64,000 nucleotides of DNA from Trueperaceae bacterium (lineage in GTDB: Bacteria > Deinococcota > Deinococci > Deinococcales > Trueperaceae). Below, piece after piece: positions 1 to 64,000 of the stretch; position 1 is the stretch's first letter; every line of letters starts with the position of its first letter. The notes beneath the pieces are model-generated. The model was not told the origin of the DNA, ran no database searches, and saw only the letters and a list, made by a program, of their open reading frames with translations. The position numbers and the translations under genes are program-made. The DNA lies in NCBI GenBank assembly GCA_034520945.1, contig JAXHNB010000008.1, forward strand, positions 96,001 through 160,000, read 5' to 3'.

Positions 1-69
1 CGAGCAATATCGATGCCCCTCGACGAATCGGTGGAACATGCGATGGCGACCCACGTGCCCCCTCGCCGG

Positions 70-345
70 CGATGTCGCACTGGCGACGGGTGGGCGTTCA
101 GGTATCGGATGCGCCCTGGCGCAAGGTTGGATCGACACGGACCTGAACACCGATTTCGAGGGGCCAATGGGCGACCCGGACGCGTTCCAGCGCAAGGTTG
201 GGCGCATCCATCCCGTCGGTCGTCCCGGGATCCCGGAGGACGTCGCGTCCGTCGTCGCCTTCCTCGCTGTCGACGAAGCAGCGTTCATGTCCCGTCAGGT
301 GTATGCCATGGACGGGGGAGGTTCATCCATTCGAGCCTCCCGTGA
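70..345 (+). pseudogene. Short-chain dehydrogenase (SDR) remnant, internally deleted
   Basis: ALATGGRSGIG joined directly to GWIDTDLN...HPVGRPGIPEDVASVVAFLA...VYAMDGG (SDR N- and C-terminal motifs); the catalytic middle is missing. Confidence 0.7.
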
Positions 346-428
346 TGAAGTTTCGCTCCGCGGCCCGGCTCATCGAGTGGGCAGCGCGCCCGTGGTATAC
401 GGCGCGCTGCCCGAAGCCGCCACCGTGG

Positions 429-1346
429 CTACGGCAGCTCGTCGAGGAACGCGTCGATGGCGTCTGCGTACGCAGCGGGCCGTTCGATGAAGCCCATGTG
501 CCCCGCCTGCGCGACCTCGACGACGCGGGCGTTCTGGGCGGCCTCGGCGTTCGCGGCGATCCCTTCGGGAACGATCGTGTCCTGGTCGCCGTGCACGATC
601 AACAGCGGTACGTCGATCGCCCGGAACTCCTCGAGCCAGTCCCAGTCGCCCATCGATCCGAAGATGGTGCCGAGCGTGAACTCGATGTTGGCGTCGTACT
701 CGTTGGGAAGCGCGCAGGCCTTGGCGTTCAGCACGTCGAGCACGGAATCGTCGGCCACCTGCGAGGCATTGATGATGTCGGCGATGCCGACGCAGAGGTC
801 GAATGGGTCGATGTCTTCGGCGGTCGAGGCAAGGTACGCCTCCACGGCGTCGAAGTCCGGGCCCGGGCTGAGCATCTCCATGGCGCCGAAGGGCTCGGCC
901 GCCGGCTCGATGGGGCTGAGCGCGATCACGCTGGCGACGCGATCCGGATTGCGCACTGCATACCTTTGCGCGAAGGCGCCCCAGAGCGACCAGCCCAGCA
1001 CGCTGACGCGCTCTACCCCGAAGTGATCCTGCACGCGGCCGAAATCGGCGATCTCGTGCTCCATGCCGAGCAGCGCCGCGTCGTGGATCGGGGTCGAAAA
1101 GCCCCTACCGCGCGTGTCGTAGAACACCACCGTGCGCCCCTCGGCCAACGTGGCCAGTGGGCGGGCCGCGTAAAGGTGGTTCGACACGATGAGGTCGGGG
1201 GCGCCGGAGCCGTACTTGACGTAGAACAGACGGACGTCGTCGCCGACGGAAACGAAGCCTTCTTCGATCGGCGTCTGCGCCACGACCCAGGTGGCGAAGA
1301 ACGCGGCCAGGATGCATGCGAACGCCTTTGCACGGGCACGTACCAT
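429..1346 (-). CDS. Secreted alpha/beta hydrolase
   Basis: Signal peptide MVRARAKAFACILAAFFATWVVAQ; YDTRGRGFS, GWSLWG nucleophile elbow, HGDQD, AGH. Confidence 0.85.
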   Translation of the reverse strand: MVRARAKAFACILAAFFATWVVAQTPIEEGFVSVGDDVRLFYVKYGSGAPDLIVSNHLYAARPLATLAEGRTVVFYDTRGRGFSTPIHDAALLGMEHEIADFGRVQDHFGVERVSVLGWSLWGAFAQRYAVRNPDRVASVIALSPIEPAAEPFGAMEMLSPGPDFDAVEAYLASTAEDIDPFDLCVGIADIINASQVADDSVLDVLNAKACALPNEYDANIEFTLGTIFGSMGDWDWLEEFRAIDVPLLIVHGDQDTIVPEGIAANAEAAQNARVVEVAQAGHMGFIERPAAYADAIDAFLDELP

Positions 1347-1591
1347 GCTCTCTCTCCCTCTCGTCCGAGGACCATCACCCAGTGCACGACCTGGTTTCGG
1401 CCAGGCCGTACGCCGCCAGCAGCAACCTCCTTTCCTCCCATGGTGAACACGAGCATAGCGCAAAAGCATGCAAGTGCATGCACATGCATCACGGCGTCGA
1501 GGTCGGACGCGTTCCCGTCGACCATTCTGCGGCGTCGCGGTGGTCGGCACCTGCCGCGTCGGGGTGGCACGACGCGCGGCCTTGCGCCCTC

Positions 1592-1870
1592 CTACTTCAC
1601 GCTCCCCGGTGTGATGCCGCTGATGAAGAAGCGCTGGAGGAAGAAGATCGCCAGGTGCGGCAGCTCCACCAGCGTCGAGGTGGCCATGAGCAGGTCGCAC
1701 TGCGAGTCGTGGGTGGACGATTGGAACTGCAGGCAGACGTGCCACATGATCCGTAGCTCATTTGCACCGTCGATGCGGGCCGCCTCGCAGATCTCGCTGG
1801 GGATCTGCATCAGGAACTGCCGTAGCAGGAAGGTGTAGAACGGGTTGCCGAAGAACGTCGGGACCACTCC
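1592..1870 (-). pseudogene. Carbohydrate ABC permease C-terminal fragment
   Basis: FLLRQFLMQIPSEICEAARIDGA (EAA loop) and FFLQRFFISGI; N-terminus and an internal segment are missing. Confidence 0.75.
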
Positions 1871-2080
1871 GGGATGCCGCCGGGCGCACAGCGCACGCGG
1901 AGGCGATGGAGGCACGACACGCGGACGCGTAGGGCGGAGAGATTCCGTTGCCACGCAAGCCGTGCGTCGCGCGTCGAGGCGGGACGCGACGCGGGCGCCG
2001 ACCGGGCAACCTACGGCGGCCTATGCTGAGGCACGCGAGACGGCCCCCGCGTACGTGGGTGCGGAGCGGAAGGGGGGACG

Positions 2081-3564
2081 GTGGTTTTGGACGCCCTTGA
2101 AGGCGGCCGTGACGCGTACGCCCGCGCGGACTGGCCCGAGGCCTGCCGGTGCCTGGAGCAGGCCGACCGCGCCGGTGGCCTGGGCGGCGAGGACCTGTGG
2201 CGCCTCGCGGTCGCCTCTCACCTCACGGGGCGGTGCGATCGCTTCGCCGCGTTCCTCGAGCGGGCGTGCGCCCTGCACCGCGAGGCAGGCGTGTACGCGG
2301 AGGCGGCCTGGTGCGCGTTCTGGTTGGGCCTAGACCTGATGGATCACGGCGAGGCGGCGCGCGGCTCGGGCTGGTTGGCGCGGGCGGAGCGGCTGGTCGC
2401 GCAGGTGCCGGAGCGTTGCGTGACCGAAGGGTGGCTGCTGATCCCGCAGGTGCAGATGCGGTTGGGCGAAGGGGCGCACGAAGAGGCACTGGCGCTGGCC
2501 CAGCGCGCCACCGCGGTGGCGGACGAGCTCGGGAACGCCGACCTGCATGCGTTCGCCCTGCACGCGCAGGGCTTGGCGCACGTGCGCATGGCGTGCGTGA
2601 GGGAGGGACTGGCGCTGCTGGACGAGGCGATGGTGGCGGTGACAGGAGAGACGCTGCTGCCGTTCGTCACCGGCATCGTGTACTGCTCCGTCATCTCCGC
2701 CTGCCGCGAGGTGTACGCCCTGGACCGGGCGCGCGCCTGGACGGCCGCGCTGCACGACTGGTGCGAGGGGCAACCCGGCCTGGTGCCGTTCGCCGGCACG
2801 TGTCTGGTGCACCGCGCCGAGGTGCTGCAGCAAAGCGGTGCATGGACGGACGCCTACGAGGAGGCGCGACGCGCCGAGGCACTCTGCCGCCAGGACGGCG
2901 ACCCGGCGGACGTGGCCGCTGCGCACTACGTGCAGGCCGATCTGTTGCGATTGCGAGGCCGCTATGGCGAAGCGGAGGCCGCCTACGAGGAGGCGGCACG
3001 CGCCGGCCGTGACCCGCAGCCGGGCCTCGCGCTGCTACGCGCCGGCCAAGGCAAGCACGGTGTGGCGCGTTCGGCCTCGTCACCGCCCACGCCCGCGGCG
3101 CGGTGGCGTTGGCGCGGGGCGACGCCGCCGACGCGCTGGCCTCGTTGCGCGCCGCCTGGCGTGGCTGGCAGGCGCAGGAGGCGCCGTACGAGGCGGCCCG
3201 CACGCGCGAACTTGTGGGACGCGCCTGCGCGTCGCTCGGCGACACCGAAACCGCCGCGCTGGAACTGGACGCCGCGTGGGCGTCCTACCGCCGCCTCGGC
3301 GCCGCGCCCGACCTGGCGCGGCTCGACCAGGCCGACGAGGCGGTGAGTGCGCCCAGGCACGGCCTGACCGCGCGCGAGCTCGAGGTGCTCCGCCTGGTGG
3401 CGGCCGGTCATTCGAACAAGCGGATCGCCGGTCAACTCGACCTGAGCGTACGCACCATCGAGCGGCACCTCGCCAACGTGTTCGCGAAGCTCGATGTGGG
3501 TTCGCGTTCGGAGGCTACTGCCTATTCCTTCGAGCACGGCCTGGTCCGAACCCAGACTACGTAG
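2081..3564 (+). pseudogene. TPR + LuxR-HTH transcriptional regulator, frameshifted/deleted near 3060-3100
   Basis: ORF 2081.. (GIVYCSVI..C, GLVPFAGTCLVHRAE) continues in the frame of ORF 3103..3564, which ends with LuxR HTH LTARELEVLRLVAAGHSNKRIA..LSVRTIERH. Confidence 0.8.
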
Positions 3565-3679
3565 AAACCCCCACGCCCACCGGTCGGACCTGCGTGGTCA
3601 CCCCGATGCGCCGCGCATGGCGGACCCCCTAGCGTAGGTGCGTACGACGCCGACGTCGCGCCCAAGGAGAGGGAAGACC

Positions 3680-5092
3680 ATGCAAGAGGCTATACGGAAC
3701 ACACGTGCGCAGCAGACGTCCCGCAACCCGCGCCCCCGCGCAGAACGGGCGGTCGTGCTCGGCGCAGGCCTGGCCAGCCGGACCGCGGCCGCGGCCCTCG
3801 CCCCCCGTGCCGGGCACGTCACCGTGCTGGACCGCGACGCGCTGTCGCGGGTGGACGAGGCCCGCAAGGGCGTGCCGCAGGGGAAGCACATCCACCTGCT
3901 GGTGCCCGCAGGCCGTGCCGCCCTGGAGCGGCTCTTGCCCGGCGTCACCGACGAGTTGGCGGCCGCCGGCGCGCAGATCCTGAACCGGGCCGGCGACTTC
4001 GCCATCCACATCGGCGGTGGGCGCCTGAACGTGCAGGGCCTCCACCCCGACTTCGTGCTGATCGGCGCGACCCGCCCGTTGATCGAGGGCGTGGTCCGCG
4101 AGCGCGTGCGGGCGCTGACGAACGTGGAGATCCTCGGCGGACGCGAGGCGCGCGGGTTGATCGCGTCGGGCTCGAACGGGGCGGTGACGGGCGTCCGCGT
4201 CCGGCCGAAGGGCGAGGCGGCGGCCGAGGAGACGCTGCCCGCCGACCTGGTGGTGGACGCCACCGGGCGCGGCTCCCGCGCGCCGCGCTGGCTGGAGGAG
4301 CTCGGTTACGAGGCGCCGCACGAGGAGAGCGTCCGCATCGACGTGCGCTACGCCACCCGCATGTTCCGGCGCCCGCCGGGCCGGCCCGACGGCGTGCGCA
4401 ACGTGCTCATCGGCGCGCTGCCCGGCGAGGGGCGCGGGGCCGTCGCGCTGGCCGTGGAGGGCGACCGCTGGATCGTGACGCTCAGTGGCATGTTCGGCGA
4501 GCAACCCCCCACCGCGTTGAGCGATTTCCGCGCCTACGCCCGCTCCTTGTGGTGCGGCGACGTGCACGCCATCGCCGCGCGCGAAGAGCCGCTGGGCGAG
4601 GCCACCACCGCCAGCTTCCCCGCCAACGTGCGGCGCGGCTACGACCGTCTGCGCGGACACCCGCCCGGCTTCGTGGTGCTGGGCGATGCCATGTGCGCGT
4701 TCAACCCCACCTACGGGCAGGGCATGAGCGTGGCCACGCTCGAGGCGGAGGCGCTGGCCGGCGCGCTGGAGCGCGCGGGCACGGCTCGGATCGGCAAGAC
4801 CTTCTACCGCGCAGCGCGGCCGATCGCCGACAACGCCTGGGCGCAGGCGGTGGACGACGACCTGCAACACCCGCAGGCGGCGGGACCCCGTTCGCTTCGG
4901 TGGCGGCTCACCAGTGCCTACATGGCCCGCTTGTTGCCCGCGGCGCATCGCGATCCGGCGGTGGGGCAGGCGTTCCTGAACGTGATGGGGATGCTGGCGG
5001 CGCCGCCCAGCGTGCTGCGTCCCGGCGTGGCCCGGCGGGTGCTGTTCGGGGGCCGGCGGCCCGCAAAGGCGTACGCGGCGGTGGGGTCGTAG
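3680..5092 (+). CDS. FAD-dependent oxidoreductase/monooxygenase
   Basis: VVLGAGLA, RKGVPQGKHIH, DLVVDATGRGS, LGDAMCAFNPTYGQGMS motifs; purine-rich RBS before ATG 3680. Confidence 0.85.
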   Translation: MQEAIRNTRAQQTSRNPRPRAERAVVLGAGLASRTAAAALAPRAGHVTVLDRDALSRVDEARKGVPQGKHIHLLVPAGRAALERLLPGVTDELAAAGAQILNRAGDFAIHIGGGRLNVQGLHPDFVLIGATRPLIEGVVRERVRALTNVEILGGREARGLIASGSNGAVTGVRVRPKGEAAAEETLPADLVVDATGRGSRAPRWLEELGYEAPHEESVRIDVRYATRMFRRPPGRPDGVRNVLIGALPGEGRGAVALAVEGDRWIVTLSGMFGEQPPTALSDFRAYARSLWCGDVHAIAAREEPLGEATTASFPANVRRGYDRLRGHPPGFVVLGDAMCAFNPTYGQGMSVATLEAEALAGALERAGTARIGKTFYRAARPIADNAWAQAVDDDLQHPQAAGPRSLRWRLTSAYMARLLPAAHRDPAVGQAFLNVMGMLAAPPSVLRPGVARRVLFGGRRPAKAYAAVGS

Positions 5093-5129
5093 GGGGCGGT
5101 GAGGGGAGGGGCGCAACCTCGACGCCCGC

Positions 5130-5372
5130 GTAGGCGGTGCTTTTGCGCGGAGTCGCCTTCCTGCTGCAGTGAAGTGAGGTGGAGGGCCGTTCGGCTCGGC
5201 CGTGGGGACGGTTCCAGTGCATCCAGGCGGCGATCTCCTGGACCTGAACCTGTCCGTCGTGCAGCACGACGCGCAGGTCGTTCGCGAGCACCGCTGGGTG
5301 GGGAGCTTGGGTAAGCGCGACGATGGCGAGCGCCCCCGCCAGAATGAGCAGGATCGAAGGGGTATGGTTCAT
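5130..5372 (-). pseudogene. Collapsed paralog of the secreted protein at 29607-30563
   Basis: Signal peptide fused to AVLANDLRVVLHDGQVQVQEIAAWMHWNRPHG, which matches PLLANDLHLVRLAGGEDVADVAAWMDWSNPGG of the 29.6 kb gene. Confidence 0.65.
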
Positions 5373-5431
5373 GGCATCCCTCCTCCGCCCGAACCGTAGG
5401 GGCTTGGGCGTGACGCGGGCGTGATGCCGGC

Positions 5432-5704
5432 GTGGGGGATCCGTTCCACGCGCTGGCGGCGCCGGCGCGGCGCGCCATCCTCGGTGCGCTACGCGTGCCC
5501 GACGAGCAGACGCTGTTCGAGTTGTGCAGCCGCCTCACGATGGTTCACGGCGTGAACCTCACGCGCCAGGCGGTCTCCCAACACCTCGAGGTGCTCGAGG
5601 ACGCCGGCCTCGTGCGCACGCGGACGGAGGGCCGCTACGAGTTTCACTCCCTCGATCCGGCGCCGCTCCGTGGGCTCTTGGGTCGCTGGTTGGACGAGCC
5701 CTGA
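5432..5704 (+). CDS. ArsR/SmtB-family HTH regulator
   Basis: FHALAAPARRAIL..LTRQAVSQHLEVLEDAGLV. Confidence 0.85.
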   Translation: MGDPFHALAAPARRAILGALRVPDEQTLFELCSRLTMVHGVNLTRQAVSQHLEVLEDAGLVRTRTEGRYEFHSLDPAPLRGLLGRWLDEP

Positions 5705-5778
5705 ACCGCGAACCCGCCACAGGCGGAGCCGCACCGCGCTTGCGGATCCCGGTCCGCAGATTCGAAGGGACGGACGAC

Positions 5779-6165
5779 ATGCGCATCTACATCACGAGCG
5801 TCTTCGTCGACGATCAGGAGAAGGCCCTGGCGTTCTATCGGGACGTGCTGGGGTTCGCGCCCAAGCACGACATTCCCATGGGGGAGGACCGTTGGCTCAC
5901 CGTGACCTCTTCGGAGGCGCCGGAGGGGCCGCAACTGTTGTTGGAACCGTCGGGCCACCCGGCGGTGCCGCCGTTCAAGCAGGCGTTGGTGCGCGACGGG
6001 ATTCCCGCTGCGTCCTTCGCGGTGGACGACGTGCAGGCGGAGTACGAGCGGCTGCAGGAGCGCGGGGTGCTGTTCACGCAAGCGCCGGTGACGATGGGTG
6101 AGGTGACGATGGCGGTGTTCGACGACACCTGCGGCAACCTGGTGCAGATCGTGGCGGGTGGGTAG
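5779..6165 (+). CDS. VOC/glyoxalase family protein
   Basis: MRIYITSVFVDDQEKALAFYRDVLGF...AVFDDTCGNLVQI. Confidence 0.9.
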   Translation: MRIYITSVFVDDQEKALAFYRDVLGFAPKHDIPMGEDRWLTVTSSEAPEGPQLLLEPSGHPAVPPFKQALVRDGIPAASFAVDDVQAEYERLQERGVLFTQAPVTMGEVTMAVFDDTCGNLVQIVAGG

Positions 6166-6207
6166 ACGTGCTGAGGGGCGGGTGCGAGCGTATGAGAGGA
6201 TGGAAAC

Positions 6208-6471
6208 ATGCCCGACGACGACGCTCGTACGTACGCTTGGTCTGGTGCGAGCAACGAACCGCACGGGGACGAAAGCTACGAGGACGGTATGCTCGGTCGC
6301 ATCCTGGACGACGCGACCCGCGTGCTCGGTAGCGAGGAGGAGGCGCGCCGCTGGCTGCATACGCAGATCGTCAGCCTCGGCGGTCGGCGTCCCATCGAGC
6401 ATCTCACCAGCCTCGAAGGGTACGAGCGCGTCAAGAACACCCTCGCCAAGATCGAGCACGGGATGTACTGA
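6208..6471 (+). CDS. Orphan Xre/MbcA/ParS antitoxin C-terminal domain
   Basis: ATRVLGSEEEARRWL..SLGGRRPIEHL..EGYERV..KIEHGMY; paralogous to the C-terminus of 25134-25631; no RES toxin follows. Confidence 0.75.
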   Translation: MPDDDARTYAWSGASNEPHGDESYEDGMLGRILDDATRVLGSEEEARRWLHTQIVSLGGRRPIEHLTSLEGYERVKNTLAKIEHGMY

Positions 6472-6510
6472 GCCACCAGATAGTGGCGTTCCACAGGTTC
6501 TCCACACATT

Positions 6511-6612
6511 GCGTGCGAAGCGCCGTTCGACCTGCCCGAGTGGGCATCACCAGCATCGCAAAAGCCGGACGCGCTGGGGCCGGTTGTTGGGTCGCAGCCT
6601 AGAAGGGGCGAG
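6511..6612. repeat. ~100 bp dispersed repeat, copy 1
   Basis: gcgtgcgaagcgccgttcRacctgcccgagtgggcatcac...gcagcctag also occurs at 58566-58668. Confidence 0.85.
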
Positions 6613-6767
6613 TCGGATGCCGACCGTGGCGATCGGTCCGCAACGTGCAGAGCCCCCACGCTGGAGCGCGTGGGGGCTCGAATCGGTGCCAGGTTCGTGT
6701 GCACGAGCCGAGGCACACGTTCGTAGGGGGAACGAGCGAATACGGCATGAAGCCGGTCGCAGTCAGT

Positions 6768-8633
6768 TCATGGACCCTCGGCGTCGCCCTCCTCTACCGT
6801 GATCGTGGTTCGTGCGCCCAGTTCGTAGCCGTCGTCCCAGAAGAACCGGATCTCGTACGCCCCCGGCTCCGACGGCGCGACGAATTGCGCGTAGCCCGTC
6901 GGACCGGCGACGTACTGCCAGTCTTCGAAGCTCTCCATCGGCGCATCTACGTTCGCGACCCCGAGCCAGTCCCTGGGGTTGCCTTGCCCATTCGCGTAGA
7001 GGACTTCGATGGGTTCGCCCGGGGCGTACGCGTCCGCGGTGGTCGTCACGGCCGGGTCGTCGGTGCGTTCCGCGAGGGCGGCGGCCTGCTCGGCGAGGGG
7101 CCCACGGCGAGCCAGGTCGACCTTGCCGCCGGGCTGGCAGTTCACGCTGGGGCCGGCGTTGATGTCCCCCTCCGGTCGGGGAATGTCGTAGAAGGCCTGG
7201 ATTCGCGCGTCCAAGCCGTCGACGAGCGCTTCACCCATGCGGAGCGCGTTGCGGGCTTCGGTGTTGCTGTAGTACGTCAGGTACTCGCCAGCCAGATCGT
7301 CGTCACCAGCGTCCAGCAGGCGCGTGGCGATGGCCTCGACGCTCACCAGATCCTCGATCCAACCGTTTTCGTAGCTTTCGAGCGTCTCCGTCACGTCCGG
7401 AAGGAAGCGCCCTGGGTCGGAACAGGTGTAGTACATCAGGCGCTTGAAGGTCCGGTACGCGAAGGGGGTGGCCTCCTGCAACTGGTATTCGGCGTTCAGG
7501 AACTCGGAGCCGGCGTCCCGGTAGAGGTAGCGATGCTTCCCGAACTCCGGCGGCACGTCCGTCGCGCCGATGTGCCAAGGAACGAACGGCGCCGTCACCG
7601 AACCGGTCGGCGCGACCCACAGGCGGGCCAGTTCAGCGTGTTCCAGATCGTCGCGAAGCTCCGCCACCTGCCCGTACCCGTTGGTGTCGCTGGACACGGC
7701 GGGATCCCGCACGACGGCCATGAACTCCCGCAGCGTGACGGGGGCGAGCTCGCGCAGGCGTGCCTCGAAGTCCTGGACGGTGCTCGAGGGCGTGGCGTTC
7801 GCGGCGTAGACCTGCTGCGGGTCGAAGGCCTCACCGGCCTCGGGGTCGTACCAGCCCTGCTCGACCGCGAAGGGGATGAAGTTGTCGGACGCCAGGAACT
7901 GGGCGTCCTCGCCCCCCTCGACCTGCATGGCGTCGAAATCGATGTGATCGCGCGGAATGGGGTTCAGGTACGCGGGGTACGACATCCGCACCTCGTCCGG
8001 CCCGAGACGCTCGGCGACCCACAAGCCCTGACCGCCGGCGTACTGGATCATGACCCACCCCTCGTTGGAGTCAGCAAACAGGTGCGAGTTGCCCCCGTAG
8101 GTCGAGAAGCCGTGCTCGTCGATCACCGCGCCGACGATCTCGACGGCTTCCCGCGCGGTGGTCGCGCGTTCCATGGCGATGCGCGCCAGGTCGCTGTACT
8201 GCGGACCGCGCTGCGGGTCAGGGGTCATCTCCCTGAGTTCGTTGCGCGAGGGCGACCAGATGTCCCTACCGGCGACCTGGTGCTCGTTCAGCCCCCCGTT
8301 GGTCAGCGGGGGCGGGAATCCGGCGAAGTCGGAGTAGTTCGAGGTGATGTACTTGAACGTCGTCTCGACCTGCGGGATCTCCGTGAATTCCCCCGGGTAC
8401 CGGGCTTCCTCGGTGACCCCAACCCGGATCGTCTCGCCCGGCTCGTGCGTCTGGCGCGGCACGATCTCCAGCCAGTGGCCCGAAACCTCGTCGCCGCTAC
8501 CCCCGAGGAAAACGGTGCCATTCTCGGTGAGGTTCTTGCCGACGTAGAGTCCATAACTCGCGTAGGCAGCCGACGACGCCATCAAGACGGCAACCGCAAT
8601 GAGCAAACACGTGTAAAGTCGCGTGCGGATCAT
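6768..8633 (-). CDS. Secreted C69-family (Ntn-hydrolase) dipeptidase with C-terminal beta-sandwich domain
   Basis: Signal peptide ending AYA, then SYGLYVGKNLT; GGLNEHQVA, MERATTAREAVEIVG; C-terminal YAPGEPIEV..DWLGV..PGAYEIRFF. Confidence 0.8.
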   Translation of the reverse strand: MIRTRLYTCLLIAVAVLMASSAAYASYGLYVGKNLTENGTVFLGGSGDEVSGHWLEIVPRQTHEPGETIRVGVTEEARYPGEFTEIPQVETTFKYITSNYSDFAGFPPPLTNGGLNEHQVAGRDIWSPSRNELREMTPDPQRGPQYSDLARIAMERATTAREAVEIVGAVIDEHGFSTYGGNSHLFADSNEGWVMIQYAGGQGLWVAERLGPDEVRMSYPAYLNPIPRDHIDFDAMQVEGGEDAQFLASDNFIPFAVEQGWYDPEAGEAFDPQQVYAANATPSSTVQDFEARLRELAPVTLREFMAVVRDPAVSSDTNGYGQVAELRDDLEHAELARLWVAPTGSVTAPFVPWHIGATDVPPEFGKHRYLYRDAGSEFLNAEYQLQEATPFAYRTFKRLMYYTCSDPGRFLPDVTETLESYENGWIEDLVSVEAIATRLLDAGDDDLAGEYLTYYSNTEARNALRMGEALVDGLDARIQAFYDIPRPEGDINAGPSVNCQPGGKVDLARRGPLAEQAAALAERTDDPAVTTTADAYAPGEPIEVLYANGQGNPRDWLGVANVDAPMESFEDWQYVAGPTGYAQFVAPSEPGAYEIRFFWDDGYELGARTTITVEEGDAEGP

Positions 8634-8886
8634 ATGTGTACCTCCTTAAGAAGGGTACACGACCTTCGTGAGAAGATCGACGCAGTTGCGCCCATTGCCG
8701 AGAACGGTGGTGTCGACGCACGGGTCAGGCACGCCGATCCGCTTGGCGAGTCCCCGACGCACGCCGGTCGGCCGCGTATCATGCCGCCGAAGCGCTGCCG
8801 CGCTGTTCGAGGAGCTCGCGGCCCTGACGGAGGCGGGCTTCGAGGACGACCGGGCGCAGGGGTACGCGTAGGGTCTCGCGCGTCGT

Positions 8887-9249
8887 TCAGGGGCCGGTGA
8901 CGTGCACCTCGTCGGATCCCTCGCGGAACGCTTCGTCGCGGCGGTCCCACAGCGTTCCCTGCCAACCGCTGATCCGGCCCTGGTCCTCGCACTCGGGACA
9001 GATCCAGAGGATTGCGTTTCCGTCTTCGTCTGGCGAGGCGATGATGGTGCCGGGGCACGGCCTGTGGCCTGGCTTGCGGCGGCACGCGACGTTGGTCGGG
9101 TTCGGGGCGTACAGTTCCCAGATCGTCACCCACTCGACGATCGCGCCTTGGAACCGGGCGAGCGTTCGCGCCGGGCCGGGAATGTCTTCGGGAAGCCTGC
9201 CTTCCGGGTCGAGGAAGTCGCGAATGTAGGTGACGGTCATGGTTGGCAT
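8887..9249 (-). CDS. Hypothetical Cys-rich (probable Zn-ribbon) protein
   Basis: CRRKPGHRPCPG and WICPECEDQGRISGWQGTLWD; TACGAT 6 nt upstream of the ATG. Confidence 0.7.
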   Translation of the reverse strand: MPTMTVTYIRDFLDPEGRLPEDIPGPARTLARFQGAIVEWVTIWELYAPNPTNVACRRKPGHRPCPGTIIASPDEDGNAILWICPECEDQGRISGWQGTLWDRRDEAFREGSDEVHVTGP

Positions 9250-9370
9250 GGCGCGATCGTAGCGGAACGCGTGCCGGCGCGGTCCAGGCAGGGCCGATGT
9301 GACGTGCTCACGCCTCACGTTCGGCGAAGGCCATGACGAAGCCCTGACTGCGCCTTACGCGAGCGCGGCC

Positions 9371-9763
9371 CTACAGCGCCGACGCCACGTCCGTATGACC
9401 GAAGTCGCTGCCCTTGAACAGGAGCGGCTCACTCACGGCTTGCGCGAGTGCGTAGGCGAAGCAGTCGCCGAAATTCAGTCGGGCAGGATGTCCGCTTCCC
9501 TTGCCGAAGTCGCGGTAGGCGGCGCGCGCTTCCGCTCCTTGCTCGACCGTGACGGGTTCGATGCGTACGCGCGCAGTGTGGAGCAGTTCGTCGAGCCGGC
9601 GGCTGGCGATCGGATCGCGCGAGCCGTCGATGACGGCGCCGGTCTCGACGTACGACGCGACCGACAGGCGTCGAACGTCGGCGGCGGCGATCGCCCGAGC
9701 GAAGGTCGCCGCATCGGGCTCGGCACGCAGGATGGCGACGAGCGCCGAGGTGTCGATCACCAT
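9371..9763 (-). CDS. vapC: VapC PIN-domain toxin
   Basis: [12 protein letters not shown]...[20 protein letters not shown]. Confidence 0.92.
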
Positions 9764-9779
9764 GGCCGGCGGACGCCCG

Positions 9780-10034
9780 TCACCGGGGCAGGCCGGCGTC
9801 GTCGTAGAGCAGGGTCGCGTGGTCGGTACTGGCGTACGGCTCGCGCAGGTGCGCAGCGCAGTCGCGGCCGATGTCGAGGAGCTCGTCCGCGAGCACTGGG
9901 CGCCGTGTATGGCGCTCGCGCTCCAAGCGTTGACGCAGCGCTTCGGTCACGGCGGCGGTGAGCGATTCGCCCGTCATGTCGGCGAGCTCGCGCGCCAGGC
10001 GGTGGGCGTCATGGTTCTTGATGTTCAAGCCCAT
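9780..10034 (-). CDS. vapB: VapB antitoxin (Rv0623-like)
   Basis: [33 protein letters not shown]...LLYDDAGLP; directly upstream of vapC. Confidence 0.9.
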
Positions 10035-10050
10035 GGTAGATATCTACCAT
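10033..10050. promoter_or_regulatory. Perfect 18-bp palindrome at the vapB start (probable autorepression operator)
   Basis: atggtagat-atctaccat. Confidence 0.7.
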
Positions 10051-10214
10051 TTTTCGATAGCGTTCTACCGGTCTTTGACGTGCGGTCCTCTTGAGGGCGC
10101 GCGGTGAGCCGGGTACGCGACTCCGCACGACCGGCCTGTCGATCGACGATGCGGACGCCCTGATCGTTCTGCCGACCGCCGGCGTTCGTTGCGCGTCCTG
10201 ACCCGGAGCGAAGC

Positions 10215-10630
10215 ATCGACGCGGAGGAGGCGACGCGGCGGTCGATCCTCCGCTACCTGGCGGCGTTCGGCCCCGCGTCGCGGCGGGACTTCGCGCAGTT
10301 CGCGCTGCTGCGGCAGGCCGAGGTCCGTCCCGCCTTCGAGACCCTGGGCGACACGCTGGTGACGATGGAGGGGCCGGGCGGTGCGACGCTGTACGACGTG
10401 CCGGGCGCGCCGCTGCCGGGCGAGGATGCCCCCGCGCCGCCGCGGCTGCTGGGGATGTGGGATTCGGTGCTGCTGGCCTACGCGGACCGGAGCCGCGTGA
10501 TCCCCGAAGACTACCGCCCGCACGTGATCCGCCGGAACGGCGACGTGTTGCCGAGCGTGCTGGTGGACGGGATGGTCGCTGGCGTGTGGCGACATGCGGA
10601 CGGCGGCATAGAGGTGATCGCGTTCGGCCG
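10215..10630 (+). pseudogene. AlkZ/YcaQ-like winged-helix DNA glycosylase fragment
   Basis: RYLAAFGPASRRDFAQF, PPRLLGMWDSVLLAYADRSR, VLVDGMVAGVW; both ends are missing. Confidence 0.75.
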
Positions 10631-11446
10631 CTACCCTGCGCCATCGTTGCGCAGGGTCAAGCGGTCGCTGCGGAGTCGGTGGGAGGCACTGAACAGGCGG
10701 CGGTAGGCCAGCAACGTGACGCCCAGGGCGCCCAACGCCGCGGCCGAGGCGATCATGAACACGATCACGATCTGGTAGCGCACGGCGTCGGCGGGGGCGG
10801 CGCCGGCCAGGATCTGGCCGGTCATCATGCCGGGCAGGCTGACCACGCCCATCACCATCATGGCGTTGATGGTCGGGATCATGCCCACCCGCATCGCCTC
10901 GGCCACCAGCGTGTGCGCGGCCTCCCAGCGCGTAGCGCCGAGGGAGAGGTAGAGCTCGATCTCGTCGCGCCGCGTGACGACGCCTTCGGTGAACCGGTCC
11001 AGCGCCAAGGAGATCCCGTTCAGGATGTTGCCCAGCACCATGCCCAGCAACGGCACCAGGTACTGCGCCTCGTACCACGGCCGCACACGCAGGATGCCGA
11101 CCGCGGAGAGGCCGGTGACCACGAACGCTGCGGTGGTGGTGGAGAGGAGGCTGTCCCAGTAGACGCCGGGGAACCGCCGCGACGTCCGGTTCACGGCCGA
11201 GACGCTGGCGAGCGTCGTCATCACCACGGCGACGGCGAGGACCGGCACGGGATCGTCGAGCTGAAACACCCACTCCAGCACGAACCCGACCAGCAGCAAC
11301 TGCGCCGACATGCGAAGCGAGGCCACCACCAGACTCCGTTGCAATCCCAGGCGCAGCGCCACCGAGAGCCCGACGTTCACCAGAATCAGCAGCGCCGCCA
11401 GGCCGAGCTGCCAGGCGTGGATGGGAAGGTAGGCGGCCTCGCTCAC
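10631..11446 (-). CDS. fetB: Iron-export ABC permease FetB-like
   Basis: RMSAQLLLVGFVL, LGMVLGN, SLPGMMTGQILAG..AVRYQI. Confidence 0.88.
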   Translation of the reverse strand: MSEAAYLPIHAWQLGLAALLILVNVGLSVALRLGLQRSLVVASLRMSAQLLLVGFVLEWVFQLDDPVPVLAVAVVMTTLASVSAVNRTSRRFPGVYWDSLLSTTTAAFVVTGLSAVGILRVRPWYEAQYLVPLLGMVLGNILNGISLALDRFTEGVVTRRDEIELYLSLGATRWEAAHTLVAEAMRVGMIPTINAMMVMGVVSLPGMMTGQILAGAAPADAVRYQIVIVFMIASAAALGALGVTLLAYRRLFSASHRLRSDRLTLRNDGAG

Positions 11447-12090
11447 GCGGCCGCGCCGATCCACACGCTTCGGTCGGTGACCCGCGCGAGTTGGGCCGCG
11501 TGGTGACTCGTCCACATCACCGCGCGCGAGCGATCCGCGTGCAGCCAGGCCCCGACGAGGGCCTCGAGCGCGTCGCTGGCCTCCTCGTCCAACGATGCCG
11601 CGGGTTCGTCCAACAGCAGCACCTGCGGCGCGATCGCGAATGCGCGCAGCAGGGCGACGAGTTGCGCTTCGCCGCCCGAGAGCCGTTCGGCGGGCCTGCG
11701 CAGGAACGTCTCGTCGCGCCCCAATGCCGCCAGGTCGGCGAGGATCGCGTCGCGCGGGAATGGCCGGCCGTGATGGACGCGAAACCGAAACGGCAGGCGA
11801 AGGGCGTCCTCCACGGTGCCCGCTACGGCAGCGGGCCGCTGGGCGAGGTACACGACCTGTGCGCGGTAGCTCGGCATCGTGGTGCCGACGAGCTCACGGT
11901 CCCGGTACCGGATCACGCCCTCCTCGAGCGGCTCGAGTCCCGCCAAGGCCCGCAGCAACAGGGTCTTGCCGGCCCCGGACGGCCCACGCACGGCCAATCG
12001 TTCCCCCGGTGCGAGCGCGATGTCGAGCCCACGCCACAACCAACGCTCCTCCACGCGCTTCGCAAGGCCCTCGGCTTCGATCAGCGCCAC
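11443..12090 (-). CDS. fetA: ABC ATP-binding protein FetA-like
   Basis: GPSGAGKT, LSGGE, LLLDEP; overlaps the fetB start. Confidence 0.88.
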   Translation of the reverse strand: MALIEAEGLAKRVEERWLWRGLDIALAPGERLAVRGPSGAGKTLLLRALAGLEPLEEGVIRYRDRELVGTTMPSYRAQVVYLAQRPAAVAGTVEDALRLPFRFRVHHGRPFPRDAILADLAALGRDETFLRRPAERLSGGEAQLVALLRAFAIAPQVLLLDEPAASLDEEASDALEALVGAWLHADRSRAVMWTSHHAAQLARVTDRSVWIGAAA

Positions 12091-12216
12091 GTCGTGAAGT
12101 CCATCGTTTCACGCGTCATACGCTTATGGTGGCATGGCCTGCAACGTCCGTAGGATGGCTGCCCGCATGGCGTACGCGATCGTCGCGATCGGCACGGCCG
12201 CCGCGGGCCGCGGCCG

Positions 12217-12750
12217 TCAGCCGTCGTGCCTGTGCTTCGCAACCTCGATGTGGGCAAGGTGGTGGTCGCCGTGCCAGGCGTAGGTCAGCAGGGTGTCGCC
12301 GATGGTAATGCGTCGCCCCTGGGTCGGATGGGTCCACGCCCGCTCGAAATCCCCGGCGTCCAGCGAGGCGAACCGGGCGACCCAGCGCTGGTGCAGGCCG
12401 TCGAGCAGCGTCAGGGACGGCTCGACCGGGCCGGAGCGCGCGTCGGGAATGTCGGCCCAGACGGCAGGGTCGTACCCCTTGATGGTCGGCCCGTCCTCGG
12501 TCAGCGCCCAAGTACAGCGCAGGTAGGCGTGGAGGTGGCTGTCGGCGAGGTGGTGCACGACCTGCCGTGCGGTCCAGCCGCCGTCGCGGTAGGGCGTGTC
12601 CAGCTGGGCGACGCTCAGGCCGGAGACCACGGCGCGCAGTTTGGCGGGGTGGCCCGCGATGCTGGCGATCGCGTCGCGACGAACGGCTTCGTCGCTGGGG
12701 TCGAGGTCGGGACGGCGGCCGATCGGGTAGCGAAGATCCCGTTCGTTCAT
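12217..12750 (-). CDS. YfiT/BstA-like DinB-superfamily thiol transferase
   Basis: DLRYPIG, LDTPYRDGGWTARQVVHHLADSH, YAWHGDHHLAHI. Confidence 0.88.
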   Translation of the reverse strand: MNERDLRYPIGRRPDLDPSDEAVRRDAIASIAGHPAKLRAVVSGLSVAQLDTPYRDGGWTARQVVHHLADSHLHAYLRCTWALTEDGPTIKGYDPAVWADIPDARSGPVEPSLTLLDGLHQRWVARFASLDAGDFERAWTHPTQGRRITIGDTLLTYAWHGDHHLAHIEVAKHRHDG

Positions 12751-12901
12751 GCAGGCATCGTAGACCACGGCCGCCGCTCGAGCGGCGCTGGGGCCAGGCC
12801 GGCATGGCGCCGTTGTAGGTTTGGCCAGCAGCGACACGTTGCCCTCGCGGGCGTCAAGCAAGGGACCGACCGGACCGCACCGCGAAGGAGATGCTGGCCG
12901 C

Positions 12902-14884
12902 ATGGAGTCCCGAGGCGACGATCCCAACCCCAACGACGAGCTGACCTGGCACAAGGCGCTCGAATCGGACCAGCTCGGTGAGGGCCGGGTGGCGGGCGTG
13001 ACCTGCGGTCACCGGCAGCTGTGTTTGACCCGCCACGAGGGCCGCTACGGTGCGCTCGACGGTCGCTGCCCACATCAGGGCGGTCCTCTGGCCGAGGGCT
13101 CGATCGAGAACGGCTGGCTGCGCTGTCCCTGGCACGGCTGGGACTTTCACCCGACCAGCGGTCGCCCGCCGGGAGGGTTCGACGACGGCGTCGCGACGTT
13201 TCCCGTCGAGGAGCGAGACGACGGCGTCTACGTCGGTCTGCCGGCCGAGGCTGAGCGCGCTCGCACCGTCTCCGACGCGATGGTCGAGACGATGGCGCGC
13301 TGGGGCGTGCGCTGGGTGTTCGGGATGGTGGGGCACTCCAACCTGAACGTCGCCGACGCCGTGCGGCGCGCCGCGGACGACGGCCCGCTGCGCTACGTCG
13401 CGATCCGGCACGAGGGGGCAGCCGCCTTCGCGGCGTCGGCCTACGGAAAGCTGACGGGGACGCCCGCCGCCTGCTTGGCGATCGCGGGTCCCGGGGCGAC
13501 CAACCTGCTGACGGGACTCTGGGATGCGCACGTCGACCGCAGTCCGGTGCTGGCCCTGACCGGGCAGGTGGCGACGCAGGTGCTCGGCACGGGCGACTTC
13601 CAAGAGGTAGACCTGCGGGCGGCCTACGGAGGCGTCGCGGCCTGGAGCGCGACGGTGCTCCCCGACTCGAGGCACGTCGAGCTGATGGCGCGCGCATGCA
13701 AGAGCGCAGTGCTGGAGAGGGGCGTTGCCCACCTGGTGTTCCCCGACGAGGTGGCGGGCGGGCCCAGCGACGAAGAGGCCGCGAGCCCCGAGGGGCGCCT
13801 GGCGGAGCCCGGCATCCGGGCGCCCGAAGCCCCGTTGGCGCAGGCTCAGGCGATGCTGGCGTCGGCACGGCGGCCCGTGATCGTGGTGGGTCACGGCGCA
13901 CGATCCGACATGTCGGCCGTGACCGCGCTGGCCGAGCGCCTCGGAGCGCCGGTCCTGACCACCTTCAAGGCCAAGGGGCAGATCGCCGACGACCACCCGC
14001 TGGCCGCCGGCGTGCTGGGCCGGTCGGGCACGCCGGTTGCGTCCTGGTTCATGAACGAGGCGGACCTGCTGTTGGTGTTCGGCGCGTCGTTCTCGACCCA
14101 CACCGGCATCAGCGCCAAGACGCCCACCATCCAGGTGGACCGCGACCGGATGACGCTGGCGAAGTTCCACGCCGTCGATGTTCCCCTGTGGGGCGACATC
14201 GGCCCGGTGGCCGGCGAGCTGCTGGCCGGCCTCGGCGACGAGGCGCCGGACCCGTCGCAGCGCCAGGAGTTGGCGGAGCGCTGGCGCCTGTGGCGTACCG
14301 AGAAGGAACGACGCCGCGGAGACGATCGCGGCCGCGGGCTCCCGAGCGCCGTGCTGTTCGAGGCTCTACAGCGGCACGTGCCGCACGACGCGGTGATGCC
14401 GGTCGACGTCGGCAACAACACCTACAGCTTCGGCCGGTACTTCGAAACCTCCGGACAGACCGTGCTCATGTCCGGCTACCTCGGATCGATCGGCTTCGCG
14501 CTGCCGGCGGCGATGGGCGCCTGGGCCGCGACGCAGGAGCCGGGCCCATGGTCCGGACGCAAGGTGGTGTCCATCTCCGGCGACGGGGGGCTGGGCCAGT
14601 ACCTCGCCGAGCTCACCACCCTCGTCCGGCACGGTATGGACGTGACGCACGTGGTGCTGGTCGACGACCAGCTCGGCAAGATCGCCAAGGAGCAGCGCGC
14701 AGGCGGCTGGGATGTATGGCAGACGGACCTGGTCAACCCTGACTTCGCGGCCTTCGCGCGCTCGTGCGGCGCCTTCGGCGTACGTGTGGACCGTCCGGGC
14801 GAACTGGAGCCCGCGCTCGAGGCGGCGCTCGCCGTCGCCGGGCCTGCCCTGGTCGAGGTCCGCACCGACCCGGCGTTGGTGTGA
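12902..14884 (+). CDS. Rieske 2Fe-2S domain fused to a pyruvate oxidase-like TPP enzyme
   Basis: CPHQGG...CPWHGW Rieske motif; IRHEGAAAFAA, GPGATN, SGYLGSIGFALPAA, GDGG. Confidence 0.9.
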   Translation: MESRGDDPNPNDELTWHKALESDQLGEGRVAGVTCGHRQLCLTRHEGRYGALDGRCPHQGGPLAEGSIENGWLRCPWHGWDFHPTSGRPPGGFDDGVATFPVEERDDGVYVGLPAEAERARTVSDAMVETMARWGVRWVFGMVGHSNLNVADAVRRAADDGPLRYVAIRHEGAAAFAASAYGKLTGTPAACLAIAGPGATNLLTGLWDAHVDRSPVLALTGQVATQVLGTGDFQEVDLRAAYGGVAAWSATVLPDSRHVELMARACKSAVLERGVAHLVFPDEVAGGPSDEEAASPEGRLAEPGIRAPEAPLAQAQAMLASARRPVIVVGHGARSDMSAVTALAERLGAPVLTTFKAKGQIADDHPLAAGVLGRSGTPVASWFMNEADLLLVFGASFSTHTGISAKTPTIQVDRDRMTLAKFHAVDVPLWGDIGPVAGELLAGLGDEAPDPSQRQELAERWRLWRTEKERRRGDDRGRGLPSAVLFEALQRHVPHDAVMPVDVGNNTYSFGRYFETSGQTVLMSGYLGSIGFALPAAMGAWAATQEPGPWSGRKVVSISGDGGLGQYLAELTTLVRHGMDVTHVVLVDDQLGKIAKEQRAGGWDVWQTDLVNPDFAAFARSCGAFGVRVDRPGELEPALEAALAVAGPALVEVRTDPALV

Positions 14885-14913
14885 GGGGCTCGCCCGAGGA
14901 TTGGAGGGGGATC

Positions 14914-15780
14914 ATGTCGAACGAAGCCACGCAGGAGCCCTGGGGCTGGATCGAGGACGTGGACATCGGGCGGCTCCGGGAGGCGCGCGTTCAGTTGCAC
15001 CACGCCCTGCAGGTTCCCGCCGCCCTGCACGCCAGCCGGTTCGCGCCCAGGGAGGATCAGAGCGAGACGGCGTTCTCGTTCCAAGGTTGTCGCTTCGTCA
15101 GCGAGGGCGACCCCGAGCTCGGGTGGCGAGCAGCGTTGAGGATCGACACGCTCGAGGTGGCGCTGGAGCGGAGCGATGGCCGCTCGGCGGGAACGCTCGC
15201 GCTCGAGGGCCGCACGCTGCAGGACGCGTACGAACGGTTCGCGGCGCTGCTGGAGGCGGCGGCCGGTCCCGGGCCGTTCCGGAGGCTGGAGGCTGAGCTT
15301 CCCGACCACGCCGTGGTCCGGGGCGCCCCGTTCGATCGCGACGTCCCCGCGCTGCACGCCTTGTGCCGGCTCTACGCCGACTCGGCGGCGACCCTCGAGC
15401 GGCTTCGCCCGGAGCTCGTCCGTCCGTCGCCCATCCGGGTGTGGCCGCATCACTTCGATATCGCGGTCCTCGACGATGTTGACGGTGGGATTGGCCACGC
15501 CGGCCAGGAGCCGCGAAGCATCGGCGTCGGCATGACGCCCGGTGACGAGGGCGTGCGGGAGCCGTACCTGTACGTCACGCCCTGGCCGTACCCCGCCTCC
15601 GCCAGCCTGCCGGAGCTTTCCGAGGGACGGTGGTCGACCGAGGGATGGGTCGGGGCCGTCCTGATGCTCGCCGAGTTGGCCCGTGACGACGTCGCGCGCC
15701 GAGGCGAGCGGGTGCGGGCATTCCTCGACGGCGCCCTGCGGGCCTGCCGGGCGTCGTTGGACGGCGGAGAGGGCGCATGA
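14914..15780 (+). CDS. Hypothetical protein (DUF5996-like)
   Basis: IRVWPHHFDIA, GMTPGD..EPYLYVTPWP; coupled to the DHFR gene by ATGA overlap. Confidence 0.65.
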   Translation: MSNEATQEPWGWIEDVDIGRLREARVQLHHALQVPAALHASRFAPREDQSETAFSFQGCRFVSEGDPELGWRAALRIDTLEVALERSDGRSAGTLALEGRTLQDAYERFAALLEAAAGPGPFRRLEAELPDHAVVRGAPFDRDVPALHALCRLYADSAATLERLRPELVRPSPIRVWPHHFDIAVLDDVDGGIGHAGQEPRSIGVGMTPGDEGVREPYLYVTPWPYPASASLPELSEGRWSTEGWVGAVLMLAELARDDVARRGERVRAFLDGALRACRASLDGGEGA

Positions 15781-16253
15781 TCGACCCGGTGCGCCTGATC
15801 GCGGCGATGACGCGCGACCGTGTGATCGGTCGAGGCGATGGCATGCCGTGGAACGTCCCGGACGAGTATCGGCACTTCCTGGACAGCGTTCGCGGCGGCG
15901 CGGTGATCATGGGCCGGCGCAGCTTCGAGATCTTCGGCGCGGACCTGAGAGACGCCCGCCCGATCGTGCTGACGCGCCGGGACAGCGCCCCGCACGGGGC
16001 GCTGCCTGCCGGCGACCTCGAAGCGGCCCTGCGCGCCGCGCGGCGGCTGGACCTGGCGCCGTGGATCGCCGGCGGCGCAAGCGTGTACGAGCAGGCGCTT
16101 CCGCTGTGCGACGAAATGCACCTGTCGATCGTGCCTGGCCGTTACGACGGGGACCGTTGGTTCCCCGACTGGGACCCTGCTGCGTGGCGTTTGGCCGAGG
16201 AACGGCCCCGGCCGGGCTACCTGTTTCGGCGCTACGTCCGCCGGTCGCGCTGA
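15777..16253 (+). CDS. folA: Dihydrofolate reductase
   Basis: LIAAMTRDRVIG..MPWNVPDE..VIMGRRSFE..IAGGASVY..GDRWFP. Confidence 0.88.
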   Translation: MIDPVRLIAAMTRDRVIGRGDGMPWNVPDEYRHFLDSVRGGAVIMGRRSFEIFGADLRDARPIVLTRRDSAPHGALPAGDLEAALRAARRLDLAPWIAGGASVYEQALPLCDEMHLSIVPGRYDGDRWFPDWDPAAWRLAEERPRPGYLFRRYVRRSR

Positions 16254-16283
16254 ACCGATCGCCGTTCGACGTCGCGGTCCCCT

Positions 16284-16796
16284 TCAGTCGTCCGGGTACG
16301 CGACCGCCACGATCTCGAGGTCCTCGCGGCCGCGGCCTGCGTCGACGGTGACGCGTTCGCCCACCTTGCGGCCCAGCACGGCCGCCGCGGTGGGGGCGAC
16401 GAAGGCGACCAGGCCCTCGAGCGGGTCGGCCTCGTCGACGCCCACGATGCGGAAGCAAAGCTCCTCGCCCCCGTCGCTACGGGTGGTGACGTCCGCGCCG
16501 AAGGCCACCTCGCCGGTCGCGTCCGGCGGTACCTGTACCAGGCGGGCGCTCGCCAGCCGCGCCTCGAGGTCGTCGATCCGCTCGCGCACCACCGTCAGCT
16601 GCCGGGCCCGCTCGGGCGTCTCGTCCGCATCGCCCTGCACCTGCAGAAGCTCGTCCTCGAGCGTTTCGCGCTCGCGTTGCAGCAGGGCCAGGCCACGCGG
16701 CGTGACCAGGTTGGGCGTCCCATCGGGCAGCAGGGCCCGCTGGGGCACCATCACGCGTTCGTTGTCGGCGTCGTCCTTGACGAAGGCTCGGCTCAT
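16284..16796 (-). CDS. GreA/GreB family protein
   Basis: MSRAFVKDD, NLVTPRGL, VAFGADV, FRIVGVDEADP. Confidence 0.85.
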   Translation of the reverse strand: MSRAFVKDDADNERVMVPQRALLPDGTPNLVTPRGLALLQRERETLEDELLQVQGDADETPERARQLTVVRERIDDLEARLASARLVQVPPDATGEVAFGADVTTRSDGGEELCFRIVGVDEADPLEGLVAFVAPTAAAVLGRKVGERVTVDAGRGREDLEIVAVAYPDD

Positions 16797-16970
16797 GTTG
16801 GGACGCCTCCTCGTGCGTCGGAGCCAAGAATCGGCCCGACGCGTCTCGACCCATCCTACGACCGAACGGCACGCGGCGCGGCCACGGGCACCGGTACGCT
16901 AGGCGCGTGAGCGAGTCCGTTCCCACGGACCCCATGGCCGCCGGATCTGGGCGGCACCCGCCACGGGCTC

Positions 16971-18113
16971 GTGTCCACGCGCCGGCCCGACCTGGCGACT
17001 TCGCCGGTTCCGGTGCGCCGGTGGGGGCCGTCGCCGGGCGCGCGACGCACGGCGATCGTGCGCGAGCGGGTGCTGCGGTTGGGCTGGAACGCCAGCGCGT
17101 ACCAGCTGCTCGCGCCGGGTTTCTCGCACTGGCTGGCGCCGGATCACGACGCGGCGGTCGGGTACGTGCGGCACGCGGGCGTGCGGGTGGCGGCGGGAGC
17201 GCCGGTGGCGCGGGAGGCGGACGTGGCGGAGGCCGCGGCGGCGTTCGAGGTCGAGGCCCGCCGCCATGGCGATGCGGTGTGCTGGTTCGCGGCCGAGGCG
17301 CGGCTCACCTCGGCCTTCGAGGACGCTCCCGACCACGACCGTGTGCTGCTGGGCGGCCTGCCGGTCTGGGACCCCCGCCGTTGGCGCGAGGTGGTGCGCA
17401 CGCACACGAGCGTCCGCTCGCAGCTGTCGCGGGCGCGCAACAAGGGCCTGCGGGTCGACGCCTGGCGCGACCCCTCCACCGCGCAGCTGGCGGAGCTGCG
17501 CGAGCTGCAGGCCGACTGGCTGGCTCGCAAGGCGCTGCCCAGGCTGCACTTCCTGACCGAGGTGGACACGCTGCGTTCGCTGCGTGACCGCCACCTGCTG
17601 GTCGCGAGCGTGGGCGAGCGGCCGGTCGGCTTCCTGGTCGCCTCGCCGGTGCCGACGCGGGCGGGCTGGCTGGTCGAGCAGGTGGTGCGCACCGCCGCCG
17701 CCCCCAACGGCACGGCCGAGTCGCTCATCGACGCGATGATGCGCGCGGCCGCCGAGGAGGGCTCGGGCTACCTGACGTTGGGGCTGGTGCCGCTGGCGCA
17801 GCGGGCCGAGCTGCCGCGCGACACCCCGCCCCGCTGGCTGGCCCTGACCCTGCGGCTGGTGCGGGCGTACGGGCAGCGCTTCTACAACTTCGCGGGGCTC
17901 GAGCACTTCAAGGCCAAGCTGGCGCCCGAGCGTTGGGACCCGGTCTACGCGATCGCGAACGAGGCGCGCTTCTCGCCCCGGACGTTGTACGCGATCGCGG
18001 GCGCCTTCGCCGGCGGCCCGCCGCCGGCGCTGGTCACGCGGGCGCTGGTGCGGGCGGCGGCGGAGGAGACGCGGGGACGGCTGGCCCAGGCGCACCCGGT
18101 GCGGGCACGTTAG
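16971..18113 (+). CDS. DUF2156/MprF-like aminoacyl-phosphatidylglycerol synthase C-terminal domain
   Basis: RARNKG, APNGTAESLI, LTLGLVPL, FYNFAGLEHFKAKLAP.W.PVY; the true start may be GTG 16907 with a frameshift. Confidence 0.8.
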   Translation: MSTRRPDLATSPVPVRRWGPSPGARRTAIVRERVLRLGWNASAYQLLAPGFSHWLAPDHDAAVGYVRHAGVRVAAGAPVAREADVAEAAAAFEVEARRHGDAVCWFAAEARLTSAFEDAPDHDRVLLGGLPVWDPRRWREVVRTHTSVRSQLSRARNKGLRVDAWRDPSTAQLAELRELQADWLARKALPRLHFLTEVDTLRSLRDRHLLVASVGERPVGFLVASPVPTRAGWLVEQVVRTAAAPNGTAESLIDAMMRAAAEEGSGYLTLGLVPLAQRAELPRDTPPRWLALTLRLVRAYGQRFYNFAGLEHFKAKLAPERWDPVYAIANEARFSPRTLYAIAGAFAGGPPPALVTRALVRAAAEETRGRLAQAHPVRAR

Positions 18114-18168
18114 CGTTGGCGCGCCGCTCATGTCCCGCACGTGCTACCACGCATCGCGAACGGATTCC

Positions 18169-18564
18169 TTACGCGTGCGGCGTCAGGTACACGCACCCGT
18201 CCGTGCACTCGGGTTCGGGGTTGGCTTCCGCCCAGGCCAGGCGCTCCTGGAGTTCGCCTTCGAGCGCGCGAAGGTTCCGGAGGCGCGCGCGAACGTCCGC
18301 GAGGTGCTCCCGGAGGCGGCCACGCACGTGCTCGCACGGCGGAACGCCGCCCGAACGCAACGCGAGGAGGTCGCGGATCTCGTGCAGACGAAGACCCAGC
18401 GCCTGTGCCTCACGCAGGAACGAGGCGCGCGCCACCATCTCTTGGGAGAAGAGGCGATAGCCGGACGCGCTCCGTTCGGCCGTGAGGAGACCTTCGTCTT
18501 CCCAGTAGCGCAGCGTCCGGACCGCCTCGCCCGTCGCGGCTGCGAGTTCGCCGATCCGTAGCAT
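18169..18564 (-). CDS. MerR-family metal-responsive regulator
   Basis: MLRIGELAAATGEAVRTLRYWEDEGLL; Cys in PPC and the C-terminal CTDGC. Confidence 0.88.
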   Translation of the reverse strand: MLRIGELAAATGEAVRTLRYWEDEGLLTAERSASGYRLFSQEMVARASFLREAQALGLRLHEIRDLLALRSGGVPPCEHVRGRLREHLADVRARLRNLRALEGELQERLAWAEANPEPECTDGCVYLTPHA

Positions 18565-18620
18565 GCCCGCATGATGCCGCAGCGTCGCCCGCGCGCCCGT
18601 CGCCTGACTCGCGGCGCGCG

Positions 18621-19969
18621 TCACACCATGGTAGCGACGTCCGATGCGGCCGAGGGGTGCACCAGGATGCTGGTCTTCAGGTCCCGCGCCGTCAGGCCGT
18701 GCCGGATGGCGAGCGCGAAGATGCCGATCGTCTCGTCCGCGTCCGGACCCAGGAGGTGGGCGCCGAGGATCCGCTGCGACTCCTTCTCGACCAGCACCTT
18801 CGACGCCCCGACCTGGTGCCGGGTCCGGCGGGCGGAGAACCAACCGCTGGTGTCACGGGACTCGACCTCGAACGCGAGCCCTTCGCTCGCTGCCTCCGAC
18901 TCGCTCCGCCCGGCGTAGGCGAGCCGGGGCAGGGTGAAGACCACGCTGGGCGTGCCGGCGTAGTCGGGGCGTTTCTGGTTGCCGCGCAGCAGGTTGGTCG
19001 CGGCAATGATCGCTTCATGTACGGCGATGGGCGTCAGGGGCGGGCCGGAGGTGGCGGCCGCATCTCCCGCGGCGTACGCGCGGGGGTTGCGGGTGCTCTG
19101 CAGGTACTCGTTCACCTGGACGCCTCCGTGGGGGCTTTCGTCGATCCCGCCGCTGGGGAGGTCCAGATCGGCCAGGTCGGGCACCCGACCGGCCCCGTGC
19201 ACGACCAGGTCGGCCTCCAGCGTGTCGCCGTTCGTGGGTGCGTACGACGCGTGCGTCGTCGTTGCTCGTGCACGGATGCGACCTCGGTCTCCAGCCGAAC
19301 GTCGATGCCGAGGCCACGGGTGGCGTCCACGAGCAGGTCGACGTGATCGGGGTCGAACCGCGGCAGCGGCCGCTCCCCCCGGTGCAGGATGGTGACGTGC
19401 GCCCCGGCCCGGGCGGCGATGTGCGCGAACTCGAGCGAGACGTACCCGCCACCGATGAACACGATCCGCTCGGGGAGTACCTCGAGGTCGAGGAACTCGG
19501 TGCTGGTGGCGACCAGGTCCGCGCCGGGGATGGCGAGGGGTCGCGGGCGGGCGCCGGTGGCGATCAGGAACCGTTCGGCCGTGACGCGCTCGGTTTCGAT
19601 CTCCACCGCGCCTGGATCGACGAAGCGCGTCGGGCCGTGCAGGGTGGTGACGCCCACGTCGCGAAGGCTGGCTTCCAGCCTGTCGGGGAGCGGCTCGGTA
19701 AAGGTTCGCTTGAACGCCATCAGCGCCGACCAGTCGAGGTGGGTCTCGCCGCTGACGCCGTGATCGCTCATTCTTCGCTGCGCGTCCACGATGTCGGCGG
19801 CACCGACCAGGACCTTCTTCGGGTCGCAGCCGCGCAGGGCGCACGTGCCGCCGTAGGGCCGCACGTCGGCGATGGCGACCCGCTTGCCGGCGGACGCCGC
19901 CTTGCGTGCGGCGGCCAGGCCGGCCATGCCTGCGCCGATGACGAGGAGGTCGAACGCGCGTTCGCTCAT
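18621..19969 (-). pseudogene. Glutathione reductase-like pyridine nucleotide-disulfide oxidoreductase, frameshifted at ~19240-19280
   Basis: GAGMAG, GGTCALRGCDPKK and GGGYVSLEFA in one frame; ADLVVHGAGR, YAAGD and HPS in another. Confidence 0.85.
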
Positions 19970-20283
19970 GCCGCGACGTCGCTCTTCGCGGCGTTCAACC
20001 GTTCTTGCAAGAGGGCGGCGGACGGCCAGCCGCGCCCGTCGTTGTCCTGGTAGCGGCGGCAGGCCATGACGGAAGGTCCGTCGTAGCCTTCCAGGTCGAC
20101 CCCGTCGATGCGAAGGGTCGGGGAGCCGGCGAAGCCGGTGCGCTCCGCGTGGGGGAGGTTCTCGATATTCCGCAGGCGGACGGTCGCGTCGACGCCGGTG
20201 TGGGCGAGGGCGCGGCCGAGCTCATTCCACGCGTGTTCCCATGAGGGGCAGCCGCCGAAGTAGAGGAGTTCTATGGTGGTCAT
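19966..20283 (-). CDS. Thioredoxin-like protein (alkylmercury-lyase-associated type)
   Basis: IELLYFGGCPSW, FAGSPTLRIDGVDL, MACRRY. Confidence 0.8.
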   Translation of the reverse strand: MTTIELLYFGGCPSWEHAWNELGRALAHTGVDATVRLRNIENLPHAERTGFAGSPTLRIDGVDLEGYDGPSVMACRRYQDNDGRGWPSAALLQERLNAAKSDVAA

Positions 20284-20289
20284 GCCCGA

Positions 20290-20321
20290 ACGGTAGACCC
20301 TCCACCTCGGTGGAGGGTCAA
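20290..20321 (-). promoter_or_regulatory. MerR-type promoter with dyad operator
   Basis: Minus strand TTGACC-N20-TACCGT-N6-ATG; 11-bp perfect inverted repeat gaccctccacc-tc-ggtggagggtc (20296-20319). Confidence 0.85.
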
Positions 20322-20489
20322 GCCCTCGGCGCGCACGCTACGCCTTTGCTTGGCGCATCCACCGCCGCGTGCGACGGGGACGCCCGGTGCCATTACGACG
20401 CCCCGCACCACCTGGACCGCCATGCGGGCTAGCACCGTCCGGCTCCAGGCGGCCTCGCTCAGCGACAAAACGACGCCCATGAAGGCGAC

Positions 20490-20590
20490 CATTCGACGAT
20501 CGACGGACCCGACTGCGTGAAACGGGTCGCACCGCCGAGGGTTACCATCGCGGTGGTGAGCAACGCCCCGCTCCAGAGCCAGATGTGTGG
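20490..20590 (-). pseudogene. Heme A synthase (COX15/CtaA) N-terminal fragment
   Basis: WLWSGALLTTAMVTLGGATRFTQSGPSIVEW resembles the COX15 motif GGxTRLTxSGLSIxEW. Confidence 0.65.
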
Positions 20591-20669
20591 TCGACGGCGG
20601 GTGGACCGACGAAGACCCCGGACCAGCGCGCCGCCACCATTAGGCTGAGGGGAATCGAGGAGGTCAGGC

Positions 20670-21089
20670 ATGGAGATCGTACGCGTCGGTACGCGACCCT
20701 CGAAGCAAGGTCCGAGCGAGTGGTTCACGGGAGCGGTGCGACTCGATCCGCTGTTTCCCGCGCGGCCCCCGGCCCGTGTGGCGGGCGTGCGCGTGACGTT
20801 CGAACCGAGCGCCAGGACCGCATGGCACACGCACCCGCTGGGCCAAACCCTGCTGATCGTGTCGGGCATGGGTCGCGTGCAACGCGAAGGCGGGCCCGTC
20901 GAAGAGGTGCGGCCCGGCGACGTGGTGTGGTTCGCACCGGGCGAAAAGCATTGGCACGGCGCCACCGCCACGACCGCAATGGAGCACGTCGCGGTGCACG
21001 AGGAACAGAACGGCGTGTCGGTCGAATGGCTCGAAGCGGTCAGCGACGAGGAGTTCAGCGACGAGGAGTTCATCGCCCCGATCGCGTGA
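20670..21089 (+). CDS. Cupin domain protein
   Basis: [34 protein letters not shown]. Confidence 0.9.
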
Positions 21090-21155
21090 CGACGGGTTCG
21101 GGCGCGGGTTGCGATTCGCGTCGTACCTCCTGCGCGACCGTTCGTCAGGTCGCCT

Positions 21156-21362
21156 TCAGGCCGGCGGCCACGCCCCCAGGATGGCGCCGGCCACGACGAG
21201 CGCCAGCACGTGGTACCCGCCGTCGATCAGGAACAGCGCGGGCGTGCGACTCTCGTACATGAACGTCACCGACATCAGCGCGAACCCGATGCCGATGCCG
21301 ACGAGCGCGAAGTACACGACCGTTGCGACCAGGACGGCCCAGACGTTGACGGTGATGTCCAT
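21156..21362 (-). pseudogene. DUF1761-like membrane protein, internally deleted
   Basis: VNVWAVLVATVVYFAL joined to YESRTPALFLIDGGYH..GAILGAW. Confidence 0.6.
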
Positions 21363-21542
21363 GCGTGGATCTCCCTTCGAAGCCTTGACCGGCGCCGCCG
21401 TCGGCCGCTAGTCGTCGCGGATTCCGGCCATCATGCACGATGGCGTCGGTGGCGTGGGTCGGGGGCCAGCAGATCGAAGTCCTTCTGGCGCATCAGGCAT
21501 TGACGCCGATGGGCGTGGTGATTACATTGTGCGTACGGAGGC

Positions 21543-21791
21543 GTGATGAGAACGCGCATCGTCAGAATCGGCAATTCGCAAGGCATTCGGATTCCCAAGC
21601 CGCTGCTGGAGCAGGCCGGGCTCAGCGGGGAGGTCGAGCTGGTGCAGGAGGGCGACGCTCTGATGATTCGACCTGCCCATGCGCGCCAGGGTTGGGACGA
21701 GGCGTTCCAGGCCATGGCCGAGAGGGGAGACGATCAACTCCTCGATGCGCCGGACGGTACGCGCTTCGATGACGAAGAATGGATGTGGTGA
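21543..21791 (+). CDS. mazE: AbrB/MazE antitoxin
   Basis: IVRIGNSQGIRIPKPLL...GWDEAF..FDDEEW. Confidence 0.9.
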   Translation: MMRTRIVRIGNSQGIRIPKPLLEQAGLSGEVELVQEGDALMIRPAHARQGWDEAFQAMAERGDDQLLDAPDGTRFDDEEWMW

Positions 21792-22105
21792 ATCGGTTCG
21801 AGGTGCACCTCGTCACGCTGGACCCGACCCGGGGGTCCGAGATTCGTAAGACGCGACCGTGCCTGATCGTCTCTCCGAACGAGATGAACCGGCACGTCCG
21901 GACGGTCCTCGTCGCCCCGATGACGACGGGTGGAAAGGCGTATCCGACGAGGGTCCCCGTCCGTTTCCGCGGGCGGGAGGCCGTGATCGTCCTGGACCAG
22001 CTCCGCACGGTCGACAAGGAACGTGTGGTGGAGTCGCTCGGCTCTCTGGACGAGGGCGTGCAGGACCAGGTGATCGCCGTACTGCAGCAGATGTTCGCGC
22101 GTTAG
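21779..22105 (+). CDS. mazF: PemK/MazF toxin
   Basis: LDPTRGSEIRKTRPCLIVSPNEMN...LDQLRTVDK. Confidence 0.92.
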   Translation: MDVVNRFEVHLVTLDPTRGSEIRKTRPCLIVSPNEMNRHVRTVLVAPMTTGGKAYPTRVPVRFRGREAVIVLDQLRTVDKERVVESLGSLDEGVQDQVIAVLQQMFAR

Positions 22106-22116
22106 TGGCGGTGCGA

Positions 22117-22159
22117 AGGACGAAGTCGAGACGGGTGTCGTGGCCCGCTCCACCGACGC
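22117..22159 (+). repeat. 43-bp direct repeat of 23612-23654, flanking the Fic gene
   Basis: aggacgaagtcgagacgggtgtcgtggcccgctccaccgacgc vs aggaggaagtcgagacgggtgtcgtggtccgctccaccgatgc (3 mismatches). Confidence 0.85.
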
Positions 22160-22180
22160 CGCGTTCGACGGTTGGTCCTT

Positions 22181-23377
22181 CTACAACGGCTCCGTGCCTT
22201 CGGCAAGCATCGCGACGTACCGTCGGTAGCGCCAGATCCTGTCCCGCGCTTTGCCCGTCACTTCCGTGACGATGCCGAGGTTCGCGAGGTCGTCCATGCG
22301 CTGCCTCACGGTCGGAAAGGTGAGGCCGAGCGCATCCGCCGCACCGCGGATCGACGTGTAGGGGTGGCGCTTGAGATGGTCGTGGAGCCGGAGCCCCGTG
22401 TTGGCCGTGCGTCCGAGCGTCTCCACGCGCGAGCGGTCTTCGTCGAACAGCCGAACCAATGCGCGGGCGGTGGCATGCGCCTGCTGCCCCGTCTCGCGTA
22501 CGCCCTCCAGGAAGAAGTCGAGCCACGCTTCCCACGCGCCTTCGGTACGGACGCGCTGTAGCAGGTGGTAGTAGGCGTCGCGATTTCGCTTGAAGTAGAG
22601 GCTCAAATACAGGCTCGGTTCCTGCAGCACGGTGTCGCTACACAGGGACAAGGTGATCAGCAGACGACCGAGGCGGCCGTTGCCACCTGGGAACGGATGG
22701 ATGCTCTCGAACTGGACGTGAGCTACGGCAGCCTTCAGAAGGGGCGGTGTGTACGTCGTCTCGTCGTGCAGGAAGCGCTCGAGGTCGCTCATGAGGTCGG
22801 GCACCATTTCGTGTGGCGGCGGCACGAAGGTGGCGTTGCCCGGCCGCGTTCCGCCGAGCCAGTTCTGGGAGCGTCGAAACGCGCCGGGCGCTTTCGCGGC
22901 TCCCCGGCCGCCTGCAAGCAGAAGCGCGTGCATCTCGCGCAGGAGGCGGGACGAGAGCGGGAAGCCGTCCTCGCGGATGCGCCGGAGCCCATGCGTGAGG
23001 GCGCGCACGTAGTTGGACACCTCGGCCACGTCGTCCAGGGGAACGCCCGGCATCTCGTCGATTTCGTAGAGCAAGAGGTCGGAGAGCGACGATTGCGTAC
23101 CTTCGATCTGCGAGGAGAGAAGCGCCTCCTTGCGGACGTACATGTACAGGAAGAGGGTCGTGTCGGGCAGGAGCGTGTCGATCCCGTCGAGGCGCCCGAG
23201 GGCGCGATTGGCCGCTTCCAGCGTCCCCAGACGCTGCCCGGTGAGCTCGATCGGAGGGTCGATGGGGAGGGGCGGTGGCACGTAGGCGTGTACCTTCTCG
23301 CCGGTGACGGTGCGCGTGGCGTACGTGCCCAGTCGGCGGTTGGGGGATCGCTGTGAAGGGCCCGTTTCATTCGGCAT
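22181..23377 (-). CDS. Fic family protein with C-terminal HTH
   Basis: SSQIEG inhibitory-type motif, HPFPGGNGRLGR, EVTGKARDRIW. Confidence 0.9.
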   Translation of the reverse strand: MPNETGPSQRSPNRRLGTYATRTVTGEKVHAYVPPPLPIDPPIELTGQRLGTLEAANRALGRLDGIDTLLPDTTLFLYMYVRKEALLSSQIEGTQSSLSDLLLYEIDEMPGVPLDDVAEVSNYVRALTHGLRRIREDGFPLSSRLLREMHALLLAGGRGAAKAPGAFRRSQNWLGGTRPGNATFVPPPHEMVPDLMSDLERFLHDETTYTPPLLKAAVAHVQFESIHPFPGGNGRLGRLLITLSLCSDTVLQEPSLYLSLYFKRNRDAYYHLLQRVRTEGAWEAWLDFFLEGVRETGQQAHATARALVRLFDEDRSRVETLGRTANTGLRLHDHLKRHPYTSIRGAADALGLTFPTVRQRMDDLANLGIVTEVTGKARDRIWRYRRYVAMLAEGTEPL

Positions 23378-23529
23378 TCCACTATTAAAGCATGCGCGGA
23401 AAATCTTTCATAGTGGAGGCCGTTCGTGCTCGTCGGCGTCTCTGCTGGAGGCATCCGCGGGACGTCCCGGTGCCAAGTTCGCGCGGGGTGGGTGACTCAG
23501 ATATGGTTCGTACCCTGAGGAGGGACCCC

Positions 23530-23955
23530 ATGAGTGCCAAGCGCAAGAAGCCTGCTCCGGATGTCGACGAGGTCACCCCAGAGTTGAAGGACCTGATCGC
23601 ACACTTCTCGGAGGAGGAAGTCGAGACGGGTGTCGTGGTCCGCTCCACCGATGCGCCCGCGTCCACTCGGCGCTACGACGCGTACGACGTGCAGCGTCGC
23701 TTCGAGGCCGCGCGGGCCGAACGGTCCCTGTCGCGCCTCTTGCGCTCTGCGCGTTCGACGGCGGGCCTTTCGCTCGCGGATGTCGCGGAGCGTCTCGGCG
23801 TTTCGCGGAGTTGGATTCAGCAAGTCGAGAAGGAGGGGGCGAACCTCCAGATCGACACGCTTCGCCGGGTTGCCGATGCGCTCGGCTACGACGTACACGT
23901 AAGCTTCGTGGCCCGTGACGAAGACGAACCATCCCTCACCGCTCCGCTCAGCTAG
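23530..23955 (+). CDS. XRE-family HTH protein (orphan antitoxin-like)
   Basis: ARSTAGLSLADVAERLGVSRSWIQQVEK..TLRRVADALG. Confidence 0.8.
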   Translation: MSAKRKKPAPDVDEVTPELKDLIAHFSEEEVETGVVVRSTDAPASTRRYDAYDVQRRFEAARAERSLSRLLRSARSTAGLSLADVAERLGVSRSWIQQVEKEGANLQIDTLRRVADALGYDVHVSFVARDEDEPSLTAPLS

Positions 23956-23981
23956 GAGGCCAGCGACGGACGTCATTTCCC

Positions 23982-24236
23982 GTACCGTTACGGCTTGGCA
24001 ATCAGCGGCGAATCGTCGTTCCGGCCCAGCTGCGCCAAGAATTGGGCCTGCGACCCGGTGACGAGCTCCTTGCCCGCGTCGACGACGGCAGACGCGTCAT
24101 CGAACCGCGGCGGCCGGTGTTCGACCGCCTTCGAGCCCGGTTCGGCGGCGTCGATGGTTCCCTCGCGGACGAGCTTCTGCTCGACCGGCGCGCGGAGGCC
24201 GCGCGTCGAGGGCGTCCGGGCGCGGGGGTTCCCTGA
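23982..24236 (+). pseudogene. AbrB/MazE-type antitoxin remnant, no start codon and no toxin
   Basis: LGNQRRIVVPAQLRQELGLRPGDELLARVDDG...SLADELLLDRRAEA. Confidence 0.7.
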
Positions 24237-24322
24237 ACGAGCAACGAAACGTAGAAACGTGGGAATCGTGGACGATGACTACCACATTTCTGACCTTCCG
24301 TCGACGCGTAGGTTCTGCCTGC

Positions 24323-24991
24323 CTACGGCAGCGGGACCACGCGGATGGTCCACGGTCCCAGCGCGTTGACCTGCAGGTAGTACCGACCGCCACGCGGTTG
24401 GTACGACGCTCCGGGACCCGGTCCGGACTGGTTGGCGGCGACGTCCACCAGGTCGCCGTCCTCGGTGTAGAGGTACACCTGGAAGAGGTCACCGCCCGCG
24501 GACCACTGCAGCTCCCACGCGCCAGCGGTCTCGAACGGGCGCGTGTTGGCTGCGCCCGACCCCGTGTACTCGATCGGCGCGTCCGAGGTGGCGGGCCCCG
24601 TGGCGGCATCGTCTTCGAGGTCTACGATCCGAATCGTCCAGGTGCCGATGGCGTTGACTTGCAGGTAGTAGCGTCCGGCCGCGGCTTGGTACGAGGCGCC
24701 GCTGCCCGGGCCGGACTGGTTCGCTGCGACTCCCACCAGCTCGCCGCTGGCGTCGTGCAGGTAGAGCTGGAACACGTCGCCTTGAGCGGTCCACTGGATC
24801 TCCCAGCCGGCGTCCACGGTGAACGGTCGCGTGTTGCGGATGCCGTCGCCTTGGTACTCGGTGACGATGGGGTCCTGGGCGAAAGCGACGCTCACTGACG
24901 CCAACGCGAAAAGCAAGACGAGAATGGTTTTCGGGAAGGTGAGGAGCGGTGACGACGGTGTGACGAGTGCGAGCAGCGTGTAGGGTCGCAT
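24323..24991 (-). CDS. Secreted protein with two tandem ~90-aa beta domains
   Basis: Signal peptide ending AFA|Q; duplicated EYxGxGxxNTRPF..WExQW..FQxYL..AANQSGPGxGASYQ..GRYYLQVNAxGxWTIR. Confidence 0.75.
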   Translation of the reverse strand: MRPYTLLALVTPSSPLLTFPKTILVLLFALASVSVAFAQDPIVTEYQGDGIRNTRPFTVDAGWEIQWTAQGDVFQLYLHDASGELVGVAANQSGPGSGASYQAAAGRYYLQVNAIGTWTIRIVDLEDDAATGPATSDAPIEYTGSGAANTRPFETAGAWELQWSAGGDLFQVYLYTEDGDLVDVAANQSGPGPGASYQPRGGRYYLQVNALGPWTIRVVPLP

Positions 24992-25133
24992 GGTTCGAGT
25001 ATGCGGCACGCGCGCGACGGGAAGTGACGCAGGCACGCCCGTGCGCCATCGTCCCGCTCCGGCATCTCGCGCAGGGCACCTGGACAGACTGTCTGCTATG
25101 ATGGACATGGTGGCCCCCACCTAGGAGGAGCGC

Positions 25134-25631
25134 ATGCCCGTGACCCAAAAGCAGAAGAGGGAACCGGTGCGGCCCGCCCGGTCCGACCGGTCGGGCGATC
25201 CGGGCGAGAAGCATGGCGCGCATCGGGCCGGCCAGGCGCCTGGCGTGATGGAGGTGCGGTTCGCGAGTGCAAGCGCGTCGGCGGCGCCGTCCTACCGCGT
25301 CGTGACCTTCGGTTCGCTTGGACGGTTGGCCCAGCGCGCCGGTTTGGACCAAGCCGGGCTCGCGAGCTTCCTCGGCGTCAGTACCAAGACCCTGAAGCGA
25401 CGCGCGGAGAAGGGCGTGCTGGACGAAGCCGAGAGCATGAAGACCGAGATGCTGGCCTACACCTTGCACGAGGCGTGCCGCGTCATGGGCGACGAAGGGA
25501 AGGCCCGACGTTGGCTCGTCACGCAGGTCGCCTCCCTGGACGGCCTCAGGCCGATCGATCACCTCGACAGCATCGAGGGCTACGAGCGGGTTCGGGAAAC
25601 CCTGACCAAGATCGAGTACGGAATGTACTGA
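25134..25631 (+). CDS. Xre/MbcA/ParS antitoxin
   Basis: LASFLGVSTKTLKRR HTH plus KARRWL..SLDGLRPIDHL..KIEYGMY. Confidence 0.88.
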   Translation: MPVTQKQKREPVRPARSDRSGDPGEKHGAHRAGQAPGVMEVRFASASASAAPSYRVVTFGSLGRLAQRAGLDQAGLASFLGVSTKTLKRRAEKGVLDEAESMKTEMLAYTLHEACRVMGDEGKARRWLVTQVASLDGLRPIDHLDSIEGYERVRETLTKIEYGMY

Positions 25632-26135
25632 ATGCGGGCGTACCGCATTTTCGACCATGAACGACCATGGGCACGCGTGGACGGCTTCGATCCGTTCGAC
25701 GGGGAAGGGGCGATGCACGGCCCGGCTCGTTGGCACCACAAGGGTACGCGCGTGGCGTATGCCGCCGCCAACCCGAGCCTCGCGCTCCTCGAGATCCTCG
25801 TTCACATGAATCCGGCCGACTTTGGCGAGAAGACCTTGCAGGTCGCCGAGTTGCCCGACGACGCGGTCGAGGACGTCGGCATGGCGCAGATCGTGCAACT
25901 CCTCCGCGACGCGGCCGACGACGCCCGTGAACGCGCCAGCCGTGACTTCGGCACCGCCTGGGCGCGCGAAGGTCGCAGCCTCGCGCTGCGTGTTCCGTCG
26001 CTGGTCATGCCGCACGACCGGAACGTGATCCTGAACCCTCTCCACCCGCGCATGCGCGAGGTGTCCGAGGTGCGGCGGGAACGGGTGAGCCTCGACCCTC
26101 GCCTGCGCCTGGCCAGGCTCGAGGCCGCGCAGTGA
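25632..26135 (+). CDS. RES-domain toxin
   Basis: GEGA..PARWH..VAYAA.NPSLALLE, LRVPS, NVILNPLHP. Confidence 0.9.
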   Translation: MRAYRIFDHERPWARVDGFDPFDGEGAMHGPARWHHKGTRVAYAAANPSLALLEILVHMNPADFGEKTLQVAELPDDAVEDVGMAQIVQLLRDAADDARERASRDFGTAWAREGRSLALRVPSLVMPHDRNVILNPLHPRMREVSEVRRERVSLDPRLRLARLEAAQ

Positions 26136-26186
26136 CGACGCGCTGCCTCGGCGCGGGCGTTCGTTCCGATTCTTGAGGAGGCAGTG

Positions 26187-26898
26187 ATGGCCGCATCCGA
26201 AGTCGTTCCCGGGCTCGTTCGGATTCCGCTCGGGTACGTCAACGCCTACGCCTTGCTCGGAAGCGATTCGGTCACGCTGATCGACACCGGGATGCCGGGC
26301 CGGCACGAGCAGGTGTTGGCCGCGCTCGCGCAATTCGGCTGCGGCGCCGAGGACGTCACCACGATCGTGATCACGCACCTGCACGTGGACCACACCGGCG
26401 GCCTGCGGGCGCTTCGCGAGCGCACCGGGGCGCGGGTCTACGCCCACCCCGTCGACGCGCGCGCCATCCGCGAAGGCGTCTCGCTACGCCGGATCGGTCC
26501 GGAAGGCACCTGGCTGGGCCGGGTGGTCGGGCTGGTGGGCCGATACGTGCCGATGTTCACCGCGGACGCCGCGGACGTCGACGTGGAGGTGGAGGACGGT
26601 GCGACCCTCGACGCCACGGTTCCGCTCGAGGTCGTGCACGCCCCGGGCCACAGCGCCGGCCAGATCGCGCTGCTGTGGCGCGAGCATGGCGGGGTGCTGA
26701 TCGCGGGCGACGCCGCGACGCAATCGCTCCAAGCTGGGCCCGCCGCCGTTCTACGAGAACACCGAGGACGGGCAGGCGACGCTCCGGAGGCTGGCGGGAC
26801 TGGACTTCGAGGTCGCGGTGTTCGGGCACGGCGACCCGATCGGGTCGGGCGCGGCACAGGCGTTTCGGGAGCGGTTCGGAAGCGAGCGACGGGGCTAG
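26187..26898 (+). pseudogene. MBL-fold metallo-hydrolase, frameshifted at ~26730
   Basis: LIDTG, THLHVDHTGG, PGHSAG, AGDA; the C-terminus (LDFEVAVFGHGDPI) is in another frame. Confidence 0.8.
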
Positions 26899-27090
26899 GG
26901 TCCGTTTGGGACCCTTCATTGGGGCCAGATGACGATCATGGCGATGAGGACGCAGGCTTCGTAGCTGCGTCCTTGCTCGTCGTAGATCCCGATGGTTGGT
27001 GTGTGGCCTGTCGGTCGTGGTGTTGGGCGGCGTCTTCGCCGCCGTCCCTTCCGTGCCTCGCCCGGTGGCGCGGGGGCGTGAAGCACGCTC

Positions 27091-27663
27091 CTAGAGGAAC
27101 GATCGGTACCTGAGGAACTCGGGTCGGGGGCCCTTCGTCGTCACCAGGAACGTGCAGCCCTCCTCGCCCGACGCGCGCATCTCGTGGTTCTGCTTCGCCT
27201 CGACGCTCATCGCGTCGCCCGGTCCCAAGGTGCACGCGTGATCGTCGGTCCGGGCCTCGAGGTTGCCGGCGAGGACGTAGACGTGCTCGCGCATCCCGAG
27301 CGGGTGGGGGCTCAGCGGACCGGTGCTCTGGCCGCGCGGTAGGCGCACCAGGAGGATGCCGACGCCCTCGGTACGCCAGTCCGGGGCGAGGACCTCGAAC
27401 TCGACGCCCGTCTCCGGGTCGCGCTCCACGGTTCGCTCGGCCTGGCGGTCGACGGTCGGCTCCCGGGCCTCCTCCGCAACGAGCTCGCTGATGCTCACGC
27501 CCAGTCCCGAGGCCAGCTGGCTGAGGGTTCTCAGGGTAGGACTCTTGGCGTCTCGTTCGATTTCGCTCAGCATGCTGCGGCTGCAGCCGCTGCGTTCCGC
27601 GAGCGCCTCGAGCGAGAGCCGCTGATCGGTACGGAGCTGCCGTATGCGGCTGCCGATCTTCAT
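27091..27663 (-). CDS. XRE-HTH + cupin regulator
   Basis: LSLEALAERSGCSRSMLSEIER..SPTL; EHVYVLAG, LGPGD. Confidence 0.88.
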   Translation of the reverse strand: MKIGSRIRQLRTDQRLSLEALAERSGCSRSMLSEIERDAKSPTLRTLSQLASGLGVSISELVAEEAREPTVDRQAERTVERDPETGVEFEVLAPDWRTEGVGILLVRLPRGQSTGPLSPHPLGMREHVYVLAGNLEARTDDHACTLGPGDAMSVEAKQNHEMRASGEEGCTFLVTTKGPRPEFLRYRSFL

Positions 27664-27790
27664 CGTGTCCTCCCGTATCCATGATCGTGGAGAAATTCTC
27701 CTCTATCCATTATAGTGGTCATAAAGCACCATGATGGTGCTCTCGGATGGCCAGCCGCCGTCCGCAGCGTTTTCGCGTGAAGGAGGAACC

Positions 27791-28219
27791 ATGGCACAGC
27801 TCGAGCTGAAGGACTTCGGCCCCCGCCCCTACACGGTCGACATCGAAGAGGCGACCATCCAGAACGGGAACTACCGCACGGCGCTCTGGACCGGCAAGAA
27901 CCTCCAGCTGACGCTCATGAGCATCCCCGTCGGCGGAGAGATCGGCCTCGAGGTGCACACGGAGCTCGACCAGTTCCTGCGGATCGAACGGGGCCGCGGT
28001 CGGGTCCAGATGGGCGACACGAAGGACCACCTGGACTTCGACCAGGAGATCGGCGACGACGAGGTCGTGCTCGTGCCCGCCGACACGTGGCACAACATCA
28101 CCAACGTGGGGGACACGCCCCTGAAGATCTACTCGATCTACGCTCCGCCGGAGCACCCGCACGGCACCGTGCACGCCACGAAAGAGGAGGGGGACGCGGC
28201 CGAAGGGCACGACCACTGA
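27791..28219 (+). CDS. Cupin domain protein
   Basis: YRTALWTG, EIGLEVH..DQFLRIE, WHNITN..IYAPPEHPHGTVH; AAGGAGG RBS. Confidence 0.9.
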   Translation: MAQLELKDFGPRPYTVDIEEATIQNGNYRTALWTGKNLQLTLMSIPVGGEIGLEVHTELDQFLRIERGRGRVQMGDTKDHLDFDQEIGDDEVVLVPADTWHNITNVGDTPLKIYSIYAPPEHPHGTVHATKEEGDAAEGHDH

Positions 28220-28290
28220 CCGAGGCGTCGGTCTCCGCGACCGACGCCTGCGTTCCTCATCGGCGTGGATGTCTGGGGAGGGCCACGAGC

Positions 28291-29595
28291 TTGAGTTCAC
28301 TCGCCCAACGGATCTACGTGCGTCTCGTATCGACGGGGCACGCGGGTAGGGCAGCCGACGAGGCCGAACGGGACGTATCCACGAACGGACTGCGCATCAT
28401 CGGCGCGTCGGGCCTGCAGAACGTCGGCGATCAGGTCGTCAACGCCGCGACCGTCCTGCCCTGGCTGCTGACCGCGCTCGGGGCACCCGTCGGACTGATC
28501 GGGCTGCTCGTTCCGATCCGGGAGTCCGGATCGCTTCTGCCTCAGGCGGTACTGTCCCCCTGGATCCAGCGGTGGAGCCGACGAAAGTGGGTATGGGTCG
28601 CGGGCGCTGCCGTGCAGGCTACGGCGACCGTCGCGATGGCCCTCGTCGCGGCGACGCTCGAGGGGATCGGCGCCGGCGTCGCGATCCTCGTCGCCTTGGC
28701 GCTTTTCGCCCTGGGCAGGGCCCTGACCTCGATCGCCTCCAAGGACGTCATGGCACGCACCATCCCGAAGGGCCAGCGTGGCCAGATCAACGGCGTCTCC
28801 ACGCTCGTATCGGGCGTCGCCGCCGTCACGATCGGGTTGGGGATCCGCCTTCTCGCCGGGGACCAAATGAACGTCGCGATTCTGGCGTTCCTGCTCGGTG
28901 GCGCCGCCCTGGCGTGGGTAGCGGCCCTGCTGGTGTATGCGGGGGTGAAGGAACCGACCGGGGGGACGGCAGAAACCGACGCCGACGATGAAGGCTGGTG
29001 GCGTCGGTCGTGGCAGCTGCTCGCCACCGACGCTCCGTTCCGCAGGTTCGTCCAGATGAGGACGCTGCTGCTCGTCTCGGCACTCAGTCCTCCCTTCCTG
29101 ATCGCCCTCGCGGCCGCGGACGGCGAGGCACGCCTGAGCGGCCTCGGGCTTTTCGTGATCGCCCAGGGGGCCGCGCGCATGATCGGAGGTCGGTTCTTCG
29201 GCCGGCTCGCCGACCGATCGAGCCGGCGGCTGATGACGCTCGGAGCGTTGATGGCGTCCCTCTCGATCATCGTCCTGCTGGCGCTGTCGATCGTTCCGGG
29301 GCTGGGCGAGTCCGTCTGGCTCTACAGCCTCGGCTACTTCCTGCTGGCGCTCGTCCATACCGGGGTCCGTGTGGCACGCAAGACCTACGTCATCGACATG
29401 GGGGAGGGCGACCAGGTGACCGAGTACGTGGCGGTCTCCAACACGGCGATGGGCCTTCTCCTGCTCGTGGTGGGAGCCGTGAACGCCGGCCTCGCCGTCT
29501 TCGGCGCCGAGGTCGCGCTCGCGTTCCTGGCCGGCATGGGCCTGATCGGCGCCTTCGTCGGCCGAAGCCTGCCGGAGGTGGGAGGGCGGGCGTGA
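28291..29595 (+). CDS. MFS transporter
   Basis: Multiple TM segments; LVPIRESGSLLPQ, GRLADRSSR, RVARKTY. Confidence 0.85.
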   Translation: MSSLAQRIYVRLVSTGHAGRAADEAERDVSTNGLRIIGASGLQNVGDQVVNAATVLPWLLTALGAPVGLIGLLVPIRESGSLLPQAVLSPWIQRWSRRKWVWVAGAAVQATATVAMALVAATLEGIGAGVAILVALALFALGRALTSIASKDVMARTIPKGQRGQINGVSTLVSGVAAVTIGLGIRLLAGDQMNVAILAFLLGGAALAWVAALLVYAGVKEPTGGTAETDADDEGWWRRSWQLLATDAPFRRFVQMRTLLLVSALSPPFLIALAAADGEARLSGLGLFVIAQGAARMIGGRFFGRLADRSSRRLMTLGALMASLSIIVLLALSIVPGLGESVWLYSLGYFLLALVHTGVRVARKTYVIDMGEGDQVTEYVAVSNTAMGLLLLVVGAVNAGLAVFGAEVALAFLAGMGLIGAFVGRSLPEVGGRA

Positions 29596-29606
29596 CGCAC
29601 CGCCCG

Positions 29607-30563
29607 CTACCGCACCTCGAAGACCTGGTACAGGGGCGCGTCCGCGGCGCGTTCCGACACCCAGGCGTAGCGGCCCGGCTGCAGGTCCACGCTCAGGTAG
29701 GCCGACTGACCCTGCGGCATCTCGTGCGTGCCGCCAAGGAACGTCGCCGGCGCGGGCGTTTTCAGGCCGCCTGGGTTGCTCCAGTCCATCCAGGCCGCCA
29801 CGTCGGCCACGTCCTCGCCGCCTGCCAGCCGGACCAGGTGCAGGTCGTTGGCCAGCAGCGGTGGGTCCTCGCTCGTGAAGCGCACCTCGACGACCTGCGG
29901 GCCCGGGGCGGGCGTTCCCTCTACCTCGATGCCGCTCTCGGGCGCGCTGCCGTCGTCGGGTTGGGGGTTGCTCAAGCTGACCACCAGGTCGGCGGCGGGC
30001 GGCTCGCCGGCGTGCGGGACGTCCGCGACGGTGATTTCGTCGATCATTCCCCGCACACTGTGGAACACGCCGTCCTCGGTCTTGACGTAGCACTCGATCA
30101 CGTAGGTGCCCGGCTCCAGGAACGCGACCACTTCGGTCGTGCCGCCGGGCGAGACCATCCCCGGTCCGCCGCTGTAGACCACATTGCCGTACCACTCGGG
30201 GAGGCCGCCGAGCGCGGCGAAGCCCTCCTCGACGTCGCCCGCCATGATGAGGTCCATCGCGTCCTGGAACACGGGCACGACCTCGCGGACGCTGTCCTCC
30301 ATGCCTCGGCCTTCGGGCATGAGGCCGAAGAGGGCGAAGTGCGGTTCGTCCGATTCGTTGCGGAGCCGGATGGTGGTCCAGCCGGATGCGATTTCATCGG
30401 CGGACAGGTCGAAGGTGTGCCCGCGGGTGACGATCTCGAGCACCGGGGACGCGTTCTCGGCCGCCGAGGTGTCCCCCACGAGCACCAGGGGGTGGCCCAC
30501 CTGGGCCAGGCACGTGGCGGCGAGGGCCAGCAGGAGCGTGGGGACGAGGGTGCGAAGGGTCAT
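29607..30563 (-). CDS. Secreted protein with two cupredoxin-like repeats
   Basis: Signal peptide ending CLA|Q; LRNESDEPH, LEPGTYVIECYVK..HSVRGM, DLQPGRYAWV. Confidence 0.7.
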   Translation of the reverse strand: MTLRTLVPTLLLALAATCLAQVGHPLVLVGDTSAAENASPVLEIVTRGHTFDLSADEIASGWTTIRLRNESDEPHFALFGLMPEGRGMEDSVREVVPVFQDAMDLIMAGDVEEGFAALGGLPEWYGNVVYSGGPGMVSPGGTTEVVAFLEPGTYVIECYVKTEDGVFHSVRGMIDEITVADVPHAGEPPAADLVVSLSNPQPDDGSAPESGIEVEGTPAPGPQVVEVRFTSEDPPLLANDLHLVRLAGGEDVADVAAWMDWSNPGGLKTPAPATFLGGTHEMPQGQSAYLSVDLQPGRYAWVSERAADAPLYQVFEVR

Positions 30564-30716
30564 GGCGATTCCTTTCTGCGAGTCGTGCATGGCGTTTCGC
30601 CTCCTTCCGCGAGCGCCGCTCGTCGGCGCCGCATCGCGACCGTAGGAACCGCGCCGTGATGCCGGTGCGACGTGGGCGTGACGTGGCCGCACGTGTCCGC
30701 TACGGTGGGAGGGGAC

Positions 30717-33708
30717 GTGAACGTTCGGTTGCGACTGCTCGGCGAGGTCCAGGTGCAGGTCGGCGGCCGGTGGATGGCCCCGCCGGCCGACAAGCGCCTG
30801 GGCCTGCTGGGCTACCTCGCCTGCGCTGACGGGTGGGTCGAGCGGGACCGCCTGGCGTGGCTGTTCTGGCCGGACGTGCGCTCGTCCCGGGCGCGGACCA
30901 ACCTGCGTGGCCTGCTGAGCCGGACCCAACGTGAGGCGTACGCCCAGGGGCTGGAGGCCGAACCGGAGCGGCTCCGCTGGGACGTTCCTCACGACGTCGC
31001 CGCGTTTCGAGCGGCGCTGGCCCGCGAGGACTGGGGCGAGGCGCTACGCATCTACGGCGGGACCTTCTTCGGCGACGCCGCCTGGGACGGCGTCGGCGAG
31101 CTCGGCGGCTGGATCGCGGAGCAGCGCGAGCGCCTCAGGGCCGAGCACCGGCGGGCGGCCCTGGCCTGCGTCGCCGCGCGGCCGGACGGGGACGCCGAGG
31201 TGATCGACGCCCTGGACGCACTGTTGAGGGAGGACCCGTTCGACGAGGAGGTGGCGCGTCACGCCATCGCCGCGCGGGCCGCGGCGGGCCGACGCGACGA
31301 GGCGCTTCGACTGGCCGCGTCGCTGCGCGCCAGGCTCCGGGAGGAGCTGGACGCCGCGCCGTCGGACGCGACGGAGCAGGTGATCGCGGAGCTCGACAGG
31401 CCGCCCGTCTTCGTGTCCTCGAACGAGATGCCGGATGCGGCGGCGGCGCTGACGCCGTTCGTCGGTCGTGGGTCCGAGCGTCGCGAGTTGGCGCAACGAC
31501 TGGCGCGCGACGACTGCCGCCTGCTGACCCTCACCGGACCCGGCGGGGTGGGCAAGACGCGCCTGGCGCGGCAGCTGGCGCAGGAGGCGGCCGGGCGCTA
31601 CCGCGACGGCGCCCACCTCGTGGATCTGGCCGTGGCGCGGACGGCGCAGGACGTGGCGACCGCCGTCGCGCGGGGCTTGAACCTGTCCCTGGAGGGGGAC
31701 GAGGCGGCGGAGGATGCGGTGAAGGAGGCGTTGGCCGGCGCCGAGGCGTTGCTGGTGCTCGACGACATGGACGGCGCGCTGGCGGCGGCCACCTGGCTGA
31801 CCGAGCTGCTGAACGCGTGCGCGGGCGTGACGCTGCTGGTCACCTCGCGCCGGCGCCTGGAGGTGCCGGGCGAGTGGGTGGCACCCCTGGCGGGGCTCGA
31901 GCTGCCGGACGAGGGCGCGTCTCCCGAGGAGGTCCGGGCCGCGGACGCGGTGCGACTGTTCGCGGACGCCGCGGCCCGGATCGAGCCAAGCTTCGTGCTG
32001 AATGAGGACACCTCGTCGGCCGTGCTGCGGATCTGCCGTCTGGTCGGCGGGTTGCCGCTGGCGCTGGAGTTGGCGGCCGCGTGGGTGCGGGCCCTGCCGT
32101 TGGGCGACCTGGCGCGCGAGCTGGAGAAGGGGATCGACCTGCTGGGCCGCACGCCGCACGACGACAGGGATCGGCACAGCAGCGTCCGTGCCGCCTTCGA
32201 GGTCTCCTGGCAGAGCCTGGAACCGAGCGAGGCCGAGGTGTTCGCGGCGCTGGCGGTGTTCCGCGGCCCCTTCGGGCGCGACGCGGCCGAAGCCGTGGCA
32301 GGCGCCAACGTCCATTCGCTGGCTACGCTGGTGGACCGCTCGTTGTTGCGTCTGGGCAATGATGGTCGCTACGAACGCCACCCGCTGCTGCGCAGCTTCG
32401 CGCGGGAGAAGTTGGCCGAGCGCCCCGAGCTCGAGCGGCGCGCCCGCGAGCGCCACGTGGACTGGTTCGGGTCCTGGATCGAGGGGAAGGTCGATCGGTT
32501 CGAGCGCACGATGTCCGCGCCCCTGGCCCACGACGCGGTGGCGGCCCATGCCGACCTGAGCGCCGTGCTCGAGGACGCGGTCGCGTCCGGCGACGCCGAG
32601 CTCGCCGCGCGCGCCGCGTCGGCGCTGCTCTGCTCCTGGATGGCGAGCGGGCGCTCGCGCGAAGGTCGCGCGTGGGTCGATCGCGTACGCGAGCTCCCCT
32701 TTCCGCCGGGCAGCCCGTGGGAGGCCGACATGTTCCGGTTGGCGGCGGTCCTGGGCAGCGCCGAAGGGGAGGACGAGGGAACGCGGCCCCTGCTGGAGGA
32801 GGGACTGCGCCGAGCACGCGCGATCGGCGACGTGTCGTGCGAGGTCCGCTGCCTCAACGACCTGTCGGTCGCGCACTCACGACGGGGGGACAGGGACACG
32901 GCGTCGGGCCTCCTGGATCGAGCCTTGGGGCTGGTGAGCGAGGAGGCGTTTCCGGCGGAACGGATGTTCCTGCTGACGCACGCGGGCAAGATGGCCATGC
33001 ACGCGGGCGATTCTGGTCGCGCGCACGACCTGCTGGCGCAGGGGCTCGCCATGGCGGAACGGCACGACAGCCTCAAGGTCATGGGCCTCGCGCACCTCCA
33101 CCGGGGCCGTTTGAAGCGGGCACCTGGGCGACACCCGTGCCGCATGGTCCGAGCTCGAGCGGGCCCGCGACCGGCTCGACGCGTTCGGGTACGTCGACCT
33201 GACGGCCCTCGTCCGCCTCCATCTGGCGCTGTCGTTCCTGGCCGAGGACGATCTGGAGGCGGCCGCCTCGCACCTCGACACCTGCCTCGCGCGATGGGGG
33301 GAGGCGGGCCTGCTCGGCCGCCTCCCCGACGCGTTGCGGGTCGTTGCCGCCGTCGCCGCCCGCCGCGGCGATCGGGCGGGGGCGGCCAGGTTCTGGTGCG
33401 TCGCCGGCGCGATCGCGCCTGGGCGCGCGACGGAACTGATCGCCAGCGAGTGGGCGTTCCTCGAGGCGACGCTCGAGGCGTCCGGTGCGGAGACGTCCGG
33501 CAGTTCCGGCGACGCGACCGACACGGACGCCCCACCGACCGCAGCCGCCGCCGTCGCGGCCGCGCGGGACGCGCTCGCAGGCCGCAGCGGTGATTGGGGC
33601 GCAGACGTTCGGCCCGCTACCGTTCGGGCTGGCTTCTCGACCCTGACCCGCTACCCTGCGAAGGAGGCGACGCGAACGATCCTCGACGATCTGCGCGACG
33701 ACCGGTGA
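30717..33708 (+). pseudogene. SARP/BTAD + NB-ARC-like ATPase + TPR regulator, frameshifted at ~33110-33150
   Basis: LRLLGEV, BTAD DPFDEE, GPGGVGKT, LLVLDD, GLPLALELAA; TPR-like text continues in another frame. Confidence 0.8.
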
Positions 33709-33775
33709 ACCTCTACGTCCAGACGTCCGCTGCCGTGACGCTCCTCGCCGAATCGGCCGAAGCGGACGCGCCCGC
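33600..33775 (+). pseudogene. VapB C-terminus / VapC N-terminus remnant
   Basis: ..TILDDLRDDR* overlaps GTG of VNLYVQTSAAVTLLAE, which resembles a PIN start LYxDTSAxxKL. Confidence 0.5.
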
Positions 33776-33789
33776 GGGGCACTGCTCCT

Positions 33790-34908
<1,119 letters not shown>

Positions 34909-34970
34909 GCGCGCCTCGTCATCGAGCCTCATCGTAGCGAGTGCGAGGCGGTGAGGGTGGTGCCACCGCC

Positions 34971-35040
34971 GCTCGGAAAACGGTTACGGCGCTCGGAGAA
35001 CGATTACGAGACGGGGTTCGGCTTCGAGAACGGTTACGGA
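34971..35040. promoter_or_regulatory. Phased triple direct repeat AACGRTTA (spacing 20 and 30 bp), copy 1
   Basis: Cores at 34979, 34999 and 35029; same architecture at 42783/42803/42833. Confidence 0.75.
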
Positions 35041-35133
35041 CCTTCGCGGGCGAGTACGGTGGCGGGCTGGCGGCTGCGCGAGGGTGCCGGGTGCCGTCAT
35101 CGACCGATGGCATGGTATGCCTGGCCTCAACTC

Positions 35134-36186
35134 ATGATCCGTGAGATCCAGCTCGAGAACTTCACCGTGTTTGCCGATGCCTCGTTCGCCCCTTCTCGAG
35201 GGTTGAACGTCTTGATCGGCGACAACGGTACCGGCAAGAGCCACCTGATGAAGCTTGCCTATGCCGTGCTCGCGGTGCTTGCCGAGGCGAACGACGCGAC
35301 AGCGCCGTGGACGAAGGACGGTTGGCAGCGGCGACTCGCGGAGAAGTTGGATGCCACGTTCCGCCCGGAGTCCTTGGGTCGCCTGGTGTCGCGGAGGCAG
35401 GGGCGCCGCACGTGTCGCGTAGTGATCGAGCTCACAGACGGTCAGAGCGTGGACTTCAGCTTCGCGAACAACAGCACGGTCAAGGTCGATCTCGAAGGCA
35501 GTCCGCCTCGGCCCATCGAAAACGGCCCCATCTTTCTCCCAGCGCAAGAGATGATCTCGAACGTGCGCGGCTTCGCGAGCGCGTACGAGAAGCGAGAACT
35601 CGACTTCGACGCGACCTATCGGGACCTGGCTCGGGCCCTCGAGGCACCGCCATTGCGGGGACGACCGAAGAAGGAGGTCGGATCGATTCTGGGTGCGCTC
35701 GAGCAGCTCATGCATGGCTCGGTGCAGCAAGCCGACAACCAGTCGTTCATGTTCGAACCCGAGTTCCGTGGCCAGGGGCCGATCGAGATGCCACTGGTAG
35801 CGGAGGGCATTCGCAAGGTCGCGACGCTTACGTACCTGCTGCGCAATGGCGCAATCGCGGACTCGGGGGTCCTCTTCTGGGATGAACCCGAGGCGAACCT
35901 GAATCCACGGATGCTCTCGTCGCTGGCCCGCATCATTCTTCAGCTTGCGAACTCGAGTGCCCAGGTGTTCGTCGCGACGCACAGCTTGTTCCTGTTGCGG
36001 GAGTTCGACATCCTGCTCAGGAAGGCAGGAAAGCCGGCGGCAGCGAAGTTCGCCGCCATGTCGCTGAATGAGGACGGTACGGTCGGACTGGATGTCGGGT
36101 CGTCGGCCGACGACGTCGAACCGATTGCGTCGCTCGAAGCCGACATCGACCAGACGGATCGTTACCTGGATCTGCCGGTGTCATGA
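35134..36186 (+). CDS. ABC/AAA_21-type ATPase
   Basis: IREIQLENF, GDNGTGKS, AEGIRK, LFWDEPEANLNP, ATHS. Confidence 0.88.
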   Translation: MIREIQLENFTVFADASFAPSRGLNVLIGDNGTGKSHLMKLAYAVLAVLAEANDATAPWTKDGWQRRLAEKLDATFRPESLGRLVSRRQGRRTCRVVIELTDGQSVDFSFANNSTVKVDLEGSPPRPIENGPIFLPAQEMISNVRGFASAYEKRELDFDATYRDLARALEAPPLRGRPKKEVGSILGALEQLMHGSVQQADNQSFMFEPEFRGQGPIEMPLVAEGIRKVATLTYLLRNGAIADSGVLFWDEPEANLNPRMLSSLARIILQLANSSAQVFVATHSLFLLREFDILLRKAGKPAAAKFAAMSLNEDGTVGLDVGSSADDVEPIASLEADIDQTDRYLDLPVS

Positions 36187-36698
36187 CTCCGCAAGTCCGG
36201 GAGGGCCAACTCATCTTCGCCTTTCCAGACGACTGGATCGTACTGAAGTACGACGCGTTGAGCTACGTCAGAAAGCACTTGGGCGGGTTCGGCGGCGGCT
36301 CGAAAGCGGTCGACATTGTCGCGTTGGATGCACCGCAAGGATCCTTGTGGGTCATCGAGGTCAAGGACTACAAGGATTGGCGCCGACAGAAGACGATGGG
36401 ACTCGTGGATGAGGTCAGCAAGAAGATGCGCGACTCCCTCGCCGGTCTCGTGGTGCTGATGCACCGGGGTGGCGCCGACTATCCTGCCGTGGCCAAGAAG
36501 CTGTTGTGTGAGGCGCAGCACCTTCGGATCGTCTTGCATCTCGAGCGTCCTGCCGTCCCGTCGAGGCTCCGCCCCGACCTAATGGATCCAAAGACGCTGC
36601 ATGATGCTCTCCGGAGAGAGCTCAAGTTCGTCGACAACCAGGCGCGGGTCACATCTCGCGGGATGGCGAACGTGCCTTGGAGCGTGTCGCGCGCGTAG
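36183..36698 (+). CDS. Putative PD-(D/E)XK nuclease coupled to the ATPase
   Basis: KAVDIVA...LWVIEVKDY; ATGA overlap with the ATPase stop. Confidence 0.7.
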   Translation: MTPQVREGQLIFAFPDDWIVLKYDALSYVRKHLGGFGGGSKAVDIVALDAPQGSLWVIEVKDYKDWRRQKTMGLVDEVSKKMRDSLAGLVVLMHRGGADYPAVAKKLLCEAQHLRIVLHLERPAVPSRLRPDLMDPKTLHDALRRELKFVDNQARVTSRGMANVPWSVSRA

Positions 36699-37129
36699 GC
36701 TGCGACGACATCGGGATCGCTGCGCATGCATCGCTGTTCCGTGGCAAGGCTGACCGTGTGAGATCGGAGGGCTGCGAGCCCCAGGTGACGTCCCCTCGGC
36801 AACAGTGATCGGGTGCGAGAGCAAGGTCTCAGCAGAGGAGCGGCAAGCATTGTATTCACCCATCGGAAGAAGAATATTCGACGGCGAGTCGCGCGAGCAC
36901 AACAACGCACCGAGGGACCGGGCTACCCGTACGTACTGCCTTCTTCCGGCGCGACGTTCGTGCGAATCATCGGGGAGACGCTCCTTGAGGGGTCGTTCCG
37001 AATGAAGAAGCTCGAGGATTGCTACGTGGAGTTGCAGCGGGTACTCCGAGCACGACTGGAATGCCTTGGCTTCGACGGAGAATGGACGGCGAGGTCAGAC
37101 GACGCCGTCGTATCGCTCTGGTAGACACC

Positions 37130-37338
37130 TCGCGGCCGCGGCCGGGTTGGAGCCGGGCGCCGAAATCGAGATCGCGGGGCGGCTTGGTGACCTGAGGGTT
37201 CCGCCCGGAAGCCGACTCGAGGCGCTGAGGGGCGACCGCATGGGGCAGTTCAGCATCCGCATCAACGACCAGTACCGGATCTGTTTCGTCTGGACCGCTG
37301 CGGGGCCCAGCGAAGTCGAGACCCTGGACTACCACTAG
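37130..37338 (+). pseudogene. higB: HigB toxin C-terminal remnant fused to a MazE-like fragment
   Basis: LGDLRVPPGSRLEALRGDRMGQFSIRINDQYRICFVW..DYH, preceded by AAGLEPGAEIEI instead of a HigB N-terminus. Confidence 0.75.
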
Positions 37339-37518
37339 GAGGATGGCCATGGCGACCAAGCTGGCGCCCGTGACGCCCGGCGAGATCCTGCTCGAAGAGT
37401 TCTTGAAGCCTTTGGGCATTTCGCAGTACCGCCTGGCGAAGGAAGTCGGCGTACCGTCCACCCGGATCAGCGAGATCGTCGCCGGGCGGCGCAGCATCAC
37501 GGCCGACACGGATCTGCG

Positions 37519-38944
37519 AGTGGCGTCCCGCCCTTTCTGTAACTTCCCCCAGGTGGGGGCTTCGTCTACGCCCTACGCTGCCATATCTTGGGCCTCCTTG
37601 TCTTCTTCCGCCGGGTCCGGCCGATCGGCCGGACCCGGCGCCGCGGGCTCATCGAGGAGGGTCATGTCGAGGTAACGGCGGCCGGAGAGCCATTCCTCGC
37701 TCTGTTCGGCCGCGAGGGCGGTGGCCAGGCGTAGGCAAGCGTCGGGGTTGGGAAAGATCCGCACGACATTGCTCCTGCGCTTGATTTCTTGGTTGAAGCG
37801 TTCCAGCGCGTTGGTGGTGCGGATCCGCCGCCGGTGGGGTTCGGGGAACGCGAAGCACGCCAGGGTGTCCTCGATCGATTCGTCGATCCAGTCGGCCACG
37901 GCCGGATGAGAGGCGCTCCAGCGCTCCACGACCTCGCGGGCGGCCTCCATAGCCCAGGCCTTGCTCGGGGCGGCGAATACGGCCTTCAGGTCGCCCGTGA
38001 GGGCCTTGCGGTGCTTCCGCCCGACCTTGCCAAGAGAATTTCTCTGGAAGTGCACTTGGCAACGCTGCCACGCGGCACCTTGGAAGTGCTTGCGGATGGC
38101 GGCGACGAGTCCGCGGTGCTCGTCGCTGGTGACAAGCTGAACGCCCGTGAGGCCGCGGTTCTTCAAGTCCGTGAACAACTCGTCGTACGTCGCTTGACTT
38201 TCCGTGTCGCACACCTTCACGGCCAGCAAGTCCCGGCGACCATCACTCCGGACGCCCATCACGATCAGCACGCCCTGGCTGACCACCTGCCCGGCGACAC
38301 GGACGTGCTCGTACCTCGCGTCGACCACCAGGTACGGGTAGGTCACGTCACCCAACGGCCGCGTGCGCCACGCCTCCAGGTCGGCGTCGAGGCCGCCGGC
38401 GAGGCGGCTGACCTGGCTCTTGCTGAACGACGTGCCACAGAGCTGCTCCGTGACGTCCTTGACCTTCCTCGTCGAGACCCCCTCGACGTACATCTCCATC
38501 AGGCTGAGCACCAGCGCCTTCTCGCTGCGCTGGTACCGATCGAACAATTCCGTCTTGAACGTCCCGTCGCGGTCCTGGGGGATGAGCAGGTCGAGCCTGC
38601 CGACGCGGGTTTTCAACTGCCGGGGCTTGTACCCGTTGCGGTAGCCCTTGCGGGCGTCCGTCCGCTCGTGCGGCGCGGCGCCAAGGTGCTGCGCCATCTC
38701 CTCTTCCAGGAGCCGTTGCAGCACGCCCTGCACGATGTCGCGCAGGAAATCCGGGTCGTTGATCAGCGCCTCACGCGCTCCGCCCTGAAGTTGCGTATCC
38801 TGAGTCTTGGCCATCGATCGCTCCGTTCCTGAATGGGCTCGTTTGAGACTTCCCATCCTGGAGGATCGATGGCCTCACGCGTACCGAAAACCTCGCGTTA
38901 CGCACGACCAACGAACTTTTTACAGATGGGATGTAGAGGCCGCC
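37519..38944 (-). mobile_element. IS256-family insertion sequence
   Basis: 8-bp TSD GATCTGCG at 37511-37518 and 38945-38952; imperfect terminal inverted repeats sharing tctgtaa. Confidence 0.92.
37573..38814 (-). CDS. IS256 (mutator-type) DDE transposase
   Basis: RNGYKPR, EMYVEGVSTRKV, YLVVDA, SDEHRGL, QRCQVHF, TTNALERFNQEIKRR. Confidence 0.95.
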   Translation of the reverse strand: MAKTQDTQLQGGAREALINDPDFLRDIVQGVLQRLLEEEMAQHLGAAPHERTDARKGYRNGYKPRQLKTRVGRLDLLIPQDRDGTFKTELFDRYQRSEKALVLSLMEMYVEGVSTRKVKDVTEQLCGTSFSKSQVSRLAGGLDADLEAWRTRPLGDVTYPYLVVDARYEHVRVAGQVVSQGVLIVMGVRSDGRRDLLAVKVCDTESQATYDELFTDLKNRGLTGVQLVTSDEHRGLVAAIRKHFQGAAWQRCQVHFQRNSLGKVGRKHRKALTGDLKAVFAAPSKAWAMEAAREVVERWSASHPAVADWIDESIEDTLACFAFPEPHRRRIRTTNALERFNQEIKRRSNVVRIFPNPDACLRLATALAAEQSEEWLSGRRYLDMTLLDEPAAPGPADRPDPAEEDKEAQDMAA

Positions 38945-39181
38945 GATCTGCGCCTCTGCCGGTTCTTCGGTCTGTCAGAGGGATACTGGTTGCGTGCGCA
39001 AGTAGCACATGACACCGAGGTGGCGCACGAACGCCTCGCCGGGGAACTGGACAAGATTCGTCCCTGGGCGCCGGCATAGGAGACGGCTCGTTGCAACGAC
39101 GGCGCGTAGCTGAAAGCGCCTTGCGCGATGCAGCTTGCACCAGGCGGTGGTACCGATGGCCGCTTTATCGCCGCGTGGCGC

Positions 39182-39598
39182 TCAAGGCGCGCTGAACCAG
39201 GCGAGGAACTCGTCGGGCGTGAACGTCGGCAGGTCGAGGGAGGCGAAGCCCGTCTCGTCCCGGGTCACGACCACCGACGCCCCAGCGTTGGTACCAGCTT
39301 CGTGCAGGACGGCGTCCTCGTAGTCTTCGGCGTCCAGAACGAGAGCGCTGCGCAGGACGTGCTGGTCGACCGGTGCGATGGCGAACATGGCGAGAAGGTC
39401 GTCGACCAGGCGACGAGCGACGCGGGATCCTCGGGCCCGGGCCGTGAGGTAAAAGACCGTGGTGATCGTCGTGGCGCCGAGTAGGCCGTGCACGTGGCCG
39501 TCGTCGACCAGCGAGAACAGCGCAGCCGCGGGCCCCGCGAATGGCGCTCGCGCGAGGAGCACGTCCAGGACGACGTTCGTGTCGATCAGAATCGTCAC
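39182..39598 (-). CDS. PIN-domain toxin
   Basis: ILIDTNVVLDVLLAR..DYEDA..VVTRD..F. Confidence 0.9.
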   Translation of the reverse strand: MTILIDTNVVLDVLLARAPFAGPAAALFSLVDDGHVHGLLGATTITTVFYLTARARGSRVARRLVDDLLAMFAIAPVDQHVLRSALVLDAEDYEDAVLHEAGTNAGASVVVTRDETGFASLDLPTFTPDEFLAWFSAP

Positions 39599-39837
39599 GA
39601 GTGCTTCTCGATCAGGTGATCTTTGTAGTCGTGCTCATCGACGTCCGCTCGCTCGAGCGCACCGAGAAGCCGATGGACGCGCGGGGTAAGCCGTGCCGGC
39701 GCTCCGTCCTCGTCGCGGCCGATCGCATCGAAGTAGCCCTCGACCATTCGCGACAGGGAGGTGCCGTGGTCCTTCGCGTAGCGCTTGGCGCGACGGACCA
39801 CGTCGTCGTCGAGGCGCAGCGTGAGTTTCGACTTCAT
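39595..39837 (-). CDS. DUF6364-like ribbon-helix-helix antitoxin
   Basis: MKSKLTLRLDDDVVRRAKRYAK..SLSRMVEGYF; overlaps the PIN gene start. Confidence 0.85.
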   Translation of the reverse strand: MKSKLTLRLDDDVVRRAKRYAKDHGTSLSRMVEGYFDAIGRDEDGAPARLTPRVHRLLGALERADVDEHDYKDHLIEKHS

Positions 39838-40279
39838 GGCGGCCTCCTCGTACGTACATTCTAGCAAGTAGACGTACGTCTGGCGGCCGCTCGGCGCGAC
39901 AAGCGCGGAAGCCTCGCGCCACCTTCCTGACGCCGACTGACGCCGAAAGCGCCACCAAAGCGCGTGCCGAATCTGCACCACCGAAGCCCCAACCGCCAAC
40001 ACGAGCCAGCTGACCAACGCCAAGGAGCCCCCGCCGGTGCCCGCGAGGACGAGCGCGGCGATCTCCATCCGGAACGCCCACGTCCCATGCGGCCGACGCC
40101 GCCGACGATCCGATCGCGCCGAGCAGGAGGGCCACGACGCCCACGACGCCCCCCCCGCTTCAGCCCGAGGTCGAGGAATCGGGGGCCGACATGGCCGCAC
40201 CGCCAACGGTCCGACCGCTCTGCCTACGCCGCTTCGTGCAGCCGCTCGTTCAGCGCGAGGATCGTCACACCACGATCGT

Positions 40280-40695
40280 CGAAGCGAAGCCTGCCGCCGG
40301 ACGCGACGCTGCCGGATCCGCCGGTGGCGTCAGTACCCGAGTTGGTGGTCGAGGTGATGAACGAGACCACGCTCGGTGCGGCCCGCAGGCTCGTCGACCA
40401 GGGCAGGCGCCCCCTCGCCCTGAACTTCGCCAACGGGATCGAGCCGGGCGGCGGCTTCCTCGACGGCGCGCGTCCCCGTGTTCCGCCGGGACGACGGGGC
40501 GACGCTCGCCGGGCCGTGGCTCCTCGACCTGATCACCTGCGCGGCGCCGTTCGCGCCCGCGCTCGGGCAGCCGGAAGCCGGGGATTTGCTCGAGCGGCGG
40601 ATCGGCCGGGCCCTGGCCATCGCACGCGCTTACGAGTCCAGGTCGCTGGTCCTCGGGGCGTGGGGGTGCGGCGTGTTCGGGAACGATCCGACCCG
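40280..40695 (+). pseudogene. TIGR02452/DUF2263 bacterial PARG-like macrodomain remnant
   Basis: NETTLGAARRL..LNFANGIEPGGGFLDGAR, then a deletion and frameshift to VFR.DDG..ITCAAP..LVLGAWGCGVFGNDP. Confidence 0.8.
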
Positions 40696-40939
40696 CTCGG
40701 ACCAGCAGGCAGGCGGCGGCCAATCCGGATCGGCCCAGGCCGCCGTTGCAGTGGACCGTGACGTTTCTGCCCGACGTCAGCTCGGTGTGCAGGTCGTCGA
40801 TCAGCTCGCCGAAGGCGTGGCGGTCGACGTCCAGGTCGCGGCGTCCTGGGACGCCGCCCACGGGGATGGCGTCCACGCGGATCGGGTGCGTCTCGGAAGT
40901 GGCGAGGGGCCTTGGGTCGGCGGCTCGTTCTTGGGGCAT
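40690..40939 (-). pseudogene. CDKN3-like protein tyrosine/dual-specificity phosphatase remnant
   Basis: TSETHPIRVD, PGRRDLDVD, VHCNGGLGRSGLAAACLL; internally deleted. Confidence 0.75.
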
Positions 40940-41256
40940 GAGGGCTCACCTCTTCGAGTACCTGGTCGAGTCCCGGACTTGCTCGTGCGCAGGGCGGCTA
41001 CCTGTCAGCGACGTGGAGGCCATGTGCACGACGCCGGCCGGCGTCCATACCTACGTGACGCGACGCTGCAGGGCGAGCCGAGTAATGGGGTGCGTCGAAG
41101 TCACCTGCGCCCGCGCTCGAATCCGTTGCCGGTCAAAGGTTCAACGTGCAAGCTCACGCCCGCCGTCGCGGGCTTCCGGCACCCAAAACGCGTCCAGAAT
41201 GAAGCCGAGATGGCGTCGGAGCGCGTGGGGCGGCCGGTGGGCGCATGTGCCAGGCG

Positions 41257-42780
41257 TCACACGTCGAAGCTCGGCCTCCCGGGAACGCTGTCGCGCGCCG
41301 CCCGGATCGCTGCCTCCATCGTCGCGATTTCGTCGGCCGTCAGTTCGTCGAAGAGGGACCGTTTTCGCGCCGCCAGGCGTCCGCCGTTCTGCAGCACCAG
41401 GCGGACGAACAGGGACAGGCGCCGGTCGGGCATGTCCACCACCTCGCGTGCCGAGGCCATGGCGCGGCCCATGACCGTGAGGAAGGTCAACTCCTCGCGC
41501 AAGTCGTGCTCGACCGTATCGGCCAGGCGTCCGAACAGGAACTCGGCCATCGCCGTCGCGTCGAAGTAGCGGTAGAGATCGATTGTCTGGTCCTCGACAG
41601 CGATCCCCCGCTCGGGCGTCCACGACCAGGACGCCAGGTCGGTGATGGGGCCCGACACGTCCTCGAGGACTTGGTCGTAGGTCCGGCGGTCACGGAGGAT
41701 CGCGGCGGATACGGGAAGGATCACGTCCTTCGGGCCGAACTCGCGCCGGGCCAGGACGTTGTGGATCAGGAAGCGGTGAAGCCGTCCGTTGCCGTCCTCG
41801 AACGGGTGAATCAGGACGAAGGCGAACGACGCGACCGCTGCTGCGACGACGGGGTGCACGCCCGATTCCAGGGTGCGCCGATACAGTTCGGACCATCCCT
41901 GCATGAGGCCGGGAACGTCCTCGGGGCGGGGGCAGACGTAGTGCACTTCCTCTCGGAATCCCGACACCGTGGCGCCGATGAACGTCTGCGCGTCGCGCCA
42001 GCCGTCCGCGGCGTAGCGCGGATCGACGATTTCGCCCTGCAGTGAGACCAACGCGCCCATGTCGGCGGCATCGAAGTCGAATGCCCGTTGGAGGGCCTGC
42101 ACGAACCGCTCCGTACGGTGTCGGGAGGGTGTTTCCTGTTCGATCGCGAAGGACGACCTCGTCTCCTTGTTGTACAGGTACGCCACGGCGCGCATCAGGT
42201 CGGTCGGGTCGTACGCTTCGACGATGCGGCGTGCGAAGCGGTCGAGGTCGCGGTTCATCCAGGCGACGAGCTCGGGCGTCTTGCGTACGACGGGGCAGAG
42301 GGCAGGTCCGCCGAGGAGGTTGTCGATCACCCGGTGGCGTCGACTGTCGCGCCTTGCGCCGACGATGTGGCGATCAGGATCGAGGAACGGCACGTAGTTC
42401 CCCATGTCGGCGTCCGGTACGTTCACGGTTCGGCCCGTGAACCTCTCGTACAGGAACCACGCCTTGCGGAAGTACTTGCCGGTCGGCTCGGTGTCGTGCC
42501 AGGCGGCGAGATCGTTCGGAGCGATGCGTTTCATCGCGGCCACGAGCACGCCGAGGTCGACAGGCTCGTGGCGAAGCGCGAACTTCAGGTGCGCCGTGGG
42601 CACGTCGTCCAGCGCGTAGGAGGACGGGTAGTACTCGAAGGTCCGCGAGCCGACGACCTCCGTGCGTCGCGTGCCTCTTCCGCGAACGTAGCTGAGGGTT
42701 CGCGGCTCGGGCACGCGCAGATCCAGGGCTTCGAGGAGCCACGCGTGCCCGATCGGACGCGAATCGCGGCGAGACGTCAT
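41257..42780 (-). CDS. Long Fic family protein
   Basis: ETRSSFAIE, IHPFEDGNGRLHRFLIH, YRYFDAT, VVDMPDRR. Confidence 0.92.
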   Translation of the reverse strand: MTSRRDSRPIGHAWLLEALDLRVPEPRTLSYVRGRGTRRTEVVGSRTFEYYPSSYALDDVPTAHLKFALRHEPVDLGVLVAAMKRIAPNDLAAWHDTEPTGKYFRKAWFLYERFTGRTVNVPDADMGNYVPFLDPDRHIVGARRDSRRHRVIDNLLGGPALCPVVRKTPELVAWMNRDLDRFARRIVEAYDPTDLMRAVAYLYNKETRSSFAIEQETPSRHRTERFVQALQRAFDFDAADMGALVSLQGEIVDPRYAADGWRDAQTFIGATVSGFREEVHYVCPRPEDVPGLMQGWSELYRRTLESGVHPVVAAAVASFAFVLIHPFEDGNGRLHRFLIHNVLARREFGPKDVILPVSAAILRDRRTYDQVLEDVSGPITDLASWSWTPERGIAVEDQTIDLYRYFDATAMAEFLFGRLADTVEHDLREELTFLTVMGRAMASAREVVDMPDRRLSLFVRLVLQNGGRLAARKRSLFDELTADEIATMEAAIRAARDSVPGRPSFDV

Positions 42781-42845
42781 GGAACGATTATGTACCTTCG
42801 AAAACGATTACGGAAGGGGTGGTAACTCGAATCACGATTACGAAC
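42781..42845. promoter_or_regulatory. Phased triple direct repeat (A/C)ACGATTA, copy 2, directly upstream of fic
   Basis: Cores at 42783, 42803 and 42833. Confidence 0.75.
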
Positions 42846-43006
42846 CCGTCCGTTGGCTGGGGATGCCTCTGGGCGTACGGCTCATCGCGCCTACCGGCGC
42901 GCCGCGCGTCCGGCGAAGGCATCACGCATGGGGGGCTGGCCGAAGGCTCGTATCTGCGCCGCCCTGGGCGTATCGTCCTCGTAGATTCGAACCGGAAGGG
43001 GGCGAC

Positions 43007-43222
43007 ATGCGAACGCGCGTCGAGAAGCGGGGCAACAGCCTGGCCGTGCGGATCTCTCGTTCCTTCGCGGTCGAGGGCGGCTTGGAACCGGGCGCCGCCG
43101 TTGAGATGACGCTCGAGGGCGGATCGTTGGTCGTCAGGTCGGTGAGGAGACGGGACGTGCGGCTGGCCGACATGCTCGCTGGCGTCACCGAAGACAACCT
43201 CCACGGTCGGAATTACTTATGA
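43007..43222 (+). pseudogene. Orphan truncated MazE antitoxin
   Basis: MRTRVEKRGNSLAVRIS..LADMLAGVTEDNLHG; no toxin follows. Confidence 0.75.
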
Positions 43223-43311
43223 GTCATCCAAGACCCCTTCCGTACGATTCTATTTGAGTCAATGCGCGGCCTTGACATCCCACGCGAATTAGTTGCATTC
43301 TGGCAATAATC

Positions 43312-44532
43312 ATGGTGTCGACCCCCCTCGGTCCCGCTCGGGCCCAGCACGCCCGGCGCGTCGTGCGCCTCGTCCACCGCGGCGAGGCCACCACGCGCCA
43401 GGACATCGCCGATGCGACCGGTATGAGCCCCAGCCTGGTGTCACGGGTCACGGCCGATCTGGTGCGGCGCGGCGTGCTCCGCACGCGGAGCGGGCGCGGC
43501 AGTGAGGGCCCAGGTCGACCGACCGAACGCTTGGACCTGCATCCCGATGCCGGTCGCACCGTCGGCGTACAGGTGGCCCGTGACCGGCTCGCCGTGCTGA
43601 CGTGCGACGTTGCGGGGCGCCCCCTGGACACCTGGGAGGAACCGAATGACGCGCCGGGCGTCACGATCGACGCCGTCCACCGGTTGGCGGAACGAATCGC
43701 GGCGGCCGCGCGGTACGACGCGAGCGCGCCGCCGCTGGTCGGCGTCGGCGCCGCCCTGCACGACGTCGTGTCGGCCGACGGCGGCTGGCACGTCGCCGGT
43801 CACGAGGCGGACGCCGTGCCCGTACGCACCGTGCTCGCCGAGCACTTCGACGTTCCGATCGTCGTGGACGACGTGTCGCGGGCCTTCGCTTCCGCGGAGC
43901 ACCGCTTCGGCGCGGGGAGGGACGCGCCGGACCTGCTGTACCTGTTCCTGGGCCGCGACGGCGTGGGCAGCGGCATCTTCGCCGGCGATGCGGCGCTCCG
44001 CACCGCGACCGGCATCTGCGGCGAGATCGGCCACGTCCCGGTCGTGAACGACGGGGCGCCGTGCAGCTGCGGAAGGCGCGGCTGCCTGGAGACGGTCGCG
44101 ACGCACCGCGCGCTGCTGGCGCGCGCCCGTAGCCTACGGGACGACGACCCCACCGGCGAGTGGCAGCCCGGGGACGGACTGCACGCGCTGCTCGCCGCCA
44201 CCGCCGAGGGCGACCCGCTGGGCCGCCGCCTGGTGGAGGAACTCGCCGACCACCTGTGCGCCGCGCTGGACGGCGCGATCGCCGTGACCGGCGCCACCAC
44301 GGTGGTGCTCGGGGGTGACGTCCGTGCCTCGGGCGGGACGCTGCCGGGCGCGCTCGCACGCCGCTTGCGGGGCCGCTTGCTGCGGTCGCTCGCGGACCGC
44401 CTACAGGTCCGCTGGGCCGAGCTGCCGCCCACCGCCGGCGCGCACGGCATGGCGCTGGCGGCGCTGGACGCCGCGGTCGACGCGGGCGCGCTGATCGCCG
44501 CTCCCCGAAGGAAGAAGGAGGTCGCCATGTGA
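43312..44532 (+). CDS. ROK-family (NagC-like) transcriptional regulator
   Basis: N-terminal HTH, GRP, GEIGH..CSCGRRGCLE; TTGACA at 43272. Confidence 0.9.
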   Translation: MVSTPLGPARAQHARRVVRLVHRGEATTRQDIADATGMSPSLVSRVTADLVRRGVLRTRSGRGSEGPGRPTERLDLHPDAGRTVGVQVARDRLAVLTCDVAGRPLDTWEEPNDAPGVTIDAVHRLAERIAAAARYDASAPPLVGVGAALHDVVSADGGWHVAGHEADAVPVRTVLAEHFDVPIVVDDVSRAFASAEHRFGAGRDAPDLLYLFLGRDGVGSGIFAGDAALRTATGICGEIGHVPVVNDGAPCSCGRRGCLETVATHRALLARARSLRDDDPTGEWQPGDGLHALLAATAEGDPLGRRLVEELADHLCAALDGAIAVTGATTVVLGGDVRASGGTLPGALARRLRGRLLRSLADRLQVRWAELPPTAGAHGMALAALDAAVDAGALIAAPRRKKEVAM

Positions 44533-44597
44533 CGCCCCGACGCCGCTTCCGCACGGACCCCGACCGAACGAAACCCTCGCGCCCCCCGGAGGTACCC

Positions 44598-45875
44598 ATG
44601 ATCGTGAACGCCGCCCGCCGAGCCGCCCTGCTGTTGCTCGCACTGTTGCTGACTAGCGCCGCCGCCCAGACGGAACTGACCATCGCCCACGCCATGACCG
44701 GCGGCGCCGACCGCGCTGCCTTCGACGCCATCGTGGAGGCATTCGAAGCCGTGCACCCGGACATCACCGTCGACCAGGTGGTGCAGGACGACGACCTCTA
44801 CGAGGACGCCGGCCTCATCACGATGCTGCAGAGCAACGACCCGCCCGACATCTTCTTCCAGTGGGGCGGTGCGTTGGTGCAACGCGACGCCGAGCAAGGC
44901 TTCGCGGCCGACCTCACCGAGGCGCTCGACGCCGGGGGCTTCGGCGACTGGTTCGTCGACGCCGCCTGGAGCCCCGCCGCCGGCACCATGGTGGACGGGG
45001 GCGTCTACATGATCCCCAACTCCCTCGACGTCACCACCGCCATTTGGTACAACGTCGACCTGTTCGAGCAGCACGGCCTCGAGGAACCCCAAACGTGGGA
45101 CGAGTTCGTCGAGGTAGTCCGCACCCTCGCCGACGCCGGAGTGACGCCCCTGATGGTCGGCAACTCCGAGCTATGGCCGCTCGGCAATTGGGCCGGGCAC
45201 CTGACGACCCGCGTCGTCGGAATGGAGACCTTCGATCGCGCCATGCGTTTGGAGGCGCCGTTCCAGCAGGAGCCGTTCGTGCGTGCCTTCGGGTTGCTGG
45301 AGGAGCTCGCCGACGCCGGGGGCTTCAACGCCGACCTCACCAGCCTGGGCGCCGACCCGGCAATGAACGCCTTCTTCCAGGGCGCCGGCGCCATGCACCC
45401 CATCGGCAGCTGGCTGGTGCCGATCGCCGGGGAGAACGCGCCCGAGGGCTTCCGCTACGACGTCTTCAATACGCCCGAGATCGAAGGTGGCGCCGGCGCC
45501 GCCAACAGCGTGATCGGCCTGGCGACCGGTTTCGAGGTCAGCGCGGATACCGAGCACTTCGAGGAAGCCATCGCCTTCCTGCGGTTCTTCTCCGCCTCGT
45601 TGGAGGGTCAGCGCGTTTGGGCCGAAGCCGGCCAGTTCAGCCCCGTGCGCGGCGCCATGGAGATCGCCGACCTCGACCCGCACACCCAGGACCTGGCCGA
45701 GCTGTTCGAGACGGCCGAGGCCCTGGTGCCTCCGCCCGACACGGGGTACGCCGTCGAGGTGGCGGACGTGTTCTACGAGGGCGCAGCGCGCGTCGCCAGT
45801 GGCACCAACGACGCCGAGGGCGCCCTGGCGTGGATCGACGACCAGCTGCAGCCGCTCCGGGACGAGCGTGACTGA
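44598..45875 (+). CDS. Sugar ABC substrate-binding protein
   Basis: Signal peptide ending AAA|Q; PPDIF, YNVDLFEQHGL..PQTWDEF. Confidence 0.9.
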   Translation: MIVNAARRAALLLLALLLTSAAAQTELTIAHAMTGGADRAAFDAIVEAFEAVHPDITVDQVVQDDDLYEDAGLITMLQSNDPPDIFFQWGGALVQRDAEQGFAADLTEALDAGGFGDWFVDAAWSPAAGTMVDGGVYMIPNSLDVTTAIWYNVDLFEQHGLEEPQTWDEFVEVVRTLADAGVTPLMVGNSELWPLGNWAGHLTTRVVGMETFDRAMRLEAPFQQEPFVRAFGLLEELADAGGFNADLTSLGADPAMNAFFQGAGAMHPIGSWLVPIAGENAPEGFRYDVFNTPEIEGGAGAANSVIGLATGFEVSADTEHFEEAIAFLRFFSASLEGQRVWAEAGQFSPVRGAMEIADLDPHTQDLAELFETAEALVPPPDTGYAVEVADVFYEGAARVASGTNDAEGALAWIDDQLQPLRDERD

Positions 45876-46795
45876 GCGCCATCCGGGGGGCGGAGCGGCG
45901 ACCGCCGCTCCGCCCCCCGGACGGCGCCAATCGCTGGGCCCCGTACCTGTTCATCGCGCCCGCACTCCTGCTGTTCGGCGCCTTCGTGCTGCTCCCTCTG
46001 GGGTCCAGCCTGTACTACGGTTTCACCCGCTGGGACGGCATCAGCCCGCCCGAGTGGGTGGGCCTCGCCAACTACGCGCGCGCGCTTAGCGACGGGATCT
46101 ATCTTCGTTCCTATCTCAACGTGGGCCTCTACATCGTCGGCACGTTGGTCGTCGAGGTCGCCTTCGGCCTGGTGATGGCCACGCTCCTGAACTCCGATCG
46201 GCGCGGCTTCCCGCTGGCGCGCGTGCTGTTCTTCTCGCCGATGGTGCTGTCCATGGTCGCCGCCGGCCTCCTGTGGGCGTTCGTCTACGACCTGCGCTTC
46301 GGGCTCCTCAACGGCGCCCTGGAGGTAGTCGGCCTGGGCGAGCTGACGCGCGCCTGGCTTTCGGATCCGAGGACCGCGCTGGCCGCCGTGACCGTGGTCA
46401 GCGGCTGGAAGTACGCCGGGTTCTACATGATCATCTACCTCGCCGCGCTGCGCCGCATCCCCGCCACGCTATACGAGGCCGCGCGCCTCGACGGTGCGGG
46501 TCCCATCACGCAGTTCCTTCGCATCACCCTCCCGCTGCTGCGTGAGACGACCGTCGTCACGGTGCTGCTGTGCGTCACCGGCGGCTTTGCCGCCTTCGAC
46601 CTGTTCTTCGCCATGACCAACGGTGGCCCCTTCAACGCCACCGAAATCCCCACCACCTGGATCGTGAAGCAGGCGTTCGACCGCGGCCGCTTCGGCTACG
46701 GCATCGCCCTCACCGTGCTCATGGCCGCTATCGTCGGCGTGCTGTCCGTGATCTACCTGCGCATCAGTCAGCGAGGTGAGCGTGTCGAGTACTGA
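45872..46795 (+). CDS. Sugar ABC permease (start uncertain: CTG 45872, or GTG 45868 with a frameshift)
   Basis: YLFIAPALL, WVGLANY, LYEAARLDGA, TNGGP. Confidence 0.88.
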   Translation: MSAIRGAERRPPLRPPDGANRWAPYLFIAPALLLFGAFVLLPLGSSLYYGFTRWDGISPPEWVGLANYARALSDGIYLRSYLNVGLYIVGTLVVEVAFGLVMATLLNSDRRGFPLARVLFFSPMVLSMVAAGLLWAFVYDLRFGLLNGALEVVGLGELTRAWLSDPRTALAAVTVVSGWKYAGFYMIIYLAALRRIPATLYEAARLDGAGPITQFLRITLPLLRETTVVTVLLCVTGGFAAFDLFFAMTNGGPFNATEIPTTWIVKQAFDRGRFGYGIALTVLMAAIVGVLSVIYLRISQRGERVEY

Positions 46796-47624
46796 GCGGC
46801 GCCCGCGCCTCGACCCCGGACGGCTGCTGCACGGTTGGGTGGTGCTGACCGTGGTGGCGGGGATGGCCTTCCCGCTGGCGTGGATGCTGTACTCCAGCCT
46901 GAAAAGCAACCAGGAGATCTTCGCGCGGCCCTTCGGCCTGCCCCAGGACCCGGACTGGGGCAACTGGTGGGTGGCGTGGACCACCGGCGACCTGGGACGC
47001 CTCTACCTGAACAGCCTGCTCGTCACCGGCAGCGCCGTCCTGATCGTGGTGTCGCTCGCGGCGCTCGCCGCCTACGCCTTCGCGCGCCTGCGCTTCCCGG
47101 GCCGCGACGCGCTCTTCTACCTGTTCCTGATCGGCCTGTTGCTACCGCCGCAGACGGTGATCATCCCGCTGTTCTCGCTACTGCGCGACCTGGGGCTCCT
47201 CAACACCTACTGGGCGCTGATCCTGCCCTACGCCAGTTGGCCGTTGGCGCTGACCATTTTCATGCTGCGCTCGTTCTACCGCACCCTTCCCGGCGAGCTC
47301 GAGGACGCCGCCCGCATCGACGGCGCCGGACTGTGGACCACCTTCTGGCACGTGATGCTGCCGCTGGTGCGACCGGCGCTGGTGACCATGGTGATCCTCA
47401 ACGCCGTGAACCTGTGGAACGAACTCCTCTTCGCCCTGCTGTTCATCCAGGAGGAGACGATGCGCACGCTACCCGCGGGCCTGATGGCCTTCTACGGCTA
47501 CCACAGCGTCGACTACAAACTGGTGTTCGCCGCCCTCAGCATCGCCACCGTGCCGGTGCTGATCTTCTACTTCATCTTTCAGCGCCAGATCATCGCCGGC
47601 CTCACCGTCGGCTCCCTGGACTGA
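46776..47624 (+). CDS. Sugar ABC permease
   Basis: NSLLVT, ELEDAARIDGA, WNE, FQRQIIAGL. Confidence 0.9.
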   Translation: MSVSSTERRPRLDPGRLLHGWVVLTVVAGMAFPLAWMLYSSLKSNQEIFARPFGLPQDPDWGNWWVAWTTGDLGRLYLNSLLVTGSAVLIVVSLAALAAYAFARLRFPGRDALFYLFLIGLLLPPQTVIIPLFSLLRDLGLLNTYWALILPYASWPLALTIFMLRSFYRTLPGELEDAARIDGAGLWTTFWHVMLPLVRPALVTMVILNAVNLWNELLFALLFIQEETMRTLPAGLMAFYGYHSVDYKLVFAALSIATVPVLIFYFIFQRQIIAGLTVGSLD

Positions 47625-47641
47625 CCCGAACGGAGGTGCCC

Positions 47642-48943
47642 GTGACCCTCGCCTACCGCGGCGTGATCGAAGGCTTCTACGGACGACCCTGGACCCCCAC
47701 CCAGCGCCACGACCTGTTGGCCCGCATGGGCGCGTGGGGCATGAACACGTACGTCTACGGCCCCAAGGACGATGTGAAGGTGCGCGCCGCCTGGCGCGAG
47801 CGCTACGACGCCGACGAGGCGCGCGATCTGGGCGCGCTGGCCGACGCCGCCGCGCGGCACGGCGTGGCGCTGCACTACGCCATCGCCCCCGGCCTGGACG
47901 TGCGCTACGCGGACACGGACGACCGGCGCGCGCTGCGCGCCAAGCTGGAGCAGGTGCTGGAGCTCGGCGTCGGCGCCGTGACGCTGCTGTTCGACGACAT
48001 CCCCGCTGGGCTGACGGGTGCGGACCGCGCGGCGTTCGCGTCGTTCGGCGCGGCGCACGCCGACGTCGCCAACGAGGTCGCCGGCTTCCTCGCGCCCCGC
48101 GACGTGCCGCTGCTCCTCTGTCCCACCGAGTACTGCGACCGCTTCGCCGACCCGTCGGTGGAGGCGAGCCCCTACCTCCACGACCTGGGGGCGGCGCTGG
48201 ACGCGCGCGTCGACGTGTACTGGACGGGCCCCGAAATCGTCTCCGAGACCGTCCCGAGCGACGCCACGCGGCGCATCGCCCGGGTGCTGGGGCGCGCGCC
48301 CGTACTGTGGGACAACCTCCACGCCAACGACTACGACCACCGCCGCGTCTACCTGGGGCCCTACCTGGGCCGCGGCCCCGCGCTACGCGGAGAACTGCGC
48401 GGCGTGATCACCAACCCCAACGTGGAGGCCGAGGCGAACGCCGTGCCGTTGCACACCACCGCCGCTTGGCTGCGCGGCGAGGACGATATCGAGGCGGCGC
48501 TGGCGCGCGCGATCGACGCCTGGTTGCCGCGCTTCGCGACGCACGGCGGGCACGCCGACCGCGAGGAGGTGGGGCTGCTCGTGGACTACCTGCACCTGCC
48601 GTTCCGGCACGGCCCGGCCGCCCAAGCCCACCTCGCCGCCGCCGCCCGCGTGGCGGCGGACGGCGGCGGCGCGGAGGATCGCGACCTCCTGGCCGAGCGC
48701 GCCCGTCAGCTGGTCGCCGTCCACCGCCGCGTCACCGAGCTCCGCGATCGCGACCTCGCCTACGCCCTGTACAGCTACGTGTGGGACCTCAAGGAGGAGG
48801 CCGAGGTGTTGGCGAGCTACGCGCGCCACCCGGGCGGGCCCTTCTGCCGGCCCGACGCCCTCCCGAACACCTACCGCACCGGCATCGTGGATGCCCTACA
48901 GGGGATCCTGCCGCTGGACGCCGACGGGTGCGTGCGGCGGTGA
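47642..48943 (+). CDS. GH84 beta-N-acetylglucosaminidase (O-GlcNAcase-like)
   Basis: GVIEGFYGRPW, YGPKDD, LLFDDI catalytic pair, CPTEY, WTGP, WDNLHANDYD. Confidence 0.92.
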   Translation: MTLAYRGVIEGFYGRPWTPTQRHDLLARMGAWGMNTYVYGPKDDVKVRAAWRERYDADEARDLGALADAAARHGVALHYAIAPGLDVRYADTDDRRALRAKLEQVLELGVGAVTLLFDDIPAGLTGADRAAFASFGAAHADVANEVAGFLAPRDVPLLLCPTEYCDRFADPSVEASPYLHDLGAALDARVDVYWTGPEIVSETVPSDATRRIARVLGRAPVLWDNLHANDYDHRRVYLGPYLGRGPALRGELRGVITNPNVEAEANAVPLHTTAAWLRGEDDIEAALARAIDAWLPRFATHGGHADREEVGLLVDYLHLPFRHGPAAQAHLAAAARVAADGGGAEDRDLLAERARQLVAVHRRVTELRDRDLAYALYSYVWDLKEEAEVLASYARHPGGPFCRPDALPNTYRTGIVDALQGILPLDADGCVRR

Positions 48944-49533
48944 GGATCGACCGCGTCGACCCCGCCGACCTTCCCGGCGCCTACCGGGTGTGCCTCGCCA
49001 CCGGCGACGCCGGCGAGGACGCCACCGGCCTGCACGCCGACCCGAATCTGCTGGGGCACGTGTTCGTGGGGCCCTACCTGGGCCTGGAGGCGCGGCACGC
49101 CTTCGTGCTTCGCGACGGCGACGCCGTCCTTGGCTACGCCCTGGGCGCCCGCGACACGGCGGACTTCGAGCGGCGCTGCGAAGCGCGCTGGTGGCCGCCG
49201 CTTCGCGCCATGTACCCGCCCGACGCGCCGCGGCCCGAGCGGGACGCGGAGCTGGTGCGGCTGCTATACGCGCCCGAGCGCACGCCCACGGACCGCCTCG
49301 CCTCTCACCCGTCGCACCTGCACGTCGACCTGTTGCCGCCCGCGCGGGGACGCGGCCTGGGGCGCGCCATGATCGAGGCCGTCCTCGCCTCGCTGGTAGA
49401 GGCCGACAGTCCCGGCGTGCACCTGGGGGTGGCGCGCCGCAACACGCGCGCCGTGGGCTTCTACCAGCACCTCGGCTGGCGCTGGCTGGCCGACGAGGGC
49501 GACGCCGCCATCCTGGGATGGAGGCCGTCTTGA
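48940..49533 (+). CDS. GNAT acetyltransferase-like protein
   Basis: VGPYL, GYALGARDT, HLHVDLLP..RGRGLG, GVHLGV..N..AVGFY. Confidence 0.88.
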   Translation: MRIDRVDPADLPGAYRVCLATGDAGEDATGLHADPNLLGHVFVGPYLGLEARHAFVLRDGDAVLGYALGARDTADFERRCEARWWPPLRAMYPPDAPRPERDAELVRLLYAPERTPTDRLASHPSHLHVDLLPPARGRGLGRAMIEAVLASLVEADSPGVHLGVARRNTRAVGFYQHLGWRWLADEGDAAILGWRPS

Positions 49534-50267
49534 ACGCGCTCGACGCCTACCACACCGCCGTGGTTGAGCGCCTCGACGGCGCGCTCCGCGAGCGCCGCGA
49601 CACCCTGGAACGGTTCGCGGACTGCATCGCCGACGCGGTCGAAGCGGGGGGCCTCCTCTATCTCACCGGCAGCGGCCACGCGCACATGATGGCGGAGGAA
49701 CCCTTCTACCGCGCCGGCGGGCTCGCCGCCGTGCACCCCGTGTTGGTGCCCGCGCTGATGCTGCACGAGGGGGCGGTGCGCAGCACCCGGCTGGAGCGGT
49801 TGGCCGGCCTTGCCCGCGCCGCGCTGGCCGACCTGCCCCTCGGTGAACGCGACGTGTTCGTCGTGGCCTCCAACTCCGGGCGCAACGCCTTCCCGGTCGA
49901 GGCCGCCCAGGCCGCACGCGAGGCCGGGGCCTTCGTGGTAGCCCTCACCAGCGTCGAGCACGGCCGCCGCGTCGCCTCGCGCCACCCCAGCGGCGAGAAG
50001 CTGAGCGACGTCGCCGACCTGGTCGTGGACACCGGCGCCCCCTACGGCGACGCGGCCGTCCCGCTGGGCCCAGGGCTGCCCACCGTCGCGCCGGTCAGCA
50101 CCGTCTTGGGTGCGTTCCTGTTGAACGCGGTGACCGCCCGCGCCACGCAGCTGCTCTTCGAGCGGGGCGCCCGGCCCGACGTCTTCGCAAGTGCCAACCT
50201 CACGGACGGCGAGGCGATGCCCGCCGAGCGCCTGGCGGCGTGGCGCGCCCGGGTGAAGCCGCTGTGA
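49530..50267 (+). CDS. SIS-domain sugar isomerase
   Basis: GSGHAHMMAEE.FYRAGGL, SNSGRN, SRHPSG, PYGDA. Confidence 0.88.
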   Translation: MNALDAYHTAVVERLDGALRERRDTLERFADCIADAVEAGGLLYLTGSGHAHMMAEEPFYRAGGLAAVHPVLVPALMLHEGAVRSTRLERLAGLARAALADLPLGERDVFVVASNSGRNAFPVEAAQAAREAGAFVVALTSVEHGRRVASRHPSGEKLSDVADLVVDTGAPYGDAAVPLGPGLPTVAPVSTVLGAFLLNAVTARATQLLFERGARPDVFASANLTDGEAMPAERLAAWRARVKPL

Positions 50268-51235
50268 CGGGCGTCGAGGCGGCGCCCCTGGTGCTGGGCC
50301 TCGACGCGGGCGGCACCCACACGCGCGGCGTGGCCATGACCCTGGACGGGCGGGTGTTGGCGCGTAGCCTGCGGCAGGGCGCCAACCCCCGCGCCGTCGG
50401 CGATGCGGAGGGACGCACCCGCCTGGAGGCCGCCGTCGCCGATCTGCGTGCTCAGGCGCCGGGTCCCGTCCTGCACGTCGCGATCGGCCTCGCCGGCCTC
50501 ATGGATTCCGCCCCCGACGCCGTCGCCGCGGGGTGGGCCGAGCGCCTGGGGGTGCCGGCCGCCACCGTCGACACCGACGCGCGCGTCGCCCACGCCGCGG
50601 CCTTCGGGCTCGGTCCCGGCGCGATCGTGGTGGCCGGCACCGGCAGCCAGTGCCTGGCCATCGACCCGGAGGGCAACCGCGTTCGCGTCGGCGGCTGGGG
50701 CTCCACCTTCGGCGACGAGGGCAGCGCCTATTGGATCGCCCGCACGGCCATCACCTCCGCGCTGCATGCCCTGGACGAGGGGTGCGACGATCCTTTCACG
50801 GACGACCTGGCGCGCGTCGCCGGAACGTCCCTGGACGCGCCGGCCGCCGACCTGCACGACGCCCTGCTGCGCTACCTGTACGGCGAGGCGGCGACGCCGG
50901 ACCGGCACGCCGCCTTCGCGCTGCGCGTCGCCGAGCGCGCCGAAGCCGGCGCGCCACAAGCGGAGGCGCTGCTGCGCGAGGCGGGCGCGCACTTGGCGCG
51001 GCTGGCGCGAACCGCCGCGACGCGCTCCCACCTCATGGAGGTCGCGTACTCCGGCAGCGTGCTGAGCAACAACGCCCACGTCCGTGACGCCTTCCTCGAG
51101 GCCTGCCGCGAGGCCGAGCTGACGGTAAGGCCAGGGCGCTGGGATCCCGCCCTCGGCGCGGCGCGGTTGGCGCGCGCCGCCGTCGACGTGGGCGGGCGTG
51201 CGGGCGCGGGGCCGTCCGGGGCTCGTGGGGGCTGA
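50264..51235 (+). CDS. BadF-type N-acetylglucosamine kinase
   Basis: LGLDAGGTHT, AGTGS, GGWG..GDEGSAYWI. Confidence 0.88.
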   Translation: MTGVEAAPLVLGLDAGGTHTRGVAMTLDGRVLARSLRQGANPRAVGDAEGRTRLEAAVADLRAQAPGPVLHVAIGLAGLMDSAPDAVAAGWAERLGVPAATVDTDARVAHAAAFGLGPGAIVVAGTGSQCLAIDPEGNRVRVGGWGSTFGDEGSAYWIARTAITSALHALDEGCDDPFTDDLARVAGTSLDAPAADLHDALLRYLYGEAATPDRHAAFALRVAERAEAGAPQAEALLREAGAHLARLARTAATRSHLMEVAYSGSVLSNNAHVRDAFLEACREAELTVRPGRWDPALGAARLARAAVDVGGRAGAGPSGARGG

Positions 51236-51408
51236 TACGCATTAGCGCTCCAGGCCAGGGACGACCGTCAGGCCGCGTCCGTCGCCCCGCGCGGAGCGAG
51301 CGTGTCGGCCAGAGCAAGCATCGCGATACCGAATGTAAGCTGCTCCCGCCCCGCGCCTTCGCCGCACTAGCTTTTCTCGAAGCGGCCTCTACATAGAAGG
51401 GTCCAACG

Positions 51409-51672
51409 ATGGCGTTGTTTTCGGACGCGTCGTACGAGGAGGTCATGCGGCAATTGACCAAGGGGTTGGCGTGATCGTCGTCGTGGGGGGAGTCATGGGA
51501 GGTGCCGGGGAAGGCGGCGATCGCGCGGGCGCGGCAGCGCCTGGGGGTGGAGCCGCTGGAGATGCTGTATCGGGCGGTGGCGGTGCCGCTGGCTATGTCG
51601 GAGACGGTGGGCACGTTCTATCGCGGTTGGCGGCTGGTGAGTTTGGATGGGTCGTGCTTGGATGTGGCGGCC
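51409..51672 (+). mobile_element. IS4-family transposase remnant with an internal stop
   Basis: LFSDASYEEVMRQL..*..AIARARQRLGVEPL..YRGWRLVSLDGSCLDV. Confidence 0.75.
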
Positions 51673-51690
51673 TATTGGGTGGCCGCGCCC

Positions 51691-51752
51691 TTGACGCTAC
51701 CCGTGAAACTAAAGCAAAATGTCGGCATGTCGCACCGAGATGCCGACATATT
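51691..51752 (+). promoter_or_regulatory. AbiEi promoter/operator
   Basis: TTGACG at 51691; inverted repeat atgtcggcat-N11-atgccgacat (51719-51749). Confidence 0.65.
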
Positions 51753-51780
51753 GCGTCACGCGTCTTCCGCAGGCACGCCC

Positions 51781-52386
51781 GTGTCCGCCGCGCGCGATCC
51801 CGTGGCCGCCTTGCGGGACGTCGGCATCACCGCGTTCTTCCGTCCTTCGCAGCTCCCCGAGGCGGGCTTGACGCGCAACCAATTGCCGGCTCTGTTGCGA
51901 TCCGGGCGGGTCGAGCGCGTCGCCCGCGGCCTGTACCGAATCGCCGACGCCGAAGCGACCGAGAACGACTCGCTCGCCATGGCCTGCGCGAGGGTGCCGA
52001 ACAGCGTGGTTTGCCTGCTCACGGCGCTGCGCGTCTACGAGATCGGCACTCAATCTCCGGCCGACGTATGGCTCGCGATCCGACACAAGGCTCGCGTGCC
52101 CCGCCTCCCTGAACTCCGGCTCCGCACGGTGCGCTTCAGCGGGCCTGCCTGGACCTTCGGCGTTCGGGAAACGCGCTTCGAAGGCGTCGCGGCCCGGATC
52201 ACCTCCCCCGCCCGCACCGTCGCCGACTGCTTCCGTTTCGAGCGTCTGGTGGGGGCCGAGGTCGCCCTGGAGGCCTTTCACGACGCGCTACGCCAGCGCA
52301 AGGTGACGATCGCGGAGCTGTCGCGCGTCGTGGAGGTCCTGCCTTCGCGACGTTTGAGCGCGGCGCTCGATGTGGTGGCGATGTGA
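51781..52386 (+). CDS. abiEi: Type IV TA antitoxin AbiEi (start may be 51727)
   Basis: VERVARGLY, VVCLLTAL..EIGTQSP..VWLAI, SPARTVADCFRF. Confidence 0.85.
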   Translation: MSAARDPVAALRDVGITAFFRPSQLPEAGLTRNQLPALLRSGRVERVARGLYRIADAEATENDSLAMACARVPNSVVCLLTALRVYEIGTQSPADVWLAIRHKARVPRLPELRLRTVRFSGPAWTFGVRETRFEGVAARITSPARTVADCFRFERLVGAEVALEAFHDALRQRKVTIAELSRVVEVLPSRRLSAALDVVAM

Positions 52387-52419
52387 GCCCCGACGTCGCT
52401 GTCGGCGCTTCCGCCGCGG

Positions 52420-52530
52420 TACCTGCCCGCCTACCCGCGGACGGTGTCGAAGGCGAAGAAGTTCGACGCGATGGTCCGGCTCGGCACCCGCACAAGTTGG
52501 ATGAAGTACTTCCACGACGTTCGCGGAGCT
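52420..52530 (+). pseudogene. AbiEii toxin remnant
   Basis: AYPRTVSKAKKFDAMVRLGTRTSWMKYFHDV resembles AYPxETVIAEKxxAMVxLGxxNSRMKDFYD. Confidence 0.65.
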
Positions 52531-52633
52531 TGAAGCCAGCGTAGCTTCATGCTTGCCGTGGTGATCGGTGGGCCACGCATCGAAACCGAAGCGGTCGCCT
52601 TGAACGTCTGTAGCCTATTGGTAGCCTACTTCA

Positions 52634-52740
52634 ATGTACACGGTCTTCCAGATGCGGGAGCTCACGGCCTGGCTGTCTGATCTCGACGATTGGCGCGGTC
52701 GAATGCGTATTGCGACTCGCCTTCGGCATGGAGAGGCGGG
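52634..52740 (+). pseudogene. RelE-type addiction-module toxin N-terminal remnant
   Basis: MYTVFQMRELTAWLSDLDDWRGRMRIATRLR; TAGCCT-N6-ATG; gtagccta direct repeat upstream. Confidence 0.6.
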
Positions 52741-52994
52741 GAGTCTCGGTGATTGGCAGTCCAACGAAGGCGAGGCCGCCGCAGAAGCATCGAACTAGAG
52801 GTGAGGCATCCACCGCGCCGTGATGGGAGCGAAAGGACTCTCGGTGTCAAATTCACCGCTCAGGCAGCGTAACCGAACGCGTCATGCCGTCTAACCCACC
52901 GGCCCAGCAAACGACGTCCGGCATGATGGGCATTGACCTCATTCCACCCAACCCCTTCATTCGGCAGCACAGGACGTTCGATGAGAGGTTCCAC

Positions 52995-53219
52995 ATGAAA
53001 ATCAAGGATCTGATCGATGAAGCAGGAGCCCTTCCTGTAGAAGAACGGGCGCTCATTGTCGATTCGCTCTTGCGGAGTCTCAATCCACCTGAATCCAGGA
53101 TCGACGAGAAATGGGCGTTGGTGGCGCAGAAACGTTTGAACGAGGTTCGGTCTGGAACGGTCGAGACGGTCCCGGGCGAAAGCGTGTTTGCGAGGATTTG
53201 GAACGACCGAACCCAGTAA
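52995..53219 (+). CDS. Addiction-module antitoxin (TIGR02574-like), orphan
   Basis: LIDEAGALPVEERALIVDSLLRSL..IDEKW..RL..VPGESVF. Confidence 0.8.
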   Translation: MKIKDLIDEAGALPVEERALIVDSLLRSLNPPESRIDEKWALVAQKRLNEVRSGTVETVPGESVFARIWNDRTQ

Positions 53220-53259
53220 GGTTCCGCCTGAGTGGGTGCGGGCCATGTGCACGAACGGG

Positions 53260-53577
53260 CCGAAAACGATGGACCTCGAGATTGAAGTTGGCAAGAAGGT
53301 GCGTGACGCTCTCGCCCGCCTGGTAGTGCTGATGCACCGGGGTGGCGCCGACGATTCGGCCGCAGGCAGGGCGCTGTTGTGTGACACGCAGCGCGTTCGG
53401 ATCGTCTTGCACCTGGAGCGGCCTGCCCTCCGGTCGAGGCTCCGCCCTGACTTGCCGAAATCCATGACGCCGCATGATGCGCTGCGGCGAGAGCTCACGT
53501 TCGTCGACGACCAGGCACGACACACGTGTCGTGGGACGGGGAACGTGCCATGGAGCGTGTCGCGCGCGCGTCGGTGA
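53260..53577 (+). pseudogene. C-terminal half of a paralog of the putative nuclease at 36183
   Basis: KTMDLEIEVGKKVRDALARLVVLMHRGGAD..IVLHLERPA..SRLRPDL..NVPWSVSRA. Confidence 0.8.
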
Positions 53578-53771
53578 CGGCAACGTAGCTCGCGTGGACA
53601 GAGATCACGTCCCGGTGGTTCACCGAGGAGGGGCCACGCAGCGCCCGCCGAGACGAATTGCTTATGGAAGTGCGGTTCGTGGTGCTTGCAGATAGGCCGG
53701 CGCTTGAACCCACATCCTGACGGGATCGGCGGCCATCGTCACGTCACTTGCTGTGGTACGCAGAACCCAAT

Positions 53772-56612
53772 ATGGAAACCAAACAGCATCGAGCCCTCGC
53801 AAAGCCGTTCGATCGCGTGTTCGCCACGGAGGACATGGCGATGAAGGTTCGCCCGATCGTGACGGCTCTCCTGGAGGAGATCGGGATTCGGGGCCCGCAC
53901 GATCCTAGGTTGGCGACGACGGTCTTTCGGGACAAGCTGCACGTCAACGTAGGCAACTGGCTGGTCGTAAGTCTGCTCAGTGACCGGCAAGGCCCGAGCG
54001 AGATCGGTCTTCTCTTCCGGCAGGACCACGGCCTTGCAGACTGGAGGGCTTCGAATCCCTTCGCCAACGACACCACTGAGCCGCCGGTCGTTCTGGCGTA
54101 CGTGCCGTACGAGGATCTCGAGGACCTTCGCGAGACGCGGAGCGAGGAGCTGTTCGGCGCTCTGCAGCAGGCCGCGCACGTGGCACGCCGTCGCTTCAGC
54201 GGTTGGTCCGGCAGTCCGTATAGACGTGCCCACGTTCCTTGGATGGCGGAGGGCTACTACGACGAGGCTCTCCTCGCAAGCCTGCTGCGTGAGGGCCTTC
54301 CAGATCAGGAGTCGGCACGGCTACACGTGACGCCGTCCGACACCTCTTGGGGACAGGAACGCGAGTCGCGCCAGCATCGGCTCGTTCCGACGTCGGTGGC
54401 GGACGACTCGTTCAATGCCACAGTGGCTCCGGCGATTCGCCGGGGGGACGTTCTCCTGCAGTTGGACGGTCGCAAGGCCCTCTCCGCGGCGCTGGTGCTT
54501 GGTGCGACCACGGCTGGTGATGCATGGGAACCGGGCCGTGAGCCCGGACAGACTGCGTCGCATGCCTTCGATGTGCGCGTACGAGGATTCCCGACGAGCA
54601 TCGATGTGGATCCGGCCGCTGTGCCGCTACCTTCGGAGGCGGGTGGCCGAGTCGCGTCAGGGTCCCACGAAGCGAACTCGACCTACGTCGTGCCTGACGG
54701 CCTCGCGGGGGCACTCCTCACGGAGGTTCTCGAAGGCGTACCCGAGCACCTACAGGACCTCGTAGCTTGGGTGAAGCAGGGCGTCGAGGCCCGCACGGAC
54801 GAGGTGGACGAGGCGCGGAGGGTGCTTCCCCCCGGGCCGATCACCGATCGCTTGCGCAGCGGCGACGTCCGTGTCGTCAAGATCGCCCCAGGTCGCGGAG
54901 GGGTCCTGTGGCAGGAGTTCGTCGAGGCGGGCATCGCCGCCGTGGGCTGGGACGATGTCGGGGATCTCCGCGCCTACGCGGACTTCGACGCATTCCGGAC
55001 GGCGTTCCGGGAGCGCTACCCGTATGGCGGAAGCCTACCGGCTTCGACGAAGAAGGCTCGCGAGGTCTGGACGCTGCGGGAGCTGAAACCTGGCGATCTG
55101 GTGGTCGCGAACCGAGGAATCGGCGAGGTCCTGGGTATCGGCGAGGTGATCCAGCCGGCCTACGGGTGGCGCGACGATCGGGGCGAGTACCGTCACACAG
55201 TTCGGGTCCGATGGGACGAGCGCTACCAGACGAAAATTCCTCCCCAACGGTACTGGGCGGTCGTCACGGTCCTGGACCTCGAGCCCGACGCGCTCCTTCG
55301 GCTTCTTCAGGCCGACCCCGAAGGCATCGGCGATTCGCCGGCGCAGCGCGTCCGGCTCTTGAAGGTCCCATCGAGCAAGGCGCGCCTTCGCGAGTTCGTC
55401 GGCGACGGTGCTACCGGCGACCGGGTCTCGTTGCCCGTCGGAGAACACGAAGGCAATGCCGATCTGGAGAAGGGCGACGTGCTGGTGCTCTGGCAATCGG
55501 GGGACGACGACGGCCTGCATGGGTTGGGCGAGGTGCTCTCCTCCCCGCAAGAGGATCCAGACGACCCGGAGGGTTCCCGCACGGTCGACGTTCGGATCAC
55601 GGGCGCGTTGGCCGAGCCGATTCCGAGCCGAGACGTCGCCGAGGACCATGCGCTGTCGGGCCTCGAGGTCCTGCAAGCACCGAGTCGCTCCGTATTCGTC
55701 GTCGAGGCACCCGAGTGGGAAGCCCTGGGGTTTCTCCTGTCAGGTGACGTTCCCCCAAGCGAGGATCGTCAGCCCGGCTACGACGTTCAAGACGTGGTCG
55801 AGGCGACCGGCCTGCCGAACGACATGCTCGAACGCTGGATTCGTTCGATCCATCGCAAAGGCCAGGCGATCCTCTATGGGCCTCCCGGGACCGGCAAGAC
55901 GTACGTAGCCAAGGAGCTCGCCAAGCACTTGGTGGCCGGTACGGACGGCTTCGTTCAGGTCTTGCAGTTCCACGCCGCCACCGCCTACGAGGACTTCATC
56001 CAGGGCCTCCGGCCCGAGATCGACGCAAGCGGGAACCTTTCCTACGTGCTGGCGCCGGGAGGCTTCCTGCGATTCGTTCGGGAAGCGCGGGGGCGCCGTG
56101 GCGTGAGTGTTCTGATCCTGGACGAGATCAACCGCGCCGATCTGGCCCGCGTCTTCGGTGAGCTGATGTATCTGCTCGAATACCGTGACGAGACCGTCGC
56201 GTTGGCGGCTGGCGGCAAGAAGCTGTCCGTGCCGAAGAACGTCCGCATCCTGGGCACCATGAACACGGCGGATCGTTCCGTAGCCCTCGTCGACCACGCG
56301 CTCCGGCGGCGTTTCGCCTTCCTGCGGCTACAGCCCGATTTGGAACTCCTGCGGAACTGGCATCGTGGCAAGGCCGGAGAACGGTTGGCCGACCGGCTTA
56401 CCGACGAGCTGGCGCGCCTGCATAGGCGCATCGACGATCCGCACCTCGCCCTTGGGATCAGCTACTTCCTCGTGGAGGATCTGCCCATGCATCTCCCGGA
56501 CATCTGGCGCATGGAGATCGAGCCCTACCTCGAGGAGCTCTTCTTCGATGAGGCGGATCCGCTCGGCGAGTTCGTTTGGGAGGCGCTGGCCGTGCGTCTG
56601 GACCTCGCGTGA
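53772..56612 (+). CDS. mcrB: McrB-family AAA+ GTPase with multiple N-terminal EVE/PUA-like domains
   Basis: GPPGTGKT, QFH...YEDFIQG, ILDEINR, GTMNTADRS, DHALRRRF. Confidence 0.92.
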   Translation: METKQHRALAKPFDRVFATEDMAMKVRPIVTALLEEIGIRGPHDPRLATTVFRDKLHVNVGNWLVVSLLSDRQGPSEIGLLFRQDHGLADWRASNPFANDTTEPPVVLAYVPYEDLEDLRETRSEELFGALQQAAHVARRRFSGWSGSPYRRAHVPWMAEGYYDEALLASLLREGLPDQESARLHVTPSDTSWGQERESRQHRLVPTSVADDSFNATVAPAIRRGDVLLQLDGRKALSAALVLGATTAGDAWEPGREPGQTASHAFDVRVRGFPTSIDVDPAAVPLPSEAGGRVASGSHEANSTYVVPDGLAGALLTEVLEGVPEHLQDLVAWVKQGVEARTDEVDEARRVLPPGPITDRLRSGDVRVVKIAPGRGGVLWQEFVEAGIAAVGWDDVGDLRAYADFDAFRTAFRERYPYGGSLPASTKKAREVWTLRELKPGDLVVANRGIGEVLGIGEVIQPAYGWRDDRGEYRHTVRVRWDERYQTKIPPQRYWAVVTVLDLEPDALLRLLQADPEGIGDSPAQRVRLLKVPSSKARLREFVGDGATGDRVSLPVGEHEGNADLEKGDVLVLWQSGDDDGLHGLGEVLSSPQEDPDDPEGSRTVDVRITGALAEPIPSRDVAEDHALSGLEVLQAPSRSVFVVEAPEWEALGFLLSGDVPPSEDRQPGYDVQDVVEATGLPNDMLERWIRSIHRKGQAILYGPPGTGKTYVAKELAKHLVAGTDGFVQVLQFHAATAYEDFIQGLRPEIDASGNLSYVLAPGGFLRFVREARGRRGVSVLILDEINRADLARVFGELMYLLEYRDETVALAAGGKKLSVPKNVRILGTMNTADRSVALVDHALRRRFAFLRLQPDLELLRNWHRGKAGERLADRLTDELARLHRRIDDPHLALGISYFLVEDLPMHLPDIWRMEIEPYLEELFFDEADPLGEFVWEALAVRLDLA

Positions 56613-57865
56613 CCAACGGTTGGTTGCAGCTCGCTGAGCACGAGACGCTCGACATCCCGGAGTTCCCACTCGGTGCTGGCGAGGAGTTGTGGAATCGCTA
56701 CGCCCGTACGGGGGCGGGTCTGGACATCGAGTTCCCGTCGCCCCGAACGGGTGGGGCGTGGCGGATCACCAGTCGTGGCGTCGTGGGTGCGTTTCCACTT
56801 CGAGATGGAGGCGGCGTACGCGTCGTGCCGAAAGTGCCGATCGCCAACCTGCTTAGGATGATCGAGGTGGCCCAAGACGTATCCGTGCGAGAGCTCGCCG
56901 GGCAGGTCTCGGTCGCGTCGGTCGATGATCTCTTCGACCGGCTCATCGCTGCGCTCGCCACAGGCGTCCGGCGACGCCTACGTCGGGGCCTTTTGAAGGC
57001 GTACGTCTCACGCGACGACCGCCTCCCGTACCTGCGGGGAAGGCTCGACGTTCGGCGGCATGTCCGTAGCGGCGCACATACCGTCTTTGACGTGAGCTTC
57101 CAAGAGCCGTCCGTCGACCACCATGACAATCAGGTTCTCTTGGCGACGCTCGCGCGCGTCGTCCGGTCGCCACTCCTACGCAGCGAAACGCGAGCGTCGG
57201 TTCGGAAGGCGCTGCGCGCCCTCTCGACCGATGTGTCGCTGGTTCCCGTGGCAGCCCAAGACGCCGTCCGCGGGCCGTACCATCGCCTTCGCAGGGACTA
57301 CCTGCGGTTGCACAGATTGTGCCGGTTCCTCCTCGGGCACAGCGGACCGATGGTCCAGGAGGGGACCTACGTGACGACCCCGTTCCTGGTGGACATGCCG
57401 AGCCTCTTCGAGACGTGCGTGGCGCGCGGCCTGGAGGAGGCGCTCCCGCGCGGCTTGCGTGTCGCGCGGCATGTCCGCGAGCGTCTCGATCCTGCTGGGC
57501 GTGTCGTCTTCGATGTCGACCTCGTGCTGCAGGAAGCGTGGTCGGGGCGGCCGCTCATCGTGCTGGACACCAAGTACAAGGATCACGACGCGCCCAGTGC
57601 TGCCGATGTTCAACAGGTCGTCGCCTATGCTGCGGCACTAGGCTGCGAGGAAGCCGCACTGGTGTACCCGACCGAGCATACGTTCGCGCCGGCGCGGGCA
57701 GGGGAGATCGTCGTTCGCCGGCTGGGGGTGCCGCTCGACGGTGATGTGGGCGTGGCCTTTCGTGAGCTTGCCGCAACGCTCGTCATGTACGCCGGAGCTG
57801 AGCACGTAGACATCCGCGCCGAGGATGGGACCCGCCGCTACGGCGTGGGCCATGCGTCAACGTAG
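56609..57865 (+). CDS. mcrC: McrC-family PD-(D/E)XK nuclease
   Basis: VVPKVPIANL, LRGRLD, FLVDMPSLFE, DLVL..VLDTKYK..DVQQVVAYA; GTGA overlap with mcrB. Confidence 0.9.
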   Translation: MTNGWLQLAEHETLDIPEFPLGAGEELWNRYARTGAGLDIEFPSPRTGGAWRITSRGVVGAFPLRDGGGVRVVPKVPIANLLRMIEVAQDVSVRELAGQVSVASVDDLFDRLIAALATGVRRRLRRGLLKAYVSRDDRLPYLRGRLDVRRHVRSGAHTVFDVSFQEPSVDHHDNQVLLATLARVVRSPLLRSETRASVRKALRALSTDVSLVPVAAQDAVRGPYHRLRRDYLRLHRLCRFLLGHSGPMVQEGTYVTTPFLVDMPSLFETCVARGLEEALPRGLRVARHVRERLDPAGRVVFDVDLVLQEAWSGRPLIVLDTKYKDHDAPSAADVQQVVAYAAALGCEEAALVYPTEHTFAPARAGEIVVRRLGVPLDGDVGVAFRELAATLVMYAGAEHVDIRAEDGTRRYGVGHAST

Positions 57866-58128
57866 GTGACCGTCCCGATCGCCGCGTCGTCGTGCAAGGT
57901 GATCTCCACGGTCGTGTCGAAGTCGCTCCCTTCGAAGCTTTGGAGCGACGCAGCGCCATGGTTGTCGACGGGTCCGACGAAGACCGCGGCCTGCTGCCGG
58001 TCGTAGAGGCGGTCGATGATCTCGTCCTGATCGGCGGGAATATCGACCTCGGACGCGAACGCGATCCCGATCGCGCGACCGTCGTCGATCTCGGCCACGG
58101 ACGCGCTCTCCGCGAGCTCGCGCCGCAA
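57838..58128 (-). other. Possible gene fragment (acidic ORF of unknown family)
   Basis: Protein-like composition (IDDGRAIGIAFASEVDIPADQDEIIDRLY); no recognised motif. Confidence 0.3.
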
Positions 58129-58565
58129 TCGCGAACGCCCCCGCGGAGTTCGGCATCGGCGTCACGCAAGGCCTGAGAATGGCCCGACCTGCCGTGCATG
58201 AGTTCTCGTTCGTGCAAACGCGGCGTAGCACAAGTTTGTAAGCGCGGCACGGCGGGCACGCGCACGCCTATCTCGAACGATCAGGCGTTCGTGTGCGCGT
58301 TGCTGGGGGTGACGTCGGATTGTGGGGAGTGGCGTACGGGCGTCCTGAACGAAGCGGTGGCCGATCGGCAACATCGTGCCGGTGGACGGCGAACCGTTGG
58401 CCGAGTCGATGATCGCGTACGGCTCGGGCGTTACCCCGCTGCACAGGTACGAACTGAAGCGCATCGATCAGGACGATTTCGAGGAGCTGTAGAACGCCGC
58501 CTCGTCGTGCCGGCTATTGCGGCCGGGGCCCACGGCAACGACGCTCCGCGCATTGTCCCCGCTCA

Positions 58566-58668
58566 GCGTGCGAAGCGCCGTTCAACCTGCCCGAGTGGGC
58601 ATCACAAGCATTGCAGAATGCCGAACCACTGGCGTCACGCGTTCGGCAGCAGCCTAGGGGAAGCGAGA
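58566..58668. repeat. ~100 bp dispersed repeat, copy 2
   Basis: Matches 6511-6612. Confidence 0.85.
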
Positions 58669-58813
58669 CGAAAGCCGTGAGGGGCGAGGTCGCGGTAGGG
58701 CGAAAGACGTTGGCAGGGAGCGTGCCCGTTGGGTCGAAGTCGCTTGGTTCGATTCTGGAGATCCGGAAGGGGGAGAGGAAGAGCCGTTCGGCCAGACCGG
58801 CCTGGTCGAGGCC

Positions 58814-58951
58814 CTAGCGCCTGCGAATCTCGGCGAGCCGGTGTGCGCGGACCCTGGCGAGGGCGTCCTTCTTGTACTGCTGTATGCGGCGTTCGCTGAG
58901 GCCCTGGCTCTGTACGGTTTCGCCGCGGACGTCCTTCCACCTGTGTGGCAT
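58814..58951 (-). pseudogene. Truncated XRE antitoxin N-terminus
   Basis: MPHRWKDVRGE..ARVRAHRLAEIRRR*, stopping before the HTH. Confidence 0.55.
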
Positions 58952-59052
58952 GGTTCGCTCCGTTCCCTGGAGTACTCGCCGTCCCGTCGTTCCGCGTGCG
59001 GGTGAACCGCTCGGAGTCGTGCGCCGTGAAGCGGCAGTCAGGCACGCGTGGC

Positions 59053-59406
59053 TCAGTGGGCGCCCTTCGCATCGTCGGCGCGTAGGTTGGCCTGGCCGGC
59101 GCCCAGCGGGATGCCGCGTTCGATTTCTTCGCCTGCTGCGTCCTTGGCGAGGGTCAGGTCGTAGTGGTTCTGGAGGTTGAGCCAGAACTCGGGGCTGGTG
59201 CCGAAGAAGCGGCCGAGCCTGAGGGCGCTGTCGGCAGAGATGCGTCGCTTGCCGAGGACGATGGCGTTGACGCGTGGGGCGGGCACGCCGATCCGCTTGG
59301 CGAGTTCGTACTGGGAGAGACCGTACTCGTCGAGGAACTCGTCCTTGAGGATTTCGCCGGGATGGACGGGTGGGATGTCTCGTGGGGTCGTGCGATTTGG
59401 GCTCAT
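59053..59406 (-). CDS. higA: HigA antitoxin
   Basis: PVHPGEILKDEFL..LSQYELA..ISADSALRLGRFFGTSPEFWLNLQ..YDL. Confidence 0.93.
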   Translation of the reverse strand: MSPNRTTPRDIPPVHPGEILKDEFLDEYGLSQYELAKRIGVPAPRVNAIVLGKRRISADSALRLGRFFGTSPEFWLNLQNHYDLTLAKDAAGEEIERGIPLGAGQANLRADDAKGAH

Positions 59407-59434
59407 GGTTCCTCCTGGACATAGGCAAGGAAGG

Positions 59435-59716
59435 TCAATGGTAGTCGTTGATCGTCACGTCGTGCGCATTGCCGTCGTCCCAGCGAAAGCAGACACGCCA
59501 TTGGTCGTTGATGCGAATACTGTGCTGGCCCTGCCTCTTGCCCCTGAGTGCTTCGAGTCGGTTGCTAGGTGGGCTACGAAGGTCATCGAGGTTGGTGGCG
59601 GCGTGCAACAGTAGCAGCTTCTTGTGGGCGCGTCGTTGAATGTCGGTGGGGAGGCGCCGAGAGTGAATGCCGTGAAAGAGGCGTTCGGTTTCGGCGTCGG
59701 CGAACGACGCGATCAC
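59435..59716 (-). CDS. higB: HigB toxin
   Basis: IASFADAETERLF..DLRSPPSNRLEAL..SIRINDQWRVCFRW..DYH; inverted repeat cataacgc..gcgttatg upstream. Confidence 0.93.
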   Translation of the reverse strand: MIASFADAETERLFHGIHSRRLPTDIQRRAHKKLLLLHAATNLDDLRSPPSNRLEALRGKRQGQHSIRINDQWRVCFRWDDGNAHDVTINDYH

Positions 59717-60388
59717 GTCCCAAGCATAACGCGTCGCGTTTATAATGTCCAGCGTTATGAATCGTTGTCGGTGCCTACATGGACTCTCTGGGTTCTACGA
59801 ACCTGCCGTCGTAGCATGAGCGGCCGAAGCGGTCGTTCCTGGCGTGGCACAACGAAAACGGGTTCGAGGCGGGCGGGTGTGCTCGGGCCGGCCGTCGCGT
59901 CGGCGTCACGCCGGGGCCCAGAGTCGTCCGGTGCGAGGCATGTTGCGCACGCCATTTGGCGTGTCTGGAGCGACGATTCGTACGCCGAGAGCGACCGCGG
60001 CGGTAGGCCCGTTCGCATCGTCAAGGACACGATGCGCAGGCGCTCGATGCGCTCTGGCTGGGCACCCACCCAAAACCGTCCGGCCAGCGCCCCGCATACC
60101 CATCCAGGTGCGACGCGCCGGTCGGCCGGGGCTCGGAGGGTGGCGGCACGGTCCCCGCATGAATGCGCGTGCCTTTTCATCCGAGCGGTGCCTCGTCAGG
60201 CAGGGTCAGCATGTCGCACGCGGCGGCGGCTGACATCCGGTACTGCGACGCCTCCCAAGATGGTGCCGGCAATGGCCGAGGGCACGGGGGCATCGGACGG
60301 GGTGGTCACGCCCGGCGCCGGAACATCGGCGGCAGGGGACGCGCCCGCGTACGGGAAGACCAACCGAGACCGGGCGGTACCATGCCCC

Positions 60389-60751
60389 ATGCCCGACCCC
60401 GGCGATGCCTCGATCCACGACCTGACCGCCCAAATCCTCGCCTTCCGTGAGGCCCGCGACTGGGCGCAGTTCCACGGCCTCAAGGACGAGGTGCTGTCGC
60501 TCCTGAGCGAGGCGGGCGAGCTGGCGGAGCATTTCCGCTGGTACGAGGGCGAGCGGCTCCAGGTCCACGTGCAGGGCCGCAAGGAGGACGTCGGCGACGA
60601 ACTCGCGGACGTACTGTACTGGACCCTCCTCCTCGCACATGACGTGGGCGTGGATCTGGCCGATGCGTTCGAGCGCAAGATGGTGAAGAACGAGCGGAAG
60701 TACCCCGTGGGGGCGGCACGGGGCCGTGCGGACAAGTACACGGACCTCTGA
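60389..60751 (+). CDS. MazG-like nucleotide pyrophosphohydrolase
   Basis: FREARDWAQFH, EAGELAEHF.W, DELADV, KNERKYP..KYTDL. Confidence 0.9.
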   Translation: MPDPGDASIHDLTAQILAFREARDWAQFHGLKDEVLSLLSEAGELAEHFRWYEGERLQVHVQGRKEDVGDELADVLYWTLLLAHDVGVDLADAFERKMVKNERKYPVGAARGRADKYTDL

Positions 60752-60790
60752 TCCGTGGGCATGTCAGGCTGAGTGTGGAGGTCCGCATCA

Positions 60791-60875
60791 GTGCAGCTCT
60801 ACGTCGGTAGCTCGACCCAATTCATGGAGGACGCGTTTCTCGGGTCGATCAGCCAGAAGCTCAAACGTGCCCCAT
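60791..60875 (+). pseudogene. DUF2075-like protein N-terminal stub
   Basis: VQLYVGSSTQFMEDAFLGSISQKLKRA directly after mazG; resembles DUF2075-protein N-termini. Confidence 0.5.
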
Positions 60876-60997
60876 TAGCCAAACTGGTGTTGACCCAATG
60901 TTGTGACCCGACGGTGCCGCCGCGTGGACCGCTTTGCCGGTCACTCCCTTCTCTGGGTACGCGCGGTGCGGATGGCCGGCCATATGCGCTTTCGAAT

Positions 60998-61657
60998 CTA
61001 CCGTTGAGGTTCTAGTTCGCGGAGGAGGCCCCTGAAGCAACGCCTGCTCGCAATACGACGAAACTGCCGTAACCGCGCGTTGAAGCGGCACGCGCCGAGG
61101 CGTTGGCCACAGCCGCATGGGCAAGGGAGCTTGTTTGCTCTGCGCTTCTTCATGCCGAGGTACTTGAGAGCCCTCCACGCTTGCTCGCCGTCGTCCAGTC
61201 CCATCATGTCTGCATAGTCGTTGAGGGCGCCCGCTGTCCCATGAGGCAGCTCACCGAATGCGAATGGGCCACCATTCTTCAGTTTCACCGAGGTAGCGAA
61301 CAGGTACGGAACGAGGCAGTTCGCCGCGTAGCCTGACAGAGTCGGCTGTCGGTCCAGTTCGCACAGTAGGCGAAGGGGCGAGCCAAGGCACAGCGAGCCA
61401 TCGCTGTTGACGTGGTACTCACCCGTTGCGGGAATCCTTCCGCCCGTCTCGAAGGTGATGGGTAGGTCACGGGGGAAGTTGTCAGGTACTCGAATCTTGA
61501 GCCGGAACGTCTCGGACATTCGCGCGCCGTCGTCCGCGAGCGCCACGAAGTCGAAGTGGCCTACCAGCGTGAGCCCAGGTCGGTGTACTGGCCTGATTGC
61601 CATACGTGGGTACGTACGGAGGAAGCGACTGAGGCCAATGTCGTTGGCTTCGGTCAC
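60998..61657 (-). CDS. E2 ubiquitin-conjugating-like protein with C-terminal SEC-C-like Zn knuckle (CBASS accessory)
   Basis: IRVPDNFPRDLP.TFE, HVNSDGSLCLG, ELPHG, CPCGCGQRLGAC; GTGA overlap with the CD-NTase stop. Confidence 0.8.
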   Translation of the reverse strand: MTEANDIGLSRFLRTYPRMAIRPVHRPGLTLVGHFDFVALADDGARMSETFRLKIRVPDNFPRDLPITFETGGRIPATGEYHVNSDGSLCLGSPLRLLCELDRQPTLSGYAANCLVPYLFATSVKLKNGGPFAFGELPHGTAGALNDYADMMGLDDGEQAWRALKYLGMKKRRANKLPCPCGCGQRLGACRFNARLRQFRRIASRRCFRGLLRELEPQR

Positions 61658-62862
61658 CTGCGCCAAGGTTTGGGCGAGCTGCTGCCGCGAATATGGTGAA
61701 CTGCGCTGGCTTGTTGGTGCGTGGCCGCCGAGCCACCAGCATTCCCAAAAATCTGTTTATCGATCTTCACTCCAAACTTCGCTTCGGCCTGCTCGACCAT
61801 GGCATCAACGGTCGGGGCGTATGTGAACAGATCGAAGTCGGTCCTGGCCTGATGAAGCCACAGTCGAAACTTCCGCTCCAGTTCGAGTCTGCGTCCTTCC
61901 CGTGTACTCCACCTGTCAGCGAAGTCTTCCTCTGGGTTTACGGGGTTCGGCACGCGCGGAGGGACCGTGGCCACATGCTCCTCGATCTTGGATAGGATGT
62001 TCGCCATCGCTTGGTGCAGGTTCGCCTCGCCTGCGTACGCTCGTGCCGCCAACGTGGTGATGATGATGGAGGCCGGCTGTGTGTCCGAGTTGCGCTCGAA
62101 CATGACGTCTCGGTGCCGCTTTAGGATCTGAACGACGCGCTGGAGCGGCGTCTTCCACAGGTGGGTGGGAAGCTTGTCCACGCTTTTCACCTGTTCTCTC
62201 AGCGCCTTCCACTGGAGGTACGTTTCGGCCTGTCGCATGCGCGCCTCGAACCACCGCGCGTAACCTTCCGGGTTGCTTGTGAACCAATCATCACAAACTG
62301 AGTGGTAGTGGGGGTGCCGGTCGTCGGTAATCACGACAGTCAGACGCGCCACGTCCTGAGCGAGTGGCTCGGGCGCGCCAGCCGTCACCATCAAGTTCTG
62401 GAGGTGGGATCGTACGGGTTGGGCTTGCGGAATGGCGGGCACGACGTCCATGTGAAACGCCAGGTCGTCCTGGTAGATCAGCCGCCAGCAGCGGTGCTTC
62501 TCTTTGAGTTGCTCGCTGATCCTCCGCTCGCGCCGGTAGGCGTCCAGGTCGGCGCCGACCATCTCCTTCACTTGTTCTTGGGTCCAGCTGCTATGGTCAA
62601 TGTCGCCGTGGAGTACGCAGGTGAGGTCAAGGTCGTAGTCATCGCGCTTCCAGGGTCGCGTCACTGTTCCAAGCCGAAACGAGCCCTGCGGGGAAACGTC
62701 AGGATGGTAGCGAGAGCTGGTAGAGCGTATTGGCTCCTGTAGCCACGTGCCGAGATCTCGGTAGCGGGAGGAGGCGCTCTCGTATGCGGTGTTCGGAATG
62801 TCCAGTAAGTCGGCCAAGGCATCGAGCGGGGTCCTGGGCATGGAAAATTCACCTGCGCTCAC
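61654..62862 (-). CDS. CD-NTase (cGAS/DncV-like, SMODS) cyclic nucleotide synthase
   Basis: QGSFRLGT, DYDLD, HRCWRL.Y, FHMDVVPAI, SNPEGY..WF, LKRHRD, NPVNPEEDFADRW; AAGGAGG RBS before GTG. Confidence 0.92.
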   Translation of the reverse strand: MSAGEFSMPRTPLDALADLLDIPNTAYESASSRYRDLGTWLQEPIRSTSSRYHPDVSPQGSFRLGTVTRPWKRDDYDLDLTCVLHGDIDHSSWTQEQVKEMVGADLDAYRRERRISEQLKEKHRCWRLIYQDDLAFHMDVVPAIPQAQPVRSHLQNLMVTAGAPEPLAQDVARLTVVITDDRHPHYHSVCDDWFTSNPEGYARWFEARMRQAETYLQWKALREQVKSVDKLPTHLWKTPLQRVVQILKRHRDVMFERNSDTQPASIIITTLAARAYAGEANLHQAMANILSKIEEHVATVPPRVPNPVNPEEDFADRWSTREGRRLELERKFRLWLHQARTDFDLFTYAPTVDAMVEQAEAKFGVKIDKQIFGNAGGSAATHQQASAVHHIRGSSSPKPWRR

Positions 62863-63092
62863 TTGGCACCTCCTTCGGGAAGGGCATCGGAAGTACGGCG
62901 GGTGCGCATTTGAAGTGGCGCCCACAAGAAGGCAAGGGACTTGCTTTCGATATGCTCAGGGGATCGTATGTCACTCTCATTCGCTCCTCGGTACGGCCTT
63001 CGCTTGCGCGAGCACTGTTTCGTGCATGAGGGGTCTGGCCAGCGGCCCCACGGCAGCAAGCGACGCCAAGGCTTCGCGCGTAGCGTCCTCAC
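62859..63092 (-). other. 77-aa ORF overlapping both neighbouring genes by GTGA
   Basis: GGAGG RBS inside the patatin 3' end; its start overlaps the patatin stop and its stop overlaps the CD-NTase start; no recognisable domain. Confidence 0.35.
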
Positions 63093-64000
63093 GCTGGTAC
63101 CTCCCCGTTACGCGGGTAGATTGGCTCATACGATTCAGCCTTGTGTTTGAAGAGGTCGGCGGCTTCTCGCATTAGCGGCCTACTTTCCAAGCGCCCACGC
63201 GCGATCAATTTCTTCGTCGACACGCTGTCGAGCTCGAACTCGTTGTCCCGAACAACAGGGTCTAAGCGCAGGATGGCGCCCGTTGGCAGGAGGTGGCGCG
63301 CAATCTCGGTCGCGCTCTGACTTTGCGCCTTCATGATTAGGTCGGTGGCGTGTCCAGCCCACCTGAGACGCCCTCCAGCATCAAGGGAACTCGGCCGATG
63401 TCCCACGGGTGTCGTTGTCCCAACGGTGAGAATCCGTATGCGGTCGAGGGGCGCACCACAGAATGCAACCGCTTCGGCGAGTCCCACTAGAATCGGGTTG
63501 TTGGCCCACAGTCCTCCGTCCACGTGGCGTATGCCGTCCACGTGGGTGCTAGCAGGGAAGTAAGTGGGGGCTGCGCTCGTGGCAAGGCCTACCTGCCACA
63601 TCGGAACGTGCCAATCGCGGCGGAGGGTGGGGTGGTGTGGAGTCTTAAAGAGGTAGACCTGGTCGTTGTCGAGGTTGAATGCCGGTACTACGAGGCGCTT
63701 GTCGCTGTCACCCAGGAGGGCGTTGCCAAGCGCAATTCCTAGCGCCCTTCGGAGGTTGCCTTGATCGTACTTCGCTCGAAGGCAATGACGAACGGTCTTC
63801 GTTCGACGCCCACCGTTCTCGAAGATTCTCGGTCCCTCCTCGACAAAGAAGTCCACAAGCTCACGAGGTCGCATACCGTTGCCCAAGGCGAGCGCGATGA
63901 TTCCGCCGGTCGACGTGCCCGCAATCAGGTCGAAATGGTCCGTGAGCCGAGTCTGAACGTCCTCTTCGAGCGCGGCAAGAACCGCAGCCGAGAAGAGCCC
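63089..64000 (-). CDS. capV: Patatin-like phospholipase, CBASS CapV-type effector (5' end outside the window)
   Basis: FDLIAGTSTGGIIA (GxSxG), ATSAAPTYF, DGGLWANNP. Confidence 0.9.
   Translation of the reverse strand, partial: GLFSAAVLAALEEDVQTRLTDHFDLIAGTSTGGIIALALGNGMRPRELVDFFVEEGPRIFENGGRRTKTVRHCLRAKYDQGNLRRALGIALGNALLGDSDKRLVVPAFNLDNDQVYLFKTPHHPTLRRDWHVPMWQVGLATSAAPTYFPASTHVDGIRHVDGGLWANNPILVGLAEAVAFCGAPLDRIRILTVGTTTPVGHRPSSLDAGGRLRWAGHATDLIMKAQSQSATEIARHLLPTGAILRLDPVVRDNEFELDSVSTKKLIARGRLESRPLMREAADLFKHKAESYEPIYPRNGEVPA

Follow-up and report, generated by a model that had tools for sequence, protein, structure and literature searches.

An E2-only CBASS operon from a Trueperaceae bacterium, with a Pro-Trp-tailed CD-NTase and a zinc-knuckle E2

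Three minus-strand open reading frames at the end of the 64,000-nucleotide stretch of Trueperaceae DNA analysed here (the window) encode a patatin phospholipase, a CD-NTase and a stand-alone E2 protein, and together they almost certainly form a CBASS operon of a known kind, the E2-only (type II-short) system (Table 1). The cyclase and the E2 belong to a large family that breaks the glycine rule of such systems, with a Pro-Trp tail on the cyclase and, as its partner, a different E2 sequence family that carries a zinc knuckle. The Pro-Trp tail is likely to be the element that the E2 recognises. The gene set of patatin, CD-NTase and stand-alone E2 is the one given in the original prediction, and full-length PADLOC matches for all three genes bear it out. 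Judged from the sequences, all three genes are full length, and the catalytic motifs of the cyclase, the patatin and the E2 are intact.

Table 1. Features of the operon, in window coordinates.
Feature	Position	Strand	Basis
Patatin-like phospholipase effector (CapV-like)	63089..>64000	-	Cut by window end; Pfam and PADLOC
Gap, patatin stop to cyclase GTG start	62863..63088	.	226 nt, ORF coordinates
CD-NTase (cGAS/DncV-like cyclase, CdnG-like), 402 aa	61654..62862	-	PADLOC, PDB matches, model pLDDT 92
Flexible cyclase C-terminal tail, residues 374-402	61657..61743	-	pLDDT 48-65 in monomer model
Lys398-Pro399-Trp400 tail motif, then Arg-Arg end	61663..61671	-	P399 and W400 invariant, 90/90 PW-class cyclases
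Stand-alone E2 (UBC/UEV fold) with C-terminal helical/zinc-knuckle module, 219 aa	60998..61657	-	PADLOC, fold
E2 active-site stretch His82-Val-Asn...Cys90	61388..61414	-	120 sequences: C90 in all, H82 in at least 90%
SEC-C-type zinc knuckle Cys179-Pro-Cys181-Gly-Cys183-...-Cys190	61088..61123	-	Four Cys invariant, 120 sequences

The lower GC content previously noticed for the operon holds, with 0.609 over positions 60998-64000 compared to 0.688 for the whole window (contigs 0.68-0.72). The description of the genes as tightly coupled is correct for the cyclase and the E2, where the TGA stop of the first overlaps the GTG start of the second within GTGA, but not for the patatin and the cyclase, which lie 226 nt apart. 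At many related loci there is no such gap, and the ORFs of effector and cyclase abut or overlap (for example, 4962-5993 and 5980-7173 in locus L002). The patatin-cyclase gap holds a single weak terminator-like hairpin and no promoter-like site, counts not above those of shuffled sequences, and over the operon as a whole the promoter scan returned no promoter-like site and three terminator-like sites, as many as expected from shuffles. The patatin gene lies upstream of the cyclase on the same strand, an order found in at least 17 Pro-Trp-tailed loci. Upstream neighbours are a divergent ParE/UvrD-like gene, followed by GmrSD and BREX, and the operon sits on a defence island. For the host genome this is an ordinary finding, one more accessory defence operon on the island.

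It is very improbable that the operon is a decaying or inert island remnant, no longer working as a system. The island is patchy: of 40 related genomes searched, 1 had the E2 (0 of 10 in the same genus), and the single copy contains an in-frame TGA; the 226-nt gap is unusual, and the neighbouring UvrD-like gene is in pieces, all of which would suit a remnant. Against this, the three ORFs are full length when compared to their profiles, every catalytic motif is intact, and the GTGA start/stop overlap of the cyclase and E2 is kept.

The cyclase is taken here in its 402-residue form with a GTG start, within an ORF that remains open up to position 62925. It matches the Pfam DncV-like nucleotidyltransferase family (5.1e-12) and the PADLOC cyclase profile PDLC00780 (1.4e-116), and its matches in the Protein Data Bank include V. 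cholerae CdnG (VcCdnG; PDB 9WOO; 3.6e-108) and Serratia marcescens CdnG (SmCdnG; PDB 8HSB, chain A; 1.8e-24). The CD-NTase of the original prediction is therefore placed as CdnG-like, with VcCdnG as the closest solved structure. The catalytic motifs are GSFRLG (the GS motif) at residue 60, DLD at residues 77-79 and D139, and Gly60, Ser61, Asp77 and Asp139 are invariant among 90 aligned cyclase relatives. The monomer model has a pLDDT of 92, while residues 376-387 in the tail fall below 50. A protease-tripwire trigger has been described that relies on a disordered activation loop roughly 30 residues long (Hobbs and Kranzusch, PMC12991175). The cyclase model contains no low-confidence internal stretch, and the residues linking strands 136-145 and 176-178 form helix, with block pLDDT of 88-98; for this reason we do not claim such a trigger for the cyclase.

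The part of the patatin inside the window matches Pfam PF01734 (1.9e-24) and the PADLOC phospholipase effector profile PDLC00757 (2.5e-95), and the whole gene (4089-5129 of locus L001) matches PF01734 at 2.3e-30. Its motifs are intact, and include GGGFKG (the Gly-rich oxyanion loop), GTSTG (the G-x-S-x-G serine) and the DGG aspartate. The arrangement resembles DncV-CapV of V. cholerae, where a patatin gene also lies directly beside the cyclase gene. DncV makes 3'3'-cGAMP, and CapV is the patatin effector of DncV. Since the partner cyclase here is CdnG-like, the nucleotide that activates this patatin probably differs from the 3'3'-cGAMP of DncV. The cyclase would respond to infection by producing a cyclic dinucleotide, and its closest solved relatives make 3'2'-cGAMP; going by the families of the two proteins, this signal would then turn on the patatin phospholipase, leading to membrane destruction and aborted infection. 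VcCdnG itself is reported to make 3'2'-cGAMP and to be active in vitro (J Biol Chem 2025, PMC12804361), and its effector is Cap5 (HNH-SAVED) rather than a patatin.

The E2 protein is covered by PADLOC profile PDLC00859 over 213 of 221 profile positions (9.8e-79), carries HVNSDGSLCLG at residues 82-92, and has a model pLDDT of 91. A Foldseek search with this model returns UFC1 and UEV matches with probability 1.00 (E from 2e-3), and VIA-align ranks the Tsg101 UEV (Z 8.9), UFC1 (Z 8.8), the Vps23 UEV (Z 8.7) and the Serratia E2, SmE2 (PDB 8HSB, chain B; Z 8.3, rmsd 3.8, 131 residues aligned), above PDB 7TO3, chain A (Z 6.3). The UFC1, UEV and SmE2 matches span Z 8.3-8.9 and rmsd 3.3-4.0 over 113-131 aligned residues, confirming the E2 fold predicted for this ORF. 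Within the active site, HVNSDGSLC aligns with HV.S.G.IC(L) of eukaryotic Ube2W-like E2s. Across 120 E2 sequences Cys90 and His139 are invariant, His82 is present in at least 90%, and Lys170 and Lys171, just before the knuckle, are nearly invariant. The family is large, with its profile finding 2014 clusters at 50% identity (E up to 0.001), or 1316 (E up to 1e-10). Neither phmmer nor a profile of the 120 sequences connects it to SmE2 at E up to 10, and the analogy with SmE2 drawn below consequently has its basis in the fold and the gene context.

The zinc knuckle noted earlier on the E2 reads CPCGCGQRLGAC at residues 179-190, and its four cysteines are invariant in the same 120 sequences. By its pattern the knuckle appears to be a variant of the SEC-C motif with a displaced fourth putative metal ligand. 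It shares the CPCG.G....C pattern of SEC-C (PF02810), the metal-binding motif at the end of SecA, but carries a Cys at position 5, lacks a His beyond the last Cys, and belongs to an E2 instead of a translocase. The fourth predicted ligand alternates between these two places among relatives: of 194 sequences, 162 have the position-5 Cys but lack the His, whereas 16 lack that Cys but have the His. Pfam finds no SEC-C match in the E2 of this locus at E up to 0.1, while two relatives with CPCGSG....CH score 21.1 and 23.9 bits against a cut-off of 20.4, and three other relatives score 16-18.7.

The protein of 219 residues has no E1 part. The original prediction had seen no E1 or JAB gene in view, and this can be extended: next to the operon there is none, inside or beyond the window, and no Cap2/Cap3 set lies outside the window. 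The genome as a whole has no Cap2-like E1-E2, with one Cap2-profile match that covers only the housekeeping ThiF-like stretch (positions 336-466 of 602, 9.6e-13) in a search whose control gives a signal in 11 of 14 genomes. The genome, 97% complete, has no Prok-JAB match. The operon therefore differs from type II Cap2/Cap3 systems such as CdnD-Cap2 of Enterobacter cloacae (PDB 7TO3), which likewise place a ubiquitin-like enzyme on the cyclase C-terminus and whose E2 fold is related, in having no E1, no JAB and no terminal Gly or Ala.

The cyclase C-terminus reads ...IRGSSSPKPWRR, that is, ...SSSPKPWRR, and thus lacks a C-terminal Gly or Ala, as was first pointed out. On the strength of the family alignment, the terminal Arg is itself beside the point, and the relevant feature is a family-wide invariant Pro-Trp with no conserved Gly. 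Among 90 aligned Pro-Trp-class cyclases the motif is KPW in 70, RPW in 18, and SPW and QPW in one each, and a tail Gly is absent from the invariant and near-invariant columns. The Trp is followed by 2-6 residues in these 90 proteins and by 1-11 residues in 73 loci. As this end varies in sequence as well as in length, it resembles a pro-piece that is discarded. VcCdnG aligns with the cyclase to within one residue of the end, with ...SSDPKPWF in place of ...SSSPKPWR, and loci with the VcCdnG-type tail (L008, L009 and L013) carry the same E2 family directly downstream. In the text covered, the report on VcCdnG activity in vitro (PMC12804361) says nothing of any E2 or of the tail.

Classical glycine chemistry would require either a cut after Gly393 (IRG/SSSPKPWRR) or an E1 encoded elsewhere that activates the cyclase. 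In the copy studied here there is indeed a Gly 9 residues from the end, but relatives read ITDAAKPW, IRDAPPKPW or ISSAAKPW at this point, and because Gly393 is not conserved we reject it as the conjugation site. With the genome also providing a ThiF-like match in place of a Cap2-like E1-E2, and no Prok-JAB, this route is scarcely probable at all.

Tail type and partner type travel together. In 80 genome loci, the cyclase is followed by this E2 family in 71 of 73 with a Pro-Trp tail and in 0 of 7 with other tails (E2 presence at the latter judged at 100 bits or more), counts that stand for few independent events, as the tree shows about two changes of tail and each Gly-ended class is represented by a single locus. 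Of the two Pro-Trp exceptions, L027 is truncated by its contig end and L073 is without the E2. The same cyclase family (47-61% identity) includes a cyclase ending ...RGGGRLG that is found with a Cap2 E1-E2 (L003) and one ending ...HKFFG that is found with a short, 147-residue E2 (L039). When the tails are left out of the tree, each of the two Gly-ended classes still forms a single clade (support 100 and 99), grouped with Pro-Trp-tailed rows. By these sequence comparisons, a change of partner goes with a change of tail within a single cyclase family. A related branch, L032 and L034, has cyclases that end in ...GRHY plus two residues, and a distant SEC-C E2.

Models of the cyclase in complex with the E2 also support placement of the tail against the His/Cys site. 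Three runs gave ipSAE values of 0.82, 0.82 and 0.83, compared to 0.00 for the best of three controls, and of 157 solved complexes 116 attain the ipSAE mark, as do 2 of 215 mismatched pairs. At least 93% of contacts are shared between the runs, with partner pLDDT of at least 85. In the predicted interface, cyclase residues 386-394 and 396-402 meet E2 residues 82-84, 90-93 and 139-140. The knuckle lies outside this interface, and any role given to it is thus a guess. The score may also reflect likeness to the solved SmCdnG-SmE2 complex (PDB 8HSB).

That Serratia system (PDB 8HSB, mLife 2026) is similar in being E2-only, and its clade-G-type cyclase also bears a long C-terminal extension. SmE2 has a UBC fold and a Cys with two His, operates with no E1 and no JAB, and docks onto the cyclase C-terminal region, as is predicted for the E2 here. 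SmE2 first cleaves the tail of its cyclase immediately after Gly406, and formation of a thioester or isopeptide bond follows (10.1101/2022.05.25.493364; PMC12948482), with the Cys and two His performing both the cleavage and the bond conversion (10.1101/2022.05.25.493364). The original prediction held that conjugation would need prior C-terminal processing; such processing is real in E2-CBASS, but it is not new, having been published for SmE2. There are differences between the systems. The SmCdnG tail has one residue after the conserved Gly406, whereas in the cyclases studied here 1-11 residues follow the invariant Pro-Trp. SmE2, at 162 residues, terminates in a loop (K151, H152, K159), while the E2 of 219 residues ends in helices and a SEC-C knuckle, and the Serratia effector is 2TM-SAVED, with an exonuclease gene, in place of a patatin.

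By analogy with SmE2, we propose that the E2 would regulate the cyclase by docking on its C-terminal helices, with the flexible tail entering the His82/Cys90/His139 site, as modelled. Cys90 would then attack the peptide bond that follows the invariant Trp400 and release the variable end, here Arg-Arg, and the cyclase would become covalently linked to the E2 or to other cyclase molecules, setting its activity. The C-terminal helices and SEC-C knuckle would occupy the place of the SmE2 regulatory C-terminal loop, and would be the likeliest lid or phage-sensing part. Taken as a whole, this account of a CBASS with E2 tail capture and a proposed covalent link via Trp400 is our best explanation, though one we hold tentatively and place a little short of probable. 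The covalent link through Trp400, considered individually, is possible but doubtful. To our knowledge, all ubiquitin-like conjugation proceeds through a C-terminal residue that is small, either Gly or Ala, and a Trp acyl donor would be unprecedented.

A non-covalent clamp is possible too, though not probable. The E2 would bind the Pro-Trp tail as UEV domains bind proline-rich peptides, forming no bond, with the Cys and His serving in binding or acting on another substrate. Among the best fold matches are the UEVs of Tsg101 (Z 8.9) and Vps23 (Z 8.7), whose structures were determined with PTAP/PSDP peptides. The tail, with its SPKPW, is rich in proline and has no conserved small residue, and the complex model requires no covalent bond. 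UEV domains, though, have lost the catalytic Cys. Here Cys90 and His139 are invariant and His82 nearly so in the 120 sequences, which argues for chemistry rather than mere binding, and the variable-length end after Trp fits a leaving group more easily.

Were the E2 a protease only, it would trim the cyclase after Trp400, as maturation or inactivation, and the acyl-enzyme would be hydrolysed with no conjugation or chains. The Cys and two His of the site, the variable P1' residue and tail length, and the cysteine-protease activity demonstrated for SmE2 on C-terminal extensions are all in keeping with trimming. In the Serratia system studied, however, cleavage is coupled to transfer to Lys, and the near-invariant Lys170 and Lys171 before the knuckle could be acceptors, making a protease-only role unlikely.

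Returning to the covalent link via Trp400, its most elaborate form is slightly more doubtful than the link itself: an E2 working without E1 would form an acyl-enzyme at Trp, carry the cyclase on Cys90 and pass it to a Lys, with SEC-C as a phage-switched lid and a Tyr parallel at L032 and L034. If true, it would be the first ubiquitin-like conjugation via a C-terminal tryptophan. A covalent mechanism would widen the range of ubiquitin-like acyl donors, and a non-covalent one would mean that an E2 with an intact active site acts as a peptide clamp.

E2-only CBASS has been presented as a minimal, ancestor-like ubiquitin cascade, with a mechanism drawn from one Gly-tailed system, and the tail glycine is described as highly conserved among E2-associated cyclases (10.1101/2022.05.25.493364; PMC12948482). 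In open text we found no published work on the Pro-Trp-tailed subclass, although tail alignments in figures may include such types. The architecture had been called little-characterised, and this stands insofar as we found no experimental work on the subclass, but the arrangement itself is already catalogued in PADLOC. A cyclase-E2 fusion was found neither among proteins of 390-2000 residues (E up to 0.001) nor among the best 150 of 2014 E2 representatives. Long E2 representatives with other extensions do occur, and include P0293 (469 aa), P0327 (321 aa), P0377 (283 aa) and P0247 (330 aa).

Judged by sequence, the cyclase, effector and E2-like protein of this CBASS operon are intact, no E1 or JAB gene accompanies them, and a conserved Pro-Trp (PW) tail on the cyclase goes with the E2 family. 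The open reading frames and PADLOC matches (see table), with coverage near full length for all three proteins, confirm the original prediction of a patatin, a CD-NTase and an E2 protein on the minus strand, while Pfam gave no match for the E2-like protein at E up to 0.1. The catalytic motifs of the cyclase (GS 60-61, DLD 77-79, D139) and patatin (GGGFKG, GTSTG, DGG) and the active-site motif of the E2 (HVNSDGSLC, residues 82-90) are preserved. The genes had also been described as tightly coupled, which holds for the cyclase and E2, whose stop and start overlap in GTGA, but not for the patatin and cyclase, which lie 226 nt apart (window 62863-63088), so the only tight junction is that between cyclase and E2. 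In many related loci, by contrast, the effector at the patatin position and the cyclase abut or overlap. On the operon strand, the gap contains a single weak hairpin resembling a terminator (~62932-62944), at a frequency not above that in shuffled sequence. The lower GC content noted for the operon is real, at 0.609 (60998-64000), compared with 0.688 over the window and 0.68-0.72 over the contigs.

Coordinates of the CBASS operon, its neighbours and the related loci with other cyclase tails. Positions are in the window unless a locus is named; L001 is the right end of the window plus 14 kb beyond, and the other L-numbers are related loci in other genomes.
Feature	Position	Strand	Match, tail, partner or placement
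Patatin-like phospholipase	63089 to beyond 64000; whole gene L001 4089-5129	minus	Pfam Patatin 1.9e-24; PADLOC CBASS phospholipase effector 2.5e-95
CD-NTase, 402 aa, GTG start	61654-62862, frame open to 62925	minus	Pfam DncV-like NTase 5.1e-12; PADLOC CBASS cyclase 1.4e-116
E2-like protein, 219 aa	60998-61657	minus	PADLOC CBASS E2 9.8e-79, profile positions 4-216 of 221
ParE/UvrD-like gene, three pieces	L001 5173-7212 (contig JAXHNB010000008.1, 160173-162212)		divergent; upstream of patatin, just past window
GmrSD_N protein fused to Schlafen/AlbA_2, then ISL3 transposase fragment, then BrxA, BrxB, BrxC, PglX-like methylase	L001 7427-18408		
MazG-like pyrophosphohydrolase	~60302-60751		downstream, convergent with CBASS E2
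HigB/HigA	59053-59716		downstream of E2
McrC	56576-57865		downstream of E2
EVE-AAA_5 McrB-like protein	53748-56612		downstream of E2
AbiEi-like regulator	51502-52386		downstream of E2
Cyclase locus L003			tail ...RGGGRLG; partner Cap2 E1-E2, 1.3e-137
Cyclase locus L039			tail ...HKFFG; partner a short E2 (147 aa) from a different PADLOC family
Cyclase loci L032, L034	L032 2855-4780; L034 5914-7911		tail ...GRHY + 2 residues; distant E2 (PADLOC PDLC00872, ~1e-33) ending in SEC-C motif
Cyclase loci L056, L070			other tails; AGS-C sensor domains
Cyclase locus L036			other tail; no partner among matches listed

No Cap2-like (E1-E2) or Cap3-like (JAB peptidase) gene was found in the window or the 14 kb beyond it, and the predicted absence of E1 and JAB extends to the whole genome (97% complete), where the sole hit of the Cap2 profile is a ThiF-like stretch (9.6e-13, positions 336-466 of the 602 in the profile) and Prok-JAB has no match. 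The control for the Cap2 search gave a signal in 11 of 14 reference genomes. The E2 itself is single-copy in the genome. The operon is a type II-short, E2-only CBASS, a catalogued kind of system.

The single studied E2-CBASS is that of Serratia marcescens (preprint 10.1101/2022.05.25.493364; PMC12948482). In these sources, purified SmE2 cleaves its cyclase, SmCdnG, after Gly406, requiring C101 and H87, and even releases MBP or GFP when fused (10.1101/2022.05.25.493364; PMC12948482). After cleavage, the same sources describe SmE2 holding the cyclase either by a thioester at C101 or by an isopeptide bond at K159, and being able to build cyclase chains, upon which cGAMP synthesis is activated (10.1101/2022.05.25.493364; PMC12948482). 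The proposal that conjugation of a cyclase with such a C-terminus would need prior processing therefore describes an established route, since SmE2 cleaves and then conjugates; what does not stand is its novelty for E2-CBASS. The tail glycine is called highly conserved among E2-associated cyclases in both papers (10.1101/2022.05.25.493364; PMC12948482). It is at this defining glycine that the present subclass departs from the Serratia system: its tail is of the PW type, and its SEC-C E2 belongs to a sequence family of its own. No paper describing this subclass was found in a literature search of freely accessible running text.

The expectation that the cyclase lacks a Gly/Ala C-terminus was upheld. 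Among 7999 scored candidates, 3879 were homologues at E up to 0.001, and the best 120 of these were classified by tail: 90 end in [K/R/S/Q]-P-W followed by 2-6 residues, 10 in ...RGGGR(L/F)G and 15 in a ...H-K-F-Y-G-like tail, with 5 fragments or odd ends. When the 90 PW-tailed cyclases are aligned, P399 and W400 are invariant and no tail glycine is conserved; Gly393 of this cyclase is replaced in relatives. The published conservation of the tail glycine does not hold for this cyclase family. The nearest solved structure is VcCdnG of Vibrio cholerae (PDB 9WOO; 3.6e-108), which aligns almost to its end, including ...SSDPKPWF. VcCdnG is reported to synthesize 3'2'-cGAMP and to activate Cap5, and the passages retrieved from its report make no mention of an E2 or of the tail (PMC12804361). 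Three loci from Marinomonas and Thalassotalea (L008, L009 and L013; 6001-7878) encode a cyclase whose tail is identical to the aligned 9WOO residues, with a 237-aa SEC-C E2 directly downstream.

The tail and the E2 also occur together. When one genome per species was scanned, 591 relatives were returned, from which the best 80 loci were retained, and an ORF on the same strand after the cyclase was assigned to the E2 family from 100 bits upward. Of the 80 loci, 73 encode a cyclase with a PW tail, in which the Trp is followed by 1-11 residues. A member of the E2 family comes after 71 of these 73 cyclases, in most cases adjoining the cyclase stop or overlapping it. Of the two exceptions, L027 is truncated by its contig 190 nt into the E2, and L073 lacks an E2. 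At the same threshold, the family is found in none of the 7 loci with other tails (see table). In a tree of 119 cyclases, from which the last 35 residues had been removed beforehand, each Gly-ended class forms one clade (support 100 and 99) and both group with a PW-tailed clade (support 96). The tail thus changes when the partner changes within one cyclase family of 47-61% identity, which marks it as the partner-specific element, though on the strength of about two switches and one inspected locus per Gly-ended class. The cyclases of L032 and L034 form a sister branch, a second instance in which an aromatic residue and a short end are paired with a SEC-C E2. Among the matches listed, PW-tailed cyclases most often have a Cap5-like HNH-SAVED nuclease as their upstream effector; a patatin occupies this position in at least 17 loci, so the gene order seen here is common.

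The E2 model (pLDDT 91) has a UBC/UEV core spanning residues 1 to ~150. Foldseek places UFC1 and the UEV domains of Tsg101/Vps23 as its best matches (E from 2e-3, probability 1.00), and VIA-align against 48,161 chains gives Z-scores of 8.9 for the Tsg101 UEV, 8.8 for UFC1 and 6.3 for Cap2. SmE2 (8hsb_B) scores 8.3, and its alignment is the longest (131 residues, 19% identity). No sequence relation of the E2 family to SmE2 was detected at E up to 10, even when a profile of 120 sequences was used. The family itself is large, with 2014, 1316 and 261 clusters at 50% identity for E up to 0.001, 1e-10 and 1e-30, respectively. C90, H139 and the four knuckle cysteines are invariant in 120 members, at least 90% of which also have H82, C114, K170 and K171. 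The preprint states that a Cys and two His are needed for cleavage and bond conversion, and that this set is conserved only in E2-CBASS E2s (10.1101/2022.05.25.493364). By analogy, we infer that the Cys and two His of the present E2 correspond to it residue by residue. The main alternative to a catalytic role is that the E2 acts as a UEV-like, non-covalent clamp on the proline-rich cyclase tail, which seems about as likely as the covalent step proposed below but fits poorly with the invariant Cys and His.

We modeled the cyclase and E2 together, with a separate alignment for each. The ipSAE values for the pair were 0.82, 0.82 and 0.83 in three runs, whereas the best of three controls scored 0.00. 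The mark passed here was also attained by 116 of 157 solved complexes, but by just 2 of 215 mismatched pairs. Between runs, at least 93% of the contacts recur, with partner pLDDT of at least 85. The prediction supports binding of the E2 to the cyclase, although the pass may partly reflect likeness to the solved Serratia complex (PDB 8HSB). At high confidence, helices 254-262 and 326-362 of the cyclase touch the N-terminal helix and sheet of the E2; the confident contacts further involve cyclase residues 386-394 and 396-402 and E2 residues 79, 82-84, 90-93, 111-121 and 132-147. Both the cyclase tail and the His/Cys/His site consequently lie inside the predicted interface, while the knuckle (179-190) lies outside it. 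In the model of the cyclase alone (pLDDT 92), only residues 374-402 and the first four residues are of low confidence.

We propose that the E2 would dock on the C-terminal helices of the cyclase and receive the tail at its active site, as in the predicted complex. By analogy with Serratia, Cys90, assisted by His82, could then attack the bond that follows Trp400; release of the variable end (here Arg-Arg) would leave the cyclase on the E2 or let it pass to a lysine. The residues beyond the Trp vary in number and in sequence, which speaks against a fixed C-terminal carboxylate being recognised and fits a leaving group. We know of no precedent for Trp as an acyl donor, which counts against the covalent step, and this step seems less likely than not. 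That the E2 trims the cyclase without conjugating it seems improbable. If the covalent step does occur, the E2-linked state may restrain or prime nucleotide synthesis until infection. Judging from the respective families, the product is probably 3'2'-cGAMP, as for VcCdnG and SmCdnG, and would activate the patatin phospholipase, leading to cell death before phage maturation. The zinc-knuckle module might, at a guess, stand in place of the regulatory C-terminal loop of SmE2, as a lid or sensor; deleting the C-terminus of SmE2 reportedly raises cyclase output or chain formation.

In the model, this module (residues 152-219) consists of helices around CPCGCGQRLGAC. We surveyed 194 E2-family sequences (120 database proteins and 74 locus ORFs), and 190 have the C-x-C...C pattern, the other 4 being cut by contig ends or frame-disrupted. 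In 162 knuckles position 5 is a Cys and neither of the two residues following the last Cys is His or Cys, while in 16 position 5 is not a Cys and a His follows the last Cys instead (CPCGSG....CH); both features occur in 11 and neither in 1. This reciprocal pattern matches the prediction for a putative four-ligand metal site. The SEC-C label of the original prediction is right in kind, because two of five His-form or distant relatives pass the Pfam cut-off of 20.4 bits (21.1 and 23.9; the remaining three score 16-18.7), though this copy has no Pfam match. Elsewhere in the family, P0247 carries a ~90-residue insertion between UBC core and knuckle, and in P0293 the knuckle is followed by a helical extension of 250 residues at the C-terminus.

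The operon sits in a defence island: upstream of the patatin come, in order, the split ParE/UvrD-like gene, the GmrSD_N fusion, the ISL3 transposase fragment and the BREX genes (BrxA to the PglX-like methylase), and window 51502-60751 likewise holds defence genes (see table). The UvrD-like helicase past the window is probably a frameshifted gene, with its N-terminal domain, continuation and C-terminal domain in three successive ORFs, the first of which also matches a ParE toxin. The E2 is present in 1 of 40 related genomes searched and in 0 of 10 within the same genus, which makes the operon an accessory element, probably transferred. The sole copy among the 40 (L084; G024:C1:466904-467542) contains an in-frame TGA and may therefore be broken. 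In at least eight PW-tailed loci (L007, L012, L014, L019, L021, L028, L035 and L044; ~7570-11060), a type I restriction R subunit directly follows the E2 (PADLOC REase_I, E ~1e-204 down to 0), a recurring neighbourhood of CBASS and type I restriction-modification.
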